Shown here: piece by piece, positions 1 through 64,000 of the stretch
Layout of the letters: each line of letters starts with the position of its first letter
Numbering within the stretch: the first letter of the stretch is position 1
IMG/VR virus record: IMGVR_UViG_3300014208_000030
Span: 104,076 to 168,075 of that record
Origin: a virus
Taxonomy: Duplodnaviria; Heunggongvirae; Uroviricota; Caudoviricetes
DNA length: 64,000 nt
Reading direction: 5' to 3' (one strand)
Notes under the pieces: model-generated
Told to the model about the DNA's origin: nothing
The model's input: only the letters and a program-made list of their open reading frames with translations
Database searches by the model: none
Made by a program: the position numbers and the translations under genes

Positions 1-178
1 GGAAATTGATACAAATCAATGAGTTATGTAAAGAGCATCATAAGCCTATAAGAATCAATAACTTACAGGCACGGCAATAAATGCGCATAAAATCAGATAC
101 TTACAAGGCGCAAAATTACTGGCTACCAGCATAACACAAAAACCAGAAAAGCAAGCATTTTTATTTCAAAATAAAAAA

Positions 179-208
179 TTGACAATTAATAAAAAAGCCT
201 GATATGCT
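179..208 (+). promoter_or_regulatory. sigma70-like early promoter (TTGACA-18nt-TATGCT)
   Basis: TTGACA 179-184, 18-nt spacer, TATGCT 203-208; followed by leader aggaaccgcagaaATG similar to the conserved early-cassette leader. Confidence 0.45.
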
Positions 209-247
209 TTACCCAGACCAAAAAACAAATTAATAGGAACCGCAGAA

Positions 248-370
248 ATGAAAAACTCAAAAGTCAAGCTTATTAACAAGCAAGAAAAAATTGTTTCTTA
301 TATAGATATCAAGAATCTACCTAGACAAAAGATGATAGAGTTTTTAAGCTTGGGATATAGATTCGAATAA
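248..370 (+). CDS. small hypothetical early protein (40 aa; not in the supplied track, below its size cut-off)
   Basis: ATG 248 preceded by aggaacc SD-like leader; open to TAA 368-370; sits behind a sigma70-like promoter. Confidence 0.35.
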   Translation: MKNSKVKLINKQEKIVSYIDIKNLPRQKMIEFLSLGYRFE

Positions 371-390
371 TTCTTATTTTAAAATAAGAA

Positions 391-428
391 TTGACTTCAA
401 CGGGTTCACTTTGATATATTGAACCCGT
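391..428 (+). promoter_or_regulatory. early promoter cassette (PeSL-like): TTGACT-18-TATATT with 9-bp inverted repeat flanking the -10
   Basis: TTGACT 391-396, TATATT 415-420; acgggttca (400-408) / tgaacccgt (420-428) inverted repeat; conserved leader accaaaaaccac...aaaagg..ATG. Confidence 0.65.
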
Positions 429-468
429 ACCAAAAACCACTAATTAAACCACGTTAAAAGGGACCGTC

Positions 469-660
469 ATGCAAAACGAATATACACAATCCGAATTACT
501 GGCCTTATGGGATGCTTTAGGGGATATAGCTATTGATGATGATGAATGTATTGAAAGTGATTTTATTCATTTTGAGGCTGGTACTGATAGGTATATTATA
601 TGGCATTGGTTCGATGAAAAATATTCGTTAGGTGTTGCTCACTTACAAGGCTTATTTTAA
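469..660 (+). CDS. hypothetical early protein (63 aa)
   Basis: ORF directly downstream of early promoter cassette with SD aaaaggg 8 nt before ATG. Confidence 0.5.
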   Translation: MQNEYTQSELLALWDALGDIAIDDDECIESDFIHFEAGTDRYIIWHWFDEKYSLGVAHLQGLF

Positions 661-668
661 AATAAGAA

Positions 669-696
669 TTGACGCGGCCTAAAAATTCATTATTAT
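669..696 (+). promoter_or_regulatory. early promoter, variant cassette (TTGACG-16-TATTAT) with gcggc/gccgc inverted repeat
   Basis: TTGACG 669-674, TATTAT 691-696; preceded by palindromic ttattttaaaataaga; leader aaaaggaaaattaaccATG. Confidence 0.55.
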
Positions 697-737
697 AGCC
701 GCTCACCACAAAACAAAATTTAAAAGGAAAATTAACC

Positions 738-1247
738 ATGTCAAACATTACTTTTTATTCATTATCCGACTATAACAACGGCGCACTAATTCCATTTACT
801 ATTGAGCTTGACAACATATCAGAGGATGAGTTCAACATTGAAATACAAGAAAATCTAAAGAGAATAACCGAGGAAAAGCACGACGGTGAAGTAAGAGAAG
901 AATTAATTGTATGTGATTATGAGGATATCCCAGAACAGTATGTGAACGAATGGTCACTATCTAGTGAATTTTTTGAATATCAAAGATTAATACAAGATGA
1001 ACAGTTAGAGCCAGAAATGGTGCAAGCTGGCCTATATCTTGGAATACCAATCGAATCAATACAAGATTCATATCAAGGGCAGTTTGATAATGACAAAGAT
1101 TTTGCCTATGACGTGGCTGATTCTATGGGCGCGATAAATGAGAATGCTTCTTGGCCTAATGATTGTATAGACTGGAAAAGCGCTGCACGCGAATTAATGT
1201 GTGACTTCAATGAACACAACGGTTATTATTTTTCTAATAATTATTAA
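738..1247 (+). CDS. hypothetical acidic early protein (169 aa)
   Basis: ORF with SD aaaagga upstream; acidic composition. Confidence 0.55.
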   Translation: MSNITFYSLSDYNNGALIPFTIELDNISEDEFNIEIQENLKRITEEKHDGEVREELIVCDYEDIPEQYVNEWSLSSEFFEYQRLIQDEQLEPEMVQAGLYLGIPIESIQDSYQGQFDNDKDFAYDVADSMGAINENASWPNDCIDWKSAARELMCDFNEHNGYYFSNNY

Positions 1248-1250
1248 TAA

Positions 1251-1279
1251 TTGACACGGCTATAAAAATTCATTATAAT
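1251..1279 (+). promoter_or_regulatory. early promoter, variant cassette (TTGACA-17-TATAAT)
   Basis: TTGACA 1251-1256, TATAAT 1274-1279; near-identical to the 669 cassette incl. hairpin cggctat/ataggccg around -10 and leader aaaaggaaaattgaccATG. Confidence 0.6.
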
Positions 1280-1315
1280 AGGCCGCTTACAAACAATAAT
1301 AATTTAAAAGGAAAA

Positions 1316-1993
1316 TTGACCATGCTACGCTATCATTTAACGCCGTTTTCTGCGAATGCCAAAACGGGCCATATGCCCGTATCAACCTCAAGCGCGTTAA
1401 CGTGCCCACAAGCATGCCCACTAAAAGACAAGGGATGCTATGCAAAGTCTGGGCCGCTTGCTTTACACTGGCAAAAAGTTACCAATGGGGATCGCGGCTT
1501 AACTTTCGATGATTTTTGTACACTGATAAAAAAATTGGCGCGTGGTTCAATCTGGCGTCACAATCAAGCGGGGGACCTATCGGGTTCAAATGATATAATT
1601 GATACTAAAAAACTGGAACAATTAACCCAAGCCAATAAAGGCAAAAAAGGCTTTACATATACACATTATCCAATGAATTGTGAAAACAATATTAATGCGG
1701 TTAAGAATGCCAATAAAAACGGCTTTACAATCAATTTATCAGCCAATAACATTAAAGAAGCTGATACACTGAAAGCCTTGAATATTGCGCCGATTGTCAC
1801 TATCATGCCAATGGATGCAAAAAAAGTGAGCTATACGCCGCAAGGCAATAAAATTGTAATATGCCCAGCTCAAACAAGCGATAAAACCACGTGCAGTAAA
1901 TGCCAATTATGTCAAGTATCAGACCGCGCCTATATAATAGGCTTTTTGGCGCACGGATCAGCAAAAAAACACGTTAACAGTATAGCGGCCTAA
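1316..1993 (+). CDS. hypothetical Cys-rich early protein (225 aa)
   Basis: ORF behind promoter cassette; multiple Cys pairs (CPQACP...C, CSKCQLC). Confidence 0.55.
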   Translation: MTMLRYHLTPFSANAKTGHMPVSTSSALTCPQACPLKDKGCYAKSGPLALHWQKVTNGDRGLTFDDFCTLIKKLARGSIWRHNQAGDLSGSNDIIDTKKLEQLTQANKGKKGFTYTHYPMNCENNINAVKNANKNGFTINLSANNIKEADTLKALNIAPIVTIMPMDAKKVSYTPQGNKIVICPAQTSDKTTCSKCQLCQVSDRAYIIGFLAHGSAKKHVNSIAA

Positions 1994-2002
1994 AATAAAA
2001 GC

Positions 2003-2032
2003 TTGACTTCAACGGTTCTAGTTTGATAGACT
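2003..2032 (+). promoter_or_regulatory. early promoter cassette (PeSL-like), stem variant acggttctagt/actagaaccgt
   Basis: TTGACT 2003-2008; -10 TAGACT 2027-2032 inside hairpin; stem sequence differs from copy at 391 but complementarity is preserved. Confidence 0.6.
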
Positions 2033-2083
2033 AGAACCGTACCAAAAAACCACTTTAACCACGCTTTAAAAGGAACCGCGAAA

Positions 2084-2728
2084 ATGAAAACTCAAAAAGC
2101 CAAAAAAATCACTTTAGCCACTGTTAAAAGCTTTATCCGTAAAAATCAAGGTAAATTGTTTATAAAGACACAATCAAGCTTTTCAGGATATACGGATTGT
2201 GTTGAACAAATAGCGGGCGCAAAATTTGAACCCGCCGTTTTAACATCCGATAATATACAGCATACTATTGGTATTTCCGGCGCGTGGTTCGTGGGTTCGA
2301 GTCGTGATTATTTCAGACCGTTTGAAGACTCATTATATACTGGTATAGAAGTCGTTAATTCTTGCGGCTGTTTTACAATTGCCATTGAAAAGAACCAAAA
2401 AGAGAAGCCTTTTATTAGTTTCTATAGCAATGGAAATGTTATCTATTTTGGCACTAACGATAATAGAACAGGTTCGGAACCATTGACGGAACCATTCAAC
2501 ACGCATATAGAGAAAATAATAAAATCACTTGGGTTAGAAAATCCAGAGGTTGAAGTATTAAACAGACCTTTAATAGATAAAGGCTCAATTGCTGATATCT
2601 ATAACGTGAAACAATCAATTTTAGAGTTTCTCGCAGTCAATCGCATAAAAGACAAAGATAAAAAGAATATAATTGCCGATATTGAGCGCATAGTATATGC
2701 GGCGGTACAGAATGCAAAACAAAAATAA
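2084..2728 (+). CDS. hypothetical early protein (214 aa)
   Basis: ORF behind promoter cassette with conserved leader/SD. Confidence 0.55.
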   Translation: MKTQKAKKITLATVKSFIRKNQGKLFIKTQSSFSGYTDCVEQIAGAKFEPAVLTSDNIQHTIGISGAWFVGSSRDYFRPFEDSLYTGIEVVNSCGCFTIAIEKNQKEKPFISFYSNGNVIYFGTNDNRTGSEPLTEPFNTHIEKIIKSLGLENPEVEVLNRPLIDKGSIADIYNVKQSILEFLAVNRIKDKDKKNIIADIERIVYAAVQNAKQK

Positions 2729-2737
2729 AATAAAAGC

Positions 2738-2766
2738 TTGACTTTTACGGTTCTAGTTTGATATAT
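2738..2766 (+). promoter_or_regulatory. early promoter cassette (PeSL-like)
   Basis: TTGACT 2738-2743, TATATT 2761-2766; hairpin acggttctagt/tagaaccgt. Confidence 0.6.
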
Positions 2767-2816
2767 TAGAACCGTACCAAAAACCACAATCAACCACGTT
2801 AAAAGGAACCGCAAAA

Positions 2817-3011
2817 ATGAAAAACTTAAAATTGATTGAAAACTTTGTTAATGGCAATATCAGCGACGCGAAAAAAGCCGCAAAACGTGTAACCTTTGAA
2901 GCCTTAAAAGAATCATTTACAGAATATGGATTTTCAGATAATAAGGCTCAAGCATCAATGATGTTTTTGAAAAATAAAGGCTCTTTTCAGGATGCTTGCG
3001 ACGCTGAATAA
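2817..3011 (+). CDS. hypothetical early protein (64 aa)
   Basis: ORF behind promoter cassette. Confidence 0.5.
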   Translation: MKNLKLIENFVNGNISDAKKAAKRVTFEALKESFTEYGFSDNKAQASMMFLKNKGSFQDACDAE

Positions 3012-3017
3012 AAAGAC

Positions 3018-3047
3018 TTGACTTCAACGGGTTCACTTTGATATATT
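3018..3047 (+). promoter_or_regulatory. early promoter cassette (PeSL-like)
   Basis: TTGACT 3018-3023, TATATT 3042-3047, hairpin identical to copy at 391. Confidence 0.65.
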
Positions 3048-3094
3048 GAACCCGTACCAAAAAACCACAATCAACCACGTTAAAAGGAACCGTC

Positions 3095-3697
3095 ATGCCT
3101 AGAACAATTACTGAAACTTTTCAAGTTTTCACCATAGCCGAATTATCCGAATCAGCCAAGCAAAAAGCCTATGAAGAATTTTTAGAAAATTGCCTTTTTG
3201 AAGACTGGGCAGAATTCATTATTGCCGACGCCAAAACAATCGGCGCGTTAATCGGCATTAACATAGATAAAGTTTATTTTTCTGGGTTCTCTTCTCAAGG
3301 GGATGGTGCCTGTTTTGAAGGCTCTTATGAGTATAAAAAAGGCTGGAAAAAAGCGCTTAAAGAATACGCGCCAAATTGTAAAGAAGTTCTAGAAATTGCC
3401 CAAGGCTTGCAAGCTTTACAGTCAACAAATTTCTATAAATTGTCGGCTCAAGTAGTTCAGAGCGGCCACTATAACCATTCAGGATGTACAAGTATTGAAG
3501 TAACAGAGAAAGAAACCGGCTATTCTATAGGGGATGATATAGAAGAAGAAATGAAAAGCCTTTTACGTGATTTTATGGATTGGATATATAAGAGCCTTGA
3601 AACTGAATATGAGTATCAGACAAGTGAAAAAGCCTTTTTAGATGATGCCGAAGCAAACGAAAGAGAATACTACGAAAACGGCACCATGTATTTTTAA
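3095..3697 (+). CDS. hypothetical early protein (200 aa)
   Basis: ORF behind promoter cassette. Confidence 0.55.
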   Translation: MPRTITETFQVFTIAELSESAKQKAYEEFLENCLFEDWAEFIIADAKTIGALIGINIDKVYFSGFSSQGDGACFEGSYEYKKGWKKALKEYAPNCKEVLEIAQGLQALQSTNFYKLSAQVVQSGHYNHSGCTSIEVTEKETGYSIGDDIEEEMKSLLRDFMDWIYKSLETEYEYQTSEKAFLDDAEANEREYYENGTMYF

Positions 3698-3703
3698 AAA
3701 AGC

Positions 3704-3733
3704 TTGACTTCAACGGGTTCAGTTTGATGTATT
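3704..3733 (+). promoter_or_regulatory. early promoter cassette (PeSL-like)
   Basis: TTGACT 3704-3709; -10 TGTATT 3728-3733; hairpin acgggttcag/tagaacccgt. Confidence 0.55.
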
Positions 3734-3773
3734 AGAACCCGTACCAAAAACCACGTTAAAAGGAACCGCGAAA

Positions 3774-3980
3774 ATGAATCATTTAAACTATACTGATAAA
3801 GACAATAATAACTTTGTTCTAGTCTTTCATCCTTATGTAAAAGGAAATAGCGCGTGTGCTGGTTGTGCGTTTAAATTCGCTAATAGTTCAGCATGTCAAG
3901 CAGCAAAAACCTGCACGCCGAAAGACAATGACGGGAACCGATTAGTATCGGCAGGTTATGTGTGGAAGCTGGTAGATTAA
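3774..3980 (+). CDS. hypothetical early protein (68 aa, Cys-containing)
   Basis: ORF behind promoter cassette. Confidence 0.5.
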   Translation: MNHLNYTDKDNNNFVLVFHPYVKGNSACAGCAFKFANSSACQAAKTCTPKDNDGNRLVSAGYVWKLVD

Positions 3981-4067
3981 CCCATAAAAATGCATTCTAA
4001 GGCACGAAAACAAAAAACTGATACAATCATAAGCCTAACACCATAAACCACGCATAAAGGAACGAAA

Positions 4068-4277
4068 ATGACCGTTATCTATCAAACTGAAGTGATTAAA
4101 CAGGGAAATGATTTAATCCAAGTGAAAGTCAATTATCAAAAAATTTATTCAGAGTACCAATGCAAAGTCTATGTGAATGGATTAGTGAGAACCCAAGCAA
4201 CATATTATACGCCGGATGAAACCGACGCATTGAGCACGGCAAAAAGAATGCTCTTTGATTATAATCCAGAAAAATAA
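4068..4277 (+). CDS. hypothetical early protein (69 aa)
   Basis: ORF with SD aaagga; only partial cassette upstream. Confidence 0.45.
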   Translation: MTVIYQTEVIKQGNDLIQVKVNYQKIYSEYQCKVYVNGLVRTQATYYTPDETDALSTAKRMLFDYNPEK

Positions 4278-4281
4278 AAGC

Positions 4282-4311
4282 TTGACTTTCGTTAAGGCTC
4301 TTTGATACACT
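4282..4311 (+). promoter_or_regulatory. early promoter cassette (divergent copy)
   Basis: TTGACT 4282-4287, TACACT 4306-4311; conserved leader accaaaaaaccac...aaaggaaccgcgaaaATG. Confidence 0.5.
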
Positions 4312-4352
4312 AGACCCGTACCAAAAAACCACAACCAAAAGGAACCGCGAAA

Positions 4353-4772
4353 ATGTCAAACATAACCATAAGTCTAGCCAGTTTAGTTAAGAACAATAAA
4401 GGATTATTCAAAAGTGAAAAGCAAGCTACGTTCCTATTAAGCATGTGTGATTCTAACCATGAATACTACGCACAGAATTTAGCCGGTAGTACACTTGTCT
4501 ACTTGCTAGATGATAAAGGCATCCTCAAGGTTACTAAAATTACACCTAAAAACAATACAGTGACTTTTGACCGTAACATAAACCCTAATATTGAGATAGG
4601 TAAGAAGTTAAAACGATTAATTAATGCCATTAAGAAAAGTATTGATGAAAGAGAAGCGCAAAAAGATAGCTATAATACGCCAGAACTGTTAGAATTATAT
4701 AATAATTGTGCGGCAATTGAAGCCAAGAACCTTGCAAGCTACGAACAACAATTAAATGAGTTAGAGTTATGA
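4353..4772 (+). CDS. hypothetical early protein (139 aa)
   Basis: ORF behind promoter cassette. Confidence 0.55.
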   Translation: MSNITISLASLVKNNKGLFKSEKQATFLLSMCDSNHEYYAQNLAGSTLVYLLDDKGILKVTKITPKNNTVTFDRNINPNIEIGKKLKRLINAIKKSIDEREAQKDSYNTPELLELYNNCAAIEAKNLASYEQQLNELEL

Positions 4773-4961
4773 TTAGTTATGCATACTGCATTGTTATCCG
4801 CCCTGTTAGACGTTATGAATCTAATCCCAGGGGTACAATATATCACCGATATGCAACATTAGAGCAAGCTAAACAGGACGCCAAAGAGTTAAGCGCTAAT
4901 GATCGCCTAAATGATTACTGGGCAATGTCTGTTAGTGAATTTTAAAAAGGAACCACAAAAA

Positions 4962-5441
4962 ATGAAAATCATACATAATAAATTGTGCTCTTTCGTACAA
5001 GGCAAACCAAGCGAGTCACGCAAAATTAATGAGTGGTGCGCCAATATGAAAAAATTGAATAACGATTTTATGATAATGGTAGATGATAGCGATGATCAGG
5101 AAATAAGCTTGACAATCATAATCAGCCACACTACACAAAAAGAAAGAAGCGAATATGCAGCTAGAGCTAAAGCAATGTTAAAGGAACTCACAAATAAACA
5201 AGAAAAAGAAACCATCAAGCAGATAGAAGAAAGAATTAAAAGTATAAAGTCTATCGCAATACGTACACTAGCATTAACGTTATTAGAAGAAAATAATCTT
5301 GTCGGATTAACATACTATGTGTTAGGCGTATTCAATACCATGTCTAGCCGCAATATTGATGAGTTAACCCTTAATGCAATCATTAAGCTAATGAAAACAC
5401 TAGAGCCATCTAGTACCATATTAAAAAAGCTGAAAACTTGA
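4962..5441 (+). CDS. hypothetical protein (159 aa; start moved to ATG 4962)
   Basis: Internal ATG preceded by aaaaggaaccacaaaaa SD/leader matching other early genes; track start 4911 lacks RBS. Confidence 0.5.
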   Translation: MKIIHNKLCSFVQGKPSESRKINEWCANMKKLNNDFMIMVDDSDDQEISLTIIISHTTQKERSEYAARAKAMLKELTNKQEKETIKQIEERIKSIKSIAIRTLALTLLEENNLVGLTYYVLGVFNTMSSRNIDELTLNAIIKLMKTLEPSSTILKKLKT

Positions 5442-5632
5442 GAATCTAACAGGCAAAAAATGCCTTACATGCCACGTATATTCTCAAGGTATATGATGGC
5501 ATGGCTTTTCTGAATACGTGGCATAGTGAGCCTTATATGATGTTACCAAATAGCATAAAAATGGATGTTATAATATAACATTGCAAAAATTCTGCTATGG
5601 TGTAAAAGTAGGGTTTCTGGCCTTTTATGAAC

Positions 5633-5672
5633 ATATGCCCGTATATGCCCGTATATGCCCGTATATGCCCGT
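5633..5672. repeat. tandem 10-bp repeat ATATGCCCGT x4, followed by atgccc/gggcat hairpin
   Basis: four perfect head-to-tail copies read directly. Confidence 0.9.
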
Positions 5673-5833
5673 AAGGGCATGCTTGCGCCCACGCACATTC
5701 CCAAGGTTTTGTCAACATTTTCCCAAAAACCCGCCAACATTTTCCCAAAATCTACCAATTTTCCACCAAAATCCACTCCAAAGAACCCTCAAAACACATT
5801 TCTAACCATTTGTCAAGGAGTTTTCCCAAAAAC

Positions 5834-5912
5834 CCACTTTTCATAAGTCTTTGATTCTGTTCAACAAAAGTAACTTTTTACCTAATAGGTTTTTTGAAAT
5901 ATTAGCTTGACA
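5834..5912. repeat. ~78-bp direct repeat copy 1 (ccacttttcataagt...cctaataggttttttga)
   Basis: near-identical second copy at 6103-6180. Confidence 0.85.
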
Positions 5913-6102
5913 AAAGCGCGGGAATATGCCTCAAAAACTACCTGTTTGCCATATGTGACACATTATTTTTGCTAAAAGCTTGACAATTGTCTCAAAATCT
6001 GCCTAAGAACCAATTTTTGCATCGCGTGTGTAGTTCTTGAGCATGTTTTTGGTTGTTTGTCAAGCATATTAGCAAGAAATATGGCCTAGGTTACCAAAAA
6101 AG

Positions 6103-6180
6103 CCACTTTTCATAAGTGATTGATTATAAACGATAAAAGTTACTTTTTACCTAATAGGTTTTTTGATATTTTGCTTGTCT
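6103..6180. repeat. ~78-bp direct repeat copy 2
   Basis: matches 5834-5912 with a few substitutions. Confidence 0.85.
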
Positions 6181-6227
6181 TATTTGTAGTTTTGTGTTAT
6201 ACTATTCTGTTAACAAATTTCTAAAAT

Positions 6228-6608
6228 ATGGGAGTATCAATGGCTAAACAAGATTATACAAAATCAAGATGTTACATAGACGGGAGAAGCAACCACAAAA
6301 ATTATGCCATATACATATCAATGATAGCAAGGTGCTACAACAAAGACTGCAAACAATACAAGAACTATGGATGGCGTGGGATAAGGATATGTGACAGCTG
6401 GTTAAATGATTTTTGGGAGTTTGTCAAGGATATGGGAGAAAAGCCATACAAAATGACCTTAGATAGAATAGATAACGATGGCAATTACTGCCCAAGCAAT
6501 TGCAAATGGAGTACACAAAAGGAGCAAGCAAACAACACGAGAACGACTAGCAAAACGAGTGCAAGAAACAGATATAGGCGGCTATTCCCGCAAGTTAAGT
6601 TCAAATGA
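6228..6608 (+). CDS. small basic protein with HNH_3-type homing-endonuclease-associated motif (LDRIDNDGNYCPSNCKWST); catalytic His pair not evident
   Basis: Motif YKNYGWRGI..C..W....F...MG.......LDRIDNDGNY.P.NC.W.T..EQ is common in free-standing phage HNH-family genes; embedded in repeat-rich non-coding DNA. Confidence 0.5.
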   Translation: MGVSMAKQDYTKSRCYIDGRSNHKNYAIYISMIARCYNKDCKQYKNYGWRGIRICDSWLNDFWEFVKDMGEKPYKMTLDRIDNDGNYCPSNCKWSTQKEQANNTRTTSKTSARNRYRRLFPQVKFK

Positions 6609-6609
6609 A

Positions 6610-6870
6610 ATATTAGCTTGACAACCTACTGGCAATATGCTTGCCAGTGATTATTAAGAAAATGCTTGACAAATAGCTTGGGAAATGCTTGAGAATCTGT
6701 TTAGACTAGGCGGGATGCTTGGCAGGTGTTTAGCAAAAAGCTTGCCAAAATGATTTGTCAAGTAATATTTTGAAGCAGGTTGATGCATAGTTTTTATTGT
6801 TTGTCAAGTAGTTTTCGCTTGGGTTATTTGCGGGGAGTGGTTCGAAAAAGCTTGACAAAGTGAGAAAAAA
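6610..6870. repeat. cluster of ~12 GCTTGnnA (mostly GCTTGACA) motifs in both orientations
   Basis: gcttgaca/gcttgcca/gcttggga/gcttgaga/tgtcaagt copies counted by eye in a 260-bp non-coding stretch; more copies at 5906, 5980, 6055. Confidence 0.7.
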
Positions 6871-7037
6871 CAGTATAGGGAGCTTGGATGGAGCGCGTCA
6901 GCGCGAGCCCTAGCTCACGCCAGTCTATCTGTTTGAAAAATTTTTCCGACCAAATATTCTGGCACCAAAAACCATTCCTGTAAAGTCACTTCCAAAATTT
7001 TTTTCTCCAGGATATTCCATACCAAATTTTCAACCCT

Positions 7038-8849
7038 TCAGTATCCCACAGCCTCTTCAAAAGTGCAACCAAAATTATTCCATGACTGTATCTCCAATCG
7101 CATGGTATCCAGCCGCTCAAAATTTGCCATAATATATTCCATATCAGACTCAAAAAATGGTGTAATCTCACCAGTGGTTTCACAGACAGTATATGGCATG
7201 TGATTTCGCTTCTCCCAATTCTTTCCTTTCAATGTCGGGCGAAAATTTGTATAATGATTAAGTGCAAGCACTTGCTCTATAGTCGTCGCGCAAGATACCG
7301 GAAAATAATGATCATAATGCCAGTCTCCTTGATTGTGCCAACCAATACCATCAGTGAATTGACTCTCAATAAACTCATAAAATACTTCCATAGAGCAGCC
7401 CAATATGGCTTCCGTCTTTTCTGTTTTTGGGTGTCCCGTTCGTCTGATACCGGAACTTATTAGTGATCGAACTCGTGTGGTGAACATAGCAACCGGATCA
7501 GATCGTCGTCGCTGGCGCTCTCTAGCATACTTGCGTTTCCTTGCTTCTGGTGATAGGTTTTTATTATTTTCTCTGGCAGTTTCCTTAGCCTCCTGTCGCT
7601 TCTTATCGGCATGCTCGGCGAGTTCATCTGGAGTCATTCCGAGTAGTGGGTTTCTGCAAATTGGACATTTGCCTCCGGCAATATGTGATGCTGGCATCTG
7701 CTCGAACTCTCCATGTACTTTACATACGATAATGACTTTAGCTGTCGCTTTGATTACCACAGACTTCGAGTAGTCATATAACTCTCCATGTTGTGCTGTG
7801 GCTCGCTTGATGAACTCGCCTTGGCTCATCGTCCGTGATGCTAGGGCACACTTTGGGCAGTTTGATCCGGATGAGTGTGCGGAAGCGGTTTGGTTAAACT
7901 CACCGTGTATTTTGCATATGATGGTAATCTGCTGCCCAATAGCTACGTAATCTACTTTTGAGTAATCGTACCGATCGCCATGCGTCAGTTGCGATCGCCT
8001 AATAAACTCTTCACATGCTATTGTCTGTAGCGACATTGAGCAAGCCGCACAACCCTTACCTCGGATATGCGCATTTGCTCGTTGACTGAACTCACCATGA
8101 TCCGGACAAATTATTATTACGTTGGCCTGAGTGTGTTTGTAGTCTACTTTAGAATAATCATATCGGTCGCCGTGCACCTCCTTTGAGCGTGCAATGAAAT
8201 CTTCGTGTGAGAGTTTATTTGGCGGCTCGATCCCAGCGCCGATCCGGCTACCTTCCTTGGCGCACTCGCTACACCCAGCACCTTTGGTGTGGTTTGATGG
8301 TCTCTGCGAAAATACACCATGCGTTTTGCATATGATCTTCACCGGTGTATTGGCATCTACATACACAACATTAGAATAATCGTATCGATCGCCATGCTTT
8401 TTGGTCACTCTCTTAATGAATTCTTCGGTTGATATTGGCTGCACTCTCTTGCAATTTTCTCTTGCGCACTTGCTACACCCAGAACTCTTTATGTGCCCAT
8501 ACATAAGCTGCGAAAAGGCCCCATGCACTTTGCATATAATGGTTACTGGCGTTTTAGCGTCAACGTAATCAACTTGCGAGTAATCGAAGCGATCACCATG
8601 TACGGCAATGGCCTTCTGTACCATAGTTTCCGTCTTCTGCTTCGGTTGTTTCGGCGTGGGTGTCTTCTGTGGCACCTTCGGTACATATCTATAATACCCA
8701 GCAACCTTTTCGCTATTATTTGCGATCCATTCGGTACTATAGGCTTTGGCGCATGTTTTGCACTTATTAGAAATGCCACTTTTCATAGATGGCTGTTTAT
8801 AATACTCACCCAATGACTTCTCAATACCGCATGCTTTACATTTCTTCAT
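7038..8849 (-). CDS. HNH endonuclease with six tandem ~47-aa Cys/His repeat modules (start moved to MKKCKACG)
   Basis: C-terminal DWHYDHYFPVS...NHYTNFRPTLKGKNWEKRNH = HNH motif; six repeats of F..R...HGDRYDYS.V.Y......V.IICK.HG.F.Q....H..G.GC..C. Confidence 0.75.
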   Translation of the reverse strand: MKKCKACGIEKSLGEYYKQPSMKSGISNKCKTCAKAYSTEWIANNSEKVAGYYRYVPKVPQKTPTPKQPKQKTETMVQKAIAVHGDRFDYSQVDYVDAKTPVTIICKVHGAFSQLMYGHIKSSGCSKCARENCKRVQPISTEEFIKRVTKKHGDRYDYSNVVYVDANTPVKIICKTHGVFSQRPSNHTKGAGCSECAKEGSRIGAGIEPPNKLSHEDFIARSKEVHGDRYDYSKVDYKHTQANVIIICPDHGEFSQRANAHIRGKGCAACSMSLQTIACEEFIRRSQLTHGDRYDYSKVDYVAIGQQITIICKIHGEFNQTASAHSSGSNCPKCALASRTMSQGEFIKRATAQHGELYDYSKSVVIKATAKVIIVCKVHGEFEQMPASHIAGGKCPICRNPLLGMTPDELAEHADKKRQEAKETARENNKNLSPEARKRKYARERQRRRSDPVAMFTTRVRSLISSGIRRTGHPKTEKTEAILGCSMEVFYEFIESQFTDGIGWHNQGDWHYDHYFPVSCATTIEQVLALNHYTNFRPTLKGKNWEKRNHMPYTVCETTGEITPFFESDMEYIMANFERLDTMRLEIQSWNNFGCTFEEAVGY

Positions 8850-8891
8850 AATTTCTATTGTTATTTTAAAACAAGACTTCCGCCACATTTA

Positions 8892-9212
8892 CTACATTTC
8901 TTCATAACTTATTCCAAACAACCAAAATGTGAGAAACAGATGTGAGAAACAGATGTGAGAAACACGGGCAAAAATCCGGCAAAGGTTCTCACATCTGTTT
9001 CCATAACTTACTCCTCCGGTTTGACCCCCAACAAGTGCCTCGATATCCAGTTCGATAGTGGCAATGAGGGTGATGGAAAATCCTTCGGCTTGCGCAATCA
9101 GTCCATGCGATTCCATATCATGCAGCAAGTCGCCGTCGAAGGATTCGTAGAACCATTTTTTCATCGCAGCAATCGCCTGATCTTTTGTAATTAATTCAGA
9201 CCCAACGTCCAT
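8892..9212 (-). CDS. hypothetical protein (106 aa); C-terminal part reads through the 13-bp repeat array
   Basis: ORF on the gene-dense - strand; 3' end overlaps iteron-like repeats so the true extent is uncertain. Confidence 0.3.
   Translation of the reverse strand: MDVGSELITKDQAIAAMKKWFYESFDGDLLHDMESHGLIAQAEGFSITLIATIELDIEALVGGQTGGVSYGNRCENLCRIFARVSHICFSHLFLTFWLFGISYEEM
8927..9001. repeat. 13-bp motif ATGTGAGAAACAG x3 direct (8927-8965) plus inverted copy (8987-9001)
   Basis: read directly; located between the HNH gene start and the next - strand gene. Confidence 0.8.
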
Positions 9213-9215
9213 AGA

Positions 9216-9596
9216 TTATTCCAAACCCTCTTCCACAGCACTCTTCTTATGCCACATCAAACCAACATGAGAAACAGGTTCGAAACCAGCTTCGCGCAAC
9301 TCGTTCTCGTCAGATGCATTTGCAAGCAAGTCAGCGAACAGGTTCCCACCCATCGGCTGAATAGAAGCCAACTCAGCCATCATCTTGGGAATATCCACTC
9401 GCCGCAAGTTTGCAACCAGTTCTGCCTCCTTGGAAAATGATGGCGAAGCATAGATTTCATTGAAGTTTTTCATATTCATCTCCTGTTTCAGGTCGTTCCG
9501 GATGCCTTCCCATAGTTTATCCAAGGCGGCTTCGTCGTCATCGTTCAGGTCTTTATTCATAGCTTCATTCCTATTATTTTTTGTTGCGTATTCCAT
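9216..9596 (-). CDS. hypothetical acidic protein (126 aa)
   Basis: ORF, co-directional with neighbours. Confidence 0.5.
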   Translation of the reverse strand: MEYATKNNRNEAMNKDLNDDDEAALDKLWEGIRNDLKQEMNMKNFNEIYASPSFSKEAELVANLRRVDIPKMMAELASIQPMGGNLFADLLANASDENELREAGFEPVSHVGLMWHKKSAVEEGLE

Positions 9597-9757
9597 TTAC
9601 ATATTGCTTTGTGTCTTGTTAAGCATTTTCCCGTGGCCACATGATTTTTATCGCAAATAACTCTATAGAGCATATTAAAATCCCAGTCTATGCAGCTTGC
9701 CCGAGAGCCACATTTGGCGCATTTCTCTATCTCAGGTGTTTTTATTTTTTGATCCAT
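9557..9757 (-). CDS. hypothetical small Cys-rich (Zn-ribbon-like) protein (66 aa)
   Basis: CAKCGS...C...C pattern; overlaps next gene start by 40 nt. Confidence 0.35.
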   Translation of the reverse strand: MDQKIKTPEIEKCAKCGSRASCIDWDFNMLYRVICDKNHVATGKCLTRHKAICKWNTQQKIIGMKL

Positions 9758-9970
9758 ACTGCGCTAGAACTCTACATGGGTTCTTGCTGATGCCCACTCA
9801 ATTTGATCCCCATCACTCATTATTAACTTACCGCTTTCTACTTCTCCCTCAACGTGGTCTACAACTCTAGACAACATTCCTCTGAGAGTATCAATACTAA
9901 GAGACTCCATTTTTATTGTTACGATAACCTTATCTGCTTTCATTTTTAAATTCCTCTTTAGTTTATCTTA

Positions 9971-10783
9971 TTAAATCGCAAATGTCGTTGAGCTAAACCC
10001 AGCCGCATTCTTGTGGCCTCCACCTCCAAACTCCAGCGCTATCTTGGATACATCGAAATCTTCTATAGAGCGCAGAGAGTACAGCCATAAATTACTTGCT
10101 CCATCGAAGCAATAGGTAGCGCCAAATGTCCCAGATTCTTTGGCAAGGACATTGCCAAGTTCAGATGAATATTTTGGCGGAACATTGCAGGCCAGTCCTT
10201 CTATACCGGAAAGAGTTATTTTATGACTGTTCTTGGCAAATCCTTCAATGTCCTGATTGAAAACTTGAAGTAGATCACGCCCTCTATCAGCCAGTTCATT
10301 TGCACCTAATTCACCTAAATTAAAACTCCACGACTCAAACTCCATTGGAATAAATGCTCTCAATGCAGCAGTAAATGCTTTCGTATTATCATGCTTAAAG
10401 AGCCACAAATCACGATCTTGAATAAGCTCAAGACCAACAGGGCAAGGATAGGAGTGAAAATACTCCCAAGCCATTATTGCGCCCGATCTACTCATATCGA
10501 AGATGGCATAATCTAGTCCATCCAAATCTTCCTGAGCAGACTTGTGATGATCCAGAACCAGCAATGACTTAGCACTGGCTTTCATTTCTTCAAGAACGGC
10601 TCTCTTGTAGCTGAAATCGAGTATATATACATCCCTGCCAGTAACAATAGGAGGTGAAATACCATATTGTACGGGAATGTATTCGGCAGAATCACCAAAC
10701 TTTACCCATGCTGCATAGGCGGCTCCAAATCCGTCTAGGCAGTTAGCATGGTATAACACTAAAATATTTTTATTTGCTTTCAT
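9971..10783 (-). CDS. DHH-family phosphoesterase (DHH + DHHA1; NrnA/nanoRNase-like)
   Basis: Motifs HANCLDGFGAA (I), ILDFSY (II), VLDHHK (DHH, III), GGGGHKNAAGF (DHHA1 GGGH); track start is TTG, ATG at 10783. Confidence 0.75.
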   Translation of the reverse strand: MKANKNILVLYHANCLDGFGAAYAAWVKFGDSAEYIPVQYGISPPIVTGRDVYILDFSYKRAVLEEMKASAKSLLVLDHHKSAQEDLDGLDYAIFDMSRSGAIMAWEYFHSYPCPVGLELIQDRDLWLFKHDNTKAFTAALRAFIPMEFESWSFNLGELGANELADRGRDLLQVFNQDIEGFAKNSHKITLSGIEGLACNVPPKYSSELGNVLAKESGTFGATYCFDGASNLWLYSLRSIEDFDVSKIALEFGGGGHKNAAGFSSTTFAI

Positions 10784-10784
10784 T

Positions 10785-11171
10785 TTATTTCTCAATGATC
10801 TTGCGGCCGTGGGTTAAGTTAAAAAATTTTTTGGTTGCTGGTATCCATTCTCGCCAAGTGTCTGCCCAAGGACTTCTTATGGTGAACAGCCACGTCACGC
10901 CGGTAGAATCCACTTTATGAAAATCGGTGCGGCGGGTGATGAACGGGCGAAATGGTTTATATTGCCTTACCTTACCATTAATCATGTGCTCTGTCAAGCT
11001 GCCTTTGATGATGAACGACCAACAATTGAAGGCGTGGGTGTGATAGGCTTGGCGGCTGTTCCCGTCAAACTTGAGCAGGGCAATGGAGAATAAGGATTTA
11101 CTCTCGATGAGCCAATAACCGGTGACGGTGGATTCGGCACCGCCGTCTTTGCCTTTGAATAATAATTTCAT
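10785..11171 (-). CDS. hypothetical protein (start moved to MKLLFKG)
   Basis: ATG 11171 follows the stop of the upstream gene by 1 nt. Confidence 0.45.
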   Translation of the reverse strand: MKLLFKGKDGGAESTVTGYWLIESKSLFSIALLKFDGNSRQAYHTHAFNCWSFIIKGSLTEHMINGKVRQYKPFRPFITRRTDFHKVDSTGVTWLFTIRSPWADTWREWIPATKKFFNLTHGRKIIEK

Positions 11172-11172
11172 G

Positions 11173-11841
11173 CTAGCCCTCGCAGTCTGGGAAGGCACAA
11201 AACGGAAAGCCCATTGTGCATCTACCATCGACCCTGTTGCTGCATGCTTTCTGTTCTGGTGGATCGATCAGCTCAAGTACGTCTAAATTATTGTATCTGG
11301 CAAACTCTGGGAAGATGAAATCCTCCTCGGTATGATTGGAGACAAACCCCATTGTATCGAAGTACGGGTGTTTCACGATCGCATAGAGACCATCGTAAAG
11401 GTAGATGCCAATCGGTGAATCATAGGGTTTAAACTCACGATTAAATCTTCTGGCACCGTCCTCTGTCTCCCGCCCAGCATAGAAATAGATATTGCCATAC
11501 CGGATGTTTGTCCCCCCGCGTCGGGTAACCCGTGCTACATTGTTTCTGGCCCGCTGGATATCCACGATATTACCCACATACACCTTTGGGAGTGTCTTCA
11601 GGATATTGACAACTACCTGATCGAGCTCAGCCTCAGTGTACTTGAAATCAGAGTATTGGATTGGGTATTTTTTGAGCTCAAGCGACATAGAGCCATCCCC
11701 ACCTTGCATCTCAAAAAACCACGCATGCTGGTTTGTATCCGGCAATACGAATGGCTTAAACACATCAGATATTCTCATTCCTCTTTCGGCTCCCAGGTGA
11801 ACTCTTCTTTGGTCATGTATCAGTTCTTTTTCTGCACTCAT
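11173..11841 (-). CDS. hypothetical protein (~222 aa)
   Basis: long ORF; start set to MSAEKEL overlapping upstream stop. Confidence 0.5.
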   Translation of the reverse strand: MSAEKELIHDQRRVHLGAERGMRISDVFKPFVLPDTNQHAWFFEMQGGDGSMSLELKKYPIQYSDFKYTEAELDQVVVNILKTLPKVYVGNIVDIQRARNNVARVTRRGGTNIRYGNIYFYAGRETEDGARRFNREFKPYDSPIGIYLYDGLYAIVKHPYFDTMGFVSNHTEEDFIFPEFARYNNLDVLELIDPPEQKACSNRVDGRCTMGFPFCAFPDCEG

Positions 11842-12227
11842 GCTGTTGGCTCCACATATTTTATGCAATGCTTCCACCCAATTCTTCTCGTCTCATTGTA
11901 GCTTGTTCTGCCATCAGCCCATACCTCCGCCTTTCCTGTCCTGCCCGTTCCGGCAAAGTATGATTTATATTGTCTAGTATCATCCTCCCACACCAGAACT
12001 TTGTCATCGATTTGAAAATCGGCATATGGCGAGACTTCGATTAGGTCATTAGTCGATGCAACTCCGCGCATAGCTTGACCGCCTTCTCCCCATGAAGCCA
12101 GTTGCCAACCAGAAGTTGTTTTGTATGCGCCATGTACAACATTTGTTAATAGCTCGCTTTCATAAACCTCATAAATCTTAACTTCTGTTCCATCAACTAA
12201 CGTGTACTTCTTGTTCTTGTCGATCAT
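11838..12227 (-). CDS. hypothetical protein, member of small paralog family (N-term MIDxNKKYTL, C-term W.HCIKY.E)
   Basis: shares N- and C-terminal blocks with 12511-12903 and C-terminus with 12900-13046. Confidence 0.55.
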   Translation of the reverse strand: MIDKNKKYTLVDGTEVKIYEVYESELLTNVVHGAYKTTSGWQLASWGEGGQAMRGVASTNDLIEVSPYADFQIDDKVLVWEDDTRQYKSYFAGTGRTGKAEVWADGRTSYNETRRIGWKHCIKYVEPTA

Positions 12228-12229
12228 GT

Positions 12230-12514
12230 TTATTCCTGATTGGTTTGTGTTAGTTGATCCTGACGAATATATCCAGATCCACCATTAATTCCGTAACAAT
12301 ATGCATGAGTGTCGTGATCTAATCCAACAACCTGTACGCTAGATCCTTCGGTAATTCTTCTACATATCCCAACTTTAGTAGTATATACGCCCATGTGAAC
12401 AATCTCTTTACCATCTGCATCTATTAGCATATTTGCTCCTGTTTGGTTTAGGTTATGTTGTGGGCTTTTTCGATGGCTCAGTACTTCGTTTATTTCTATT
12501 TCTAGTTTTCTCAT
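12230..12514 (-). CDS. hypothetical protein (~94 aa, start MRKLEIEI)
   Basis: ORF; track start overlaps upstream gene and was trimmed. Confidence 0.45.
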   Translation of the reverse strand: MRKLEIEINEVLSHRKSPQHNLNQTGANMLIDADGKEIVHMGVYTTKVGICRRITEGSSVQVVGLDHDTHAYCYGINGGSGYIRQDQLTQTNQE

Positions 12515-12903
12515 TTTGAGTCCTCTATGTATTTTATGCAATGATCCCAACTATTCTTAACACCATCTTTTGTACTAAATGAGGTTCTCCCATATTCCCA
12601 AGTTTGTGGTCTGCCGTGCTCAGTGACTCCGGCAAAATGCTGCCGGTGCATGCGCTGTGGGAGGTATTCGTCCCACACAATCACTTTGTCGTCGATGACG
12701 AAATCGGCATATGGGCTCACTTCGATCATGTCGAAGTTTGATGTGTCCTTGTTGTTATAAAATGCTCCATCTTCTGCGCAGCATGTTATTGCGCATCTGG
12801 CATTCCTGTGCCTGTATGAGCCAATAACAAACCCATCTAAGATTGCGTGGAGATCAACAGGTATTCCGTTTCTTAGGGTATATTTTTTGTTTAGATCAAT
12901 CAT
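12511..12903 (-). CDS. hypothetical protein, paralog of 11838-12227 (start MIDLNKKYTL)
   Basis: SPYADF.IDDKV.VW and W.HCIKY.E blocks conserved between the paralogs. Confidence 0.55.
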   Translation of the reverse strand: MIDLNKKYTLRNGIPVDLHAILDGFVIGSYRHRNARCAITCCAEDGAFYNNKDTSNFDMIEVSPYADFVIDDKVIVWDEYLPQRMHRQHFAGVTEHGRPQTWEYGRTSFSTKDGVKNSWDHCIKYIEDSK

Positions 12904-13046
12904 GCTTCTGGCTCCACATATTTTTCGCAATGGTTCCAGAGCACTTTATGATTCGCACCATCTCCATCGATACTGAATGATGTGCCTTCGCCCATGTCAA
13001 TTAGTCTCGCAAACTCTCTGAATAAATCACTTCTTTTAATTGTCAT
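12900..13046 (-). CDS. small hypothetical protein (48 aa, below track cut-off) sharing C-terminus ...WNHCEKYVEPEA with the paralog family
   Basis: ATG 13046 preceded by gggaggag SD; stop overlaps next ATG (ATGA). Confidence 0.35.
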   Translation of the reverse strand: MTIKRSDLFREFARLIDMGEGTSFSIDGDGANHKVLWNHCEKYVEPEA

Positions 13047-13081
13047 CGGGTCTCCTCCCGTTGTTTTGTTTTAAAATAAGA

Positions 13082-13456
13082 TTAGGAGCGTAGCCGGTTG
13101 GCCTTTGCTACAGCGGCCTCGATAGCACGGGCGAACTCATATGAGCTGAGCCCCTGCACTGCTAAAATTTCCGACGCGATTTCGCACACTTCGTCTTCGC
13201 TGAGTGGAATCAGTTTTTGTGGTGATGTATAGAGCGGAATTTTATAGCCATCTTTGTGCTCAGGTCTAACAGGGTCAACCCAAACATCTGCTGTTTCATC
13301 ATCAAACCACGCGAATGGGTCAGGTTCTGGTTTCGCCAACTCTGCTCTAATCTCTTCTGCAATATCAATCATTTCGACATGTAGCTCCAGACCATACCCA
13401 AAATATTTTTCTTGGGTATCTAGTACATTCTTTAGTATTTCTCTTTCTTTACTCAT
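13082..13456 (-). CDS. hypothetical protein, copy 2 of tandemly duplicated gene (start MSKEREILK)
   Basis: N-terminus and ~100 nt of upstream DNA near-identical to 13701-14069 copy; shared block IRAELAKPEP. Confidence 0.55.
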   Translation of the reverse strand: MSKEREILKNVLDTQEKYFGYGLELHVEMIDIAEEIRAELAKPEPDPFAWFDDETADVWVDPVRPEHKDGYKIPLYTSPQKLIPLSEDEVCEIASEILAVQGLSSYEFARAIEAAVAKANRLRS

Positions 13457-13585
13457 CTCTTTATCTCCGGTAACGGTAGCCATGCAATAGCTTGAGAAAT
13501 TCCAACAACAGCACCACCTATAGGTGATACGACAGACCACCTTCCAAGTTGATATTCGGCTCTTAAAACATTTCCTGTTGCGCGT

Positions 13586-13786
13586 TTAATTAATATTATC
13601 TTTTCTATCGGCGCTGACTCCATAGGTTGCCACGGTGCAATATCCCACCATTCCTGCCCACTCCACTTGATCCGCTATGGCAATGGTGGGAAATAGATGC
13701 TTATTCAATTCCATGTGCCTTTTCGATAGCTCTTGCAAATAATATTTGTATATTGTCTTTGCTATTAAATTTTGGGATTCCTGCAT
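13586..13786 (-). pseudogene. frameshifted remnant of a duplicated copy of the 3' end of gene 14066-14680
   Basis: nt 13600-13650 match 14225-14285 (ataggttgccacggtgcaatatcccaccattcctgcccactcca) but the reading frame is shifted. Confidence 0.45.
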
Positions 13787-14069
13787 AGATTTTACGTATT
13801 TCGGAATCTGTTAGCGGAATCTGGTTTTGTGGTTCAGCATACAGTCGCACCGTGGTTTCGTCGGCATGCTCCTCATTTATCTGGATGTAGCTGAAGCCTC
13901 CTCGCTTACTTGGATACACATCAAAGTACCCAGACGGTGTTGGTTCTGGTTTTGCTAGCTCTGCTCTGATTTCAGCTAAGTACATCTCAGGAAAATACCA
14001 ATCACCCTCCACCAAATATGTCTCGATGCTGTCCGCTAATCGTTCTAATAATTCTCTTTCTTTGCTCAT
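13701..14069 (-). CDS. hypothetical protein, copy 1 of duplicated gene (start MSKERELLERL)
   Basis: paralog of 13082-13456. Confidence 0.55.
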   Translation of the reverse strand: MSKERELLERLADSIETYLVEGDWYFPEMYLAEIRAELAKPEPTPSGYFDVYPSKRGGFSYIQINEEHADETTVRLYAEPQNQIPLTDSEIRKIYAGIPKFNSKDNIQILFARAIEKAHGIE

Positions 14070-14680
14070 CTCTTTATCTCCGGTAACGGTAGCCACCCAA
14101 TTGGGCTTATGATAATTGTGTTGTCGGGCAGTGCCCAGTGCCCATCCCCAACATTGCGTGCGCCGTGGTAAATATACCCACCCATACTCTTGACCATTAT
14201 AGGTTCCCAATCATCCGGCGCACTATCCATAGGTTGCCACGGTGCAATATCCCACCATTCCTGCCCACTCCACTCTCTCGGCGATGGCGTAAACTCACTA
14301 ATCAACTCATCCAGAATTTGTTCTTTCGATATCAGGTCAGTATGGTCTGTGTTGATTTCTTCCCTGAGTTGCTTGATAGCATCGCTGGCCTCGGTGAGGA
14401 GCCGGTAAAGGCAGTTCTCGCCATGGTAGCGGATATCGGGTGTCTTGGTTAGGCAGGAGCATGCGCCCACCGATGCCAACAATAGTCTAAGTTTTAAGTT
14501 ACTCACTTCGGCATGCTCGCTATTGTGTAGTTCTAGCTCAGGGATTGCCAGCAATTGTGCTATACGATCACTTACTCTGTTCGCCTCGCCCCAGTCCATA
14601 CGCCCAGTCCGCTCGGCTTCTATGAGCTGCCGTGCCTGTTTCAGTAAATCTCTTTCTTCACTCACTTCGGTACTCCCCAT
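14066..14680 (-). CDS. hypothetical protein (~205 aa; start MGSTEVSEERDLL)
   Basis: ORF; its C-terminal coding DNA is partly duplicated at 13586-13680. Confidence 0.5.
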   Translation of the reverse strand: MGSTEVSEERDLLKQARQLIEAERTGRMDWGEANRVSDRIAQLLAIPELELHNSEHAEVSNLKLRLLLASVGACSCLTKTPDIRYHGENCLYRLLTEASDAIKQLREEINTDHTDLISKEQILDELISEFTPSPREWSGQEWWDIAPWQPMDSAPDDWEPIMVKSMGGYIYHGARNVGDGHWALPDNTIIISPIGWLPLPEIKR

Positions 14681-14891
14681 TGCGAAAAATTTGCCAACCA
14701 TATAGGAAGGAATGTATTATATCACCTTCCTCTGGTACTCTTGGTTCATCTGATATGTTTAAAGTATACACCTTCGGCGTGTAATTTGCAATAGGCTGAA
14801 CCCCAAATATTGCATCAGACATACCAGGAAGCCCTTGCATGCCTTTGAATAATGGTACTCGTACTACTGGATATTCCTGATTATTTTGCAT
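14658..14891 (-). CDS. hypothetical protein (77 aa)
   Basis: ORF only. Confidence 0.35.
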   Translation of the reverse strand: MQNNQEYPVVRVPLFKGMQGLPGMSDAIFGVQPIANYTPKVYTLNISDEPRVPEEGDIIHSFLYGWQIFRNGEYRSE

Positions 14892-15099
14892 TCGATTCTT
14901 TCTTTAATAGTTTCCGGTGGGATTTGTATCCACAGTTATCGCACTTTTTGCCAGCATACACCAAATTAGCATCGCAACCACAGCACCAATAGGCACCATG
15001 CTTGACCGGAGTCATTGCGGTCTGCCTATTGGTTTTAGTGAATGGTGTATCTGTTATTGAAGTTGCCATTATATTGATCCAGCGTGACGAATGATACAT
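14881..15099 (-). CDS. hypothetical Zn-ribbon protein (72 aa; CCGC...CDNCG)
   Basis: two Cys pairs. Confidence 0.4.
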   Translation of the reverse strand: MYHSSRWINIMATSITDTPFTKTNRQTAMTPVKHGAYWCCGCDANLVYAGKKCDNCGYKSHRKLLKKESNAK

Positions 15100-15196
15100 A
15101 TCTGTATGGTTATAATCAGAGCAGCAAGATCAAGATTGTACTGATACGACAGAATCCATTCTTCCCATAGGTGATTAAAATTTATTGAGGTTGCCA

Positions 15197-15556
15197 TTAT
15201 GCACCAATAACGCCATGACACATAGCTAGAATAAGCTGTTTTACAAACGCATTAGCTTCTTTGCTATCGTAAGAATTAACACAATCATCTTCGTCAAGTT
15301 CGCCTTTTAAATATCCATGCTTTATTAGCGGAGAAATTAATTCGTAATGCCATCCACTATTCCCAAACGGACGCTTGCCACTAAAGCCATCTTTTTCATA
15401 CCATAGCGTTTCTAGCAAAGATCTTAAGTAATCTCTTACGGTAATGTTGTTACCGGCATCACTATCAAACCGAATATCCAATGCGGATAATAAGCTCTTG
15501 TCCTGTGCCGGTTCAGTGAAGGGAACGTATAAAATACCATCTACTATTATTTCCAT
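15197..15556 (-). CDS. hypothetical protein (119 aa)
   Basis: ORF, overlaps next by 1 nt (operon-like). Confidence 0.5.
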   Translation of the reverse strand: MEIIVDGILYVPFTEPAQDKSLLSALDIRFDSDAGNNITVRDYLRSLLETLWYEKDGFSGKRPFGNSGWHYELISPLIKHGYLKGELDEDDCVNSYDSKEANAFVKQLILAMCHGVIGA

Positions 15557-15801
15557 TATTGTTCGCCTTGTTGCTCCGGAATATTGTTGTTTTTAATTAA
15601 GAGCCCGAATGCGGCCACATTGATGTCTCTCGATACGGTATTCGCCCCATCCATAATCAACCATCGAACTAAGTTTACCAAGTCACGTTTGCTATGTCGC
15701 TCCCCAACCAGTTTCATTGCCATAGAATCAGCATCATATGCCGCATCGCTATCGACCATAGTTGGGTGGCTATTTTCTATTTCTTTTTCGTAGGTCATCA
15801 T
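15556..15801 (-). CDS. hypothetical protein (81 aa)
   Basis: ORF, translationally coupled. Confidence 0.45.
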   Translation of the reverse strand: MMTYEKEIENSHPTMVDSDAAYDADSMAMKLVGERHSKRDLVNLVRWLIMDGANTVSRDINVAAFGLLIKNNNIPEQQGEQ

Positions 15802-16070
15802 TTCACCAAAATCACTTCGAAAAATTCGCGCATAGGGAATTCATAACGCTCAACATCTAAGATTTCGGACAAATATTCGGCAACAGTATCGGTACACAAG
15901 AGATACTTTACATCATCTGAGCTCTCAGATATGTGAAATTGTACTAGATCATATTGATCCGGCGACAGTTCTATAACTACGAATGTGCCATCAGTATAAA
16001 TTTTCATTTCTTTGTTCTCGCTAGTGGATGGTTTCATCATCAAAATCTCTCTTCGCCATAATAACTTCAC
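15798..16070 (-). CDS. hypothetical protein (90 aa)
   Basis: ORF, 4-nt overlap with neighbour. Confidence 0.45.
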   Translation of the reverse strand: MKLLWRREILMMKPSTSENKEMKIYTDGTFVVIELSPDQYDLVQFHISESSDDVKYLLCTDTVAEYLSEILDVERYEFPMREFFEVILVK

Positions 16071-16293
16071 CGGTCAGCTCTTCTTCTGTCCAGCCACACT
16101 CCAGCATGATTCCCAATACGTGCCTGAGCACACTATGGGTACAGACTATAAAATCAAATCCTTCCAGTGAGTTTTCCTCAAGATCAAAAAGGTCATCTAG
16201 TGCTTTTATCGCATGCCTATTGCAGACATCCAAATCTACGTCATATGGCTCGCCGTCATTATCATGCAATATCATAATATTCTTTTCTGTCAT
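16021..16293 (-). CDS. hypothetical acidic protein (90 aa)
   Basis: ORF. Confidence 0.45.
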   Translation of the reverse strand: MTEKNIMILHDNDGEPYDVDLDVCNRHAIKALDDLFDLEENSLEGFDFIVCTHSVLRHVLGIMLECGWTEEELTGEVIMAKRDFDDETIH

Positions 16294-16470
16294 GCTGCTA
16301 CCTCCTTTAAGTGTTTTGTTATTCTTAGCTTTGCAGCCACGATATTCTTAACTTGGTGGACATTATCCCCTATAAACACACGAGTTACTGTCCTAGGAGA
16401 GCCACTCATGCCCAAGTTGATAAAATCTACCTCTATTTTAAAACCTTTGTATTCTCTAACCATATTTTAC

Positions 16471-16740
16471 CTAACTTTTACTGGTGTATTGTTCGAACTC
16501 ACATTTGCCAAGCCTCGATATTACGATGTTTATGCTGTCGGTGAATGTATCGCCAGTTCTGGTATTCTTTAAAGTGACCTTCTGTGCGTATACGTGACCT
16601 CTGCGGCCACCGCTACGAAAAAATGGGGATGTGACTTCTATGATATCCCCAACTTGCAAATTTTTAAATAAATTGAATTTAGAAACACCGATATACGGTG
16701 CTTTTATTATGAGTGTTTGTTCTAAGTTTATTGCAGTCAT
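16471..16740 (-). CDS. hypothetical protein (89 aa)
   Basis: ORF. Confidence 0.45.
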   Translation of the reverse strand: MTAINLEQTLIIKAPYIGVSKFNLFKNLQVGDIIEVTSPFFRSGGRRGHVYAQKVTLKNTRTGDTFTDSINIVISRLGKCEFEQYTSKS

Positions 16741-16807
16741 GGATATACTCCGTCTTAGTGGCGATTAAAGATTAGAGTATATCATGGGGCGTGTTCTGTG
16801 TCAATAC

Positions 16808-17203
16808 TTAAGCATCTGGCAATTCATCCCAAACGGCCAATATGGCTAGTAAGTCCTCTTTTGTATATGCATCTTGCAAATATACCCCATATTGCCCAAG
16901 CTTTGGGCACTTACGGCTTTTCGCGAGCAATTTCCATGCATCTTCTTTGGTGAGTGCTGGGTCTGGTAATAATATAGTCTCATCAGTCTTGCCATAATGT
17001 CCGTCTACAATCCAATCTCTCGCATCAATAAAAGTCGAATTCGTCAGCGTAATTAATTTGCTATCGCCGCTATCGAGAACTATAGAGTAGTGTTCGTCTT
17101 TGACATTTGGTATTGCTTCATATCTTTTTCCGAACGTTAGTTGCGCCTCTCGCCCATGCGGTACCATTGGTGGAGTCACCCATATTGTTTTGTTGTTATT
17201 CAT
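16808..17203 (-). CDS. hypothetical protein (131 aa)
   Basis: ORF. Confidence 0.5.
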   Translation of the reverse strand: MNNNKTIWVTPPMVPHGREAQLTFGKRYEAIPNVKDEHYSIVLDSGDSKLITLTNSTFIDARDWIVDGHYGKTDETILLPDPALTKEDAWKLLAKSRKCPKLGQYGVYLQDAYTKEDLLAILAVWDELPDA

Positions 17204-17426
17204 ACTTATTCTTCTTCGTCCCGCTCAAATTCATCATCAAAAAATCCATCGGAGGAGCCATCGTAAATCTTATTCGCGCAACTTTGCAAGCTACTCTTCA
17301 AGCACTTCACCGGTAACCGCCCAATTCCCAGTAGTCATCTCAATTATATCGGCCGCATCGTTCTGCAGATCAATGGCTAACATTTCTGCTGCAGTTGTGC
17401 AGTCAGGATAACTCTTTGGATTTGCT

Positions 17427-17888
17427 TCATATTCTATGGTGCATGTAACTACTAGTCGCAATTTTGCCATTATCCTTGATCCTCATTGTTGGTGCCAGTA
17501 ACGCTGCCCTGTGCTTCAGTGCATTTTCTTCGGTCAGGTGAATGACTCCAAAATCCAACCACATGTACTCGGCACCAAAGTCCTTCCACTGATATTTTGC
17601 AACCCCAGTATCCATCAATGATGCTACATAATAGGTTTCGCCCAGCTTCAGAGGATTTCTGTGTGGCTCCGGAACTTCTATACCATTGATTGTCACTGTA
17701 TTCATCTTAATCTCAAAATTTCCAAATCCACCTATATCGCTGAATGCCTCACCAGCAAACCCGAATAGTGACTTCACAATAATTATGTTTCCACTTGCAC
17801 CATCATACTTTATTTCTACACCATTAGTCTTGCTCTCCAGCGTGTCGCCATTAAGCAATGCCAGCATAAATTCTTTATGATTTTTCAT
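17427..17888 (-). CDS. hypothetical protein (~153 aa; start MKNHKEF)
   Basis: ORF. Confidence 0.5.
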   Translation of the reverse strand: MKNHKEFMLALLNGDTLESKTNGVEIKYDGASGNIIIVKSLFGFAGEAFSDIGGFGNFEIKMNTVTINGIEVPEPHRNPLKLGETYYVASLMDTGVAKYQWKDFGAEYMWLDFGVIHLTEENALKHRAALLAPTMRIKDNGKIATSSYMHHRI

Positions 17889-17987
17889 ATTAATCCCACG
17901 ATGCTGTAATAATAACAAATTCAACCACAACAAGAAGCCATTCTCCTAGTGCGGCACCACCCCATTTAATCTCTTCCCATATTACCT

Positions 17988-18332
17988 TCATAATTCTGTT
18001 CCTTTAATTTGTCTATACTGCACTTCAGTACCAAAGAATTCATCACACCACATATCCAGTTCTTCTCTAACACTAGTGCTCAGGTGCACTTCGCTAGTAA
18101 TTCTGAACTTTGGCTCGATGCTCTCTATTGCGTCGATCTTTTTTATGAAAATTTTGTTCTTATGGTCTGCTCGGTAGTATTCGGAGCAAAATGGTAGCTC
18201 GTGGCACTCTACACCACTATTGTCGCACTCATCGCTACCAACACACCCAATACATTGCGCATTGGTGCTATCTACAGGTACGTACTGAGTTCCTCTTATT
18301 GTCACGGTACCCATTTCTTTTGTAATATCCAT
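17988..18332 (-). CDS. hypothetical Cys-rich protein (114 aa)
   Basis: ORF; CIGCVGSDECDNSGVECHELPFC. Confidence 0.5.
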   Translation of the reverse strand: MDITKEMGTVTIRGTQYVPVDSTNAQCIGCVGSDECDNSGVECHELPFCSEYYRADHKNKIFIKKIDAIESIEPKFRITSEVHLSTSVREELDMWCDEFFGTEVQYRQIKGTEL

Positions 18333-18391
18333 AATCTTTCTCTCTGTGGTTTGCTTAATGTGCAGAAATTATAGCAGATTAATCGCAAAAG

Positions 18392-18913
18392 TCAATCTTT
18401 AATGTTTGCTGGGCAGCAATTAAATGGGTCGCCAATATCATCTGACCGCCCATCAGACTCAGCAATATCGATAACACCAGCCGATATTAAATGTTGCTCA
18501 AATTCCTTGGTGCTCATTGTATCGGTGGTTGCCTTCGCAATTTCAGCCATCGCATTCATCTGGTTGTGCAAGATTTCCCTAGCCATAACACTTTGATTTT
18601 TGTACGCCGTGCGGTCAAGCCCATTAGCGGCACACCAAACATTATTCATCTGGTGCATAACACCCAGCAAGAAACGGCGCAGATCATTCGGAGTAAGGAT
18701 GTCGCCACAAATCAGGTCTCTACCTTCATGTATGGTTTCTAAGTCAGCAATACATGCATGGATGGTTTCTAGGTTATCATCGGTAAGGTTAAATTCGTTC
18801 ATGTCCGCCAAGATTTTCACTCTATCTTTCATCCCATATCCCATTCGGCAAATGCTGCATTTATTTTGGCCATCAATATCGTTCCGCACGCGGCACCATC
18901 GGTGGTTTCCCAT
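18392..18913 (-). CDS. hypothetical protein (173 aa, start uncertain)
   Basis: ORF. Confidence 0.45.
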   Translation of the reverse strand: MGNHRWCRVRNDIDGQNKCSICRMGYGMKDRVKILADMNEFNLTDDNLETIHACIADLETIHEGRDLICGDILTPNDLRRFLLGVMHQMNNVWCAANGLDRTAYKNQSVMAREILHNQMNAMAEIAKATTDTMSTKEFEQHLISAGVIDIAESDGRSDDIGDPFNCCPANIKD

Positions 18914-19006
18914 AAGCCATCGGGAGACTCGGCCTTCGTCTCATACATTCCACACAAGATATCGTTTATTTCCATTCGGAGGTCTTCTATTAACGGGTTT
19001 GCCATA

Positions 19007-19270
19007 CTAACCTCTCTGATGATCAGGGAAGGAATCCCTAGGAATTGTTAAATAATCTTTCTTAGCTAGTGGTGGCGTTGGGAATGATACGCCAATCTTG
19101 AAATTCGACCCATAACTTTCGTAAAGATTTGTTTCTGTGTTGTACACAGGAGGCACTGAGACGTAAATTGGCTCAAGTGACGACATCTGAATGTGATGCA
19201 ATTCACACAGTGCCTGTAAATCTACCAAAAATCGTTTCTCAACTTCGTTGTGAGTTAGGCATTTAGGCAT
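19007..19270 (-). CDS. hypothetical protein (87 aa)
   Basis: ORF. Confidence 0.4.
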   Translation of the reverse strand: MPKCLTHNEVEKRFLVDLQALCELHHIQMSSLEPIYVSVPPVYNTETNLYESYGSNFKIGVSFPTPPLAKKDYLTIPRDSFPDHQRG

Positions 19271-19360
19271 CTTTCCCCCATTTCGCTAACTTCAATCCAA
19301 ATAAAATTCCGCCAATAAAAATTGCCGATGTATATGAGCAAAATACTATTAGCTCTACCA

Positions 19361-19861
19361 TCATGACGGAAAATCCCCTCGGTCGGTGAGGTGCAAATTG
19401 CGCTTGATCGTCTCTACCTCATATAGGTGAGCTAGCATCATCTGAATACAGTCCGTTGGGGTATTCTTTTTCCAAAGATAGTTACAGTAGAATTCCACAC
19501 CGACAGAATTCTGTACAGCAAGGTAAATCTCAACATCTTTTTTCATAATCGCCTGTATGCAGCCATAGTACATTACCGTATATGTGGTACCATCACCATA
19601 TTCTGCTTCTGATCGTTTACCGGCTGGCATGAATGGGCTATCCTCCGGCTCCGATGTCTCCCCATAATCCTTCGGCCTAAACCCCAATTCTATGAGATAT
19701 TGCACAGTATCTGGGTAAAATTCGGTTACAAAATCAACATCGGTGCCGTCCTCCAGTGGGATCATAACCGGATCGATAGAATTCCAATATCTCGATCCGG
19801 TTAGGTGAAAGCGGCTATCTCCCCATAATTTTGTAACTACATCTCTTTCTTCACTTGTCAT
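19361..19861 (-). CDS. hypothetical protein (166 aa)
   Basis: ORF. Confidence 0.5.
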   Translation of the reverse strand: MTSEERDVVTKLWGDSRFHLTGSRYWNSIDPVMIPLEDGTDVDFVTEFYPDTVQYLIELGFRPKDYGETSEPEDSPFMPAGKRSEAEYGDGTTYTVMYYGCIQAIMKKDVEIYLAVQNSVGVEFYCNYLWKKNTPTDCIQMMLAHLYEVETIKRNLHLTDRGDFPS

Positions 19862-19892
19862 AATAAATTTCTCATTATATAATTGTTAAAGG

Positions 19893-20573
19893 TTAATCCA
19901 AAAATCCTACAGTCGGCGGGATATCATCCGCATATTCTAACTCATCTGACTGCGTAATGTCAATCATTTGTTTCAATTCTTCTGCTGCGATATGTTTCTT
20001 CAGGGCAATTTCTTCCGCTAGCGCTTCATGCTTTGCCTGCATTTTCGCATCATATTCCTCGTATTCATTACCGGACATCTCTTGTAAAATGCCTTTCAAC
20101 TCTTCTGTAAAGTTTTCGGTGTCATGTTCCTGTATATCGACAAACACATCCCAGCTCTGGGCAATATACTTCTGTTTTCGGTACATGACTCGCTTTTCTA
20201 TGCCAATGCGCTTAACAAAGGCTTGACAAATAATTTGCGTAAGGTAGCCGAAGGCACCCGCAGTCTTTTTGCCAGTCCGTTTGGATATGGTGTTTTCATC
20301 GTAATTGTGAAAATAGCGGAAGGCTATTTCGATGCCATCGCTGATCATTTCGTCTTTGAAACTGTAGTTGACAAAGCTTGGCATGTTGGAGGATTTTTGT
20401 GCAATGAGGATGATGCATTCGCCTAGATAGTTCGACATCTGAGGCTTTGGGAGTCCATTAGCCTTACTATCGTTGTATTGGCGCACATACTCCGTTGCTT
20501 CTAGGTTGAGCTTTACTTTGTCTACATAATAACGCTTTTTCTGATCGGTTGGTGTAGTATTGTCCGTCGGCAT
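19893..20573 (-). CDS. 55: late-transcription sigma factor, T4 gp55 homolog
   Basis: Recalled alignment to T4 gp55: LGECIILIAQ...SFKDEMISDGIEIAFRYFHNYDEN...ICQAFVKRIGIEKR vs T4 IGLAIMLIAE...[24 protein letters not shown]...CFNAFVQRIKKERK; RBS gaaggaacag upstream. Confidence 0.7.
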   Translation of the reverse strand: MPTDNTTPTDQKKRYYVDKVKLNLEATEYVRQYNDSKANGLPKPQMSNYLGECIILIAQKSSNMPSFVNYSFKDEMISDGIEIAFRYFHNYDENTISKRTGKKTAGAFGYLTQIICQAFVKRIGIEKRVMYRKQKYIAQSWDVFVDIQEHDTENFTEELKGILQEMSGNEYEEYDAKMQAKHEALAEEIALKKHIAAEELKQMIDITQSDELEYADDIPPTVGFLD

Positions 20574-20589
20574 AGCTGGCTGTTCCTTC

Positions 20590-20640
20590 TTGTTTTAAAA
20601 TAAGAGAGAATTGTGCGCAAGTTTCCTACACGCACAATTC
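20590..20640 (-). terminator. rho-independent terminator (10-bp stem gaattgtgcg/cgcacaattc + U-tract) just upstream of gene 55
   Basis: stem 20608-20617 / 20631-20640, U-run on - strand (ctctcttatttt). Confidence 0.6.
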
Positions 20641-20704
20641 AGAACAACCATTATAACACAATACAAAAAAATGTCAATGATTATTAATCATTTGTCAAGT
20701 CTTT

Positions 20705-20992
20705 TTATGTGTGCATATATAATGAGTCGTAGTCGGCACTGAATACAACACCACAGCGCAGCAGATAGATAACATCATCTTCGGTAGCGACTTCGGCAAA
20801 GTCATCACAGCTGGTTGAGAGATAGATAACATCATGCTCTGCTGCAGTAACCATATCGCCTTTTTCTGGGACTATCTGGTCTAGCTTAATAAACGCACAT
20901 ATATCTGGGCGGTGATGCAGCTTGTCCTCAACTCTATCAAATTCCAGATACTCACTTTCGTGGGTCTCGAATAACGCATATACATCAATCAT
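20705..20992 (-). CDS. hypothetical acidic protein (95 aa)
   Basis: ORF, 4-nt overlap with ligase gene end. Confidence 0.45.
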   Translation of the reverse strand: MIDVYALFETHESEYLEFDRVEDKLHHRPDICAFIKLDQIVPEKGDMVTAAEHDVIYLSTSCDDFAEVATEDDVIYLLRCGVVFSADYDSLYMHT

Positions 20993-22845
20993 TTAATCAT
21001 CTCCAAATATTCATCTTCTGTTAGTACTACCACACCATGTTTTACTGCGGCATTTGTTTTTGCTGCACCTACGTTTGCGCCACAGACCAGATAGTCTGTT
21101 TTACTGCTAACTGAGCTGCCCACATTTGCGCCGAGTGCTTTTGCCTGTCTCGTCATCTCATCACGAGAGCCACGCACCATTGTGCCAGTAAAGCATATGG
21201 ATTTACCGGCTACTGACCCCGATACGACTGTTTCTGATGTGAGTGGCGTTTCCGATAGGTTGAATCCCAGTCTCATCAACCAATCAAACTCTGGCTTGAT
21301 CTTTGCGAGTGAGCTCACCAAATATTCCGCAGTTAACTCAGCGAAGCCATCGATCTTGATGATGTCTTCGACCGTCAATGCAAACACATCTGCGAGTTTG
21401 TGGTGACGTAAAAGCTTTTCGCAGCCACCCTTGCCAATGTTATTCAGAGAAAATGATGCCAAAAACCGCCAGTCTTCAATTTCTCGCAAAATGCTTTGTG
21501 ATAATTCATTAAACAGATTCTCTGACGTCTTCCCACCAAAACCTGCCTCGTCAAAATCATTTACATCCATAGCGTAAATTGATCGTACGGAGTTATATCC
21601 TGCTGAGTTTAGTTGTTCAATTACTTTTGGCCCAAACCCATCGATGTTGCCAAGTGTCTTAAAGAAGAACTCTATGGTGCGCTCTACCTGAGCTGGGCAG
21701 TCAATTGTATTGCTGCAAAAGAGATTATCACCATCTACTTCAGTAGGTGCTCCGCAGCTTGGGCATGCTTCTGGAGGATATACTGCTTCGGCTCCTTTGA
21801 CGACGCCAACAATATAGGGTATTACGAGGCCACTACGACACACTCTGACAATTGCGCCAGCGTCTATCATCTTACTCATAACGTTGCCAAAATTATGCCC
21901 AGTGGCCTTGGAAACTGTTGCACCAGAGATTTCTGTCGGCTCCAGATGCACAACTGGCGTCAGCCTACCAGTTTTTGCCGTTTGCCATATTAAGCCAAGT
22001 ACCGGTATATCAAAAAACTCCTCATTTTTCTTATAGGCAATTTGCCAGCGGTGGTGATGGTTAGTTGCGCCCATTTCTTCTTTAATTGCTGGGTGAACTG
22101 CCTCGATAACAAGACCATCTGTATCGAATTCACAATCGCGCACTACCTCATCCCACATGAGCTCAAGGTCGCGAAGAAGTTCAGTCTTCGTCTTGGTGAA
22201 ACTATGAATTTCTGAGAATGTGCAGAACACGACCGCACCATAGGCCACCGCATTCTTGATGCGCTCATCTAACTCGCCTTCTTTTATAACACCAGCAATG
22301 ATGTTTCTGGTATTTTTGTAGTATGGTGCCAACTCTTCTTCAAAATACTCTTTATTGACAACGATCTCACCGGCACCTTCTCTGCGGATAATTAAGCCGC
22401 GATGGAATGCTCTGGTAATGTCTGTGCCGCGCACACCATTGCCGCGAGTATACAGTGCCTTGCCATCATTATACGCAGCAAATCCGTCGAGCTTTGGCGT
22501 AACGCGAAAAACAACTTCGGACTCACCCATGCGCATCTGGCTGGCGACCGCTAATACATCAGTTGCCCATTTTTCTATTTCGGCAATAGAGTAGGCTTTG
22601 TCTGTAGACAACATCTTCTGTGGCAAGGTTACTGTCTTACCTTCTATTGCCTCTAAGTCAGATTCAACCTCAGACTCGGCGAAGAATTTGTTGTTGGGGA
22701 ATTGCTCTGCGTAAGTGGCTTTCATTGCATCGTATGCTGCATCAGTTACAATAGGATGCCCACCCCTATAGCGTGCATTGAGCTCTCTTGCATAAGCTTC
22801 GGCATCAGCCTCGCTAATATCCACTGCTGTGGTCATTTCAATCAT
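20989..22845 (-). CDS. ligA: NAD+-dependent DNA ligase (LigA family)
   Basis: Adenylation motif VTPKLDGFAAYNDG; C4 zinc finger CPSCGAPTEVDGDNLFCSNTIDCPAQ; C-terminal BRCT (SICFTGTMVRG...LVCGANVGAAK); 618 aa. Confidence 0.9.
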   Translation of the reverse strand: MIEMTTAVDISEADAEAYARELNARYRGGHPIVTDAAYDAMKATYAEQFPNNKFFAESEVESDLEAIEGKTVTLPQKMLSTDKAYSIAEIEKWATDVLAVASQMRMGESEVVFRVTPKLDGFAAYNDGKALYTRGNGVRGTDITRAFHRGLIIRREGAGEIVVNKEYFEEELAPYYKNTRNIIAGVIKEGELDERIKNAVAYGAVVFCTFSEIHSFTKTKTELLRDLELMWDEVVRDCEFDTDGLVIEAVHPAIKEEMGATNHHHRWQIAYKKNEEFFDIPVLGLIWQTAKTGRLTPVVHLEPTEISGATVSKATGHNFGNVMSKMIDAGAIVRVCRSGLVIPYIVGVVKGAEAVYPPEACPSCGAPTEVDGDNLFCSNTIDCPAQVERTIEFFFKTLGNIDGFGPKVIEQLNSAGYNSVRSIYAMDVNDFDEAGFGGKTSENLFNELSQSILREIEDWRFLASFSLNNIGKGGCEKLLRHHKLADVFALTVEDIIKIDGFAELTAEYLVSSLAKIKPEFDWLMRLGFNLSETPLTSETVVSGSVAGKSICFTGTMVRGSRDEMTRQAKALGANVGSSVSSKTDYLVCGANVGAAKTNAAVKHGVVVLTEDEYLEMIK

Positions 22846-22859
22846 AATATATCCCTCTT

Positions 22860-22896
22860 GTTTTAAAATAAGAAGGGTATCGTGACGATACCCTTC
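22860..22896 (-). terminator. rho-independent terminator (11-bp stem gaagggtatcg/cgatacccttc, loop tga, U-tract)
   Basis: perfect hairpin 22872-22896; followed on - strand by cttatttt then the ligase RBS gaggga. Confidence 0.7.
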
Positions 22897-22905
22897 TATG
22901 GTTAC

Positions 22906-23241
22906 TTAGTCACACCCACAGCTACTACTCCCACAATCGCTACTGGATGATGAACTGCAATCACTGCTGCTACCATAATACGATGGTGTATAATCATATG
23001 ATGGTGACTCACTGCGTTTGCTTGGTTCAGCATTGGTAGTGTTGTATGTATCTGGAACATACGTACTGATCGGCACCGGTTTTGGCACATGTCGCGAAGC
23101 GCGACCAACAGCCTGTGGATTTTTACTAGGCGTAGTTGAAGCTTTCGGGACAGCTATCTGTACATTACCACTCCCCAATATACTGACTTGGGTAACCGGT
23201 TTCTTATCGCCAAAAAAGAACGACATAATTCTTTTGAACAT
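22906..23241 (-). CDS. hypothetical Ser/Cys-rich protein (start MFKRIMSFFF)
   Basis: ORF ending just before the terminator hairpin; C-terminal SSSDCSSSSSSDCGSSSCGCD. Confidence 0.4.
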   Translation of the reverse strand: MFKRIMSFFFGDKKPVTQVSILGSGNVQIAVPKASTTPSKNPQAVGRASRHVPKPVPISTYVPDTYNTTNAEPSKRSESPSYDYTPSYYGSSSDCSSSSSSDCGSSSCGCD

Positions 23242-23534
23242 AGATTCTCCTAACAATGGAAGCAATTTGTGTGGGTTCTTTTAATATCCCAAAATAACCA
23301 AAAAAGGTCGATTGACAAAAGATACTGCTGACCAGTATCGTACGAGGCGCATTGGACTATCTGCTATGTCGCAGTCCGCAAGGGTAGCGCGGTGTTTAAG
23401 GTGACCCAAAATAATGGCTCCTTCATCCAAAAACTATTCCCAATATCTTTCTTTAGCGTGTGCCCTCTGTCGTTCAGTACCGCTGCTGTAACTGAAATGA
23501 TAGTATATCAGCTTTACCATATTGTGTCAATGTG

Positions 23535-24557
23535 TTATTTCTCTTTTAGCAAAAATTCGTTGTTAATAATCTTGAAGCTGAACTCACCATCGAGACGCTT
23601 AAGGACAATTCCTTCTCGCACGGGATGGCGCAATGATGCACCCTCAGCAAGTTTCAGGAGCTCATCGATATTATCCGTTGGAAGCACAAACTCATAATCT
23701 AACACCGGAACATGGTGCCCATTGTATCCAAGATCAAATAGGGCATCTAAGACCGCATGGCGCTCCATCGGTGCCAAATACTTTTGCGCATCAATATCCC
23801 AAATTTTGTAGGTGAATAGCGTATGATCTTCCAAATTTTCTCGGTTTGATTGCACACCAATTCCCATCAACTCACTCTGAACAGCAATATTCCTACCAAA
23901 TGCAGTTAGTGCTTGGATTAGGCCAGATGTATGCGCAGCAGTTACAAATGCATTACCTTCCTGCTCAACAACCAGCTCAATATTTCTGCTACAAACACCA
24001 TTAGCACCATCTTTGTGGTATACGGTGCATGAGCTACCATCAAGCTTCAGAGTCATTTCGAAAACATCACCATTGGCAAACGCTTGGGTAATTTCTTTCT
24101 TGATGTTCTGGATGCGCTCTTCGTCAGTCTTCCTGATGAAATACGGAAAATTCCCACGCTGCTTGCCAGCAAGCTGTGCATTAACTGGTGCTTCCCATTT
24201 CATGATGCCAAGCACATCGGTTAGATCATCGCCACCGGCAACTTCCCCAAAATCAAACTGGCTCAGTGGGAATAGCAAGCCCTGGGAAAGCTGTTTCTTA
24301 AGCTTGATGCTTCTCAGCTTCTCACCCTTAACACCAAGATATTCCCTTGGTTCTTTGCCTTTTGACAAGAACGGTGCCATCTCGGTGGGAATCCAGCTGT
24401 CAGGCTCCGCATACACTACTAACTCGCCGACCGCGTATTTCCCAACCGAGTCAATAACCCACCACCCATCTACTCGGTAGGCACATATTCTGTCTGCGCC
24501 ATCAATTGCCTTAATTTCTGCAATGGTTCTTACCGTAACTAATTTTCTATCACTCAT
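23535..24557 (-). CDS. ATP-dependent RNA ligase, Rnl5/DraRnl-like (N-terminal OB-like domain + nucleotidyltransferase)
   Basis: KxDG adenylation motif KLDGSSCTVYHKDG at ~aa 172 after a ~170-aa N-terminal domain, as in Deinococcus/Naegleria Rnl5; 340 aa. Confidence 0.6.
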   Translation of the reverse strand: MSDRKLVTVRTIAEIKAIDGADRICAYRVDGWWVIDSVGKYAVGELVVYAEPDSWIPTEMAPFLSKGKEPREYLGVKGEKLRSIKLKKQLSQGLLFPLSQFDFGEVAGGDDLTDVLGIMKWEAPVNAQLAGKQRGNFPYFIRKTDEERIQNIKKEITQAFANGDVFEMTLKLDGSSCTVYHKDGANGVCSRNIELVVEQEGNAFVTAAHTSGLIQALTAFGRNIAVQSELMGIGVQSNRENLEDHTLFTYKIWDIDAQKYLAPMERHAVLDALFDLGYNGHHVPVLDYEFVLPTDNIDELLKLAEGASLRHPVREGIVLKRLDGEFSFKIINNEFLLKEK

Positions 24558-24571
24558 TAAACCTCCAATTA

Positions 24572-24778
24572 TTATAAAGACCTTCCCAACAACCTAGCCA
24601 AATTAAGCCAGTAATCATATCCCTGTGGAGTATCAGGCCACACAAATGCAAATGCCAGTATGTTTGTCTCTTCGAAAGTAGCAAGTAGCCTTGCATCGCC
24701 ACGCATATACAATGCCGCATAGACATCAAGTTCGGCAACTTGTCCGATCAAGTTTAAATACTGCTCAGATGTGCCCAT
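24572..24778 (-). CDS. hypothetical small protein, tandem paralog (start MGTSEQYLNL)
   Basis: shares ..LIG.VA..DV.AALYMRG....FVW...PQG.DYW with 24765-25007. Confidence 0.4.
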   Translation of the reverse strand: MGTSEQYLNLIGQVAELDVYAALYMRGDARLLATFEETNILAFAFVWPDTPQGYDYWLNLARLLGRSL

Positions 24779-25007
24779 GTTCTCTCCGATATAGTTCTTC
24801 CGAAATGGATTCCCAGTAATCCCGCCCTTGGGGAGCCATATACCATACAAATGCTCCAGCTAAGCAGTCACTATAGCAGAAGCTGATACTGTATCTGCTG
24901 GAATAGGACTCGGCATCGAGTGCCACACCACGCATATATAGAGCCGCCACGACATCAACTTTAGCGACTCGACCAATTAGGTCGTAGTACCCTTCAACAC
25001 CAATCAT
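24765..25007 (-). CDS. hypothetical small protein, tandem paralog
   Basis: paralog of 24572-24778. Confidence 0.4.
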   Translation of the reverse strand: MIGVEGYYDLIGRVAKVDVVAALYMRGVALDAESYSSRYSISFCYSDCLAGAFVWYMAPQGRDYWESISEELYRREHGHI

Positions 25008-25038
25008 ATTTCTCTCTCTTATTTTAGAATAAAAACGG

Positions 25039-25302
25039 CTACCACAAGTCTAGGGTGGTTAGCTCGCGTGGTTGCCAGCGCACCTGACCGGCTCGATAGG
25101 CAATCTCTGCTGCGTCTGCCCGATTAACAAAGACGCCTTCGTTGGTGAGGAATCCCTCAACAGCAGGAGCCGCGTTATCTGCATATATCATTGACCTGAT
25201 AGCAGTGTGTCGTGCCGGTTGTTCTCTGGTTCGTAATACATCATTGGAATCTATGATAGCCGCAGCTACAATAAATGGCTCTACTATTTTTGGTGTAGTC
25301 AT
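25039..25302 (-). CDS. hypothetical protein (87 aa)
   Basis: ORF. Confidence 0.45.
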   Translation of the reverse strand: MTTPKIVEPFIVAAAIIDSNDVLRTREQPARHTAIRSMIYADNAAPAVEGFLTNEGVFVNRADAAEIAYRAGQVRWQPRELTTLDLW

Positions 25303-25535
25303 AGCACTATCTCATCTGCTGTGATGCAATCGTTGTTGAATTGCGAAAGCTCATGGCAATATTTTGCTTTGGTGCGCTTTCTCTCTCGCTTGGCGACAGC
25401 TTTTGCCAATCGTTCTGGATCATCTTTCCAGTCGGATACCGATGGCTCTCCAACAATGGCATCCATACTGATACCCATAGATGCGGAAATTAATGCCATA
25501 GTGGCTACGCTCGGTTTAATGTTTGGTGCATTCAT
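25299..25535 (-). CDS. hypothetical protein (78 aa)
   Basis: ORF, 4-nt overlap. Confidence 0.45.
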   Translation of the reverse strand: MNAPNIKPSVATMALISASMGISMDAIVGEPSVSDWKDDPERLAKAVAKRERKRTKAKYCHELSQFNNDCITADEIVL

Positions 25536-25621
25536 ATATTATGTCCTCTGTATTGTTGTAATCTCTTTAGGTGAAGTCGACATTATACATTATTTCTGGC
25601 TATTGTCAATATTTGCAGAAG

Positions 25622-25629
25622 TATAAATA
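25622..25629 (+). promoter_or_regulatory. T4-type late promoter TATAAATA
   Basis: gTATAAATAaaggatacacaaccaatataaaggactactaaATG; identical cassette upstream of 31766 and 37271. Confidence 0.75.
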
Positions 25630-25661
25630 AAGGATACACAACCAATATAAAGGACTACTAA

Positions 25662-27593
25662 ATGCCTATTTCTGCCCACGAACGCCACCTGATGAACGGT
25701 GGCTTGTTGCGCCCTGTCTCAAAGTCACTTGCAGACACCACAATTCACCCATTCGCAACCCTTGCCGCAAGACCGACTGCGTCGGAATTCGGAGTTGGTC
25801 ATGCGAGTATTGTTACAGCAACATACCGCATCAACTGTTCATCGGATGGCGTTAGCTGGGATAGTCACGGATCGAGTAGCTCAATTGCGGACAGGCCGAG
25901 TGCTGCTGCGCTTGGGAAAGGGAGTTGGCAGGATGGAGCGAATATTTATAGCTGCGATGGAGTAGGCTATGCATTAGTTGGTAGTGCAGACCCATCTACT
26001 TTTACAAATATTTTAGTAAATGGTGATAGCACATCAGTTAGGAATATTTTGGACGGTTGGTGGAAAACATCGGGCGGAGGAACGATAGCGATCAATGTCA
26101 CGGTAGGTGATATTCAGCAGTCATGTCACGCTGATTTAACGGCTGGCTCAGTAGGATATTTAAACTTCCGTGCATCAGACCAGAGCTACCAGTGGAGAGC
26201 GCCAGGCGATGACAGTTACGGCCCGTGGGTTGCTACTGTGCCAAACACGCGAGTAAGACTGGAGTCATCAAGCGCCAATAAATCGTGTTTTGTGGGTGTT
26301 ACTGGACTATCTGCTATTGACGTAAATGCACAAGCCATCACGATATCTTCAGGTTCTCCAACTATAACTGTGTCGGACGATGGCCTTGAGTCTATTCTAA
26401 GATATTTTAGGATTGACTTATCAAATGTCGCGAAACACGGAGTGGGCGGAACAACTATAGCGACTATGCTGCAATCACTGCCCTATATCAACTTAAATTA
26501 CGGCGGAGCTGGGCTAGATATAACCAGTTTAGGAATAAATGATGGCGCCACGACAACCGACGAAGCAACCACAAAATTAGCGCAGTATGCAGCATATATC
26601 GATTCAAGACTTGCGAATGGCAGGACTATTATATGGGTTGGAGTTAAGGGAAGAACTACGGGGGCAGGTGCTGCATATAACGCTTGGGGGACTACATTCC
26701 TAACTTCCTTCAATCTTGAATTTCAGCGTAGATTACATGGATTATTGCTAGAATACGCAAGAAACTTTCCGAGCACATTTAAGTATGTAAATACACTAAG
26801 TGATTTCATGGATGCGGGGTATTTGGATTTCAGACCTAAGGTATCAACCGATAACTGGGTTACTACAGATACTGTACACCAATCAGCACTCGGAGGACAG
26901 TTGATTGCTATTAATGCAGTAACCACAGCTAAGGACATCATTAAATACGGCGATGATTACTCCGATAATAGTAATAATTTACTCGGCACAATGGGTATTT
27001 ATACTGGCACAACAGCCGTAGTATCGGCGGCATCGGGACAGTCGGGTGTATTGCCAACTGGGATAATCGCCAATCCTGGCGGCTCGATTGATGGGACATG
27101 CGTTTATAGTGTAGTGCAAAGATCAACTAATATTGCCAGTTATGCGGCTATAACCGGGAAGAAACAGTTCAATGCTATAAAAATGGTTATGTCAAATGGA
27201 GTTGCAGCGCCACTTGGATTCTATGGGATAAAGGGAAGCACTGCATCGTGGACAGGTACGCTTATTGGGTTAGCAGCTGGAGATTTAATCAGGGTTGGTG
27301 TTTATCTCGACTCACTAAGCGCTGAAGTTCATGGTATTGCATTTAAGTGGAATTATGTTGGTGTAACTCCGCAAAATAATATATATACTCCAGACCAAGG
27401 TGGACAGACTAACTCACCCGGTATGCTGGCCTTCTCTGATACAAGATTATATGTTAGTCCATGGTTTGCTGTTTCTGCTAATTTTCTAGCAACAAATAGT
27501 TTTTTACCTGATTTTAGAGTATATCCAAAAGCTGGTGCAACTGGGGTAGAGTTAAATATTGGGCCTATGTTTATTGAAAAATACCCCGTATAA
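25662..27593 (+). CDS. receptor-binding / tail-fibre-like protein, paralog 1 (643 aa)
   Basis: N-terminal ~90 aa (MPISAHERHLMNGGLLRPVSKSLADTTIHPF...GKGSWQ) near-identical to two other genes; divergent Gly/Thr/Ser-rich C-terminus; late promoter. Confidence 0.65.
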   Translation: MPISAHERHLMNGGLLRPVSKSLADTTIHPFATLAARPTASEFGVGHASIVTATYRINCSSDGVSWDSHGSSSSIADRPSAAALGKGSWQDGANIYSCDGVGYALVGSADPSTFTNILVNGDSTSVRNILDGWWKTSGGGTIAINVTVGDIQQSCHADLTAGSVGYLNFRASDQSYQWRAPGDDSYGPWVATVPNTRVRLESSSANKSCFVGVTGLSAIDVNAQAITISSGSPTITVSDDGLESILRYFRIDLSNVAKHGVGGTTIATMLQSLPYINLNYGGAGLDITSLGINDGATTTDEATTKLAQYAAYIDSRLANGRTIIWVGVKGRTTGAGAAYNAWGTTFLTSFNLEFQRRLHGLLLEYARNFPSTFKYVNTLSDFMDAGYLDFRPKVSTDNWVTTDTVHQSALGGQLIAINAVTTAKDIIKYGDDYSDNSNNLLGTMGIYTGTTAVVSAASGQSGVLPTGIIANPGGSIDGTCVYSVVQRSTNIASYAAITGKKQFNAIKMVMSNGVAAPLGFYGIKGSTASWTGTLIGLAAGDLIRVGVYLDSLSAEVHGIAFKWNYVGVTPQNNIYTPDQGGQTNSPGMLAFSDTRLYVSPWFAVSANFLATNSFLPDFRVYPKAGATGVELNIGPMFIEKYPV

Positions 27594-27614
27594 GCGCTTA
27601 TGTAATGAAATAAA

Positions 27615-27716
27615 TTGCTGCTAGTCGCCCGATTAGCAGCAAGCTTTCAAACTCGGAAAACCCAGCAAATTCACAGTTCGGCAAGGCTTAGAATTAACAA
27701 CATCCGGAAACAAAGC
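27615..27716. repeat. ~100-bp conserved 3' flank of RBP cassette (hairpin ttgctgcta/tagcagcaa + tttcaaactcggaaaacccagcaaattc...agaattaacaacatccgg), copy 1
   Basis: second copy at 38723-38812 downstream of paralog 3. Confidence 0.8.
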
Positions 27717-27724
27717 TCCCAACA

Positions 27725-30160
27725 CTATTTTAAATTGTAGCTTATGACTTTATAATCGAATTGATCTTTTGCATAATATCCTACTCGTTTCTCGAAATGG
27801 TCTAGGGTATGATTTTTGTAAGATTTATACGACATATCGTCCGCCAAATCGAACAGGTTACAAACATATTTCCCATTCCCCTTTCGCAGACCACGCCCAA
27901 CTGACTGCAAAACTTTTATCTTGCTCTTGTATGGTGATGCAAAAATAATATTGTCAATCCGCTTGATCGAAACACCGGTAGAAAATGTGCCATATGATGC
28001 AACTATCGTACAGTCATCTGTAGTCTCGGCAATCTGCCTAACAGCATCTCTGGACTCAACATCAACCTTGCCATGTATAAAGTGACAGTTACCAGCATCT
28101 TTTAGCAAATTGTAGATAGGCAGACCCTGCTTCCCGACGAATGTGAACAGTATTAGCGTATTACCTTTCAGAGAGTTCGCCAATCCGGCAATGAAGGCAT
28201 TTCTGCGCTCACTGGTGCATAGATAATCCATTTCTTGAGCATACGTAGCCTTGCTCCGAGCCATTGCCTTAGCAACTTCCTCGCGGTGCTTAATCAGGAT
28301 GCAGCTGATCTTCAGATTAGCGGCCTGACCGTTATCAATCAGTTCTCTGGTAGTTATAGTCTTAAATGCTTTCCCAAACAAACCCTCGATGACCAACCGG
28401 TTACATTTGCTGTCCTGCAAACTTCCGGTGAACCCGACTCGATAGGCGACATTGTGAGCCCTCTCCATAATATCGGTAATTGACTTAGATTTTGCAGTGT
28501 GGCAATTGCCTACTACAACAACAAAACCTTTTCTACGGACAATAATATTCCCAGACGGCACAGTAACGCAATGCACATTACCAGAATATTGGACGCGCTC
28601 TTTTTGCATCCCTTGCGTCCCTATGATATTGGTCTTCCGGATATATAATCTATGCACATCGGAAAACTTATCGCTCCTGCTATCTATCTGAATAGTTTTT
28701 CTTGCTATATATCCCGCTAGTACAGCAACGGTCTGATAAAAATCAACCGAGCACTCGGATGTGTTCGAATAGTAGTATCGATTCTCGCTGGATATGCTGC
28801 CATCCCAAATAACCATATACTCTATGATTTCTTTCGCCGTTTCGCTAGATAGTGTTGATACGTCAAAAAATGTAGATACATCCTTTGTCGCATAATCAAT
28901 ATTATATATACTAAACCGACGTTTTTCTTTGGTTTTCCCGTATGCTGGTATACTCTTCAGCTCATTATATGAAAACCCACCCTCAGCCATCAGTGCTAGG
29001 AACTCAGTTATTTTTCTTTCTTTAGAAAACTTAAACTGTAATACTTGTTTTCCGCCATCCCGACCAACAATACATCCGTCTGCTTGGAGTGCAATCATAA
29101 GCTTTTGTTTTGGTGTAAGTGGTCCAGAATCGCCTACGGCAAGCCCAGCCCCATATAGATTACATAAGGCATTAAAATTAACTTCTGCCGCAGTTACTTT
29201 TTTGTCAACATAGCCGTGCTTCTGTGTTCGCCTAATTAGCATATCATGGTTTGGAGTTACTAAAAGGTCTATTCTACTATCACTACTTATATGTACTAGC
29301 TCACCATCATAGTGCTTAGTGATATATCTAAGTGGCTTAACGAATGATATATTACCACAATCGTACTGAGCAACATCCGCAACCTCGCTCAATTCATCGA
29401 ATCGAACAAATCCTCTGTTTGTCAATATTTCTGTATCTGGAGAGAAGCACTCATCCTGAACAATCATATCGAACTGCTCATAATATGAGATTGGCATTTT
29501 TGCCATCGATTGGTAGGTAGTGAAGGTCAGTTGCTTATCGGTCTGCTTCTCCTGCCCAGAGTAGATCATGTGGCTTCTACCCTCAACATCCCATCCGCTT
29601 ACGCTAGAATAGTCAATGAAATCGGACTTCATTTGCGCCACCAGACCGACGGTTGGGAATATCAATAATACACGCTTCACTTCACCGATAGCTATCAGAT
29701 ATCTGATTGTGCTAAAGATAATCAGAGATTTCCCCGACGAAGTGGGGCTCTCGATGGTCGCCCTACGGTTGTCTAGAATATGTTTTATGGCGTCGACTTG
29801 GTAGTCATATACTGTGATAGGGTTTCCGGCAGAGTGCAACCGAAGAACATCGGCAATGTATTTTTCGATGATGGCTCTATCGTTGTCCACGACAGGATGT
29901 ACATCCTCATCATACTCTACTGTATAGCCAGCCTGCGCAGCGAATTCGAGAATGTGATAGAACAGGCCAGCATAAATGTTGCGAGTACCGGCGTTGAGGA
30001 GCCTGATTGTGCCATTCCACAACCCATGCTTATATGCCGGTGTAAACTTTGCACCTTCAACATCAAACGTGAAATGCGCAGCCATTTCGACAATAACACA
30101 TTTCTCGGCATCAATGTGCACATATACTTCGTTAAGTTTTCGAATTCGGATATCAGCCAT
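27725..30160 (-). CDS. uvsW: UvsW-like DExH (SF2) DNA helicase interrupted by an in-frame intein
   Basis: Walker A SPTSSGKS; extein blocks recalled to match T4 UvsW (KCNRLVIEGLFGKAFKTITTRELIDNGQAANLKI, TIVASYGTFSTGVSIKRI, VLQSVGRGLRK); motif II reads IVQDE|C...N|CHTAKS. Confidence 0.9.
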   Translation of the reverse strand: MADIRIRKLNEVYVHIDAEKCVIVEMAAHFTFDVEGAKFTPAYKHGLWNGTIRLLNAGTRNIYAGLFYHILEFAAQAGYTVEYDEDVHPVVDNDRAIIEKYIADVLRLHSAGNPITVYDYQVDAIKHILDNRRATIESPTSSGKSLIIFSTIRYLIAIGEVKRVLLIFPTVGLVAQMKSDFIDYSSVSGWDVEGRSHMIYSGQEKQTDKQLTFTTYQSMAKMPISYYEQFDMIVQDECFSPDTEILTNRGFVRFDELSEVADVAQYDCGNISFVKPLRYITKHYDGELVHISSDSRIDLLVTPNHDMLIRRTQKHGYVDKKVTAAEVNFNALCNLYGAGLAVGDSGPLTPKQKLMIALQADGCIVGRDGGKQVLQFKFSKERKITEFLALMAEGGFSYNELKSIPAYGKTKEKRRFSIYNIDYATKDVSTFFDVSTLSSETAKEIIEYMVIWDGSISSENRYYYSNTSECSVDFYQTVAVLAGYIARKTIQIDSRSDKFSDVHRLYIRKTNIIGTQGMQKERVQYSGNVHCVTVPSGNIIVRRKGFVVVVGNCHTAKSKSITDIMERAHNVAYRVGFTGSLQDSKCNRLVIEGLFGKAFKTITTRELIDNGQAANLKISCILIKHREEVAKAMARSKATYAQEMDYLCTSERRNAFIAGLANSLKGNTLILFTFVGKQGLPIYNLLKDAGNCHFIHGKVDVESRDAVRQIAETTDDCTIVASYGTFSTGVSIKRIDNIIFASPYKSKIKVLQSVGRGLRKGNGKYVCNLFDLADDMSYKSYKNHTLDHFEKRVGYYAKDQFDYKVISYNLK
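28505..29449 (-). mobile_element. intein (~315 aa) with LAGLIDADG-like homing endonuclease domain, inserted in helicase motif II (DE^CH)
   Basis: starts CFSPDTEILTNRGFV, ends ...GFVVVVGN followed by extein Cys; internal LYGAGLAVGDSG LAGLIDADG-like motif; extein junction rebuilds DECH. Confidence 0.8.
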
Positions 30161-30191
30161 AATATAAATAGTCTCTCGGTTTGATTATCTA

Positions 30192-30656
30192 CTATTTATA
30201 CTGGCCTGCTGCCTCATCTATAATAATAACGTGGTTGCTGTGCGAGACTAGCTCATAATTCACATAACCTATTGCGCCGTCGTGGCTGCGAATGGCTGCG
30301 ATCATAGCTTGGTCATTCGGCACTTCGTGCACGCCAACATGACCGGTATATCGAGTGGATACGCTAAGTTCTCGCAAGTACCTATATAAGGTCATACCCA
30401 AAGTACTCGACACAAACAATTTATGTTCTGGTGAATTAAGTGGCTTGGTGTACACAATAATTGCTTGCCCATCATCCCACACGACATCTTGCCGAGTAAA
30501 AATTCGCTGAATATCTACCCTATCCAGAAACATGGTATTATCTGAGTTATATCTGGAGTACATTATCTGCGGCTTGAAAGTTTCCCGTGATGTTAGCGTC
30601 GGTGCAGCTACTAACAACATGATGCAGAATAATGAGATGATCAGGCACTTTTTCAT
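30192..30656 (-). CDS. hypothetical secreted protein (signal peptide MKKCLIISLFCIMLLVAAPT)
   Basis: N-terminal signal sequence; last gene of a late operon. Confidence 0.5.
   Translation of the reverse strand: MKKCLIISLFCIMLLVAAPTLTSRETFKPQIMYSRYNSDNTMFLDRVDIQRIFTRQDVVWDDGQAIIVYTKPLNSPEHKLFVSSTLGMTLYRYLRELSVSTRYTGHVGVHEVPNDQAMIAAIRSHDGAIGYVNYELVSHSNHVIIIDEAAGQYK
30193..30200 (-). promoter_or_regulatory. late promoter TATAAATA upstream of uvsW
   Basis: - strand agTATAAATAgtag ~32 nt before ATG; T4 uvsW is late-transcribed. Confidence 0.6.
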
Positions 30657-30661
30657 TGTGG

Positions 30662-31111
30662 CTATTTATTTACTCGATTGTAAATTTGGTTAATGGAGTT
30701 ATCCAGTTGCTCAACGTGCTGCATGAGCTCTTTAAATGATGATGCAATCTCTACTTTCGTATCTGCGATGCTTTTTTCGGTATCTTTTGTCGCAGTTTTT
30801 TGCGATTCCAAGTCCTTTTTCATCTGGTCTATAATCAACTCGGTACTCACTTTTTGTGTGGCTAACTGATTATTTATGCTAACCCATGCGCCGATCAGTG
30901 AGCCGCTCAGGGTGATGATGACCACCAGACCCGATAATATTTGGGTTATCGTATAGGTTCCGCTATTCTTTGTTGGTGTCGCATCCACTTGCGGTGTCGA
31001 TGAGCTCATATGCAAGGTAGTTAGATGATCTAGTCTGGCTAGCACTACATCGATCAACTCGTCATTGGTGTTAGGATTACAGGCAGAAGGTGGCTGGTGT
31101 CGTCTGGTCAT
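30662..31111 (-). CDS. hypothetical type-II membrane protein with periplasmic coiled coil (spanin/antiholin-like?)
   Basis: single TM ITQILSGLVVIITLSGSLIGAWVSI, then heptad-like polar C-terminus. Confidence 0.45.
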   Translation of the reverse strand: MTRRHQPPSACNPNTNDELIDVVLARLDHLTTLHMSSSTPQVDATPTKNSGTYTITQILSGLVVIITLSGSLIGAWVSINNQLATQKVSTELIIDQMKKDLESQKTATKDTEKSIADTKVEIASSFKELMQHVEQLDNSINQIYNRVNK

Positions 31112-31123
31112 GGTGGATGTCCG

Positions 31124-31657
31124 TTAAATAAACTTGAAATTAGAATACTTGAACACTGCTGTGCAGGTCAGGTAGCTAATATCATTTATGGTGGTTGAAA
31201 ACTTTAACCCCGATAGCTTGACTGGAAACATGTCGACAAAATTTATTGTGTTGTGGTTCAGATTACTGTTATTAGTAAGGATTGCTAATGTGCCGTCGGA
31301 GTAAAGCGAGGAATGGTTTTGTGGATTGTATGAGGCCAGAAGACGATGACTTTCGAGTTGATGGAATTCTGCATACTGATCGAGTGATTCTGGGTGCCCT
31401 ACGCCAACCATCCACGAGAAAATTTCTTTATATGACTTCATATCTTCGTCAACAACGAAATTCAGGACGAATTCGCCGAAATCCAATTTATCACCAAGCA
31501 CCGGTATATCCAGCATGGGTGTATTCTGCGCAGCACTCCCGAATGATACGGATGGTAGCTCAACTTCCTGTGCGAAAAATACCGTCGTAGGGAGTTTCTC
31601 GATAGTTAATTGGAAGCCAGTTGGCGATAGAAAATTGATGTTAGTTGGTGTTGCCAT
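31124..31657 (-). CDS. hypothetical late (probably structural) protein (177 aa)
   Basis: ORF preceded on - strand by cTATATAAATAcaac late promoter (31688-31695). Confidence 0.55.
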   Translation of the reverse strand: MATPTNINFLSPTGFQLTIEKLPTTVFFAQEVELPSVSFGSAAQNTPMLDIPVLGDKLDFGEFVLNFVVDEDMKSYKEIFSWMVGVGHPESLDQYAEFHQLESHRLLASYNPQNHSSLYSDGTLAILTNNSNLNHNTINFVDMFPVKLSGLKFSTTINDISYLTCTAVFKYSNFKFI

Positions 31658-31687
31658 AGGTGATTCCAGTTATTTTTGCTGTTGTTG

Positions 31688-31695
31688 TATTTATA
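31688..31695 (-). promoter_or_regulatory. late promoter TATAAATA (- strand)
   Basis: seen in sequence. Confidence 0.6.
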
Positions 31696-31725
31696 TAGAT
31701 GGGTTAATTGTAATTTTCTTTAAAG

Positions 31726-31733
31726 TATAAATA
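31726..31733 (+). promoter_or_regulatory. late promoter TATAAATA (RBP cassette copy 2)
   Basis: same 40-nt promoter-leader as at 25622. Confidence 0.75.
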
Positions 31734-31765
31734 AAGGATACACAACCCATATAAAGGACTAATAA

Positions 31766-33324
31766 ATGCCTATTTCTGCCCACGAACGCCACCTGATGAA
31801 CGGTGGCCTGTTGCGCCCTGTCTCAAAGTCACTTGCAGACACCACAATTCACCCATTCGCAACCCTTGCCGCAAGACCGACTGCGTCGGAATTCGGAGTT
31901 GGTCATGCGAGTATTGTTACTGCAACATACCGCATCAACTGTTCATCAGATGGCGTTAGCTGGGATAGTCACGGATCGAGTGATTCAATTGCAGATAGGC
32001 CAAGTGCTGCTGCGCTTGGGAAAGGGAGTTGGCAGGTAGGTGATTTATTATACCATTCCGCTGGCGCATCATGGAAAACAGAAAAACTAGCAAAAAGAAC
32101 AAATGTATTAACCCGTTGCCCTACTGGAACTACACAAAACTACACTGGTAAAGGTGGTTTCACATTTAATATTCAGGCTGAGTTGGCTGGCGTTCCAATG
32201 GCGGTGCGTATTGCCATTCCAAATCACACAGCGGGAACACCAACTATTGCTGGTAGTTTTGGTTTTGATACTGCTATGGGTGATATTAATTCTGTGCAAT
32301 CGCGGGGGGCAATGTAGCTACATGGTATCCACTGACATTTGGTGGTGCTGCTTCTGGGACACATGCTGCAAGAGTTAGTGCTACCGAACCATCGTGGTTA
32401 TGGTCTGATTTAATTCCTTGCTCTGCATTACCTCGCGTGGACAGTGAAAGTGGGGCAATTATTCATACTAGGCTTATACAAGGCACAGCTGGTGGTGATG
32501 CCACTTCGTGGTCTGCAATGTGGGCACCTCACGCACTTGTTGCAGATATTATTAAGCATCAATGGAGGGGATGTGCTTCTGCTGCTGCTGTTGACTATGC
32601 AACAACTAACCAAGCAGCTTTTACTACAGGCTCAAACTCTGGAACGGCTAATACAACACACTTACCCTGTATGATTCAATATGTTTCGCTCACACAAGGG
32701 CAGACATTATTAACAATTGGTGATTCCATAACTGCTGGGTTAAATACAGGTACGGGTGGAGCCGCAGCAAATGGTTATGGGTGGACGGCTAAGTTACGTG
32801 ATCTATTATCTACTCCAGAAGTTCCAGTTGAATTATGTAATCTTGGGTATTCTGGGGCAACTATGGCTATGATAACTGGAATATACACTAGAAATGCTAG
32901 TGAACTAAAGAATTGCTTATTACTACATACTATGTATACACCAAATAGTATAGATGTAGTATTGGCCAAAAAAGAGCTAGTAAAATCATTAGCCATTATG
33001 GATAGTATGGGTCATGTTCCTATTTACTGGACAGGGTTGCCTAGAAATGCAACTGTAGCTGGTGGAGGTTTAGGTGGTACTAGTGCAGCTAATCTAGGCG
33101 CGTATGAGGCACAACGAGTAGAATATAATATAGAAATTTTAAGTGCTAATGAAAATGTACTGGATTTATCATCGGCTGTATCTGGCTCAGTTGTTGCTAG
33201 TGGTACAGCGGCAGGCCAAATGGAATATGCGATAGGAAATAGTGATGATGGATTACATCCTAATAATACAGCGCATGATGATATTGCCAATTACGCATAC
33301 CCGTACTTACTTAACAGAATATAA
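31766..33324 (+). CDS. receptor-binding/tail-fibre paralog 2 with C-terminal SGNH/GDSL esterase domain, split by a frameshift in a G6 tract (parts 31766-32317 and 32290-33324)
   Basis: N-terminal 183 aa identical family domain ends at TAG 32315; frame +1 is open from 32290 and encodes LLTIGDSITAGL (GDSL motif) to 33324; adding one G at 32304-32309 (cgcGGGGGGc) fuses the two. Confidence 0.6.
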
Positions 33325-33387
33325 TTCGAATAGTGGCGGCGTCATTAGGCCAAGGGCATTACCAGCAACAGTATTATCATTTGCCAC

Positions 33388-33416
33388 TTGACAAACAACC
33401 ACCAAGGTGGTATACT
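33388..33416 (+). promoter_or_regulatory. strong sigma70 promoter TTGACA-17-TATACT
   Basis: perfect -35, 17-nt spacer, TATACT; points into a 730-bp region with no ORF. Confidence 0.6.
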
Positions 33417-33599
33417 AGTCAATTAATCGCATCAGCTGACAGGAAGTTAGCGAAAGCGTCTGGAGAATTCACTCCGGCAAAGAGCGCACCTCTATCATAG
33501 CCTAGTATGGCAGTTAGAGTCACCAACGATGAAGCTATATGCCTCTGTAGTGTTGAGCATGCACCCCGTGGAATCTTTTGATTCATTATTGAGTTCGGC

Positions 33600-34147
33600 A
33601 ATAATGTTAATTCCCAAATAACCGTTCATGATGCACCCTAGAGGTGCAGCCAGTTGCAGTTAGTGATTCCGTTTTGCAACTGGTGCCGCTATGATACCAG
33701 CAAACAGATGTAAAGGCAACCGCATAGCCATGCCTACCTCATTATATGGGGTTTTCTCGGAATATCTTACGACAGTCTTTTCTGTAATAAGATTTTGTCT
33801 GCAAGGCAAAATCTTTCTCTTGTCTTTTTAAAATCTTTTATAAAAGCTTTTTTAAAAAATATCTTTATGGCCTTCGGCGGTGCTACGCACCAGTACCTTA
33901 ATGGCTTTTATAAAAATAGCTTTTCTTATTTAAACAACATTGAACCGCGCGAAGCGCCGCCGTAGGCGTTTCTATAATAACTTTTTATAAAAGATTTTAT
34001 ATTAACTGCTATAACAGTGGTTATAGAAAGCCTCCGGCGGTGCTGCGCACCAGTCATAATATGTTGTTATTTAAAAATAATACATGAACCACACGAAGCG
34101 AAGCGACGTAGGAGCTTCCTATAACCACTGCTATAAAAGCTTTTATA
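33600..34147 (+). ncRNA. candidate structured non-coding RNA region: two tandem ~130-nt repeat units (33870-33990, 34000-34140) plus upstream hairpins
   Basis: units share cggcggtgct[ag]cgcaccagt...tgaacc..gaagcg..cgtagg...ataaaag.tttt; internal inverted repeats ccttcggcgg/ccgccgtagg, ggtgc/gcacc; 12-bp imperfect IR gcagccagttgca/tgcaactggtgc at 33640-33690; no ORF >60 aa on +. Confidence 0.35.
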
Positions 34148-34155
34148 TATAAATA
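34148..34155 (+). promoter_or_regulatory. late promoter TATAAATA
   Basis: tatTATAAATAaaggatacagaaccaatataaagggctataaaATG. Confidence 0.7.
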
Positions 34156-34187
34156 AAGGATACAGAACCAATATAAAGGGCTATAAA

Positions 34188-34565
34188 ATGTCACAAAAAG
34201 AGTATCCAGTATCAAGCACTTCTCTAAGCGGTGGGACTATACCGGCTGTTGTTATTATGCAGCTAGATGGTGACGGAAATCCTCAGCCAGCCGCTATTGG
34301 GGCATCGGTCACATCAACGCCATATACATTAATAGCAACAACACTAATAATAGCTGTAGGTACAAAAAACCCGCCATTCACGGTGACATTAAAATCGGCA
34401 GATGCAACTAGAAAGATTGAATTTTCTACGGATGGCGGCACTGAATATTTTATACCGGCAATCGATATAACAAGCGCAACCATGCTAATCACTTATGCAT
34501 CGGCACCAATTACCCATATAAAAGTAACTGGTCTTATTAATGATACCCTGATAATAGTTGGTTAA
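34188..34565 (+). CDS. hypothetical late/structural protein (125 aa, Thr/Ala/Ile-rich)
   Basis: ORF behind late promoter. Confidence 0.5.
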   Translation: MSQKEYPVSSTSLSGGTIPAVVIMQLDGDGNPQPAAIGASVTSTPYTLIATTLIIAVGTKNPPFTVTLKSADATRKIEFSTDGGTEYFIPAIDITSATMLITYASAPITHIKVTGLINDTLIIVG

Positions 34566-34566
34566 T

Positions 34567-35373
34567 ATGGGATTTCCAGATAGAAGCAAACTAAGACATA
34601 CATTATGGGCAAATAGAGGTCCAGCTGATGCTCAGGGTTCACAGATTCTAATTACAGACATTGGAGAATATGGTGCAGTCTATACTAGTAATGGTATTGA
34701 GTGGGCACATAGTGGCGAGATAGAGATTATACAAAAAGCCAAAGGCTGGTTATGCCCATCTCTCGCAGCAGCAAATGCAGCATCATATGCTCAATCTGGT
34801 AATGTAATTACGGTCACATCGACTGGGCATAATATTCCAGATGTTGTTTATAACTCTAAGGATGTTTACCTGAACATGGGCGCAGCGGCTACCGGAGCAA
34901 CTATATCGGCAGGGTGGTTTAGCAACTTTCAATATGTTAGCGCAGATTCATTCACTTGCACATCTACATTGTCTCAAACCAGCACCGGAACGGTCAATAC
35001 CAACACAGCTGAAACTGTTGTTGGCGACTTAAGTGCTACTATTTTAGGTGGATTGCTGGACTTAAATGGGAAATTAAGCTTCTCTTTCTTATCATCAAAT
35101 AATAACAGCGTAAATAACAAAACTGTTAGGTTTAAGTTTGGTACTAATCCTATAAACTATAACAATACGACTGTGCTGTTTAGAAGCTTGAAGTCAGAAC
35201 CAATTAGCAATAGAAACAGTCAGACAAGTCAAGTGCTTGAATATGGTGGTGCCCCATATGTTTATTCAGTAGACACCTCAGCCGATTTTAGCTGTGGATT
35301 TGCTTTATTATGTGATGCCGCAAATAATTATGTAGCTATACATTCCGCCTCTTTTTACATATCGCCGAGTTGA
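34567..35373 (+). CDS. structural (fibre-associated?) protein, paralog of 39550-40290
   Basis: shared blocks ASYAQSGNVITVTSTGHNIP / TLSQTSTGTVNTNTAETVVGDL / SSNNNS.NNKTV; track start is TTG, ATG at 34567. Confidence 0.55.
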   Translation: MGFPDRSKLRHTLWANRGPADAQGSQILITDIGEYGAVYTSNGIEWAHSGEIEIIQKAKGWLCPSLAAANAASYAQSGNVITVTSTGHNIPDVVYNSKDVYLNMGAAATGATISAGWFSNFQYVSADSFTCTSTLSQTSTGTVNTNTAETVVGDLSATILGGLLDLNGKLSFSFLSSNNNSVNNKTVRFKFGTNPINYNNTTVLFRSLKSEPISNRNSQTSQVLEYGGAPYVYSVDTSADFSCGFALLCDAANNYVAIHSASFYISPS

Positions 35374-35389
35374 TATGATGCGCGTAATG

Positions 35390-35397
35390 TATAAATA
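35390..35397 (+). promoter_or_regulatory. late promoter TATAAATA
   Basis: gTATAAATAaaggatatacaacc...ATG. Confidence 0.7.
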
Positions 35398-35425
35398 AAG
35401 GATATACAACCATTCGGGAATACCC

Positions 35426-36307
35426 ATGAAAATAACTTTTAAGCAACTGGTTGAGAGTCACTACGGTGTGCTTACAGAGGAGCTACATCAGGAGCTGAAA
35501 GATGTACTAAATGCACCGGAAACAGATCGTAGCGGTACTTCCGGTAAGCTTTACCAGCGCAAATTGACCAACTTTTCGGCGAAGGTAAAGGATTTATCCA
35601 AGCGTGGCGAAGATACTGGCCTAGAGGGTGGTACACCAAAACGTGGCAGCAGCCGCGCAGTATACTTTCCAACAGAACCAAAACACATCACAATCGATGG
35701 TGCACCAGCACAGCAACATACTGCGGTAAAAGTGGCTTTTGCCGGTGCTCTCGACAAACATACTGGCGACTCACATTTACTAGGTGAGCACCAGAACATA
35801 ATTGAGTCTGATCATTTTACCCGCGACAATCACTCTATGTTGAGGCATACCAATGATCACCATTACGAATATAACCCAGATGGAGTTACTGCTCCAGTAT
35901 TGGACCACCATGAGGACGGGCATTGGCTAGAGATGGCTCATGCCGACAAATTAACCGGTAAGAAATTTACAGAACTGACAAAAACAGAATCTCACCCAAA
36001 AGGTCTGAAGTTTGACCACTTTCATGAGGCGCTGAAAAATGATCATGCTGCTGCACATGGAGAACATAGCGGTACCGATGATCATGATCATTTACGGGAA
36101 CACCCACTATATCAGAACACACAAGACTTCATTTATAACACAGGAAATCATCCTGTTGACTTGAGGTTGCAGAGCATGGGCGTCTGGCGGCATCCGGTGA
36201 CGGGCAAAGAGCATCCTGTTATTCGCGATTATGGCTATAGCAACGATATCGCCAAACTATATTCAAAGGGCGGACAGAACTCAATGAAAGCCAATCGTGG
36301 CTGGTAA
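35426..36307 (+). CDS. hypothetical His-rich late protein (293 aa)
   Basis: ORF behind late promoter; many HH/DH pairs. Confidence 0.5.
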   Translation: MKITFKQLVESHYGVLTEELHQELKDVLNAPETDRSGTSGKLYQRKLTNFSAKVKDLSKRGEDTGLEGGTPKRGSSRAVYFPTEPKHITIDGAPAQQHTAVKVAFAGALDKHTGDSHLLGEHQNIIESDHFTRDNHSMLRHTNDHHYEYNPDGVTAPVLDHHEDGHWLEMAHADKLTGKKFTELTKTESHPKGLKFDHFHEALKNDHAAAHGEHSGTDDHDHLREHPLYQNTQDFIYNTGNHPVDLRLQSMGVWRHPVTGKEHPVIRDYGYSNDIAKLYSKGGQNSMKANRGW

Positions 36308-36340
36308 TTTTGGTCTTAATTTAAAATAAGAGGAGCAGTA

Positions 36341-36790
36341 ATGGAGTATTTAATACCATTAGCATATATAGTATTGGGATTGATTGGTGGAAGTTTCCAC
36401 TACATCAAAAAACGCTATATCGATGAGACGACTCAACAAAGTTTTTGGGCATACCTAAAAAATGATTTCCGCGCAACAAAGAGAGCAACATTCACCATCA
36501 TCACTACCGAAATTGCGCTTGCAGCGGCATCCGGAGGTGTTTTGGGTATGAATGGCATAATTGGTGCGCTGACATTAGGGTACTCTGCAGACAGTGCGAC
36601 GAACATTGCTTCGGATGCAGAATTAGTCGCAGCAGCAAAGGCAGCAGGAGAAATATTCTCAAAACCAGCTGCTCCGGAGTCAGCACAACCAGTTGTTATT
36701 TTAAAACAAGAGCATAAGATAGAGGAAATTGTCAACCATGATAAAAAAACGAGTATTGCTGATTTGCTTTCTGCTGATAAGTCTCTGTAG
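36341..36790 (+). CDS. hypothetical membrane protein (149 aa, two hydrophobic segments)
   Basis: TM-like LIPLAYIVLGLIGGSF and AAASGGVLGMNGIIGALTLGY; RBS aagaggag. Confidence 0.5.
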   Translation: MEYLIPLAYIVLGLIGGSFHYIKKRYIDETTQQSFWAYLKNDFRATKRATFTIITTEIALAAASGGVLGMNGIIGALTLGYSADSATNIASDAELVAAAKAAGEIFSKPAAPESAQPVVILKQEHKIEEIVNHDKKTSIADLLSADKSL

Positions 36791-37040
36791 TTGCGCACCA
36801 GCATTAGTAAATTTTCAAGGTGTTGCCAGACCGGCAGCGAAAGACTGCCCAACCCTAACACCAAAGCCTATCTGCCAAACTGTTACGTGCCCCGCTCTGG
36901 ACATCCCATCACGGGTACCAGATAACGTAGTTATTGAGATTGCTGACGGCAAAATCGTCACACTGAATACCGGTGGCGAGGAACTACTGCGCAATTATAT
37001 GGCAACACGAAAAGCTATTTCAGAGTCGTGGAAAAAGTAA
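36729..37040 (+). CDS. putative lipoprotein overlapping the 3' end of the upstream membrane-protein gene (spanin-like arrangement?)
   Basis: MIKKRVLLICFLLISLCSCAP signal with Cys; 62-nt out-of-frame overlap with 36341-36790. Confidence 0.4.
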   Translation: MSTMIKKRVLLICFLLISLCSCAPALVNFQGVARPAAKDCPTLTPKPICQTVTCPALDIPSRVPDNVVIEIADGKIVTLNTGGEELLRNYMATRKAISESWKK

Positions 37041-37216
37041 TATTTCTGGTAATGTCCCTTTATGGCTGCACTTATACGGCACATGAAGGGAGCCCACCAG
37101 ATTTTTCGTGCTCACCAACGCTGATACCAATGATTGCATCACCACCACAACAACAGCAGAAAATTCCAAAACAGCGACTCGATGGTGTCATTGTTGGAAT
37201 AGACTGCGAATACTAG
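37028..37216 (+). CDS. hypothetical small protein (62 aa)
   Basis: ORF only. Confidence 0.3.
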   Translation: MEKVIFLVMSLYGCTYTAHEGSPPDFSCSPTLIPMIASPPQQQQKIPKQRLDGVIVGIDCEY

Positions 37217-37230
37217 GAATTTTCTAGAAG

Positions 37231-37238
37231 TATAAATA
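37231..37238 (+). promoter_or_regulatory. late promoter TATAAATA (RBP cassette copy 3)
   Basis: same promoter-leader as 25622 and 31726. Confidence 0.75.
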
Positions 37239-37270
37239 AAGGATACACAACCCATATAAAGGACTACTAA

Positions 37271-38653
37271 ATGCCTATTTCTGCACATGAACGCCACCTG
37301 ATGAACGGTGGCCTGTTGCGCCCTGTCTCAAAGACACTGACCGACACCACAATTCATCCCTTCGCATCCCTTGCCGCTAGACCGACTGCGTCGGAATTCG
37401 GAATTGGGCATGCGAGTATTGTTACTGCAACATACAGAATCAATTGTTCATCGGATGGTGTTAGCTGGGATAGTCACGGGTCGAGTGACAGCATTGCAGA
37501 TAGGCCGAGTGCGGCTGCATTGGGGAAAGGGAGTTGGCAGGTTGGCAATTCGGTTGAATATAGTGACGGAGTTGCTTATGTAAATCCAGCAAACACAAAG
37601 CAACCGACCTTAGTATGGGACGCTGCTAAAGCTAAAGCATCTTCTGGGTTTGGAAATGCTAAAGTTTTATTCCTTGGCGATAGCATTACGGCAGGCGCAT
37701 TTGCAACCAACGGAACGAGTTACGCTAATGCAAAAATAAACGCAACGCCAGCACACATAGCAGCAAAAATGGCAGCAAATGGGTTTGCAACATCAAAAAG
37801 CAGCTGGTTTGGCATGCAAAATCAAGGTACTGTTGCTGCCTTAGCTACATACGACCCACGTTTATCTTTCGGGGCAGATTGGGCTTCTATTAATGGCACA
37901 AAGAGCCTTGGCGGAGATCTTGTAGTAAATGCGGCAAGTGCGTCTACAACGGCTCTTTCGTTTACTCCCACCGAAGCATTCGACACTATCGACATATATT
38001 ATGTAAGAAACACCTCGTACGGTAGTTTTACAGTCGATATTGGAGCAGGAGTAATAGCAACTCAGTCAGCAACAGGATCAACAGGAGTACTTGTTTTAAG
38101 TCTTACTGTTGCTAGTGGACTGCATACTGTTAATATTTCTCACGTTGCCGGGACTGGATCTGCAGCAATAGTTGGGATGAGTTGCTATACAAATAACTCA
38201 GAAGTGCAAGTTATAAATGCTGGCTTGCCTGGCGCACTCGCTACCACACTTTTCACTGGTACTGGATTTTCTCCGGAAGCGGCTATTAATACATTAAACC
38301 CTGATTTAACAGTTATAAATCTTACTACTAATGACGCTCAAGCTTTGATAGCTACAGCAACTGCAATGGCAAGCTTGCAAGTAATAATTGATAGATGCTT
38401 ATTATCAGGAGATGTTGTACTGTGCGTCCCTAATCCAGTCAGTTCGAACGTAGCGACAGCAGAAGAATATTATACTGCTATTCGCTTGCTTGGTTCAGAA
38501 AACTCATTAAATGTTTTTGATTACTCTACTGGTCTTGGCGTTGACTGGGCCGTGGTTAACGCCAATGGACTGATGAAAGATGCTTTACATCCAAAACAAG
38601 CAGGTTATAAGGCAATTGCTGATATAGCTGGGAGCTATGGTGTTTTATATTAA
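37271..38653 (+). CDS. receptor-binding/tail-fibre paralog 3 with SGNH/GDSL esterase domain (460 aa)
   Basis: conserved N-terminal 90 aa; KVLFLGDSITAGAF GDSL motif; C-terminal ...DALHP(K) block as in paralog 2. Confidence 0.7.
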   Translation: MPISAHERHLMNGGLLRPVSKTLTDTTIHPFASLAARPTASEFGIGHASIVTATYRINCSSDGVSWDSHGSSDSIADRPSAAALGKGSWQVGNSVEYSDGVAYVNPANTKQPTLVWDAAKAKASSGFGNAKVLFLGDSITAGAFATNGTSYANAKINATPAHIAAKMAANGFATSKSSWFGMQNQGTVAALATYDPRLSFGADWASINGTKSLGGDLVVNAASASTTALSFTPTEAFDTIDIYYVRNTSYGSFTVDIGAGVIATQSATGSTGVLVLSLTVASGLHTVNISHVAGTGSAAIVGMSCYTNNSEVQVINAGLPGALATTLFTGTGFSPEAAINTLNPDLTVINLTTNDAQALIATATAMASLQVIIDRCLLSGDVVLCVPNPVSSNVATAEEYYTAIRLLGSENSLNVFDYSTGLGVDWAVVNANGLMKDALHPKQAGYKAIADIAGSYGVLY

Positions 38654-38722
38654 TAAAATTCATTACTTTGCACGTATTAGAATTAACAATACTAATAGTT
38701 TATAGTTTTAATATCTACATCC

Positions 38723-38812
38723 TTGCTGCCAGTCACCCTCTAGCAGCAATTTCAAACTCGGAAAACCCAGCAAATTCGCATTTGTCCAAGTCTCAGAATT
38801 AACAACATCCGG
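38723..38812. repeat. conserved 3' flank of RBP cassette, copy 2
   Basis: matches 27615-27716. Confidence 0.8.
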
Positions 38813-38828
38813 TCAGGCCGGAACAAAC

Positions 38829-39119
38829 ATGGGAATAATTATGAATTCAGAAAGATTTTGCTATTGGTTACGGGGATTTGCTGAACTATCTCAGGAACGC
38901 CCAACTCCAGAACAGTGGAAATCTATACATGAGCACCTCAACTTAGTTTTTGAAAAGGTAACTCCACCAGCACTAACATCAAAAAAGCTCAGTGATATTT
39001 TTGATCAGCCGAGCTGTGCGCCACCAGTGCACATACCACCGATGCCGAACCCAGAGCCAATATATATACCAAGACCGAACCCAATTCCACCATACACCCA
39101 ACCCACAATCACTTGCTAA
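38829..39119 (+). CDS. hypothetical protein with Pro-rich C-terminus (96 aa)
   Basis: ORF. Confidence 0.45.
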   Translation: MGIIMNSERFCYWLRGFAELSQERPTPEQWKSIHEHLNLVFEKVTPPALTSKKLSDIFDQPSCAPPVHIPPMPNPEPIYIPRPNPIPPYTQPTITC

Positions 39120-39433
39120 AGGACTATATGAACATCAATATCAACATTAAGAAATACGCAATTGAAGCGGCATCAAAACTGCTGATCTCATCACATCTTT
39201 GGAAAACTGTAAAGAAACTCTGTATCGATGCTGCCAATGATGCAAATTTAGACAATGCTGCCAAACAAGCTGCAGTCAAGGCCGACTTGAAGATAATTTT
39301 CTCGGATACTGCATCAATCGTTTTGAATCTGGCTATTGAGCTGGGTGCATTATATGTGAATATCGTATTCCCACAATTCGCCGCCATTGCCAATGCCGCT
39401 GCTGCCGCACTGAAGGATGAGCCAACCAAATAA
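39113..39433 (+). CDS. hypothetical Ala-rich protein (106 aa)
   Basis: ORF; an almost co-extensive - strand ORF exists, + chosen for co-direction. Confidence 0.35.
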   Translation: MLKDYMNININIKKYAIEAASKLLISSHLWKTVKKLCIDAANDANLDNAAKQAAVKADLKIIFSDTASIVLNLAIELGALYVNIVFPQFAAIANAAAAALKDEPTK

Positions 39434-39549
39434 TTTGTCTAAATATAAGGCAATGAGAAATGGATTCCACTAAAGGAATTTGTGTAAATTAGCTTACAGA
39501 TCGCCGGTAGAAATGCCGGTAACCATTATCAAATTAAGGATATCATAAG

Positions 39550-40290
39550 ATGGGCACAAAAGCAAAAAATTCAGCTGTTCGTAACTTCCTGCATGTTGGG
39601 TTGTCATGGGCACAAGCCAGCGAATTGGCAAAATCTCCGTATGTAGAGCTAAAAAATGCTGGCGGCTATATCGTTCCAGCACATCAAGCCGGTAACGCAG
39701 CCACTTGGTCGCAGTCTGGTACTGTTGTTACTGTCACTTCAACAGCACACACAATCCCAGCAACAACATATGATGGCTATAAAGTTTATTTCTCATCTGC
39801 GACAACAACTGGCATGCCACTGGCTGCTGGTCTGTATGAGAATTTTACTCGCACAGGCACAGGCACATACACATTTACAGTACCGGCAACATTGTCGCAA
39901 ACAGCGACTGGAACTGCTACTACAAACACTACGGAAACAGTTATTCCTGACCTGACTGCAGCAATGCCAGCCAATACAATGGGCGTAACCAGCAAGCTGA
40001 AATATACCGTAGCATCGTCAAACAACAACAACGCTGGCACAAAGACTGTGAAGTTGTACGTCAGCACTGCTGTTCTTGGCACCATTACCACAACAACTGC
40101 TATATTCGGTAATATGGTAACAGATTACTGGTTCAATAGAAACAGCTTGGCGAAAAACGTTGTGCAATCTACTGGTGTATCGACAACAATCAATATGGGT
40201 GCTGCCCAGAACATTACGGTATCGGTCACAAACTCAGCTGCCGATCAGTTTGTCGCAGTGGATTCCGTCATAGTTGAATTGTTAGTCTAA
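39550..40290 (+). CDS. structural protein, paralog of 34567-35373 (246 aa)
   Basis: shared sequence blocks (see 34567). Confidence 0.55.
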   Translation: MGTKAKNSAVRNFLHVGLSWAQASELAKSPYVELKNAGGYIVPAHQAGNAATWSQSGTVVTVTSTAHTIPATTYDGYKVYFSSATTTGMPLAAGLYENFTRTGTGTYTFTVPATLSQTATGTATTNTTETVIPDLTAAMPANTMGVTSKLKYTVASSNNNNAGTKTVKLYVSTAVLGTITTTTAIFGNMVTDYWFNRNSLAKNVVQSTGVSTTINMGAAQNITVSVTNSAADQFVAVDSVIVELLV

Positions 40291-40305
40291 TCACTGAATT
40301 TTTTA

Positions 40306-40345
40306 GCAACCAAAAAATGCTGCGCCCCGTAAGGGTGTGGCATTT
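40306..40345 (+). terminator. putative rho-independent terminator
   Basis: imperfect GC-rich hairpin tgcgcccc-gtaa-gggtgtggca followed by TTTTTT. Confidence 0.45.
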
Positions 40346-40365
40346 TTTATATAGGAGAATAAATT

Positions 40366-40908
40366 ATGAGCTCTCGTAGAGTAAAACCGATGGTTCGCCG
40401 CCTAAATGTGGTTTCATCAACATATGCCTCTGGGGTGACAACAGTGGTAGCTGACGCAACGCACTACCTTGTAAGTGGTGATCTGGTCACGTTGCGCCTC
40501 CCAAACAATCCATGCCTGCTGACCGATGTGGCAGTTACGGTAGTTTCGGCAACGAGCTTTTCCGTGCTTACGCCAATGGATTACAGACTAGATGAAAAGG
40601 CCGAGGTTGAGATTAAATATTTCCGTACAGGACTTACCGGTGGAATGCCTTGGATCACGCTGGCAAACGCCACCGGCGCTCCAACAGTATTACAAAGCTG
40701 GGTTAGTGGTTCTGGTGGCGCAAGCTACACCGTCGAGGGGAGTTTGGATAAACTGCACCCTACGCCGGACGCCGGTGGCACAGTGACACATGCTGCTGCC
40801 GATGGGGATACTCAGGCAGTCATAATCGTACCAGCCTGGACATGGGTCAGAATCAATATAATTTCCGTAGGTGCCGGAACCAAACTACATGTGAACGTAG
40901 CATCATAA
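40366..40908 (+). CDS. hypothetical protein (180 aa)
   Basis: ORF, SD aggaga. Confidence 0.5.
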   Translation: MSSRRVKPMVRRLNVVSSTYASGVTTVVADATHYLVSGDLVTLRLPNNPCLLTDVAVTVVSATSFSVLTPMDYRLDEKAEVEIKYFRTGLTGGMPWITLANATGAPTVLQSWVSGSGGASYTVEGSLDKLHPTPDAGGTVTHAAADGDTQAVIIVPAWTWVRINIISVGAGTKLHVNVAS

Positions 40909-41007
40909 ACACCTTGACATACACATCCTAATGTTGTATAGTATGCCTTCATGAAATTGGAGGCATAACATGCAAAACATCAAAACATCACCCCAACCAG
41001 ACTCTTT

Positions 41008-41448
41008 ATGCTGACATTAGCTGAGCTAAAAGCAGAATGGTCAATAGATTGCAATATAAACAAAGATGATATCGGGCTTGAATCTATCAAGACGGCATCT
41101 CTGCACGCCAAATATATCAACGAATGGGCATCGTATAAATCTAGGCAAGTAAAGCTTGCATCAGATTTTGCTGCAATGAGAAAGTTGCGTACAAGATATT
41201 ACCGTGGGGAACTGACTCAGGCCGAACTCATCGAAAATAATTGGGAGCAGTATCAGGGCGTTAAATTGCCAAAGACTGAAACCGAAACGTTTCTGGCTGG
41301 CGATGCCCACCTAATCGATTTAAACAACAAACTGGAATATTGCAGATTAACGATAGGCTATTTGGATCAAGTGCTTAAGCTGATCTATAACCGGTCTTTC
41401 TTAATCCGTGATTATATCGAAGACAGAAAATTTCAAATGGGATATTAA
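41008..41448 (+). CDS. hypothetical protein (146 aa)
   Basis: ORF. Confidence 0.5.
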   Translation: MLTLAELKAEWSIDCNINKDDIGLESIKTASLHAKYINEWASYKSRQVKLASDFAAMRKLRTRYYRGELTQAELIENNWEQYQGVKLPKTETETFLAGDAHLIDLNNKLEYCRLTIGYLDQVLKLIYNRSFLIRDYIEDRKFQMGY

Positions 41449-41634
41449 ATGCACGAAGAATTTGATTTTACTGATGCTGGCTACCGGTCGGCATTTGAAT
41501 GGCTGAGCCAAATTGGTGAAGTTGCTAAAGATACACACAAATACCAAACAATGGATCGCATCCAGCTTATTGTAGAAGCCAATAACATAAAGGCCAGACA
41601 AGTTATTCTGAATGGCTGATTTAAAAATTACCGG

Positions 41635-41662
41635 TTGACATATACGTAAAAGTACGTATAAT
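41635..41662 (+). promoter_or_regulatory. sigma70 promoter TTGACA-16-TATAAT with 8-bp inverted repeat (tatacgta/tacgtata) in the spacer
   Basis: perfect consensus hexamers. Confidence 0.6.
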
Positions 41663-41706
41663 TTACCACTCTAACAACAACAACAAAACGGATAAAATAA
41701 CAACAT

Positions 41707-41964
41707 ATGCCACACGCTAAAAAAAGATTTGAAGTAGAATTACAAATAAATGATCTCTCTACACAACGTGGCGCAATACTGGCGCATGCATCTATGCTGT
41801 ACCGAGAGCTTGACGATGTCTGCGCAGAATATTCGATGCTGATGGAGCGAATGGAAGATTTAGAAGATGCCATCGAGTATTTTGATTTCTGTGCCACCAG
41901 AGCAATGGTTAGCGAAGAAAAACTGATCAGCGGTATCGTAAAGCTTTGCCAAACCGGTAAATAA
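41707..41964 (+). CDS. hypothetical protein (85 aa)
   Basis: ORF downstream of the 41635 promoter. Confidence 0.45.
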   Translation: MPHAKKRFEVELQINDLSTQRGAILAHASMLYRELDDVCAEYSMLMERMEDLEDAIEYFDFCATRAMVSEEKLISGIVKLCQTGK

Positions 41965-42000
41965 GAACCTTTTAATAATGTATACGGTGAGAAAACAATA

Positions 42001-42501
42001 ATGAATAATGAATACACATTTTTTTGGCGAGGCGTGTTCTCGCAGTGGAGCCCATCAAGATTCGTCTTTGAGGCGAAAGAATTTAACTGCGCCGAACAGG
42101 CAATGATGTACCATAAGGCAGTACTCTTTGGTGACTTCAATACTGCTGGCAAAATCATGGCAACACCATCCCCAAAAGACCAACAGGCACTTGGCCGCGA
42201 AGTAGCCAATTTCTGCCAAGCTACTTGGAATGCATTTGCCAGACAGCTAGTTGTCGACATCAGCGTTGCCAAATTTTCACAGAACAAAGGCTTGTGGGAA
42301 ATACTGGATGCTACCGGTAACACCACCTTGGTAGAAGCATCTCCAAAAGACAAAATCTGGGGAATTGGGTTGGCAGAAGAAGTTGCGAAGAAAACTCCTG
42401 CAGATCAGTGGGTCGGTACTAACTGGCTTGGTCTGGCGTTGACGGAAGCTAGAGAGATCATTCGCGAAAACAATTCGCAACAAAGCGATGGTATGAGCTA
42501 A
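42001..42501 (+). CDS. NADAR-domain (YbiA/DUF1768) protein
   Basis: FFWRGVFSQWSPS.F.......F...EQAMMYHKA.LFGD......I......P...K.LGREV..F....W.......V.......KF.QN..LWE.L..TG...LVEASP.D.IWGIGL matches the NADAR signature. Confidence 0.7.
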   Translation: MNNEYTFFWRGVFSQWSPSRFVFEAKEFNCAEQAMMYHKAVLFGDFNTAGKIMATPSPKDQQALGREVANFCQATWNAFARQLVVDISVAKFSQNKGLWEILDATGNTTLVEASPKDKIWGIGLAEEVAKKTPADQWVGTNWLGLALTEAREIIRENNSQQSDGMS

Positions 42502-43439
42502 TGGCGGATATCCATTACGGACGAAAACGTAAGGGCATGGTGAGAGAGCTTAATAGCAAGCTCTCTGCTTGGATCGATACTATCGATGATGAGGATGTCG
42601 TAGCTGCTGTTAAGCGTGATACTATCGTTACCGGTGGTTCCATCGCATCAATGTTGCTTGGCGAACCTATCAACGATTTTGATATCTATTTTCGCACTAA
42701 AGAGACAACATTGTTAGTTGCTCATTATTATGTCCGAAAATTCAATGATGCAATAGCGGAGAAGGCTGTGGTAATGCATAAGCCTTATGTTACCGAAAAA
42801 CCTATTATCAACTGCAAGGGTGTCGAGGAAGATCGGGTACTGATCTATATCAAGTCCGCTGGTGTTGCTGCCGAAGAGCAAAATACATACCAGTATTTTG
42901 AGATGCAGCCAAAGGAAATGGCAGAGGAATTTGCCAAATCGTTGGAAGAAAATAAAGCATCTGGTAAGGCACCATATCGCCCAGTGTTTCTGTCGGCTAA
43001 TGCAATAACATTGAGCAATGATGTTCAGCTAATTATCCGATTCTTTGGCGAGCCAGATAAGATTCATGATAACTTTGACTTCATGCATGCAATGTCCTAT
43101 TACGATTACGCTGCGCGAAACTTAGTGTTGCCAGCATCTGCATTAGAATGTTTGCTATCGCGCACTCTGGTATATGCTGGGTCACTATATCCAATGTGCT
43201 CAATATTCCGAATGAGGAAGTTTCTCGACCGAGGGTGGCGAATTAGTGCTGGTGAAATATTGAAGATCATGTGGCAAATCTCTGAACTTGATTTAAAAGA
43301 TCAAGCTGTTCTCCATGAACAGCTCACCGGTGTCGACGCAGCATACATGCACGAATTGCTCGATGCACTGAAGGATGTTGATGCAGATAAAATAAACTCT
43401 ACCTACGTGGCAGAGATAATTGACCGTATATTTAATTGA
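42501..43439 (+). CDS. Pol-beta superfamily nucleotidyltransferase-domain protein (312 aa)
   Basis: TGGSIASMLLGEPINDFDIYF = [GS]-x10-D-x-D NTase motif; no further assignment possible by eye. Confidence 0.5.
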   Translation: MADIHYGRKRKGMVRELNSKLSAWIDTIDDEDVVAAVKRDTIVTGGSIASMLLGEPINDFDIYFRTKETTLLVAHYYVRKFNDAIAEKAVVMHKPYVTEKPIINCKGVEEDRVLIYIKSAGVAAEEQNTYQYFEMQPKEMAEEFAKSLEENKASGKAPYRPVFLSANAITLSNDVQLIIRFFGEPDKIHDNFDFMHAMSYYDYAARNLVLPASALECLLSRTLVYAGSLYPMCSIFRMRKFLDRGWRISAGEILKIMWQISELDLKDQAVLHEQLTGVDAAYMHELLDALKDVDADKINSTYVAEIIDRIFN

Positions 43440-43446
43440 GGGGAAT

Positions 43447-43620
43447 ATGAAGATTTATTTCAAGTTTATTGGTCTGCTGTTGTTTTTGTTCGTCGATTGC
43501 GGCCTACTTATGCCATATCTATTCTCTCAGGAATCTGATATGGCGGTGATGCTTGGGGTGGTAGTTGCTATAGTCAACCCAGTAATTGTTTATTTGTATA
43601 TTAAATGGAGTCTTAAGTGA
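43447..43620 (+). CDS. small two-TM membrane protein (57 aa; start moved to MKIYFKF)
   Basis: SD gagggg before ATG 43447; overlaps SPFH gene start. Confidence 0.4.
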   Translation: MKIYFKFIGLLLFLFVDCGLLMPYLFSQESDMAVMLGVVVAIVNPVIVYLYIKWSLK

Positions 43621-44468
43621 AAAAAATATTATTAGTGATTATGGTAACGTTTCTGGCAGCATGCTCTTATGTAGAACCAGGATACGTCGGCATTAAAGTA
43701 AACAAATTGGGTGGCGACAAGGGCGTCAATTCTCAAGAGTTGGGCGTAGGCAGATATTGGATTGGTATGAACGAAGAGCTGTACACATTCCCAACATTTT
43801 CACAGAGTCAGATGTGGACTAAGGCTAAGACAGACGGCTCACCCAATGACGATTCATTCACATTTCAGACGAGAGAAGGCTTAAGCGTTAATGCTGATCT
43901 TGGTATCACATATGCAATTGATCCATCTAAGGTAACCGTTATCTTCCAGAAATATCGGAAAGGTATCGATGAAATTACCCATGTATACTTACGCAATATG
44001 GTTCGGGATGCTATTGTTACCGAGGCATCCAGCAGACCGATTGAGAGTGTGTATGGTGCCGGTAAAGCTGAGCTGATCGAATCAGTCCAGCGCCGAGTTG
44101 TCGCCGAAACACAATCTATCGGAATCATCATTGAGAAGATTTATCTCGTGGGTGATCTTAGACTTCCCGATGTAGTTACTGACGCTATCAATGCTAAGAT
44201 TGGCGCAACCCAGAAAGCAGCCCAGCGCGAAAACGAGGTTGCTCAATCTAGAGCCGAGGCAGAAAAGAAAATTGCAGAAGCCAAAGGTGAGGCAGACTCT
44301 AAACTCTTAGTGGCCGAAGCAGAAGCCAAAGCGATTAAGATCAAGGGTGATGCATTAAGCCAAAATCCTAAACTTGTAGAGCTCAGTGCTGTCGAAAAGT
44401 GGAATGGTGTATTACCAACATATATGATGGGGAACTCAACTCCTTTCGTAAATATCAAGCAGCAGTAA
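43617..44468 (+). CDS. SPFH/band-7 (stomatin/prohibitin-like) domain lipoprotein (GTG start)
   Basis: signal + lipobox LAACS; SPFH core YVGIKVNKLGG...; C-terminal Ala/Glu/Lys coiled coil. Confidence 0.65.
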   Translation: MKKILLVIMVTFLAACSYVEPGYVGIKVNKLGGDKGVNSQELGVGRYWIGMNEELYTFPTFSQSQMWTKAKTDGSPNDDSFTFQTREGLSVNADLGITYAIDPSKVTVIFQKYRKGIDEITHVYLRNMVRDAIVTEASSRPIESVYGAGKAELIESVQRRVVAETQSIGIIIEKIYLVGDLRLPDVVTDAINAKIGATQKAAQRENEVAQSRAEAEKKIAEAKGEADSKLLVAEAEAKAIKIKGDALSQNPKLVELSAVEKWNGVLPTYMMGNSTPFVNIKQQ

Positions 44469-44478
44469 CCAACCAAAA

Positions 44479-44505
44479 AGAGCCCGTTACGGGCTCTTTT
44501 CTTTT
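44479..44505 (+). terminator. rho-independent terminator (8-bp stem agagcccg/cgggctct, loop tta, U-tract)
   Basis: perfect hairpin followed by ttttctttt. Confidence 0.8.
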
Positions 44506-44521
44506 ATCCAAGAGGCATACA

Positions 44522-45070
44522 TTGAGAATTACAACAATATTAATTGCAATTTATTTTGCCATTATCAGTTCATGTGGTATTGTACAGGCAAATACAGATC
44601 GCCCACAGATGCATCCAGTAAATGCGGCAATTGACGGTACCAAACACGGAGCGCGAAACCCAGCAGTAACACAGGCAAATATAGATAGAACTATATGCAT
44701 ACCAAACTGGAGCGATTCGGTCAGGCCACCAACCAGCTACACAAATGGCCTAAAGCGCAAAGAGATGCTGTCTCTTAATATTGATTGGGATAGTCGGAAA
44801 CTATTTGAAGAAGATCACTGGATTTCTATTGGCATTGGCGGCGACCCAGCCGACCCACACAATTTAGTCCTGATGTCCTTTCTTGGCGCATGCAATGCCC
44901 ACAACAAAGACAGCCTAGAAGGAACTTTACATCGCATGGTATGCGCCAAACCGAAACCAAAGATTACTCTTGCTCAAGCACAGTACGAGATGAAAGCGGA
45001 TTGGGTGGCCTCATATAATTTGCATGTGGCCTCAGCAAAGTACCATAGACCAAAACTGGTTTGTAAATAA
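44522..45070 (+). CDS. putative lipoprotein (TTG start; signal ...IAIYFAIISSCG)
   Basis: SD aagagg 7 nt before TTG 44522; track start 44399 would run through the terminator. Confidence 0.4.
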   Translation: MRITTILIAIYFAIISSCGIVQANTDRPQMHPVNAAIDGTKHGARNPAVTQANIDRTICIPNWSDSVRPPTSYTNGLKRKEMLSLNIDWDSRKLFEEDHWISIGIGGDPADPHNLVLMSFLGACNAHNKDSLEGTLHRMVCAKPKPKITLAQAQYEMKADWVASYNLHVASAKYHRPKLVCK

Positions 45071-45072
45071 CT

Positions 45073-45687
45073 ATGCGAAAAGAATCGAGTAACCACATAT
45101 CGCCAATTCAAGGGTATAAACTCGACAAATCCATAAAGCTTATGTTTTGCTCCCCCAAATATAACATGTTCAAAAATGGACTTGTTAAGATCAAGGGAGA
45201 TACCTTTGACAAGCGCAAAGATGCCAAAGTTTATGCAGTAGTTACTACCAAACTTGCTGGCAAGGAGGTTCTCTATTATTTTCTTGGGAATACTCTTGCC
45301 GGTAACTATGGGAGCATATTCAATTTTGGCTACGAAGGCACCCAAATCTACAAAGACTATACGCGTAAACTCGCGTCAATCAGCCATATATTCTACGATG
45401 AACTGACGACCATCTCGTATGAGATTGACCACATCGAGCAGTTATATATCCCAGCCGGTGGAAGACCGCCACCCATTGTGCAGTTTCTCCTTGGAGGGCT
45501 CTTGTCTATCGAGACAGTAATGCTTATCCACCTGCATTGCCGCGATCTGTTTGCAATACCTTATTCGGATTATATCTGGGATCAGAAAAAAGAGCTGATC
45601 GAGAAATATACATGGTTCTTTATCAACAATTATATCAAATACAATGAAGCCAATATTTCGAAGCAATATGCCAAGATATTTTCTTGA
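45073..45687 (+). CDS. hypothetical protein (204 aa)
   Basis: ORF. Confidence 0.45.
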   Translation: MRKESSNHISPIQGYKLDKSIKLMFCSPKYNMFKNGLVKIKGDTFDKRKDAKVYAVVTTKLAGKEVLYYFLGNTLAGNYGSIFNFGYEGTQIYKDYTRKLASISHIFYDELTTISYEIDHIEQLYIPAGGRPPPIVQFLLGGLLSIETVMLIHLHCRDLFAIPYSDYIWDQKKELIEKYTWFFINNYIKYNEANISKQYAKIFS

Positions 45688-45741
45688 CAAAACATGACTT
45701 TACCTATACAATAATCAAATCATTCACTTAGGAGAAAATGG

Positions 45742-45960
45742 TTGAATACAGTAATAATGCAAGAAAAAGATATACCGCCATTGTTTATGGCAGCAGGAGA
45801 CAAAATAGTGGTCAGTCACACCGATGGCAGTGGCGAAACTACACAACTTATCGAGGCAACAATCGAAGAAGATTGTTTGTTTGATACCGTAAAGATAGTT
45901 AAATTTGAGGATGAGTTTGGACTTAAGTTTGGATATGCTGGAGTCATCGGTAAGAAATAA
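45742..45960 (+). CDS. hypothetical protein (72 aa)
   Basis: ORF, SD aggaga. Confidence 0.4.
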   Translation: MNTVIMQEKDIPPLFMAAGDKIVVSHTDGSGETTQLIEATIEEDCLFDTVKIVKFEDEFGLKFGYAGVIGKK

Positions 45961-45980
45961 TTTTAACAAGAGAATAGGAC

Positions 45981-46208
45981 ATGAGCAATATTAGTCGGAG
46001 AGATTGGCTGGTGCTGGAGCATGGCACCTTAGTTACTGTAAATACAAATGGTTATATTGCCTGTTGTGGTGACGTTAAACCATTTATTGGTACGCGGTGC
46101 CGGTTCGATAAGGTAACAAAAGCTGGTTTGGTAAGTATTTACATCGATGGTGATGTGAGAAAGAAAATAAGTGTTGCGAAAAGCAATGTTAATTTAATAA
46201 TGCAATAA
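45981..46208 (+). CDS. hypothetical protein (75 aa)
   Basis: ORF. Confidence 0.4.
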   Translation: MSNISRRDWLVLEHGTLVTVNTNGYIACCGDVKPFIGTRCRFDKVTKAGLVSIYIDGDVRKKISVAKSNVNLIMQ

Positions 46209-46223
46209 GGTGAAATTAAAATA

Positions 46224-46580
46224 ATGGAAACCACACAAGAAAAAACATTTGAGATACTGGATGTTGGTAATTCTCAGCACAGGCTTACTATTACGCCAAG
46301 CAGAATTACTATTAAATTCAAAAAAGATACACTGCGCGAAGAACGAGACGAAGTCATCAGTTTCTTTATCGCAGTCTCACAGGATGAAGATATGCAAAAC
46401 TGTGAGTGCTCATTCCGAGGTTCGGCGACAGTAACCGGTACCGGTAAGCTGCATATTATTATGCACGATGGTAGTCATGGTCGCAGTACGATGAACTATC
46501 ACTATTACTATGATAATGTTAATAAAAAATTAGACGATAGTCTGTTATTTAAAAATAAGAAAGCGAGGATTGCAGCATGA
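46224..46580 (+). CDS. hypothetical protein (118 aa)
   Basis: ORF, 4-nt overlap with next gene. Confidence 0.45.
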   Translation: METTQEKTFEILDVGNSQHRLTITPSRITIKFKKDTLREERDEVISFFIAVSQDEDMQNCECSFRGSATVTGTGKLHIIMHDGSHGRSTMNYHYYYDNVNKKLDDSLLFKNKKARIAA

Positions 46581-47848
46581 TTACAATTAATTACCCTACC
46601 AACAGTGACTTAGGCACCGATGAAGTAGTAACATTCCACACATTTTCTGGTGGCGAAGAGCACGTTAACTTGAAGCGCAGAGAGTTCGACACAGAACCAA
46701 CTATCATCATTATTGCTCAGATACTAAATTCTGCAGATGTAATGCGCCTCCTACTAACAACAGATGCGCTACGTCGCCTATACACCAACGATATTGCTCT
46801 GGTTATGCCATATCTGCCATATGCCCGTCAGGATAGAGCCTGTGTTGAAGGAGATGCGTTCAGTTTGCAAGTATTTGCTAAACTGATTAATGCACAAGAT
46901 TATGATCAGGTGACCGTAGTAGATGCTCATAGTAGTGTTGCTGGCGATCTGTTCCGCAACTTCAATAGTATCCCGCAGGCGTCAGTGCTAGCAAATGTGC
47001 GTATTGGAATTGATGAGCGCATTGCCTTTATTGTTGCGCCCGATGCTGGTGCTGCCAAAAAGGCGGTTGATTGGCAGACACAGTGGAACAATATCCCATC
47101 AAATTATGCACCAACATTCTTCCTACAAGCAACCAAGAAACGGGACGAAACTGGAAACATAGTGGCGACAGAACTTAATGGTGTTAGCGAAGGCGCACTG
47201 AATGGTGCAACATGCCTGATTGTCGATGACATAATTGACGGCGGTCGCACCTACATTGAGCTGGCTAAAGTTTTGAAATGGGCGGGTGCCGGTAATATCT
47301 ACCTATATGCAACGCATGGCATTTTTAGCCGAGGCATCCAAGTACTCCTAGATGCCGGTATTACGAAAGTATTCACTACCGACTCATTCCCAGAAAAGGA
47401 TGATGGGCGAGTTATTGTTAAACGATTTTCAACTGAGAGAAGTAACTATATTATGCAATCAACAAAGAAAAAAGTATTTCTGGGTGGTACCTGTAATGGC
47501 AGCACATGGCGAGATACACTGATCCCACTACTCAATATCGATTTCTTCAATCCGGTCGTTGCCGATTGGACAGAGGCAGCTTACGAAGAAGAGCTCAAAC
47601 AAAGGGAAGAGTGTGACTTCTGTCTATATGTAATCACGGCAGAATCGAGCAGCATATATTCCATTGCCGAAGTAGTTGATGGCAGCAATAAACGCCCAAC
47701 AAAGACGGTATTCTGCTTTCTTGAAGATATGTATACCGACCACGAAGTTAGCGCACTTGGTAGAGTTGCTAAGATGGTAGCAGAAAATGGCGGACAGTCT
47801 TTCAATACATTAGGTAGTGTCGCAAGATACTTAAACGGAGCAGCGTAA
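46577..47848 (+). CDS. ribose-phosphate pyrophosphokinase (Prs)-like protein with extra C-terminal Rossmann-like domain; candidate ADPR-pyrophosphate synthetase (Adps)
   Basis: Prs motifs LVMPYLPYARQDR and CLIVDDIIDGGRT; 423 aa, C-terminal ~120 aa (VFLGGTCNGSTW...) unlike canonical Prs. Confidence 0.7.
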   Translation: MITINYPTNSDLGTDEVVTFHTFSGGEEHVNLKRREFDTEPTIIIIAQILNSADVMRLLLTTDALRRLYTNDIALVMPYLPYARQDRACVEGDAFSLQVFAKLINAQDYDQVTVVDAHSSVAGDLFRNFNSIPQASVLANVRIGIDERIAFIVAPDAGAAKKAVDWQTQWNNIPSNYAPTFFLQATKKRDETGNIVATELNGVSEGALNGATCLIVDDIIDGGRTYIELAKVLKWAGAGNIYLYATHGIFSRGIQVLLDAGITKVFTTDSFPEKDDGRVIVKRFSTERSNYIMQSTKKKVFLGGTCNGSTWRDTLIPLLNIDFFNPVVADWTEAAYEEELKQREECDFCLYVITAESSSIYSIAEVVDGSNKRPTKTVFCFLEDMYTDHEVSALGRVAKMVAENGGQSFNTLGSVARYLNGAA

Positions 47849-47850
47849 TC

Positions 47851-49653
47851 ATGCAATCAACAGCAATAAACCAAAAAGACGGCTATAAAATTGGTCACAA
47901 ACCATTTTACCCAGACCTGACAGAAGAAATTTATGGCAATCTTACTGCACGGTCGGGTCGACTGTCAAATATCAAGGGCACCAAAGGCGTCTATTTTGTC
48001 GGTTTACAGGCTCTATTAGCCGAATATTTTGTCAAAGAATGGAATGAAACATTTTTCCAGCGACCAAAAGAAGAAGTACTCGAAAAATATCAACGTCGGG
48101 TATCGAATTTCTTTGGGTATGAGATCGATATTTCGCACATTGCCGCACTACATGATTTGGGTTTCTTGCCAATACAGGTGAAGGCGATCCCAGAAGGCTC
48201 TTTCGTTCCATATGGTGTCCCAATGGTCACCTACAAAAACACGGTCAAGAACTTTGGCTGGGTTGCGCAGATGTGTGAAACCGTATTGTCATCAGAAACA
48301 TGGCAGGGGATCACATCGGCAACGACCTATATGGAGTTCAAAAAACTCTTTACCAAATTTGCCCTGAAAACAGGCACCCATTTGGCGTTTGTCCCGTACC
48401 AAGGTCATGACTTCAGTTTCCGAGGAATGGCTGGCAGACACGCTGCAGCGAAGTCTGGTTATGCAATATTAGCCTGTGGTAGCTTCGGAACCGATTGTTT
48501 ACCGGCAATTGACTTGGCGGAAGACTATTATTATGCAGATGTTACAAAAGAGATTGTCGGGCTGTCAATTACGGGAACTGAACACTCGGTAGCATCGGCA
48601 AACATCATCACTATTGAGGAGGCTTTCCGCAAAACTGGTGAGTGGGGTGGGCTTAGGTTTGAAGACCTTATTGATGATAGTTCGGATACAGATTATAAAA
48701 ACATCGCCGAAACAGCATTTATCCATCGTGTCATATCACAGGTTGCCCCAAGCGGCAAGGTAGCGTTAGTGTGTGACACATATAATTTTTGGAACGTAGT
48801 GACAAACAGCTTGCCAATACTCAAGGGAGAAATTATGGCAAGAGATGGTCAGGTGGTTATTCGCCCGGATTCTGGCGACCCAGTTCGCATGATCTGCGGT
48901 GGCGATTACGAAGTTATACGCCATGCTGATAATATAGAACAAGCAAAGCGGTATGCCTTAGATTCATTGGAAGAGTATGTTCGTGAAGATGCCGGTCATG
49001 GCGAATGTGGAATGATAGATTACGGTGACATCTTCAACTGGAATGGAAAATACTACCGAGCTGAGGCCGAATTTGAGTGGAACCGGTACGGCAAACAGTA
49101 CTACTTCATTGACGGCAGCAAGTTGCTATCATTTGAAGAAGTTGAGCTAAGTGCTGACCAGAAAGGTCTGATCGAATGTTTGTGGGAAACTTTTGGCGGC
49201 ACATTGACCGAAACAGGCCACAGAATGCTCGATTCACATATAGGTGCTATCTACGGTGATTCAATCACATATGAACGCGCCACTGAGATTCTGACGCGAC
49301 TAGAGGCCAAAAACTTTGCCAGTGGTAACATAGTTCTAGGCTTGGGCTCCTATTTGTTTCAGCTAGTGACGCGGGACACGCACGGTATGGCAATTAAAGG
49401 CACCCACATTGTAGTGGATGGCAAAGACGTACCGATTTTCAAAGACCCAATCACTGATGACGGTACTAAAAAGTCCGCAAAAGGATATATGGTCGTGGAG
49501 ACCGATGAGAATGGCGAATATTGCATGCGCGACATGGTATCCAGAAAAGAAGAGAAATATGGTGCATTACGAGTTGTATTCCGTGATGGCATACTGTATA
49601 ATGAAACAACCTTAGCAGAAACAAGAAAATTAACCGAGTTGAAACTATCATGA
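47851..49653 (+). CDS. nicotinamide phosphoribosyltransferase (Nampt/NadV)-like protein; candidate Namat
   Basis: N-terminal DGYKIGHKPFYP resembles the Nampt DSYK.tHy block; length 600 aa; immediately follows the Prs-like gene with 2-nt spacing. Confidence 0.65.
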   Translation: MQSTAINQKDGYKIGHKPFYPDLTEEIYGNLTARSGRLSNIKGTKGVYFVGLQALLAEYFVKEWNETFFQRPKEEVLEKYQRRVSNFFGYEIDISHIAALHDLGFLPIQVKAIPEGSFVPYGVPMVTYKNTVKNFGWVAQMCETVLSSETWQGITSATTYMEFKKLFTKFALKTGTHLAFVPYQGHDFSFRGMAGRHAAAKSGYAILACGSFGTDCLPAIDLAEDYYYADVTKEIVGLSITGTEHSVASANIITIEEAFRKTGEWGGLRFEDLIDDSSDTDYKNIAETAFIHRVISQVAPSGKVALVCDTYNFWNVVTNSLPILKGEIMARDGQVVIRPDSGDPVRMICGGDYEVIRHADNIEQAKRYALDSLEEYVREDAGHGECGMIDYGDIFNWNGKYYRAEAEFEWNRYGKQYYFIDGSKLLSFEEVELSADQKGLIECLWETFGGTLTETGHRMLDSHIGAIYGDSITYERATEILTRLEAKNFASGNIVLGLGSYLFQLVTRDTHGMAIKGTHIVVDGKDVPIFKDPITDDGTKKSAKGYMVVETDENGEYCMRDMVSRKEEKYGALRVVFRDGILYNETTLAETRKLTELKLS

Positions 49654-49812
49654 TTATATTCGTAAGTATATCGACAGCTATTTTCTTTCTTCTTGCCATC
49701 ATGCTGCCTACTGGGAGTAGTATGGTGAATGTTGTGTGGAAGGTTATCTTTTCCGTATTGGCTGTATCTGGAGTGTTCCTGCTCGGTACATATTTTGGCT
49801 ACATTATCAAGG

Positions 49813-49820
49813 TATAAATA
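49813..49820 (+). promoter_or_regulatory. late promoter TATAAATA
   Basis: ggTATAAATAaaaATGgaagatATG. Confidence 0.6.
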
Positions 49821-49832
49821 AAAATGGAAGAT

Positions 49833-50066
49833 ATGTACTTGAACGAGCTAATCAAATATATTGACGATACAACAGTATTCGTTGGGGCTGGTAAAAAACA
49901 CAAAATTAAAAACATAACCAGAGAGCTCTATGTTTATTGCGGGACACTTAAGATCGATGGCTTGCTTGGAACTTATGTCATTTTTGATGATCTACCTTGT
50001 GGCATCTATCGTGGTGAGAACTGGATCATCGGCAGTATTAGTTCCATTATTAGTATAAATAAATAA
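49833..50066 (+). CDS. hypothetical late protein (77 aa; second ATG used)
   Basis: first ATG lies 3 nt after TATAAATA and would precede the transcript 5' end; ATG 49833 has SD ggaaga. Confidence 0.4.
   Translation: MYLNELIKYIDDTTVFVGAGKKHKIKNITRELYVYCGTLKIDGLLGTYVIFDDLPCGIYRGENWIIGSISSIISINK
50054..50061 (+). promoter_or_regulatory. late promoter TATAAATA
   Basis: tagTATAAATAaataaATGagagaagtgATG. Confidence 0.6.
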
Positions 50067-50078
50067 ATGAGAGAAGTG

Positions 50079-50303
50079 ATGACAAAGAAAGAAAGCTATG
50101 CTATATTGGTCGAGCAGATTAATGCTAAGTACCATTATACATGGACAGATATTTTTTACAGCAGGGAGGAATTTGATGATGTTATTGAAATCCTCGGTAT
50201 CCATGATATTGGCGATGAGTGGCATGAGTTCGGATACACACTTATTGAGGTGACCGATAATGAGGGCAGAGTTGGCTGTGCAGCCATCACTTCAAGTTTC
50301 TGA
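50079..50303 (+). CDS. hypothetical late protein (74 aa; start MTKKESYAIL)
   Basis: second ATG with SD gagaag, same reasoning as 49833. Confidence 0.45.
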   Translation: MTKKESYAILVEQINAKYHYTWTDIFYSREEFDDVIEILGIHDIGDEWHEFGYTLIEVTDNEGRVGCAAITSSF

Positions 50304-50312
50304 AAATAAAGC

Positions 50313-50340
50313 TTGACACATTTTAAAAATGCTGTATACT
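50313..50340 (+). promoter_or_regulatory. sigma70 promoter aaagcTTGACA-16-TATACT
   Basis: consensus hexamers; upstream of tRNA cluster. Confidence 0.6.
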
Positions 50341-50470
50341 GTATCACAAGTTAAGCAGTAAGGCGGTAAAGAAGTAAATCAGTATAGTTGTTCCTTTGTG
50401 GTGGTTTCTAGGATGCTGGGAAAGGTTTTGTGGTTATTACCTACTCAGTGATCCTAGCTTTTTTGGTGGG

Positions 50471-50515
50471 GTACCGTTGGTTGTGGTGATTATTGGTACC
50501 CCACTCTTTTTTAAA
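50471..50515 (+). terminator. hairpin (8-bp stem ggggtacc/ggtacccc, 19-nt loop) followed by ctctttttt
   Basis: seen in sequence; loop large so terminator call is tentative. Confidence 0.4.
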
Positions 50516-50606
50516 TTTGTCTAAATGGTTATAACGGGGTACTCATTATATGCCGATTTTGGTTCGATTCCAAATACGACAAATTTAAAAAAGATTAAAG
50601 AATAAT

Positions 50607-50680
50607 GCGGGTATAGCAAAACGGTTATGCAACTGGCTTCCACCCAGTTCACGGGAGTTCGACCCTCCCTACCCGCTCCA
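50607..50680 (+). tRNA. tRNA-Gly (anticodon TCC)
   Basis: hand-folded cloverleaf: acceptor gcgggta/tacccgc, anticodon stem actgg/ccagt loop cTTCCAc, T-arm gggag-ttcgacc-ctccc, 3' CCA encoded. Confidence 0.8.
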
Positions 50681-50702
50681 AATAACATAGGGAAGCATAA
50701 TA

Positions 50703-50936
50703 ATGGCAGTAGAAGTGAGAGTATTTGAACCTGATCCGGCACACATCTGCATTAGGAATGCTGGGAAGTGGTCACTGAGTATGAATCCAAATATGTTTGG
50801 TCGCGTAACTCATATTAGATATTTGAATGAGTTTGAGTGTGACCTCATCAATGGAGCAATAAAAGCCGCGCAGCGTGCAATGGATATAGCATCTGGAGTA
50901 CCTTCTGAAGCTGATCCTAACCGGATAGATAATTAA
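50703..50936 (+). CDS. hypothetical small protein between tRNA genes (77 aa)
   Basis: ORF only. Confidence 0.3.
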   Translation: MAVEVRVFEPDPAHICIRNAGKWSLSMNPNMFGRVTHIRYLNEFECDLINGAIKAAQRAMDIASGVPSEADPNRIDN

Positions 50937-50945
50937 AAAGTTTTT

Positions 50946-51021
50946 GCGCCAGTAGCTCAATGGTAGAGCGTTCCCCTCATAAGGGATTGGTTTTTGGTTC
51001 GAATCCAAACTCGGCGCACCA
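50946..51021 (+). tRNA. tRNA-Met/Ile2-like (anticodon CAT), acceptor stem with one bulged C
   Basis: D-arm gctc-aatggta-gagc, anticodon loop cuCAUaa, T-arm tttgg-ttcgaat-ccaaa, CCA encoded; acceptor gcgccag pairs with ct(c)ggcgc only if one C is bulged. Confidence 0.55.
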
Positions 51022-51027
51022 AATAAT

Positions 51028-51101
51028 AAGTCATTAGCTCAACGATAGAGCGGCTAGGTGCACTAGTAGATGGTGGGTTTAACTCCCATCATGGCTTGCC
51101 A
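51028..51101 (+). tRNA. tRNA-like element (anticodon arm unresolved)
   Basis: acceptor aagtcat/atggctt + g + CCA, D-arm gctc-aacgata-gagc, T-arm-like gtggg-tttaact-cccat; central region ctaggtgcactag is palindromic and gives no canonical 7-nt loop. Confidence 0.35.
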
Positions 51102-51426
51102 AATTAAGACTAAGTAGAAGCCTTTCCCTACGCACTAAGGAGAGGCAACAAATAATACGATTAGCTTGTCAGACTTAGAACTGTATATTCAACTCTCGAA
51201 CATGGTTGCTTCTAGTCGTATTTTTTGTTAGTGAATGCGTAGGCTGATACGCTGAGATTTGTCTCTCGTCGCAATCCATTTAATTGTGGCTCTAGCAACA
51301 GACATTAACTGAAATGATAAGCATGGGATCAGTACATGCCACCAACTTCAAATACCGTAAGAGGATAGTATTGTGTCTAAATTTAAAATAAGAGGACGGT
51401 GCAATTTTCATTAGTATATTTAACTA

Positions 51427-51960
51427 ATGGAGGTAGCAATGTTAATCGTAACACAAAGAAGCTTCACAACAAAGCACGATCAGGTTATTGGGTATTTTCA
51501 GGACATTCGTGCCATCTACGACCACTTTAGTGGTTTGTTTGGCAAATATGGTTTAGAGAACAGATTCTCCCATAACCAATTTGAGGTCGTAGTAACCGGT
51601 AGATACTGGTTATCTTGGCGAGAAGATATTACCGGCACCGAGCATGCAATGGTTATTACTAACCGGCAGGGTATCCGGTATAGCAAAGAGTTTGTTGCTG
51701 GGATATTTGCAAAGTACCGTAAAACGAAGTTCCAGTGGGGCTGGATACGTGGTACGAAAAGAAATTACCGGTGCTGCTATCGTAGTATAAGAACAACCCA
51801 AGAAATAAGACTTTCAGTGGGTGTTCTGAAAGAAGAAGGTGAACCAGTTTGGCGAACATCTAGAAATTATCATAACTTACCCAACAAATGGGATGAGATA
51901 CAGCATTTGGATGTTTGCAACCGGAACTGGAAGCGGTTTAGAAAAACACAATATAAATAG
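51427..51960 (+). CDS. hypothetical protein (177 aa)
   Basis: ORF; SD ggagg. Confidence 0.45.
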   Translation: MEVAMLIVTQRSFTTKHDQVIGYFQDIRAIYDHFSGLFGKYGLENRFSHNQFEVVVTGRYWLSWREDITGTEHAMVITNRQGIRYSKEFVAGIFAKYRKTKFQWGWIRGTKRNYRCCYRSIRTTQEIRLSVGVLKEEGEPVWRTSRNYHNLPNKWDEIQHLDVCNRNWKRFRKTQYK

Positions 51961-51979
51961 TATATAATGAGGCAGTGAA

Positions 51980-52168
51980 ATGAAAACCCTTTTCGTATGG
52001 ATGAAGTATTCTTGGCAAATCGTGGGACAATCCCTCGCAACTAAGAAGCATCGCAGACCAATAGTAAATGAGGCAGGATTCGTGGCACCGATTATCGTAC
52101 CACTTGGGTATATTGGTGTTATTTTGCAGATAGTTGTTGCGGCATATGTATTAAAAGTTATTTTTTGA
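51980..52168 (+). CDS. hypothetical small membrane protein (62 aa)
   Basis: hydrophobic C-terminus. Confidence 0.35.
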   Translation: MKTLFVWMKYSWQIVGQSLATKKHRRPIVNEAGFVAPIIVPLGYIGVILQIVVAAYVLKVIF

Positions 52169-52177
52169 AAATAAAGC

Positions 52178-52205
52178 TTGACAAGATGTAAAAAGTGTGT
52201 ATAAT
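52178..52205 (+). promoter_or_regulatory. sigma70 promoter aaagcTTGACA-16-TATAAT
   Basis: perfect hexamers upstream of tRNA-Ser. Confidence 0.65.
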
Positions 52206-52283
52206 GGTTGAATAGTTTGCATCACATATAAAGACGGCAATCTTTGTGGTGCGAGCCTTAGTTAAAAAATGATTTGATACGTG

Positions 52284-52291
52284 TATAAATA
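52284..52291 (+). promoter_or_regulatory. late promoter TATAAATA upstream of tRNA-Ser
   Basis: gtgTATAAATAaaag 12 nt before tRNA 5' end. Confidence 0.5.
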
Positions 52292-52302
52292 AAAGTAGAT
52301 AT

Positions 52303-52392
52303 GGAAATGTGGCAGAGCGGTTTATTGCACTGGTCTTGAAAACCAGCGGGGCTTAATCGCCTCCCAGAGTTCGAATCTCTGCGTTTCCGCCA
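52303..52392 (+). tRNA. tRNA-Ser (anticodon TGA), long variable arm
   Basis: acceptor ggaaatg/cgtttcc, anticodon stem ctggt/accag loop cuUGAaa, variable arm, T-arm cagag-ttcgaat-ctctg, CCA; similar in layout to E. coli tRNA-Ser. Confidence 0.8.
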
Positions 52393-52450
52393 TACAATGG
52401 CACGGTTTGTCAGTTTCTAGGTCTAAAAATGAGAAACTTCCACGAATAAT

Positions 52451-52525
52451 TGCGGTGTACATCAGAGGTAGATGAACTGGCTCATAACCAGAAAGACGGG
52501 AGTTCGAGTCTCTCCACCGCTACCA
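52451..52525 (+). tRNA. tRNA (anticodon CAT; Met or Ile-lysidine), U1-U72 mismatch
   Basis: acceptor tgcggtg/caccgct, D-arm catc-agaggta-gatg, anticodon loop cuCAUaa, T-arm gggag-ttcgagt-ctctc, CCA encoded. Confidence 0.6.
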
Positions 52526-52544
52526 GTTTTAAAGTAGTAAATTT

Positions 52545-52621
52545 CGGAATGTATTTCAGTCTGGTAGAATGAACCGTTTGGGGCGGTTCGGTCGTGGGTT
52601 CAAATCCCTCCATTCCGACCA
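52545..52621 (+). tRNA. tRNA-Pro (anticodon TGG)
   Basis: acceptor cggaatg/cattccg perfect, anticodon stem aaccg/cggtt loop uuUGGgg (G37), T-arm gtggg-ttcaaat-ccctc, CCA. Confidence 0.75.
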
Positions 52622-52639
52622 AACAAGGGATATCACGCT

Positions 52640-52735
52640 TAGTTACGTGCCATTTGGCATCGCGCACCCAGATATCCCACCAAATAAGTGTTATCACGCC
52701 TATTGCCAAATGGCTCGCGCACCATGATAGCACGA
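52640..52735. repeat. two ~35-bp direct repeats each containing palindrome tgccatttggca / tgccaaatggc + cgcgcac
   Basis: gatatcacgcttagttacgtgccatttggcatcgcgcaccc vs gttatcacgcctattgccaaatggctcgcgcacc. Confidence 0.6.
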
Positions 52736-53042
52736 TTAACACCAGCCATTACTCTTGGGCGTTATAATTAAGAGAGGTCTTAAGCTCATACCAGAATGAG
52801 AATTGGTACATATCGCATACCAGACAAACATCCGTGTAGAGGAGAGGTTACAAAATCGATATCGTGCCTGTATGTGTACGTAAACATCCCACTGGCTAGC
52901 AAATAGGGCTCTTGGGTGAAGCATACTAGACGGAGAATAAACAGCCTAGATGGGGGAGCGTTGGTGACGTTTAGCCCATCACTCTTATTTTAAAATAAGA
53001 GATAAATATAGCAAAATGAGTGAAGTATTTTCTCCAGCTAAG

Positions 53043-53114
53043 GCACAAGGTGTGCCGCCATCCTGTTAAGATGTGTGAGTTTGGTCCGATTCCAAAAGCT
53101 GGAGAAAATACTTT
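53043..53114 (+). tRNA. tRNA-Asn-like (anticodon GTT) embedded in a 16-bp extended inverted repeat; no CCA
   Basis: acceptor tccagct/agctgga, D-arm ggca-caaggtg-tgcc, anticodon loop cuGUUaa, T-arm tttgg-tccgatt-ccaaa; flanks gaagtattttctccagc / gctggagaaaatactt extend pairing. Confidence 0.5.
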
Positions 53115-53126
53115 ATATACAAAGAG

Positions 53127-54002
53127 TTACGGGTTAATATAATTCTCAACGAGTTTCACTAATTCTGAGTACTCGATACTAGATATTGTTTTCTTTTTAT
53201 TATTTTCTGTGTGCTGCATCAATTCACAATTTAGTGGGTGTGTGATATAAAATGCATCATAGTTATATTTTAGTGCATCATGCACGGATACTCTATGGTC
53301 TCTCGATATCCCATCTGGGTTCCACTTTTGGCCTTTGAAATTATTCGGCGAGAACCACCCGAATTTATCTATTAAGGTCAGATCGAACAGGTCTGGATAG
53401 TGGTACACATTGAATGTAAACTTATATCGTTGCTTTTCTGCTGGTGAATATATGGTAACGCACTTTGTACAGTATTTCGTCGCCCTCCTTTGGGATATGA
53501 TAATGCCACAGTGCTGACATTTGCACATATATAACTTAGAAAATACACCAGATGCGGTTTTGTTAGTTTCTCGGTTTCGTACTGGACTGCGGCGTTGCGC
53601 TACTCGCTTACGTACAGGCTTTGGTAATTTAGCTTTGCGTTCTGGCTTGCTCTTGATTTTGTGTGCAGATTTATGATAGGCCGATACGCTTTTAGATACT
53701 TTATCCTTGTGGGCATCAGTAATAACATAGCCATGTTTTATTCTGTCGGTATTATTAAATGTAGCTGCACATGATGCATTACAAAATTTTCGATTAGAAT
53801 CTAATGGCATATTACAATGAATGCAGTATTTAATATTAGATTGAAATCTAGGAAGCCGATCGACCGATATCTCTTTCTTAGTAATAATACAGCAGCATCT
53901 TAGTTGTGGAAGTTTACCAGCTGATATGCCGTGAATACGAGAATGCCCATTAAGAGAGCGAATTGATGGAAATATTTTACTACAGTGTTCGCATTTGAAC
54001 AT
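53127..54002 (-). CDS. HNH endonuclease with N-terminal C2H2 zinc finger (homing-endonuclease-like) in the tRNA region
   Basis: FKCEHCSKIFPSIRSLNGHSRIH = C2H2; C-terminal GISRDHRVSVHDA...HPLNCELMQHTENNKK = HNH; basic KxK-rich linker. Confidence 0.7.
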   Translation of the reverse strand: MFKCEHCSKIFPSIRSLNGHSRIHGISAGKLPQLRCCCIITKKEISVDRLPRFQSNIKYCIHCNMPLDSNRKFCNASCAATFNNTDRIKHGYVITDAHKDKVSKSVSAYHKSAHKIKSKPERKAKLPKPVRKRVAQRRSPVRNRETNKTASGVFSKLYMCKCQHCGIIISQRRATKYCTKCVTIYSPAEKQRYKFTFNVYHYPDLFDLTLIDKFGWFSPNNFKGQKWNPDGISRDHRVSVHDALKYNYDAFYITHPLNCELMQHTENNKKKTISSIEYSELVKLVENYINP

Positions 54003-54108
54003 TGGATACCCGATATAAATAATATTGTGTAGGACAGTTCAGTTACCCGATACTGAATTGATTAATATTGGTCGTATTAATCTAACTGCATATATTTATA
54101 TAAATATG

Positions 54109-54137
54109 TTGACAATATATCGAATATGGTATATACT
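54109..54137 (+). promoter_or_regulatory. sigma70 promoter TTGACA-17-TATACT (overlapping TATAAATA boxes on both strands at 54095-54106)
   Basis: seen in sequence. Confidence 0.55.
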
Positions 54138-54203
54138 CTTAAAAGTTAACAATATACCGGACAAGCATGCGAAAGCTGCTCAAATCGTTCCGGTTTTTAT
54201 TAT

Positions 54204-54284
54204 TGTCATGTAGCTCAGTGGTAGAGCAGTGGCGTAGTCGCACTACGCTTCCGTACGGTGGGTCAACACCACCCATGACAGCCC
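54204..54284 (+). tRNA. tRNA-like element (perfect acceptor stem tgtcatg/catgaca, canonical D-arm), anticodon arm atypical
   Basis: D-arm gctc-agtggta-gagc; T-arm ggtgg-gtcaaca-ccacc; 29 nt between D- and T-arms form gcgtag-tcgca-ctacgc hairpin; anticodon not assignable by hand. Confidence 0.4.
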
Positions 54285-54300
54285 AATTTAGCGAAATAAC

Positions 54301-54373
54301 AATTGCATGTCGGACGCAAGAACCGTATATTCAATTTTCAAATATGATTGCATCAGTTGTTATTTCGGTAAAT
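54301..54373 (+). ncRNA. candidate stable RNA: 11-bp inverted repeat cgaaataacaa/ttgttatttcg enclosing ~50 nt
   Basis: between two tRNA genes, as for T4 small stable RNAs in its tRNA cluster. Confidence 0.25.
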
Positions 54374-54431
54374 CGCCACGCAAGTGGTCTTACAGATAGT
54401 GGATATCCAAGATGAACCCACTTAAAACAAT

Positions 54432-54506
54432 TCTTGGAATTGCTGGTGAAGCATAAGTGGCGATGCACATGACTTGTAATCATGAGAACGCGGGTCGGAA
54501 CCGCGC
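54432..54506 (+). tRNA. tRNA-Thr (anticodon TGT)
   Basis: acceptor gctggtg/caccagc, D-arm gcat-aagtggcg-atgc, anticodon stem catga/tcatg loop cuUGUaa, T-arm cgcgg-gtcggaa-ccgcg, CCA. Confidence 0.8.
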
Positions 54507-54580
54507 ACCAGCTCCAACCTTTAAATGTGTCTTAAATCATGTTTTAAATCAAACTTAAATCAAAACGGAATCAAAATTAT
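54507..54580 (+). promoter_or_regulatory. AU-rich repetitive leader of gene 32 (UUAAAUC(A) x4): candidate gp32 translational autoregulation site
   Basis: ctttaaatg / cttaaatca / tttaaatca / cttaaatca repeats between tRNA-Thr and ATG 54581. Confidence 0.45.
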
Positions 54581-55606
54581 ATGACAGGATCAGCATCATC
54601 TTTTCAAGCATTAAGAAATCGCGCATTAACATCTCCATTGTCTGGCGCAAAGACTCTCAGTGACCAATCCGGCGAATCTACTACCAAAAATTACGACGAC
54701 GAACGGTATTGGAAACTAGCTCGCAGTGCGGATGGCAACGGTGCCGCAGTAATTCGTTTTCTTGATGTTGGCGAAAAAGACTCTGGTGACAAAAACAATC
54801 TTCCATTTGTTAAAATCTATGATCACGCTTTCGCTGTTCTTGGCGGCAAAGTAGTACCGGCAAAAACAGCTGGCGCAAAATGGTACATCGAGAAATCATT
54901 GTCAACATTTGGCTTTGCAGAACAGGATATCGTAGGCATCAAGAATTCTGAGTTGTGGAACAGTGGCCTTGAATCGGACAAAGAGATTGCCCGTTCACGC
55001 AAACGTCGACTGAGATTCACATCAAACATTTTGGTCATCAACGATCCAGCAAATCCAGAAAACAACGGCAAATGCTTCCTGTTCGAGTACGGCAAACAAA
55101 TTGCCGACATGATCGACGAAGTGAAATGCCCAGCAGAAGACCCACTGGCTCTTGAGCCTGTTGTTGGATATGATCCATTCTGTTTCTGGAAAGGTGCAAA
55201 CTTTACGCTTAAAATCCGTAACAAAGAAGGCACCGGCAAGGACGTCTACCCATCATACGACAAGTCTGCATTCCAAGCACCCACCCCATTATTCGGCGGT
55301 GATGATGCAAAGATTGAGGCATTATGGAGCGAGTTATATTCTCTACAAGAATTACTCGACCGGAAGCATTTCAAGACTCAAGAGGAATTGAAAAAGCGCT
55401 TCGAGTACGTATATGGAATTACATCTGCTGCTCCGGCAGAAGCACCGGCTCCGACACAGGAAGCTGCTGACGAAGATGTACCGATGTTTGCCGACAAGAC
55501 TGCACCAAAGCCAAAGAAAGAAGAAGCTGCAGCACCGTTTAGTCTCGATGACGATGACGATGACCTGAAGTTTTTCGCTGACTTAGCTGGCGGTTCTGAC
55601 GAGTAA
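54581..55606 (+). CDS. 32: single-stranded DNA-binding protein gp32
   Basis: Recalled alignment to T4 gp32: WKLARSADGNGAAVIRFL vs WKLKLDNAGNGQAVIRFL; ILVINDPANPENNGKCFLFEYGKQI vs [25 protein letters not shown]; acidic C-terminal tail DDDDDDL. Confidence 0.9.
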   Translation: MTGSASSFQALRNRALTSPLSGAKTLSDQSGESTTKNYDDERYWKLARSADGNGAAVIRFLDVGEKDSGDKNNLPFVKIYDHAFAVLGGKVVPAKTAGAKWYIEKSLSTFGFAEQDIVGIKNSELWNSGLESDKEIARSRKRRLRFTSNILVINDPANPENNGKCFLFEYGKQIADMIDEVKCPAEDPLALEPVVGYDPFCFWKGANFTLKIRNKEGTGKDVYPSYDKSAFQAPTPLFGGDDAKIEALWSELYSLQELLDRKHFKTQEELKKRFEYVYGITSAAPAEAPAPTQEAADEDVPMFADKTAPKPKKEEAAAPFSLDDDDDDLKFFADLAGGSDE

Positions 55607-55677
55607 AACTTCTTTTGTATAAATAGAAGTAGGATATAGGAATTGGAACAAGGAAGTTCCGTAACATGGAAGTTAAA

Positions 55678-55712
55678 AGCCTCACAATTAAAAACTGTGA
55701 GGCTTTTTTTTG
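55678..55712. terminator. bidirectional rho-independent terminator (9-bp stem agcctcaca/tgtgaggct, T8 / A-rich)
   Basis: between convergent genes 32 and 55714-57633. Confidence 0.8.
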
Positions 55713-55713
55713 A

Positions 55714-57633
55714 CTAATTTATGACGAACCCTTGGCCGATCATTGTGCTTGATAGGCTAAGTCTGCGCAGGAACTCTGCTGTGGTATCCGGATTCCGTGT
55801 TGATAGCCGTATACCAGAATCGCCTCCACCGGCCTGAATGTTGTTGGTTGTGCTAGATGACTGAACAACAGTTGCTGCATCATCTTGTTTCTTCTCTCTC
55901 AATGTGCGCACTTCCTCATTTCTTTCTTGTGATGCTTCCAGCTGTCTGGTCATAGGTGTTACACCAGTTTTGGCAACCTTGAGCTTGGTCTGTCGCGCAA
56001 TATCAATATCATGCTTAATGAGCCATGCATCTGCACCAATAGAGGCTGCTGTGCCAATACCAGGTACTGTAGAAGCCAAACCAGAACCAACCTCTGCGGC
56101 AGCACCTTTATAGTCGCCGTGCATGGCTCTGTTTATGCCAAAACCAATACCGGCAGCCGCCCCAATAAACGGCACCTTCTTGAGTATGGATTTGCCTAAT
56201 GTTTTGGCAATACCTTTCGAACCAGCCTTTGCGCCAACTTTGGCGGCAATTTTGGATGCTGCACCTTTTGTCACATCCTTTGCAGTATCGGCAGCAGCGC
56301 CAACATAGGGCGCAGCTTTCTTCATTGCTGTGCCAACAGAGGCAACAAGCACTTTAGAAGATGCTGCCGCGGCCTTGGCTACAGGCAGTAGTGCATTCCG
56401 CGCCTTTGCCGTAGCCTGTGCGCCAGCGTTGATTAGTGCCATCGCCTTCGGTGATTTGGCGACAAACGATTTTAGTTTTGCAACATCCCGAGGAACCTGA
56501 TTCTTCAATGCAGCAGTAACAATTTGACCAGCGGCCTTGGCCTTAGCAATATCCCTCGGAACCTGTGCTCGCAAGGCCTTTCCGACAATACCAGAGCCAG
56601 CCTTAACTGCTTTTGCTGCAGCCGCAAGCATTGGTCTAGTCTTTGCCGCAACAACCTTACCAATAGACTTGGCAACGAGTGCACTTTTGGCAGCAGTTAC
56701 TGCAGCCTTTGCTTGGGTTGCCTTGGCACCGGCAGCAACCACCGGCTTCACTTTAGACACAACCTTGGCAGCTTCCTTGACAACTGTTTTGCCCACATCG
56801 GCGGCTTTGGCGCCAGCACCTTTTAGGAAGTCCATTGCGCCAACAGCCAGCTTAGACATCCCAGTGCCCAATGTAGTTGCCACAGATTTGCCGATATTCA
56901 AAATAACCGATGCAATACCACCCAATAGTTTTGTTGCGCCACTAACAAGACCAACAACAGCTAATTTTCCTACTGTCAGAATAGCGCCAGCAACACCACC
57001 CAGTATCGACTTGGTAGCACCAACAACTGAGGCAACCAACCCACCAACCAGTGCTCCGGCAGTAACGCCAAGCAATCCTGTTGCCAGATGCTTTGCCAAG
57101 TCTGATGTGAACCCTTTGCCGCTAGCCATTGATCTTGATGATCGCTTGCGAGTAGGTGCATTAACTCCTTGTTTAAGTGCAAGTTTTTTAAGCAACCTGA
57201 CGACTTCGGATTGCCATGCTGCAGTAGATGAGAGATGTCTCTGGGAGACAATCTTCTCTTTTGAGTCACCAGCAACCGCCAACATCGGGGATGCCTTTGG
57301 TACTGCTGTGGTACCAACTGGTTTTGTCGCTTTGTCCAGTTTCTTCGCAATAGACTTCAAATGCTTCTCTGAGTGTATCGCAATCCCCTTTACGATGGAT
57401 TGGATAGTTTTCAGTGAAGCATTCATCTCGCGCAGATTTTTGTTATCTGTACTTCCGGAGCTCTTTCCTTCTGGCTTTTCTTTGGCGGCAGATTCCTCCG
57501 TAGCCGCGCCACGCGCCAGCCGCTGCTGTACCTGATGGGCAAGATATTCAGAACGAGATTTGAATTCGTTTTCGCGAACTCCCTCGTTTATAGTTTTCAT
57601 TTTGCCCGATGCGGCACTCAGCCCTTCTGCCAT
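55714..57633 (-). CDS. Ala/Lys/Gly-rich low-complexity protein with Gly-zipper hydrophobic core (tape-measure / gp29-like?)
   Basis: 639 aa; repeats AAKAVKAGSGIVGKALRAQVPRDIAKAKAAGQIVTAALKNQVPRDVAKLK; hydrophobic GLLGVTAGALVGGLVASVVGA...; assignment to gp29 is tentative. Confidence 0.45.
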   Translation of the reverse strand: MAEGLSAASGKMKTINEGVRENEFKSRSEYLAHQVQQRLARGAATEESAAKEKPEGKSSGSTDNKNLREMNASLKTIQSIVKGIAIHSEKHLKSIAKKLDKATKPVGTTAVPKASPMLAVAGDSKEKIVSQRHLSSTAAWQSEVVRLLKKLALKQGVNAPTRKRSSRSMASGKGFTSDLAKHLATGLLGVTAGALVGGLVASVVGATKSILGGVAGAILTVGKLAVVGLVSGATKLLGGIASVILNIGKSVATTLGTGMSKLAVGAMDFLKGAGAKAADVGKTVVKEAAKVVSKVKPVVAAGAKATQAKAAVTAAKSALVAKSIGKVVAAKTRPMLAAAAKAVKAGSGIVGKALRAQVPRDIAKAKAAGQIVTAALKNQVPRDVAKLKSFVAKSPKAMALINAGAQATAKARNALLPVAKAAAASSKVLVASVGTAMKKAAPYVGAAADTAKDVTKGAASKIAAKVGAKAGSKGIAKTLGKSILKKVPFIGAAAGIGFGINRAMHGDYKGAAAEVGSGLASTVPGIGTAASIGADAWLIKHDIDIARQTKLKVAKTGVTPMTRQLEASQERNEEVRTLREKKQDDAATVVQSSSTTNNIQAGGGDSGIRLSTRNPDTTAEFLRRLSLSSTMIGQGFVIN

Positions 57634-57840
57634 GTCAATTCCTTAGTTATAAATTAGATTGTTGCCGTCATTGCTCATTTCGTCTATTGTCCTGCTCAAT
57701 GTGTTCTATTAGGAGAGCGACATATACATCTCTCTCCCAAGGTGCGAGATTTTCTATCGCATCCAGATTCCAGCCATGTGCATGCATTAAGTTAAAATTT
57801 AATTTGTAAAAATTAGATAGACTGTTATAACTTAATGCTA

Positions 57841-58560
57841 CTAAAAAAGTTCCTGTATTCCTTTTACGAGGTACTTGTTCTCATGTTGGCAATGTGGGCA
57901 TGTAAACTCGATGGTTTCGCTGATAGTTGGCATCTCGGTAAAGAACTCCTTGATATCACCCAGTTGCTTACCGGTAAGGCTATCGAAGAAGTCATAGATT
58001 TCTTCCTTGGTCTGGTCTTTCAGGTAATAGACACCATCTTCGTCATAGATGTATTCGGCATGCATCGCAATAGCATCATAGATAGCATTCGCCTCAGCGG
58101 TACCATCTGCATCCTCAATGACTGCGACGTAGTCGTAGGTACCAATAGTTGGGTATGTCAGCTTGATACCAATCGTATCGGAAAACTTCACCACATCGGC
58201 ACCCTTAACAACAACAGGTACGGCAATGTCATAGATGTTGGTTTTGTAGGCAATCTCTTCTTGGCAGTTTTCGCACATCACATCCAGATTAAGGATTTCG
58301 CCGACAGATTTTGCGATTATATTTAAAAATAAGAACTCAACATCATATATGGGTGCTGTCTCAGCATTGACCGTGCCTTCTGTGCAGTTTGCGATGATCT
58401 GCTTCAGCGACATGTTAATCTGGGCTGGGTCTTCCGACTGCATTGCCAGCAACAATATTTTCTCTTCCTTGCCCAGAAATCCTCTGTATGTTGCCATTTT
58501 GCCGGTAGACGGCAGGGCAATTTCATATAAAGGAACTGCGACGCGGGGTAATTTGCTCAT
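57841..58560 (-). CDS. hypothetical virion/assembly protein (239 aa) with C-terminal CPHCQHEN Zn motif
   Basis: ORF in the baseplate/head-completion cluster. Confidence 0.45.
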   Translation of the reverse strand: MSKLPRVAVPLYEIALPSTGKMATYRGFLGKEEKILLLAMQSEDPAQINMSLKQIIANCTEGTVNAETAPIYDVEFLFLNIIAKSVGEILNLDVMCENCQEEIAYKTNIYDIAVPVVVKGADVVKFSDTIGIKLTYPTIGTYDYVAVIEDADGTAEANAIYDAIAMHAEYIYDEDGVYYLKDQTKEEIYDFFDSLTGKQLGDIKEFFTEMPTISETIEFTCPHCQHENKYLVKGIQELF

Positions 58561-58598
58561 AATATTTCTCTCTGTTAATAATATTAATATTTAGTCGA

Positions 58599-59336
58599 TT
58601 ATTGTGCGTTTTTATTTGATATGGCGCCCAGGACAACAGGCAAAACCTTGTTGATTGCGCCCATAGTCTCGCTTGAAAGAATATCACCCAAAAGGTTGTC
58701 TTGGCCTTCTGCCGAGTACTGGAAGTCGAGTCTATGCCAGAAACGGTAGGTGAATGATACCGGCAACCTATGCGCAGTTGAGCCATGATAGGAGAGCTGC
58801 AGAGGATAGGTAGAATTCGGGAAACATTCCAGCACCTGAATGCCATAGGTTTCTATATCATTCCGGTCAAGCTGGAATATAGATATTGATGTAGAATATT
58901 GGTCTCTAAAATTTACGGCACCGGTATGTGGATTAATAATGGATGCGGCCCAGTCATCAAAGAATTTTTTTGCCGTCATCTCTTGCTCCAACAAGAAGAA
59001 CAGGAACAGTTCTCCAAATTGGACGCGTGTTGGCGCATTGACTTTGGCACCAGTTATATAGGTGCTCTTGACTTCAAATTTAGATGATGGGAATTCCGCA
59101 GATTCGCACAATAGCGACAGGGTTTTACCATACCCAGAATAGGCATTGCGCAAGGATATCGGAATCTTTATATCCACTCGGTAGCGATTATGAGTCGCAA
59201 CGCTGTGCTCTTTTATGTGGGCAATGAAATCGCTCAATCCTTGGCGTTTCGGTTTATTATCTTCCCCAAATGAGAATAGTACTTTGTTATCTAGTTTTAC
59301 TTGCATTATGCTCCATGCCCCATCGAATCTGACCAA
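58599..59336 (-). CDS. hypothetical structural protein (245 aa)
   Basis: ORF. Confidence 0.45.
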   Translation of the reverse strand: MVRFDGAWSIMQVKLDNKVLFSFGEDNKPKRQGLSDFIAHIKEHSVATHNRYRVDIKIPISLRNAYSGYGKTLSLLCESAEFPSSKFEVKSTYITGAKVNAPTRVQFGELFLFFLLEQEMTAKKFFDDWAASIINPHTGAVNFRDQYSTSISIFQLDRNDIETYGIQVLECFPNSTYPLQLSYHGSTAHRLPVSFTYRFWHRLDFQYSAEGQDNLLGDILSSETMGAINKVLPVVLGAISNKNAQ

Positions 59337-59923
59337 ACTTTGCTTGCAGAGAAGCCACGACCTTTCGATCTGAAATCCTGAACCGGTAACATAACACTCA
59401 GTAGCCAGTCGGAAGGATGAATTTTTAGAAACGTACCACCATTAAGCGGCATCACATGCCCATAGAGGTATTTGTGAATCGTCGGCTTCAGCAATGTAAA
59501 CTGAGCCGCACCTTTCAGTGATTGATAATCCATAGACAGTTTAGTGTCCTTGCTGAGCCTCCTAGCGGTCGATATCTCATCATTGCGCATAAGTTCCTTG
59601 AGTAATGCCCAACGTGCCTCTGGTGGCAGATAATGGAGGTTAAAACCGGTATATGAAGTGTTATCCCAACCAAATGGAAGCACGATTGGAAATGCATCCC
59701 AGTATGGGAGAGTATCCTTGAATTTTGCGTCATATACGAACATGTACATCGAACCAATCTCCAGCCTTGGTGTGATCATGCTCTTGTACTGAGTCAGTTT
59801 ATTCTTGGTTAACAGACCACGGCTTTTGACAATATTGATCTGATCTTTATACCACTGCATGCTTCTGATACGGCTCCCAGCGTTATTACTGATCTCCGTA
59901 AATATGTCTATCCGTTTAGTCAT
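59306..59923 (-). CDS. hypothetical structural protein (205 aa), possibly gp2/gp3-family
   Basis: position between gp4-like and other late genes mirrors T4 3-2-4 order; sequence evidence weak. Confidence 0.4.
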   Translation of the reverse strand: MTKRIDIFTEISNNAGSRIRSMQWYKDQINIVKSRGLLTKNKLTQYKSMITPRLEIGSMYMFVYDAKFKDTLPYWDAFPIVLPFGWDNTSYTGFNLHYLPPEARWALLKELMRNDEISTARRLSKDTKLSMDYQSLKGAAQFTLLKPTIHKYLYGHVMPLNGGTFLKIHPSDWLLSVMLPVQDFRSKGRGFSASKVWSDSMGHGA

Positions 59924-60357
59924 ATTATTTTTAGTCCTAGGGCTCTTAGTTCGTGTTCAGTCCAAATTTCAAATATCATGCCATTCTTTGCGCATAGTTC
60001 TCTGGCAGCAGCCCATTTGGATGTGTTCTTGATATATGCAAAACACTCGTTCACATATCGTTTAGTTTTTCGTTTCGGCACCTTTGGCTCACTACATTGG
60101 CGTTTTGGTTTCACTTCTACCAACATTTTGTGCCCAGTTCGCCAGAGGATATAGAAATCGACTAGGTATCTGTGTTCTCTCCCATCGGTGCCGCAGACAT
60201 ATTTGATCGGTACTTCAGATGCCCATTGAGTGACTGCAGCATTGCTGTCTAGCCAGCGCATCAATTGCCTTTCCCATAATGATAAAAATCTGATCTTATC
60301 CGGATTACCAAGATATTTCGAGAGGTTTCTCGGATAAAATTTTCCCTTATATGCCAT
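59920..60357 (-). CDS. 4: head completion protein gp4-like (145 aa)
   Basis: size, position divergent from gp53-gp5 cluster, and blocks SLWERQLM / VEVKP / IWTEHEL resemble T4 gp4 family as recalled. Confidence 0.5.
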   Translation of the reverse strand: MAYKGKFYPRNLSKYLGNPDKIRFLSLWERQLMRWLDSNAAVTQWASEVPIKYVCGTDGREHRYLVDFYILWRTGHKMLVEVKPKRQCSEPKVPKRKTKRYVNECFAYIKNTSKWAAARELCAKNGMIFEIWTEHELRALGLKII

Positions 60358-60365
60358 TAGATGAG

Positions 60366-60398
60366 TATAAATATAGAAAAGTAATACTACTATTTATA
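60366..60398. promoter_or_regulatory. divergent pair of late promoters: TATAAATA 60366-60373 (+) and TATAAATA on - strand 60391-60398
   Basis: both boxes within the 53-bp gap between gene 4-like (-) and 60411 (+). Confidence 0.65.
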
Positions 60399-60410
60399 TA
60401 GGGATAGGCA

Positions 60411-61517
60411 ATGGCGGGAAATCTGGGAAATACCATACTGGACGCGGTAACTGGTCGTGGCAGTAATGATGCGGTTGGCGTTTTGGTATATCCACCGCGC
60501 CTCAATGAAAGCAATCAGGTAAACACCATCCACTTCTATATTAATGGCATCGAGGATGTTGGTTTTGAGGCTGGCAACACAGGCTCCCAGCGCATGGCAA
60601 CAAAAGGTGCCGCTATAGCCAAGCGGACAATGGGCGGTGCACGGGAACTTACCGATGATGTGCATGATTCACTTAGCAGCCTGAGCGGCAGTAGCTTAGG
60701 TGCCGCAACCAATAAATTCTTTGGTGCTGTTGGAGATTCATTTAGCGGACTGGGTAGTGCCGCTACTGGGGCTGCGCATGCCATCGGCGATGATGTGACT
60801 TCATTTATGGAGAATGCTGGCAGCGCAGCAAACTTAAAGAATAAAGTTACCAGATTAAAGACCCATATTGTCTTACCTATGCCAGAGCATGGTGTGTCGG
60901 CAAAATATGGGATCAGCTATGATAGCACAGACATGGGATTGTTGGGTGCACTGGGTAATGCCGTAGCATCAGGCCAGAGTGTATCTGACTTTGCCAAGAA
61001 CAGTACAAGTGCACTTACCCGTGCTGCACTGGGCGGTGTTACCGAATTTGTTGGCGACAGGCATATTGGTGGGGTGAAGGCTGTTGGTGATCCGAATGGT
61101 TTCTTGAATGCTACTACCAGACAGACACTGAATCCACGCAAAGAGCAGTTGTTTACAGGTGTTGATTACCGACAGTTCTCGTACGAGTTCACAATGACTC
61201 CGGCCACGCCGGAAGAGTGTGTAACGGTGCGAAACATCATCTACACATTCAAGAAACATGCCCATCCCAGTTTGGAACTTAACGGCTTCTATTACAAATA
61301 CCCGAGTGAATTCCAAATTGAATATAACTTCGAGGGAAGTAAGAATCCGTGGCTGAACAATATCTCACCATGTGCACTGACGCACATTCATGTCAGCTAT
61401 GGTCACGGTGGGTGGTCAACGCTGGTCAACGGCTCGCCCACTGTTATCAGTCTCCGGCTACACTTCTTAGAGCTGCAACCACTAACGCGTCAGTTGGTAG
61501 AGCAAAACAAATATTAA
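60411..61517 (+). CDS. baseplate / tail-tube-associated structural protein (368 aa; gp48/gp54-like?)
   Basis: late promoter; Gly/Ala/Ser-rich N-half, beta-rich C-half; located upstream of gp53-gp27-gp5. Confidence 0.45.
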   Translation: MAGNLGNTILDAVTGRGSNDAVGVLVYPPRLNESNQVNTIHFYINGIEDVGFEAGNTGSQRMATKGAAIAKRTMGGARELTDDVHDSLSSLSGSSLGAATNKFFGAVGDSFSGLGSAATGAAHAIGDDVTSFMENAGSAANLKNKVTRLKTHIVLPMPEHGVSAKYGISYDSTDMGLLGALGNAVASGQSVSDFAKNSTSALTRAALGGVTEFVGDRHIGGVKAVGDPNGFLNATTRQTLNPRKEQLFTGVDYRQFSYEFTMTPATPEECVTVRNIIYTFKKHAHPSLELNGFYYKYPSEFQIEYNFEGSKNPWLNNISPCALTHIHVSYGHGGWSTLVNGSPTVISLRLHFLELQPLTRQLVEQNKY

Positions 61518-61526
61518 GGAAGAATA

Positions 61527-62096
61527 ATGTCAGAGTATTTTCAAAAGTTTCCGCTGGTCAAATATAACTTCGCAATAGCGGGCGAGGCAACGAGAGAGTA
61601 TCTAGTTACGGATATACTCCGACGCGTCAAGATATCCAATATGGACATCAGGGCGGCAGGTGCATTTGACATATATACAATAACAGAGGGAGATACTCCG
61701 GAGATAGTGTCGGACAAATATTACGGCACACCCTATTACCATTGGTTAATCCTTATGGTTAATGATGTTATCTATGGGCTGGATGGATTCCCGAAGGCAC
61801 AGTATGACCTTGAGCAGTATTGCATAGCCAAGTATGGCGAAATCGGTATGTATGGCACCCACCACTACGAAGATGCAGCTGGCAGTCAGGTTAATGCAAT
61901 TGTGGTTGGTGAGAGCCTCAATGTATTTGATCCGGTAACGATGACTTGGGTGCTGTCGCCAATCAGCACATATACTAATGTGAGTAACTATGAATATGAA
62001 GAACATTTGAATGAGAACAAGCGCATGATATATTTACTGAAGCCCGTGTTTGTTTCGGCTGTTGTTGACGAAGTATCAAGGCTAATGGCACTATAA
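61527..62096 (+). CDS. 53: baseplate wedge protein gp53
   Basis: GTPYYHWLILMVNDVIYGLDGFPKAQ vs T4 gp53 GNPQLYWVLLMCNDNYDPYYGWITSQ (recalled). Confidence 0.65.
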   Translation: MSEYFQKFPLVKYNFAIAGEATREYLVTDILRRVKISNMDIRAAGAFDIYTITEGDTPEIVSDKYYGTPYYHWLILMVNDVIYGLDGFPKAQYDLEQYCIAKYGEIGMYGTHHYEDAAGSQVNAIVVGESLNVFDPVTMTWVLSPISTYTNVSNYEYEEHLNENKRMIYLLKPVFVSAVVDEVSRLMAL

Positions 62097-63385
62097 TGGA
62101 AACCTTAGAGTTTGTAGGTCAGGTATTATTCAAGAAAGTAGTAATAACATCTGCTATCACCGATTTGTCTATAGATATTACCAGTATGATATTGGAGATG
62201 AATATCTATGAGGATTTGTTTTCGAATTATATGACCGGTACTATTACGGTATCGGATAGTATCGATTTAATAAACTATGTTCCTCTAGTTGGCGAAGAGA
62301 AATTAGAAATAGAATATAAGACACCCACTATGTCGGATGGTATTGGTCTGGTTAACAACAGGTTTTATATCCATAAAATATCAGACCGGATGCTCACCAA
62401 AGAAAATGCCCAAGTCTATATCATTCACTTTATGGCAGAAGAGGCATTTTCTGATTTGCATATGCGAATTGGGAAAGCATATAAAGGCCAGTATTCTGAG
62501 ATTGTTAAGAGACTGTTTTCCGAAGAGGATGCGCTCGGTGCTGCTGAGGATGTTATTAAAAAGTTTCGCGTAGAAGCAACATCCAATGCATTCAAGTTTG
62601 TAGTACCTGGGTGGTCACCACTGAAATGTATTAACTGGGTGGCATCGCGAAGCATATCGAATAAGTATAAGACAGCAAATTATGTGTTCTATCAGGATAC
62701 CCTTAAATATAATTTTGTCTCTCTCGATAGCCTGATGGATCAGGAGCCCTATATTACCTATATCAACAAAACGGTAAATACTCGCACCCTAGAAAATTCG
62801 GCAGACCTTAAGGGTGTTGCTGGGCTCCCATCGAAATACAGTATAGTCCGCAAAGCATCCGATGATGTATTGTTTGATACTGCAGACAGAATGATAAATG
62901 GTATGTATGCCGGTAAGATGATCAGTTATGATATTGTTGGCAAAAAAGTCAATATACAGTCATTTGACTATACTACTGAATTCGAAAAGACAAAACATTT
63001 AAACCCATACCCAGTAAATTCACCAAAATTTTTGCGAAACCCAAATAGCTTCGTCACCTATTATCCGACGCATTATTATATGCATGATGAATTTGATACC
63101 GATGATCCGGCAGCATGGGTACTACAAAGACGATCGCTGATGCAGCAATTAGACACCTATAAGGCAGAGATTGTGGTACCTGGGAGAACAGATATTCACG
63201 TAGGTCAAGTAATAACATATGAGTTCAATACTGTTCGTAGCCATAGCAATGATGAAGAGGCGGTAGAGACATTACATAAAGGTAATTATCTCATCACCGC
63301 AATAAATCATAGGTTCAGTGCCGGTGAGCATGAAATGTTACTAAGTATAGCTAAAGACTCAATTATAACCAAGTTAGGTAGATAA
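62096..63385 (+). CDS. 27: baseplate hub protein gp27
   Basis: YVFYQDTLKYNFVSLDSLMDQEPY vs T4 gp27 [25 protein letters not shown] (recalled); 429 aa; immediately upstream of gp5. Confidence 0.65.
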   Translation: METLEFVGQVLFKKVVITSAITDLSIDITSMILEMNIYEDLFSNYMTGTITVSDSIDLINYVPLVGEEKLEIEYKTPTMSDGIGLVNNRFYIHKISDRMLTKENAQVYIIHFMAEEAFSDLHMRIGKAYKGQYSEIVKRLFSEEDALGAAEDVIKKFRVEATSNAFKFVVPGWSPLKCINWVASRSISNKYKTANYVFYQDTLKYNFVSLDSLMDQEPYITYINKTVNTRTLENSADLKGVAGLPSKYSIVRKASDDVLFDTADRMINGMYAGKMISYDIVGKKVNIQSFDYTTEFEKTKHLNPYPVNSPKFLRNPNSFVTYYPTHYYMHDEFDTDDPAAWVLQRRSLMQQLDTYKAEIVVPGRTDIHVGQVITYEFNTVRSHSNDEEAVETLHKGNYLITAINHRFSAGEHEMLLSIAKDSIITKLGR

Positions 63386-63387
63386 AC

Positions 63388-64000
63388 ATGGCGGCAGCGA
63401 ATATATACATAGGCGTAGTTGAAGACAGGCACGACCCATTGATGCTAGGGAGGGTCAGAGTCAGGGTTATTGGCATCCATACAGATGACAAAACTACACT
63501 GCCAACTACAGATTTGCCGTGGGCGACAGTTATGGGTACCGTTACCAGTGCGGCACTATCTGGGGTCGGCGTTTCCCCGACCGGCATATTAGCTGGATCG
63601 TGGTGCGTAATCACGTTCCTGGATGGAAATTCATGTCAGATGCCGCTGATTCTCGGCACCTTCGGTGGTATTCCACAAGGTGGTGCCGCCCAAGACGCCA
63701 TAGGCGACACTACACCACAACCATTTTATAAGATCGGCGATAATGACTCTCCACTACCATCTACACCAGAGGAAGTCGCCAAATCAATACCACAAGATCA
63801 GGGTGGCGGTCAGATACCAGCAGTTCCGGATACCGACGCAGCAAAGGCAATTGGTCCGCTCGATGAGGACGATTACCTGAAATTAAGGGAAGCAATTGCC
63901 GCCCATGAGTCTAAGGGCAGTGGCGATTATCATGCGCTGAACAGGCTCGGCTACATCGGCAGATATCAGTTTGGCGCACCTGCGCTAGCCGATCAGGGAT
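63388..64000 (+). CDS. 5: baseplate central spike gp5-like, N-terminal OB domain + lytic transglycosylase/lysozyme-like domain (partial, runs off window)
   Basis: VGVVEDRHDPLMLGRVRVRVIGIHT OB-domain signature; ...HESKGSGDYHALNRLGYIGRYQFG resembles SLT ES...GxxGxxQ; frame open to window end. Confidence 0.65.
   Translation, partial: MAAANIYIGVVEDRHDPLMLGRVRVRVIGIHTDDKTTLPTTDLPWATVMGTVTSAALSGVGVSPTGILAGSWCVITFLDGNSCQMPLILGTFGGIPQGGAAQDAIGDTTPQPFYKIGDNDSPLPSTPEEVAKSIPQDQGGGQIPAVPDTDAAKAIGPLDEDDYLKLREAIAAHESKGSGDYHALNRLGYIGRYQFGAPALADQG

Follow-up and report, generated by a model that had tools for sequence, protein, structure and literature searches.

The window, i.e. the whole stretch of 64,000 nucleotides that was analysed, contains part of a block of small genes on the + strand, which covers positions 179-4352 and continues upstream for about 7 kb along the parent contig (L001). 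Small early genes of this block are an ArdA-like anti-restriction gene, a DUF7227 gene, a Y05D gene and several ORFans. As T4-type markers, a gp55-like late sigma factor, a gp32-like SSB, UvsW, DsbA and the Y05D family were found in the window, and its longest ORF comprises at most 811 aa.

Throughout the block each intergenic gap holds one unit, consisting of an A-rich tract, TTGACN, 16-18 nt, (TGn)TAnnnT, a CA-rich leader, a Shine-Dalgarno sequence and ATG (Table 1). Copies of the main unit were detected on the + strand at 179, 391, 2003, 2738, 3018, 3704 and 4282. The second variant, described in the earlier note for 669 and 1251, was found at both positions, also on the + strand. The pattern TTGACN-N15-19-TGNTANNNT has six matches in the window, all within 179-4311, compared to 0.87 in shuffles; at least six matches occurred in none of 100 shuffles. 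Two promoter types are predicted, TTGACN-16-TATAAT and TTGACT-18 with a TG-extended -10. The repeated unit is thus real, but of the six or more copies of TTGACT-N18-TATATT previously assumed only three (391, 2738 and 3018) have exactly this sequence; the remaining copies of the main family contain TAGACT, TGTATT or TACACT as -10. Each unit appears to supply an UP-like A-rich tract, a presumably strong host sigma70 promoter, an unstructured CA-rich leader and a Shine-Dalgarno sequence. Judged by the promoter consensus, the transcription start would be expected some 7 nt downstream of the -10.

Table 1 Predicted regulatory units and related elements in the window (positions of the window)
Feature	Position	Strand	-35, spacer, -10	Stem or hairpin	Start codon and remarks
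First unit of the block in the window	158-247	+	TTGACA-18-TGaTATGCT (179-208)	AT-rich hairpin TTTTTATTtcaaAATAAAAA (158-177) adjoining the -35; no strong stem around the -10, 5 bp only	ATG 248; CA-rich leader, Shine-Dalgarno
Full cassette 391	369-468	+	TTGACT (391-396), TG-extended -10 TATATT (415-420)	9 bp, ACGGGTTCA/TGAACCCGT (400-428), -10 inside 11-nt loop; upstream AT palindrome AATTCTTATTttaaAATAAGAATT (369-392)	ATG 469; leader ACCAAAAACCAC...AAAAGGGACCG between stem and ATG
Second-variant cassette 669	661-737	+	TTGACG-16-TATTAT (669-696)	GCGGC(C)TA/TAGCCGC (674-702), one bulged C, -10 in loop	ATG 738, start of ArdA-like gene
Second-variant cassette 1251	1248-1321	+	TTGACA-17-TATAAT (1251-1279)	CGGCTAT/ATA(G)GCCG (1257-1285), bulge in the opposite arm from copy 669	ATG 1322, start of DUF7227 gene
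Cassette 2003	1994-2083	+	TTGACT-18-TAGACT (2003-2032)	11 bp, ACGGTTCTAGT/ACTAGAACCGT (2012-2040)	ATG 2084
Cassette 2738	2729-2816	+	TTGACT-18-TATATT (2738-2767)	10 bp, TACGGTTCTA/TAGAACCGTA (2746-2776)	ATG 2817
Cassette 3018	3012-3094	+	TTGACT-18-TATATT (3018-3047)	9 bp, ACGGGTTCA/TGAACCCGT (3027-3055)	ATG 3095
Hybrid-stem cassette 3704	3698-3773	+	TTGACT-18-TGTATT (3704-3733)	8 bp, ACGGGTTC/GAACCCGT (3713-3742)	ATG 3774; leader shortened
Leader/RBS module alone	4040-4067	+			ACCATAAACCACGCATAAAGGAAC...ATG; without promoter or stem
Degenerate cassette 4282	4278-4352	+	TTGACT-18-TACACT (4282-4311)	3' arm only, TAGACCCGT (4311-4319); unrelated sequence in place of the 5' arm	ATG 4353, start of T4 Y05D-family gene; leader and Shine-Dalgarno intact
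Intrinsic-terminator-like hairpin	23312-23339	-		GATACTGgtcagCAGTATC then TTTTGTCAAT	Outside the cassette family
Separate sigma70-like promoter	41635-41706	+	TTGACA-16-TATAAT	8-bp AT-rich stem TATACGTA/TACGTATA (41641-41660), in spacer, overlapping the first -10 bases	ATG 41707; CA-rich leader

Stem-loops at the -10 region

A perfect inverted repeat of 8-11 bp brackets the -10 in 7 of 16 units (P<=0.006 each, against 500 shuffles of the flanks with the -10 preserved). Five of these copies (391, 2003, 2738, 3018 and 3704) lie in the window, with DNA folding z values of -3.5 to -7. Weaker stems were found in three further units, and a convincing stem is absent from six of the 16 promoters, two of which (179 in the window and 321 on L001) each stand at the head of a block. 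All seven strong stems are located directly behind an upstream + strand gene. The former statement that a 9-11-bp repeat encloses the -10 in each copy holds for the five window copies mentioned, with 8-11 bp, but not for the stemless copy 4282 and not for the second variant, as in 669 and 1251 perfect pairing is limited to 4-5 pairs, rising to 7 if a bulge is allowed, with z about -2.

The loops between the arms comprise 7-18 nt. From the -10 to the end of the 3' arm there are 6 to 16 nt, and 6-9 nt in the window copies. In cassette 2003 the -10 departs from the consensus at two bases, and these add two extra pairs to the stem. A census of 71.9 kb gave 44 such hairpins compared to about 20 in shuffles; seven of the 44 lie within about 640 nt of early promoter sequence.

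In the ACGG family the two stem types have different bases in both arms at three of nine stem positions, with pairing kept. The covariation score was reached by none of 500 shuffles and all slid registers collapse; no more than one or two evolutionary events underlie the compensatory pattern. Upstream of the window, further promoters on L001 have stems of unrelated sequence at the corresponding place: TTGAGTGCCT/AGGCACTCAA and GGTTGGTAGG/CCTACCAACC, both with 10 bp, and AGAGTCTG/CAGGCTCT with 8 bp including a T.G. Four unrelated stem sequences hold the same position relative to the -10. These results support the view of the earlier note that the stem sequence varies while pairing is maintained, and that structure rather than a protein-binding sequence is selected.

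A palindrome over the -10 and the start site is also the classical position of a repressor, and the outer ACGG/CCGT is invariant within the ACGG family, as would be expected if a dimeric regulator of phage or host, e.g. a factor for the shut-off of early promoters, used the repeat as operator. However, no half-site is common to TTGAGTGCCT, GGTTGGTAGG, AGAGTCTG, ACGGGTTCA and GCGGCCTA, the distance between the arms ranges from 7 to 18 nt and the changes inside the stem are paired. The operator explanation is therefore largely refuted and has very little probability left.

Even less probable are promoters of the N4 type, served by a phage-encoded, virion-delivered RNA polymerase, with a coincidental resemblance to sigma70 promoters. 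In N4, too, the promoters of the first-expressed genes have a DNA hairpin at their centre. Their stems comprise 5-7 bp with loops of 3 nt, sigma70 boxes are absent and the RNA polymerase is a giant virion protein; none of this was seen in the window. Instead, stems of 8-11 bp with loops of 7-18 nt, near-perfect matches to -35, spacer and extended -10, no ORF above 811 aa in the window and a T4-like gene content with a gp55-type late sigma factor were found.

Function of the cassettes

We regard the units as probable composite regulatory cassettes of the PeSL type, carried by an uncultured T4-like myovirus. PeSLs (promoter-early stem-loops) were described for the coliphages RB49 and phi1 (Arbiol, Comeau, Kutateladze, Adamia and Krisch 2010, PMC2839356); their published definition includes five stem positions, among them 'overlapping the -10'. 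The RB49 genome was scanned with the same promoter-plus-hairpin script as this phage, and about ten PeSLs with a stem bracketing the -10 were obtained, e.g. TTGACG..ATGGGAGTAgTATTATACTCCCATaccaaacg. The same geometry and the T4-type gene context agree with the PeSL-like sigma70-type early cassettes proposed in the earlier note. The -10-bracketing design was thus already described in RB49, and this phage is a clean further example.

Two elements outside the block had been compared with the cassettes before. At 41635 a sigma70-like promoter with a spacer stem is present, but this stem does not enclose the -10 and fits the PeSL subclass 'stem between -35 and -10'. The promoter-like TTGACA with its 7-bp repeat at 23311-23336 was rejected: it is a wrong-strand reading, the reverse complement of the terminator-like site in a minus-strand transcription unit.

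In the cassettes the constrained -10 is forced into the loop, because the arms occupy the spacer and the discriminator, in which a sigma70 promoter can have any sequence. The expected transcription start would coincide with the end of the 3' arm or lie just before it. RNA from the local promoter would lack the 5' arm and stay unstructured, and in read-through RNA from an upstream promoter the complete hairpin would be present, some 20 nt behind the stop codon of the upstream gene. There, it could act as attenuator or insulator and as 3'-end stabiliser, by which each small gene would become its own transcription unit. We tentatively consider this the most likely role. A role of the attenuator/insulator type was proposed for the RB49 PeSLs and tested once: an SLS lowered downstream lacZ as strongly as rrnB T1, and the sole stem tested experimentally belongs to a different subclass, with the stem in the spacer (PMC2839356). 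A T-rich tail was found on none of the cassette hairpins, none of which was called terminator-like, and canonical terminators with A-tract, GC-stem and T-tract are used elsewhere in the same phage. Thus, classical intrinsic termination at the cassettes is unlikely. The folding energies of sense and antisense strand gave no consistent preference for the sense strand; hence, a role at the RNA level is not told apart from one at the DNA level. As a second consequence of the cassette layout, identical cores of 30-46 nt (391 and 3018 are identical over 46 nt, from TTGACT to ACCAAAAA) could support homologous recombination among the cassettes.

The palindromes might mainly be recombination features of the DNA, or by-products of recombination, with hairpins or cruciforms that stimulate or mark cassette exchange. 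The 'compensatory' changes would then derive from hairpin-templated repair or crossover in the loop, and an effect on expression would be incidental. Copies 4282 and L001 4045 keep the 3' arm only. Cassette 3704 is a hybrid of two stem types, with a 5' arm like that of 391 and 3018 and a loop edge and 3' arm start like those of 2003 and 2738. Copies 669 and 1251 have reciprocal one-base bulges, and both stems would be perfect if the arms were swapped. These half-hairpin and hybrid copies look like crossovers within loops, a feature that also speaks for the PeSL-type reading. In RB49 mini-circle crossovers were mapped to the loop (PMC2839356). The lack of strand asymmetry in stem stability also fits, and short contigs from other samples end exactly inside cassettes, as any repeat would cause. 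On the other hand, four unrelated stems in one position relative to the -10 indicate a promoter-linked constraint, which does not follow from recombination alone. Regarding sequence shuffling, three independent assemblies were identical across the region, without any rearrangement, and relatives were not found. Furthermore, stems of 8-11 bp with loops of 7-18 nt extrude poorly as cruciforms. Recombination as the main explanation therefore appears unlikely.

Still less likely, in our opinion, the hairpin is a structural part of the promoter DNA, by which early promoter strength senses the supercoiling of the template. On negatively supercoiled injected DNA, extrusion would expose a single-stranded -10 or ruin the geometry of -35 and -10. 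The position of the -10, always within an AT-rich loop, the arms flanking the region melted by RNA polymerase and the missing strand asymmetry are consistent with this. But the promoters are already near the sigma70 consensus, several with TG extension, and need no such help, and the loops are long for cruciform extrusion. In RB49 and in this phage some cassettes have the stem entirely inside the spacer or in front of the -35; thus, exposure of the -10 is not a general feature.

Comparison with known systems

The PeSLs of RB49 and the cassettes of this phage have several features in common: near-consensus sigma70 boxes, an upstream A/T-rich tract containing the upstream stop codon, arms in spacer and discriminator with the -10 in the loop, and a CA-rich leader with Shine-Dalgarno sequence and ATG, without a T-tail. 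In both, successive small early ORFans are separated by a single unit in each intergenic gap. The 3' arm begins at the last T of the -10 in the RB49 PeSLs as well as in copies 391 and 3018, and ends 8-9 nt past the -10 in the ACGG family compared to 6-8 nt in RB49. A compensated stem variant (GGGGGTA/TACCCCC) also occurs in RB49, and the RNA stability is similar (-11 to -17 kcal/mol here, -12 to -14 in RB49). In contrast, the stems differ and no sequence homology was detected (no BLAST match). The loops are longer here (7-18 nt compared to 6-12 nt), part of the family has an 18-nt spacer with TG-extended -10, unlike RB49, and the G(n)-loop-C(n) spacer subclass of RB49, which was tested as terminator, is rare. 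In host and lineage this phage is very remote from RB49, with best protein identities to any cultured phage of 34-44%.

The PeSLs of T4/PST and KVP40/nt-1 (Comeau, Arbiol and Krisch 2014, PMC4122927) are likewise composites of early promoter and stem-loop, flanking variable small genes of T4-like genomes. Their stem-loop lies just upstream of the promoter (PMC4122927). The AT-rich palindromes at 158-177, 369-392 and 650-665, the last also adjoining a -35, resemble this layout, but the dominant stems here bracket the -10. Compared to the T4 or KVP40 versions given in that paper, the promoter consensus here deviates less from canonical sigma70. Lambdoid morons are also self-contained small expression units between other genes. 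Their terminators are canonical and separate, and no conserved repeat flanks them, whereas in this phage the hairpin is merged with the promoter in one unit that recurs with identical cores of 30-46 nt.

Arrangement of the early gene block

Over its first 5.4 kb the window consists of a run of small plus-strand genes with a G+C content of 35% compared with about 42% elsewhere. Between 371 and 4352 each gap from stop codon to ATG is occupied by one unit of 74-90 nt, which fills the gap entirely. These units (cassettes, named here by the start of their -35 box) show the order A-rich tract, TTGACT, 18 nt, TG-n-TAnnnT, GC-containing stretch, ACCAAAAA(A)CCAC, AAAAGGAACCG, a few bases and ATG. The A/T-rich tract before the -35 box reads TAAAATAAAAGC or TTAAAATAAGAA, and the stop codon of the upstream gene lies 3-20 nt ahead of TTGAC. 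The Shine-Dalgarno arrangement AAAAGGAACCG-N3-6-ATG was found in all copies.

The window is the end of the 168-kb metagenomic contig ENA ERZ27249449 k141_1325849, and the gene block extends into the upstream 7-8 kb (L001 and L008, cited with their own coordinates). Seven further promoters of the type TTGACN-16-TATAAT were detected there, followed by the same CA-rich leader. For window and upstream contig together, 16 plus-strand sites fit TTGACN-16/17/18-TAnnnT by consensus match only, several of them with TG at -15/-14. The 16 units are spread over about 11 kb of small, mostly family-less genes on the plus strand. Six matches to the extended -10 pattern were counted over the 64 kb, confined to 179-4311, while shuffled sequences give 0.87. 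The earlier note had placed the cassettes at 380-4352 and had counted at least six copies of TTGACT-N18-TATATT. Cassettes do occur in this range, but the family reaches upstream of 380 and beyond the window, and the motif is literally present in only three copies.

No nucleotide match for the phage was obtained among 50,697 phage records with megablast and blastn, and for the proteins checked the identity with cultured phages reached 34-44% at best. Their top matches were found in cyanomyoviruses, Methylophilales and Pelagibacter myoviruses, and Vibrio and Bacillus phages. Judged by its proteins, the phage is only distantly T4-like. Besides the T4-type markers listed in the table, a gp48-like baseplate protein, an RNA ligase, DsbA and a Y05D-family gene were identified. 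With these markers it is reasonable to assume a T4-style programme, in which host sigma70 would serve the early genes and a phage sigma factor the late genes.

Some further genes were observed. The UvsW-like helicase (27725-30160, minus strand, 811 aa) gave a two-piece match to T4-type UvsW over only 62% of its length; this points to an insertion of about 300 aa, weakly similar to SWI2/SNF2. Homologues of a DHH phosphoesterase (9971-10795, minus strand) are found in a Methylomonas genome (57% identical) and in a Methylobacter MAG (45%), and Methylophilales phages are among the nearer relatives of a tail protein. Both may be hints of a methylotroph or methanotroph host. An HNH-type endonuclease of 616 aa (7038-8888, minus strand), in which DUF723/treble-clef modules are repeated, adjoins the early block. 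This protein is probably a mobile homing endonuclease; no homologue of it was found in IMG/VR.

Coordinates of T4-type marker genes, cassette copies and strong stems (5' arm/3' arm)
Feature	Position	Strand	Sequence or basis
gp55-like late sigma factor	19893-20573		T4-type marker
gp32-like SSB	54581-55606		T4-type marker
UvsW with T4 N-terminal domain			T4-type marker
Main-type copies	391, 2003, 2738, 3018, 3704, 4282	+	repeat unit
Looser copy	179	+	repeat unit
Second-variant copies	669, 1251	+	TTGAC[GA]-16/17-TAT[TA]AT
Strong stem	400-428 and 3027-3055	+	ACGGGTTCA/TGAACCCGT
Strong stem	2012-2040	+	ACGGTTCTAGT/ACTAGAACCGT
Strong stem	2746-2776	+	stem scoring vs shuffles
Strong stem	3713-3742	+	stem scoring vs shuffles
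Strong stem	L001 ~1029-1056	+	TTGAGTGCCT/AGGCACTCAA
Strong stem	L001 ~5002-5041	+	GGTTGGTAGG/CCTACCAACC

Stem-loops at the -10 box

To score the stems, the longest perfect inverted repeat with a loop overlapping the -10 box was determined for all 16 promoters and compared with 500 shuffles of spacer and downstream flank, in which the -10 box was held fixed. Seven sites showed stems of 8-11 bp (P<=0.006, DNA folding z -3.5 to -7). Moderate stems were detected at three sites, with 8 pairs including one T.G at L001 ~3100 and with 7 pairs plus a bulge at 669 and 1251. The other six promoters are without a convincing stem, including 4282, where only the 3' arm is present. Hence, the earlier statement that the -10 box is bracketed by an inverted repeat in each copy applies to several copies with strong stems, but not to 4282, and at 669 and 1251 the stem is weak. 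A census of 71.9 kb gave 44 hairpins with a perfect stem of 8 bp or more, compared with about 20 in shuffled sequences, and seven of the 44 fall within about 640 nt of early promoter sequence. A chance origin of the cassettes was ruled out by motif counts, stem shuffles and this census.

In the ACGG family of stems, three of nine stem positions are changed on both sides with pairing retained. The covariation score was reached by no shuffle, and slid registers drop to 22-41% paired. This confirms that the stem sequence differs while pairing is kept, as had been noted before. Since the copies are paralogous, the covariation amounts to one or two events. The four unrelated stems that share one place relative to the -10 box are the stronger argument that selection acts on structure.

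The palindromic operator of a dimeric regulator was rejected as an explanation. At least four unrelated arm sequences with variable spacing were found, and no half-site is common to the stems, which makes a sequence-specific operator unlikely. The position of the unrelated stems and the missing half-site support the earlier proposal that selection acts on structure rather than on a protein-binding sequence.

A Rho-independent terminator, consisting of a GC-rich stem and a T-rich tract, was rejected for the cassettes because the T-tail is missing. No T-tract follows any cassette stem, the tails being ACCAAAAACC or ACCACAAACC, and the terminator scan lists none of these stems. Canonical terminators with A-tract, GC-stem and T-tract are present elsewhere in the same genome, for example at 44476-44500, 55675-55707, 22871-22897 and L001 6039-6076. 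In the search against Rfam only tRNAs passed the gathering threshold; within 1-7000 nothing was found at E<=1 save one chance-level match.

Promoters of the N4 type consist of a 5-7 bp stem with a 3-nt loop and are read by a giant virion RNA polymerase. The stems described here, with 8-11 bp and loops of 7-18 nt, are far larger, and this type was rejected as well. No giant ORF was found in the window, the largest one comprising 811 aa, and the gp55-type late sigma factor encoded there was counted against the N4-type reading.

Possible function of the hairpins

The arms occupy spacer and discriminator, the freely variable parts of a sigma70 promoter, so that the -10 box necessarily lies in the loop. 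The stem ends 6-16 nt beyond the -10 box (6-9 nt in the window copies), at or just past the start expected about 7 nt after it. Thus, locally initiated RNA would be without the 5' arm, and its CA-rich leader would be unstructured. Read-through RNA from the previous promoter would carry the full hairpin, about 20 nt past the previous stop codon. On such RNA the hairpin would most likely act as attenuator or insulator and as 3'-end protector, as proposed for RB49; we give this reading close to an even chance, but not above it. All seven strong stems sit behind an upstream plus-strand gene, whereas among the six promoters lacking a stem, those at 179 and L001 321 are the first of a block; this pattern was counted for attenuation. 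The absent U-tail was counted against it, as were the folding energies, in which no sense-strand bias was detected, and the fact that the sole published test concerns the other stem class, the spacer type of RB49. A test of strand asymmetry (G.U versus A.C), which addresses a role at the RNA or at the DNA level, gave a summed difference of -6 kcal/mol, with one site driving it.

Less probable alternatives are a recombination feature at the DNA level and a supercoiling-sensitive promoter structure. A more far-reaching reading would make the hairpin around the -10 box a functional DNA structure, and more than an insulator packed into the promoter. In one version, extrusion on supercoiled, newly injected DNA would turn the early promoters on or off. 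In the other, the hairpin would be the recognition signal of a structure-specific recombination system, and the early block of this T4-like phage would act as a cassette array in the style of an integron. Both versions are compatible with the unrelated stems conserved in position and with the half-hairpin chimeras described below. We regard this more far-reaching reading as very improbable.

The cassette cores have sufficient length for recombination. A stretch of 46 nt is the same in 391 and 3018, two copies separated by 2.6 kb. In copies 4282 and L001 4045 the 3' arm is present alone, copy 3704 has the 5' arm of one stem type joined to the other type's loop edge and 3' arm, and copies 669 and 1251 carry reciprocal one-base bulges. 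These copies resemble products of crossovers in the loop, a likeness that is suggestive only.

The block is the same in the ENA contig, a JGI contig (3300037810 Ga0376277_0000688) and the window, save for two tandem repeats, of 10 nt and of 8 nt, that each differ by one unit. An identity of 100% was also seen for two short Logan contigs, which simply end inside cassettes, as any repeat would cause. DNA-pattern scans of IMG/VR and JGI metagenomes for a related phage with the cassette gave zero matches, and the loci anchored on three early-region or nearby proteins were all located in unrelated phages without the cassette. With three near-identical assemblies and no cassette-bearing relative found, shuffling between cassettes is plausible by analogy only.

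The tandem repeat ATATGCCCGT at 5633-5672 is present in four copies in the window and in three in the ENA contig, the sole difference over 13.7 kb. For the 8-nt repeat (AAATCTCA; L001 ~6630-6665, about 250 nt upstream of the window start) the JGI contig contains one unit more than the ENA contig. It sits in a non-coding stretch of about 700 nt with many short direct repeats ('aatcaata..') between two early gene blocks.

Further promoter-like and repeat elements

A promoter-like TTGACA element had also been proposed at 23311-23336. This site was rejected as a promoter: the wrong strand had been read, and the element is made up of a T-tail and stem that belong to a minus-strand terminator. On the minus strand, a strong promoter-like sequence, TTGACA-17-TGaTATACT (23530-23502), and the terminator-like hairpin at 23339-23312 bound a unit of about 185 nt. 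As no convincing ORF is present, this unit (23312-23530) is a candidate small RNA; its fold z-score is only -0.9 and no Rfam match was found.

Ten CTTGACAA boxes on both strands were observed within about 1 kb (5810-6858), and the whole window contains 18 compared with 2.8 expected. The region is mostly non-coding and lies between the plus-strand early block and a minus-strand block. Behind many boxes ATATGC stands at a distance of about 12-14 nt, too short for a sigma70 -10 box. They could be divergent middle-type promoters, an array of binding sites or an origin.

The AT-rich palindrome (AAT)TCTTATTttaaAATAAGA(ATT) recurs at 369-392, 650-665 and 52982-53001, and two of its three copies abut the -35 box of an early promoter. 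The promoters at 50313, with a 6-bp AT stem in the spacer, and 52178 have the upstream motif TGAAAATAAAGCTTGACA in common and lie ahead of a tRNA gene cluster (50607-54513). Furthermore, TTGAC promoters with short spacer stems, e.g. ACACTgttAGTGT, were found at 3188 and 3465 of an unrelated phage fragment with 60% G+C (L003, IMG/VR UViG_3300033232_000011). Stem-loops embedded in promoters may also be widespread outside the T4-like phages.

Comparison with promoter early stem-loops

The promoter early stem-loops (PeSLs) of the coliphages RB49 and phi1 are repeated intergenic elements that combine an A/T-rich tract, which contains the stop codon of the gene upstream, with sigma70 boxes of consensus type, a stem-loop, a Shine-Dalgarno sequence and a start codon (PMC2839356). 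Five positions of the stem-loop are possible, most commonly between the boxes or in overlap with the -10 box; these elements cluster among small orphan early genes, and promoter activity was demonstrated (PMC2839356). The stem-loop of PeSL211/210 cut downstream lacZ as strongly as rrnB T1, and crossovers between copies, some of them mapped to the loop, yield indels and mini-circles (PMC2839356). In the versions of T4/PST and KVP40/nt-1 the stem is located just upstream of the promoter (PMC4122927).

Among the five stem positions of PeSLs (upstream, over the -35 box, in the spacer, over the -10 box, before +1), the one over the -10 box is taken here by the seven strong and three moderate stems. 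For comparison, 100 kb of RB49 were run through the same promoter-plus-hairpin script. Two main classes were obtained for RB49. Class 1, to which the experimentally tested PeSL211/210 belongs, has its stem in the spacer (AGGGGATC...GATCCCCT followed by TATACT). In class 2, with about ten sites, the stem brackets the -10 box, e.g. TTGACGtaaagaaATGGGAGTAgTATTATACTCCCATaccaaacgaaagaaggagaatcacATG. The 3' arm of class 2 starts at the last T of the -10 box, as in copies 391 and 3018, and ends 6-8 nt past it, compared with 8-9 nt in the ACGG family. In both phages a CA-rich leader follows and a T-tract is absent. A compensated stem variant is also present in RB49 (GGGGGTA/TACCCCC), and the RNA stabilities are -12 to -14 kcal/mol for RB49 and -11 to -17 kcal/mol for the cassettes described here. 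AT-rich stems upstream of the -35 box at 158-177 and 369-392, and the abutting palindrome at 650-665, fit the 'upstream' subclass of PeSLs, and the spacer stem at 41641-41660 fits the 'spacer' subclass.

Sigma70 boxes, A/T tract, position of the stem-loop, Shine-Dalgarno sequence with ATG, clustering among small genes and the RB49 geometry were all found. Since every sequence-level defining feature is matched, the cassettes fall within the definition of a PeSL, and the reading as sigma70-type, PeSL-like cassettes is borne out. As far as sequence features define it, the element is of a known kind, and the phage genome that carries it is new and very distant. Current understanding is unchanged by these findings. 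The cassettes mark the anti-defence and host-takeover gene block of the phage and could serve as compact, insulated expression units.

No cassette sequence is common to RB49 and this phage. The PeSL design, a strong host-type early promoter with a stem-loop in its sequence-free positions and a standard leader, extends to a very distant uncultured T4-like lineage, and the layout is therefore likely a convergent or deeply conserved solution and not a peculiarity of a single coliphage group. With one promoter position occupied by four unrelated stems, this one genome makes a clearer case for structural selection than the data on RB49 do by themselves.

Follow-up and report, generated by a model that had tools for sequence, protein, structure and literature searches.

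The ~1.6-kb stretch at positions 5442-7037 of the window is a gene-poor locus in which two gene blocks of a T4-type phage converge, and the pattern of repeats in this locus is real and odd. We tentatively read it as an endonuclease-colonised convergent junction whose words would let RNA polymerase, or some other reader of early promoters, dock without starting transcription, an explanation that falls a little short of being probable.

The window, i.e. the whole stretch of 64,000 nucleotides analysed here, is the final 64 kb of a 168-kb metagenomic T4-type phage. The following T4-type context genes were found: UvsW, gp32, UvsY, baseplate genes, NAD ligase, and NAMPT. The closest relatives of UvsW are cyanophage-like. 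Genes of the plus-strand block end at 5441 and 6608, and the facing gene of the minus-strand block ends at 7038. In the original prediction, the locus was described as a repeat-dense non-coding region around a small HNH-like ORF and proposed as a candidate origin of replication. All of the repeat elements listed there are present in their places, and the word counts are non-random. The region is not uniformly non-coding, since positions 5914-6087 are a decayed fragment of the HNH-like gene. The features of the locus and its borders are as follows.

5046-5441, plus strand: last gene of the plus-strand block before the locus; its stop codon stands directly before the hairpin at 5464-5530
5437-5455/5470-5488: inverted repeat arms (19 nt, 79%)
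5464-5530, plus strand: long imperfect hairpin directly 3' of that stop codon (RNA fold -24.7 kcal/mol)
5469-5479/5514-5524: inverted repeat arms (11 nt, 100%)
5566-5574, plus strand: extended -10-like TGtTATAAT with no -35, a candidate promoter only; read from the sequence, as the consensus scan requires a -35 and did not list the site
5633-5673: tandem decamer ATATGCCCGT, 4.1 copies (100% matches)
5698-5776: 3-4 units of CAACATTTTCCCAAAAnCnnC, ~21-22 nt each (period 21, 79% matches)
5718, 5740, and 5821: three copies of TTTTCCCAAAA, reported as part of the 21-nt-period array 5713-5776
5819-5903, plus strand: 85-nt repeat copy a, head of the decayed cassette copy, 82% identical to copy b
5905-5912, plus strand: GCTTGACA, relic -35 of the decayed cassette copy; the repeat register runs into it
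5914-6087, plus strand: decayed HNH-like gene fragment (pseudogene), collinear with 6287-6459 of the live gene
6088-6172, plus strand: 85-nt repeat copy b, immediately upstream of the live HNH promoter
6175-6203, plus strand: predicted promoter of the HNH-like gene, TTGTCT, 17 nt, TGtTATACT (extended -10); 9/12 with TG in the consensus scan
6240-6608, plus strand: intact 122-aa gene of an HNH-like free-standing endonuclease family, with a GGGAG RBS before 6240
6616-6887: right-hand word array, with no -10 at promoter spacing
6627-6649, plus strand: hairpin with a 9-bp stem (ACUGGCAAuaugcUUGCCAGU), then GAUUAUU; candidate terminator (fold -12.2 kcal/mol, z -3.1)
6893-6925: GC-rich hairpin(s) between the convergent units (-13.8 and -16.5 kcal/mol, no better than shuffles), a weak candidate bidirectional terminator
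7038-8888, minus strand: 616-aa endonuclease with repeated DUF723-type modules, first gene of the minus-strand block; its 3' end faces the word array

The hairpin at 5464-5530 is more stable than expected (z -3.6; none of 200 shuffles equally stable). It lacks a U-run and is a candidate terminator or RNA-stability element. Further downstream, the final unit of the decamer array pairs with GGGCAT immediately after it. Logan assemblies of another sample break at this array, for which slippage is the sole explanation that we can offer. The CAACATTTTCCCAAAAnCnnC units and the start of the 85-nt repeat have 15 of 15 nt in common (TTTTCCCAAAAACCC).

Repeated words and promoter halves

The word GCTTGNNA occurs on the plus strand at positions 5905, 5978, 6616, 6639, 6664, 6676, 6687, 6717, 6740, and 6850, while TGTCAAG (CTTGACA on the minus strand) is found at 5811, 6058, 6422, 6756, and 6802. 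In 5442-7037, the counts are 11 for GCTTGNNA (1.15 expected from the rest of the window, P 4e-8), 11 for TTGACA (1.13 expected, P 3e-8), and 10 for CTTGAC (0.84 expected). Strong promoters elsewhere have the same word as their -35, as had been claimed: the sites at 50311 and 52176 carry the -10 elements TATACT and TATAAT, respectively. Likewise, each intergenic CTTGACA outside the locus (-2862, 33387, 40913, 45683, 50312, and 52177) is accompanied by a -10 that scores at least 5.1 bits. These comparisons show that AAAGCTTGACAA is the -35 and proximal upstream part of the phage's own predicted sigma70-type early promoters.

The situation inside the locus is different. The 19 word sites have a mean best -10 score of -0.46 bits versus a genome-wide null of -0.74, which bears out the earlier statement that most copies here have no -10. 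The consensus scan for promoter-like sites gave 11 sites in the locus versus 9.1 ± 3.5 in shuffles. Complete promoter-like sites are therefore near shuffle level, and the enrichment is confined to the -35 half. The absence of -10 elements beyond chance is thereby shown, and the sole predicted working promoter is that of the HNH-like gene. Apart from this promoter, the words cannot serve as ordinary promoters, because they have no -10. Binding of polymerase to a -35 without a -10 is weak.

Another possible role for such words is that of activator sites of middle-mode promoters, or of an activator sink. The MotA box of T4 has the consensus WWWTGCTT(t/c)A, with the core TGCTTtA at -30, and the word consensus WWW(T/A)GCTTG..A resembles it. 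Three words also have TATGC(T/C/A) 12 nt downstream, but TATGC is the start of the next repeat unit. Furthermore, TAnnnT is not enriched at any middle-promoter distance from the 178 GCTTG sites in 70 kb (1-5 per distance versus 3.7 expected). No member of the MotA or AsiA families was detected among the 89 ORFs of the Pfam scan or among ORFs next to the locus that were scanned separately (70 of 168 kb), and the relatives of UvsW point to the cyanophage-like group, which is not known to have MotA or AsiA. An array of MotA-like boxes is extremely unlikely.

The endonuclease cassette and its decayed copy

The only convincing ORF in the locus occupies positions 6240-6608, or 6228-6608 if counted from the first ATG. 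It matches HNH-endonuclease families of PHROG (PHROG 3377 at 7e-39). No match to Pfam HNH_3 or to NCBIfam models was obtained, and no relative was found in the PDB. The earlier view of this ORF as the only one holds. Among 201 homologs, every family-conserved position is kept in this ORF, including DRIDNDGNY..NCKW..EQANN. The family consensus, DRID..N..N, is without the first His of H-N-H. The protein is a putative nuclease of an endonuclease family. Its homologs elsewhere are compact, sporadic insertions between ordinary genes of unrelated phages; examples adjoin, with tight spacing, SLT lysozyme and portal genes. The candidate terminator hairpin at 6627-6649 starts 19 nt past the stop codon and has the word at 6639 in its 3' arm.

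The original prediction included a 78-bp direct repeat at 5834/6103. This repeat exists, but its extent is 85 nt: 5819-5903 and 6088-6172 are 82% identical, with 15 substitutions and no indels. It is shown by comparison of the two copies to be the head of a 269-nt predicted tandem duplication of the HNH cassette, which comprises the 85-nt element, the promoter, and the gene. The long direct repeat is thus present because the cassette was duplicated in tandem. After copy a, the GCTTGACA at 5905-5912 is the positional counterpart of GCTTGTCT at 6173-6180 and has no -10 downstream (score -1.3 bits). About 90 nt are missing from the decayed copy, including the -10, the RBS, and the first codons. 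The fragment that follows, 5914-6087, aligned to the HNH gene with a glocal score of 63.5, compared with 21.7 ± 5.2 (maximum 32.5) for AT-matched control windows. None of the 287 controls scored as high (z 8.0 glocal, 4.1 local), and z was 8.8 against shuffles. A collinear trace was also seen at the protein level by tblastn (RVCSS*ACFWLFVKHISKK ~ RICDSWLNDFWEFVKDMGEK), while nhmmer on the pseudogene alignment was not significant (E 1.8). The pseudogene part contains 18 gap events versus no indels in the adjoining 85-nt element; overall, the duplicate has diverged by ~18% plus many indels. In addition, 5895-5913 and 6606-6624 are identical at 19 of 19 nt. Two further stretches, 5690-5818 and 5526-5700, were considered as decayed HNH copies and failed against composition-matched controls.

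The duplication also accounts for part of the word count. The codons for E-F-V-K in the HNH-like gene read TTGACAAA on the minus strand (6422-6428), and the pseudogene contains words at 5978 (plus strand) and 6058-6064 (minus strand). Three TTGACA words are explained in this way, as the relic -35 and the E-F-V-K codons of the live and decayed copies. Copy a holds the palindrome AAAAGTAACTTTT and an IHF-consensus-like word on the minus strand (5845-5856). There is one such word per 85-nt repeat, and the two were counted as one independent occurrence.

These data are consistent with a scenario in which two convergent early, accessory gene blocks meet and a free-standing HNH-family endonuclease cassette colonised their junction. 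The cassette was duplicated in tandem, and its upstream copy has decayed to a pseudogene.

The right-hand array and its possible readers

Ten plus-strand copies of GCTTG are located in the right-hand array: 6616, 6639, 6664, 6676, 6687, 6717, 6740, 6817, 6850, and 6883. Inverted TTGACAAA is present at 6756-6762 and 6802-6808, and an 11-nt tandem sub-array at 6660-6695. The eight-base core CTTGACAA is 100% identical in 10 copies, while the flanks are 26-40% identical (random expectation 27%). The seven tandem plus-strand words do not differ in GCTTG or in the A at position 8, but they do differ at positions 6-7. In the -35 element of E. coli sigma70 promoters, TTG is more conserved than ACA, and the information profile of the word mirrors that. 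The array looks constrained, and the earlier suggestion of protein-binding sites fits with an invariant GCTTG and position-8 A next to flanks at random level.

The array was not found to derive from the HNH gene (z 1.3; 39 of 287 controls as high). As another decayed HNH copy it scored z 3.4 against shuffles, but only z 1.3 against composition-matched controls. It was also rejected as the lost C-terminal domain of a truncated gene: no family-conserved position is missing from the ORF, and the DNA past the stop codon is matched by none of the homologs. An origin of the words as debris of early-promoter cassettes was rejected as well, as the ~120-nt cassette profile matches 11 nt only (E 14-38). 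The array is not traceable to the cassette. The extra words, especially the ten GCTTG copies in 6616-6887, may have arisen locally from the cassette promoter word by slippage and short duplications, and would be kept since some reader recognises them. The simplest reader would be the holoenzyme of the host RNA polymerase, through sigma70 region 4 and the alpha-CTD, or else an early-promoter -35 factor; either would dock without opening the DNA. The array may then be a non-productive polymerase sink or insulator at a convergent junction around a mobile gene, with no role as an origin.

Alternatively, the locus is neutral debris left by slippage and by endonuclease cassettes that were duplicated and then decayed, in which functionless words have not yet been deleted and owe their sameness to recent slippage or short-patch conversion. 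This explanation is unlikely, though it has evidence on its side. One decayed cassette copy is demonstrable, and the 11-nt tandem sub-array is typical of slippage. Several words match near-matches in the live gene that are flanked by microhomology, e.g. AAAAGCCATACAAAATGA versus AAAAGCTTGACAAAGTGA. The phage is represented by three public copies of one clone, with 100% identity except for a single 8-nt indel outside the locus; between two metagenomes, the sole difference over 20 kb is a change of this kind, in which slippage would have altered a neighbouring array by one 8-nt unit. In the hyperplastic regions of T4-type phages, recombination is known to act on PeSL-type promoter cassettes (PMC2839356). 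On the other hand, the word cores are perfect while their flanks are randomised, the right-hand array is not detectably cassette-derived, and the 85-nt element is free of indels in both copies. The persistence of ~1.2 kb of non-coding DNA despite ~18% and many-indel divergence of the duplicate also speaks against debris. T4-type genomes are almost entirely coding, so that persistent non-coding DNA made of promoter halves is unusual.

When 5000-7500, 5442-7037, and region A were searched against GenBank phages and plasmids, no useful DNA relative was obtained. Synteny could not be followed via the flanking genes: the flanking ORFs are orphans, and the DHH and DUF7227 relatives share that one gene only. 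With three identical public copies and no relative, selection is not separable from short-patch conversion or from slippage of recent date. Among viral contigs scanned by pattern, L095 has AAATGCTTGACA in six copies with a period of 12, and related arrays occur in L079, L074, and the L085 family. The phages with these arrays of the same 12-mer are unrelated ones: one has a YonO-like polymerase and another is a temperate-type module. They share no protein with the phage studied here, so the likeness is an analogy only. A scan of viral contigs for the region A type of pattern matched plain AT-rich tandem repeats.

A wider functional proposal, which we regard as quite unlikely, is that promoter front halves were assembled under selection into a device for binding proteins, which would comprise the right-hand array and perhaps both indel-free 85-nt elements. 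It could be a decoy or sink for sigma70-polymerase or a phage factor (timing or insulation), or an iteron-like replication-control site. A strictly periodic array of 8 x 39 nt lies 5.5 kb upstream of the locus and has one word in common with it, in inverted orientation. Together, the two arrays could bracket an anti-restriction/accessory module as a paired cis-acting system.

One or more non-coding RNA genes, e.g. a protein or sRNA sponge with repeated GCUUG, would have the candidate extended -10 site at 5566-5574 available, the HNH transcript may read into the array, and the minus strand of 6600-6935 folds with z -3.9. This fold signal is, however, expected by construction from the inverted word copies. 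No promoter/terminator pair surrounds the array, and no Rfam family matched the locus at gathering threshold or E<0.1. An RNA gene has hardly any probability in our view.

If polymerase or an early-promoter factor does read the words, the phage would possess a decoy or insulator built from half-promoters and would offer a handle on the buffering of early transcription where gene blocks collide. If the locus is debris, it documents that hyperplastic regions are places where mobile endonuclease cassettes are duplicated and then decay. In that case, what looks like iterons in two orientations can come from a cassette promoter -35 together with a coding word whose opposite strand reads TTGACAAA, which is a caution for origin calls made from sequence only.

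The replication-origin question and comparison with known systems

As an origin or origin-control locus, the region would carry words that act as iterons for a phage or host initiator, or as T4-like priming promoter elements, and the AT-rich 85-nt elements would bend or unwind. We consider this very unlikely, and the proposal drew no support from tests of convergence, G-C skew, unwinding, phasing, DnaA boxes, or initiator genes. In its favour, the locus is gene-poor, its repeats belong to several families and lie in both orientations, and the origins of this phage type are promoter-associated (PMC3016281). In addition, both 85-nt repeats are AT-rich, each with a word that fits the IHF consensus, and the word cores look constrained. 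Transcription converges at the locus, however, and the cumulative G-C curve peaks there (6907), with its minimum at ~30.5 kb. Of the 60-nt windows in the locus, the least stable (6112) ranks only ~15th in 70 kb and lies upstream of the HNH promoter. Seven plus-strand words are found within 125 nt, but the spacings of plus-strand words are irregular (23, 25, 12, 11, 30, 23, and 110) and helical phasing is not significant (Rayleigh tests at 10.5-23 nt, P 0.05-0.57). DnaA-like boxes occur at chance level. No Rep, DnaA, or other initiator, and no sigma-like or HU/IHF-like protein, was found among the 89 Pfam-scanned ORFs and neighbouring ORFs (70 of 168 kb). Gene duplication accounts for the long direct repeat.

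The origins of T4 are the closest precedent for such a proposal. Both oriF and oriG consist of a middle promoter, with its MotA site at -30, and a downstream unwinding element, while oriE combines an early promoter with 12-nt iterons (Kreuzer and Brister, 2010; PMC3016281). The locus resembles them in having promoter-type words in a T4-type phage, repeats, and a strand switch close by. It differs in being convergent at a skew maximum, with no -10 and no distinct unwinding element; oriE, oriF, and oriG sit at divergences (PMC3016281). A search of the locus for the T4-type R-loop origin promoter (MotA box at -30 plus a sigma70 -10) found no -10 at sigma70 or middle-promoter spacing, which leaves only the HNH promoter for R-loop priming. 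Since the oriE iterons lie inside gene 5, oriE offers no structural match to the locus and was rejected as a model. A uvsY-linked positional analogy to oriF was also rejected, as uvsY is absent from the divergent junction that was checked.

A precedent for a repeat-rich non-coding origin region is the PLE satellite (PMC7145576), whose origin lies within a 2.7-kb non-coding region with four repeat types, one of which is an iteron (Barth et al., 2019). Both loci are long and non-coding and hold several families of repeats, not all of which need to be functional. In the PLE, the gene clusters diverge and the cognate initiator is a RepA_N protein, whereas the blocks studied here converge and no initiator was found.

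The vocabulary of the words is that of the promoter-early stem-loop (PeSL) cassettes from hyperplastic regions of T4-type phages (Arbiol et al., 2010, PMC2839356; Comeau et al., 2014, PMC4122927). The plus-strand block just upstream (-3837 to 4355) holds at least 12 intact early-promoter cassettes of ~120 nt. Each consists of an AT-rich upstream stretch, AAAGCTTGACT, a stem-loop that encloses TGATATATT, and a leader and RBS that are conserved; with full -35 and -10 elements, they fit the published description. The word of the locus is the -35/upstream part of that vocabulary. Moreover, such a region ends at the locus, where duplication on the scale of a cassette is seen. Unlike the cassettes, its words have no -10, stem-loop, or leader; they are all of the TTGACAAA type rather than TTGACT, occur in both orientations, and are 11-30 nt apart with no ORFs between them.

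The HNH-like gene resembles the free-standing homing endonucleases of T4-type phages (seg/mob type). It is a small ORF with its own predicted promoter in an intergenic slot, unrelated phages carry its homologs as scattered compact insertions, a second endonuclease gene adjoins, and a decayed duplicate is present. It is unlike them in the family consensus without the first His and in the absence of a Pfam HNH_3 match. To our knowledge, a tandem duplicate with a word array is not a described feature of free-standing homing-endonuclease genes.

The nearest functional model for docking without productive transcription may be the promoter islands of E. coli. These are dense promoter-like signals associated with horizontally acquired DNA, where polymerase is bound and little productive transcription takes place (Panyukov and Ozoline, 2013; PMC3661553). 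Their definition rests on a large number of complete start points that are predicted, and open complexes form at them (PMC3661553). The locus, by contrast, repeats the -35/upstream half only and belongs to a phage genome, not to a host chromosome. Of the systems compared, promoter islands would nevertheless come closest in function to an endonuclease-colonised junction with non-productive docking words.

Gene content of the convergent junction

The phage contig of which the window is the terminal 64 kb (168,088 bp; ENA ERZ27249449) encodes T4-type core functions, including UvsW helicase, gp32, UvsY, gp53 and baseplate proteins, as well as NAD-dependent ligase, NAMPT and a tRNA block. The UvsW helicase is ~43% identical to cyanophage UvsW and carries an inserted element. 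Its gene (window 27725-30160, - strand) aligns to all phage homologs in two pieces (62% covered), and the matches of residues ~208-554 are to families typical of inteins or inserted endonucleases, suggesting an intein-like insertion. The tRNA calls at window 50.6-54.5 kb differ between programs: tRNA-Asn (53032-53105) and tRNA-Ala(cgc) (54203-54285) were called by ARAGORN and are absent from Rfam at gathering score, while the tRNA at 54442-54513 was called by Rfam and not by ARAGORN. The same clone was present in a JGI assembly (168,353 bp) and in Logan contigs of a third sample; comparison over 20.3 kb revealed no substitutions and one 8-nt indel outside the gene-poor region 5442-7037. Since the two long contigs have different break points, the phage has a circular or permuted map. 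Searches of GenBank phages, IMG/VR, JGI metagenomes and a collection of 5.8 billion proteins yielded no closer relative. The genes flanking region 5442-7037 are orphans, and all evidence on this region is intrinsic to the sequence of one clone.

Features in and around region 5442-7037 (window coordinates; negative values lie upstream of the window start)
-362 to 469 (L005:5286-6117 on the contig segment holding the window start): second gene-free repeat region, straddling the window start
350-471, 1972-2086, 2698-2819, 2978-3097, 3668-3776, 4244-4355, + strand: examples of the early-promoter cassette
up to 5441, + strand: small genes (ArdA, DUF7227, a T4 Y05D homolog and others)
5819-5903: 85-nt direct repeat, copy a
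6088-6172: 85-nt direct repeat, copy b
6240-6608, + strand: HNH-like ORF
6609-6900: right-hand array of the repeated GCTTG/CTTGACA-type word
7038-8888, - strand: 616-aa DUF723-repeat endonuclease, end of the - strand block

With + strand genes extending to 5441 and 6608 and the - block ending at 7038, the locus is a transcriptional convergence. The repeats, motifs and ORF listed in the original prediction were all found where it had placed them. The HNH-like ORF is intact and keeps all family-conserved positions, including DRIDNDGNY..NCKW..EQANN. It belongs to a widespread 'HNH endonuclease' family (homologs P0003-P0122; consensus DRIDNDGNY..NC(K/R)W..EQANN), which lacks the first catalytic histidine and is not matched in Pfam, NCBIfam or PDB. 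In other genomes, the homologs form compact insertions amid ordinary phage genes and have no word arrays; some family members bear HTH domains of the HTH_23 or Sigma70_r4_2 type. The 616-aa endonuclease comprises five tandem ~65-aa HGDRYDYS..IICxxHGEFSQ modules (DUF723/treble-clef type); its N-terminal part is zinc-finger-like, and an H-N-H-like motif (DWHYDHYFP) is found at the C-terminus. DUF723 is also carried by one homolog (P0005) of the small HNH-like protein.

The word and the early promoters

Compared with the rest of the window, region 5442-7037 is enriched in GCTTGNNA (11 observed, 1.15 expected; P 4e-8) and TTGACA (11 observed, 1.13 expected). A position matrix trained on the local word copies, and thus circular for those copies, gave 14 matches of at least 16 bits in 69.6 kb, 11 of them in this region. 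One perfect AAGCTTGACAAT word (5107-5114; 19.7 bits on this matrix, no -10) is situated 330 nt before the region, within the last protein-coding gene of the + block.

The early promoters were identified by listing all TTGAC sites across 70 kb. They form a ~120-nt cassette present in at least 12 copies, all on the + strand, between -3837 and 4355. Each consists of an A-rich upstream part followed by AAAGCTTGACT, a stem-loop, a leader and an RBS. The inverted repeat ACGGGTTC/GAACCCGT of the stem-loop flanks the extended -10 TGATATATT, and the palindrome around it could also be an operator; the conserved leader reads ACCCGTACCAAAAACCAC..TTAAAAGGAACC..ATG. At intergenic CTTGACA sites outside the region (-2862, 33387, 40913, 45683, 50312 and 52177), the -10 hexamers score 5.1-7.1 bits, which is close to the 99th percentile or higher, whereas the 19 CTTGNNA sites within it have a mean -10 score of -0.46 bits (genome-wide null, -0.74). 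The word is therefore the -35 and proximal upstream part of real promoters, orphaned here, as originally proposed. The sole good promoter in the region, TTGTCT-17-TGtTATACT (6175-6203), stands in front of the HNH gene. The cassette profile matched the region only in the 11-nt -35 word (E 14-38), so an origin of the region as early-promoter cassette debris was ruled out.

Arrays of a near-identical word were also detected in non-coding DNA of unrelated viral contigs (L095:4860-5140, L079:3140-3270, L074:1112-1310 and L085:3029-3290), which share no proteins with the phage. These include AAATGCTTGACA in six copies at period 12, TGTCAAGCgtgt in nine copies, five 43-nt units in each of which TGTCAAGC and CTTGACA form an inverted pair, and arrays of GCTTGTCA in a phage family with genomes of ~45 kb.

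Probable HNH cassette duplication and the right-hand array

Repeat b lies directly 5' of the HNH promoter, and repeat a is followed by GCTTGACA in the same register as the promoter's GCTTGTCT. The 174 nt after repeat a align collinearly with the live gene (6287-6459), with a glocal score of 63.5 against 21.7 ± 5.2 (maximum 32.5) in 287 composition-matched, AT-rich control windows from this phage, and z 7.5 against dinucleotide shuffles (local z 4.1-4.9). With the conservative local statistics of nhmmer, this alignment falls short of significance (E 1.8). The decayed copy translates as RVCSS*ACFWLFVKHISKK, compared with RICDSWLNDFWEFVKDMGEK in the live gene. A duplication of the HNH cassette is thus a well-supported, rather than proven, source of part of the repeat structure. 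It would explain the long direct repeat, the word at 5905 as a relic -35 (with the -10, RBS and first codons, ~90 nt, deleted), and the inverted words at 6058 and 6422 as the codons for E-F-V-K in the decayed and the live gene, respectively. For the word at 5978, the live gene offers no exact match, its sequence at that point being GGTGCT-ACAA. Between the two 85-nt copies there are 15 substitutions but no indels, in contrast to 18 gap events over 63 nt between the adjoining pseudogene part and the live gene, which suggests that this element is under constraint in both copies.

The right-hand array contains ten GCTTG words (+) in 272 nt plus two inverted TTGACAAA. Derivation of the array from the HNH unit was rejected: an alignment of the two appeared collinear by eye and beat shuffles but failed matched controls (z 1.3; 39/287 windows as high). 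At its start, the array reproduces the end of repeat a and its -35 (19/19 nt) across the HNH stop codon, and it includes an 11-nt tandem sub-array; it is therefore plausible, though inferred, that the array arose locally through slippage of the cassette's promoter word. For the decamer array (5633-5673) and 21-nt units (5698-5776), slippage is the sole explanation at hand; that the whole stretch is pure debris is rather unlikely.

In seven tandem + words, GCTTG and A at position 8 are invariant, while positions 6-7 and the flanks vary. Across ten strong copies, the eight-base core CTTGACAA is 100% identical and the flanks 26-40% (27% by chance), a pattern that looks like constraint on a putative binding word. 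Recent slippage or templated conversion would offer another reason for this sameness, given that all sequences represent one clone. The proposed protein-binding sites stand in so far as constrained cores and orphan promoter halves may bind protein; helical phasing of the spacings (23, 25, 12, 11, 30, 23 and 110) was not significant. MotA-type sites are very improbable, as no -10 enrichment at middle-promoter spacing was seen around 178 GCTTG words and neither a MotA nor an AsiA gene was found in the 70 kb examined. The region is just as hard to accept as a non-coding RNA: it matches no Rfam family, and its fold z-scores reflect the inverted word copies.

Origin candidates and comparison with known systems

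The multi-repeat non-coding region of the PLE satellite, which can hold an origin, is a precedent for the replication origin originally proposed here. Nothing tested favours this proposal, however, and we consider it improbable: the words have no -10, the region's least stable 60-nt window is only about 15th in rank across 70 kb and is sited 5' of the HNH promoter, cumulative G-C has its maximum at 6907 and its minimum near 30.5 kb, DnaA-like boxes occur at chance level, and the 70 kb examined contain no initiator-type gene.

The second gene-free region carries AAATCTC(T/A) in six copies at period 8 and aaATCA(A/G)NNNNTTA in eight direct copies spaced strictly at 39/38 nt (window -180 to 91), with one further copy inverted. 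The latter motif fits the IHF consensus WATCAANNNNTTR and also occurs, inverted, within each 85-nt repeat. One extra 8-nt unit here is all that distinguishes the ENA assembly from the JGI assembly over 20 kb. Its regularity makes this array a stronger iteron candidate than region 5442-7037. Another gene-poor stretch, window 33387-34190, starts with a strong promoter (TTGACA-17-TATACT at 33387) followed by ~370 nt without an ORF. Farther along it contains a pair of GC-rich direct repeats (~25 nt, at 33870 and 34030, thus separated by 160 nt), the palindrome TATAAAAGCTTTTATA in five copies, a T4-late-type TATAAATA near 34147, and two 60-nt windows that are among the least stable of the 70 kb; Rfam gave no match. 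This stretch could encode a non-coding RNA or be the stronger candidate for an origin; the cumulative G-C minimum is at ~30.5 kb.

Our preferred, though tentative, reading of region 5442-7037 is an endonuclease-colonised convergent junction that holds two copies of the cassette, one live and one decayed, and clustered -35/upstream words that are non-productive. Any reader of the word would be the sigma70 polymerase or a factor that recognises early promoters, in which case the cluster would serve as a sink or insulator.

In T4, oriF and oriG require a working promoter and a downstream unwinding element, and the promoter used by oriE is an early one. These three origins occur where transcription diverges and base composition shifts, unlike the convergence described here, and oriE, also unlike this region, lies inside gene 5. 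The ~120-nt cassette agrees with the PeSL elements described in the literature for hyperplastic regions of T4-type phages. The locus combines known ingredients, a PeSL-type promoter vocabulary and free-standing endonuclease cassettes.
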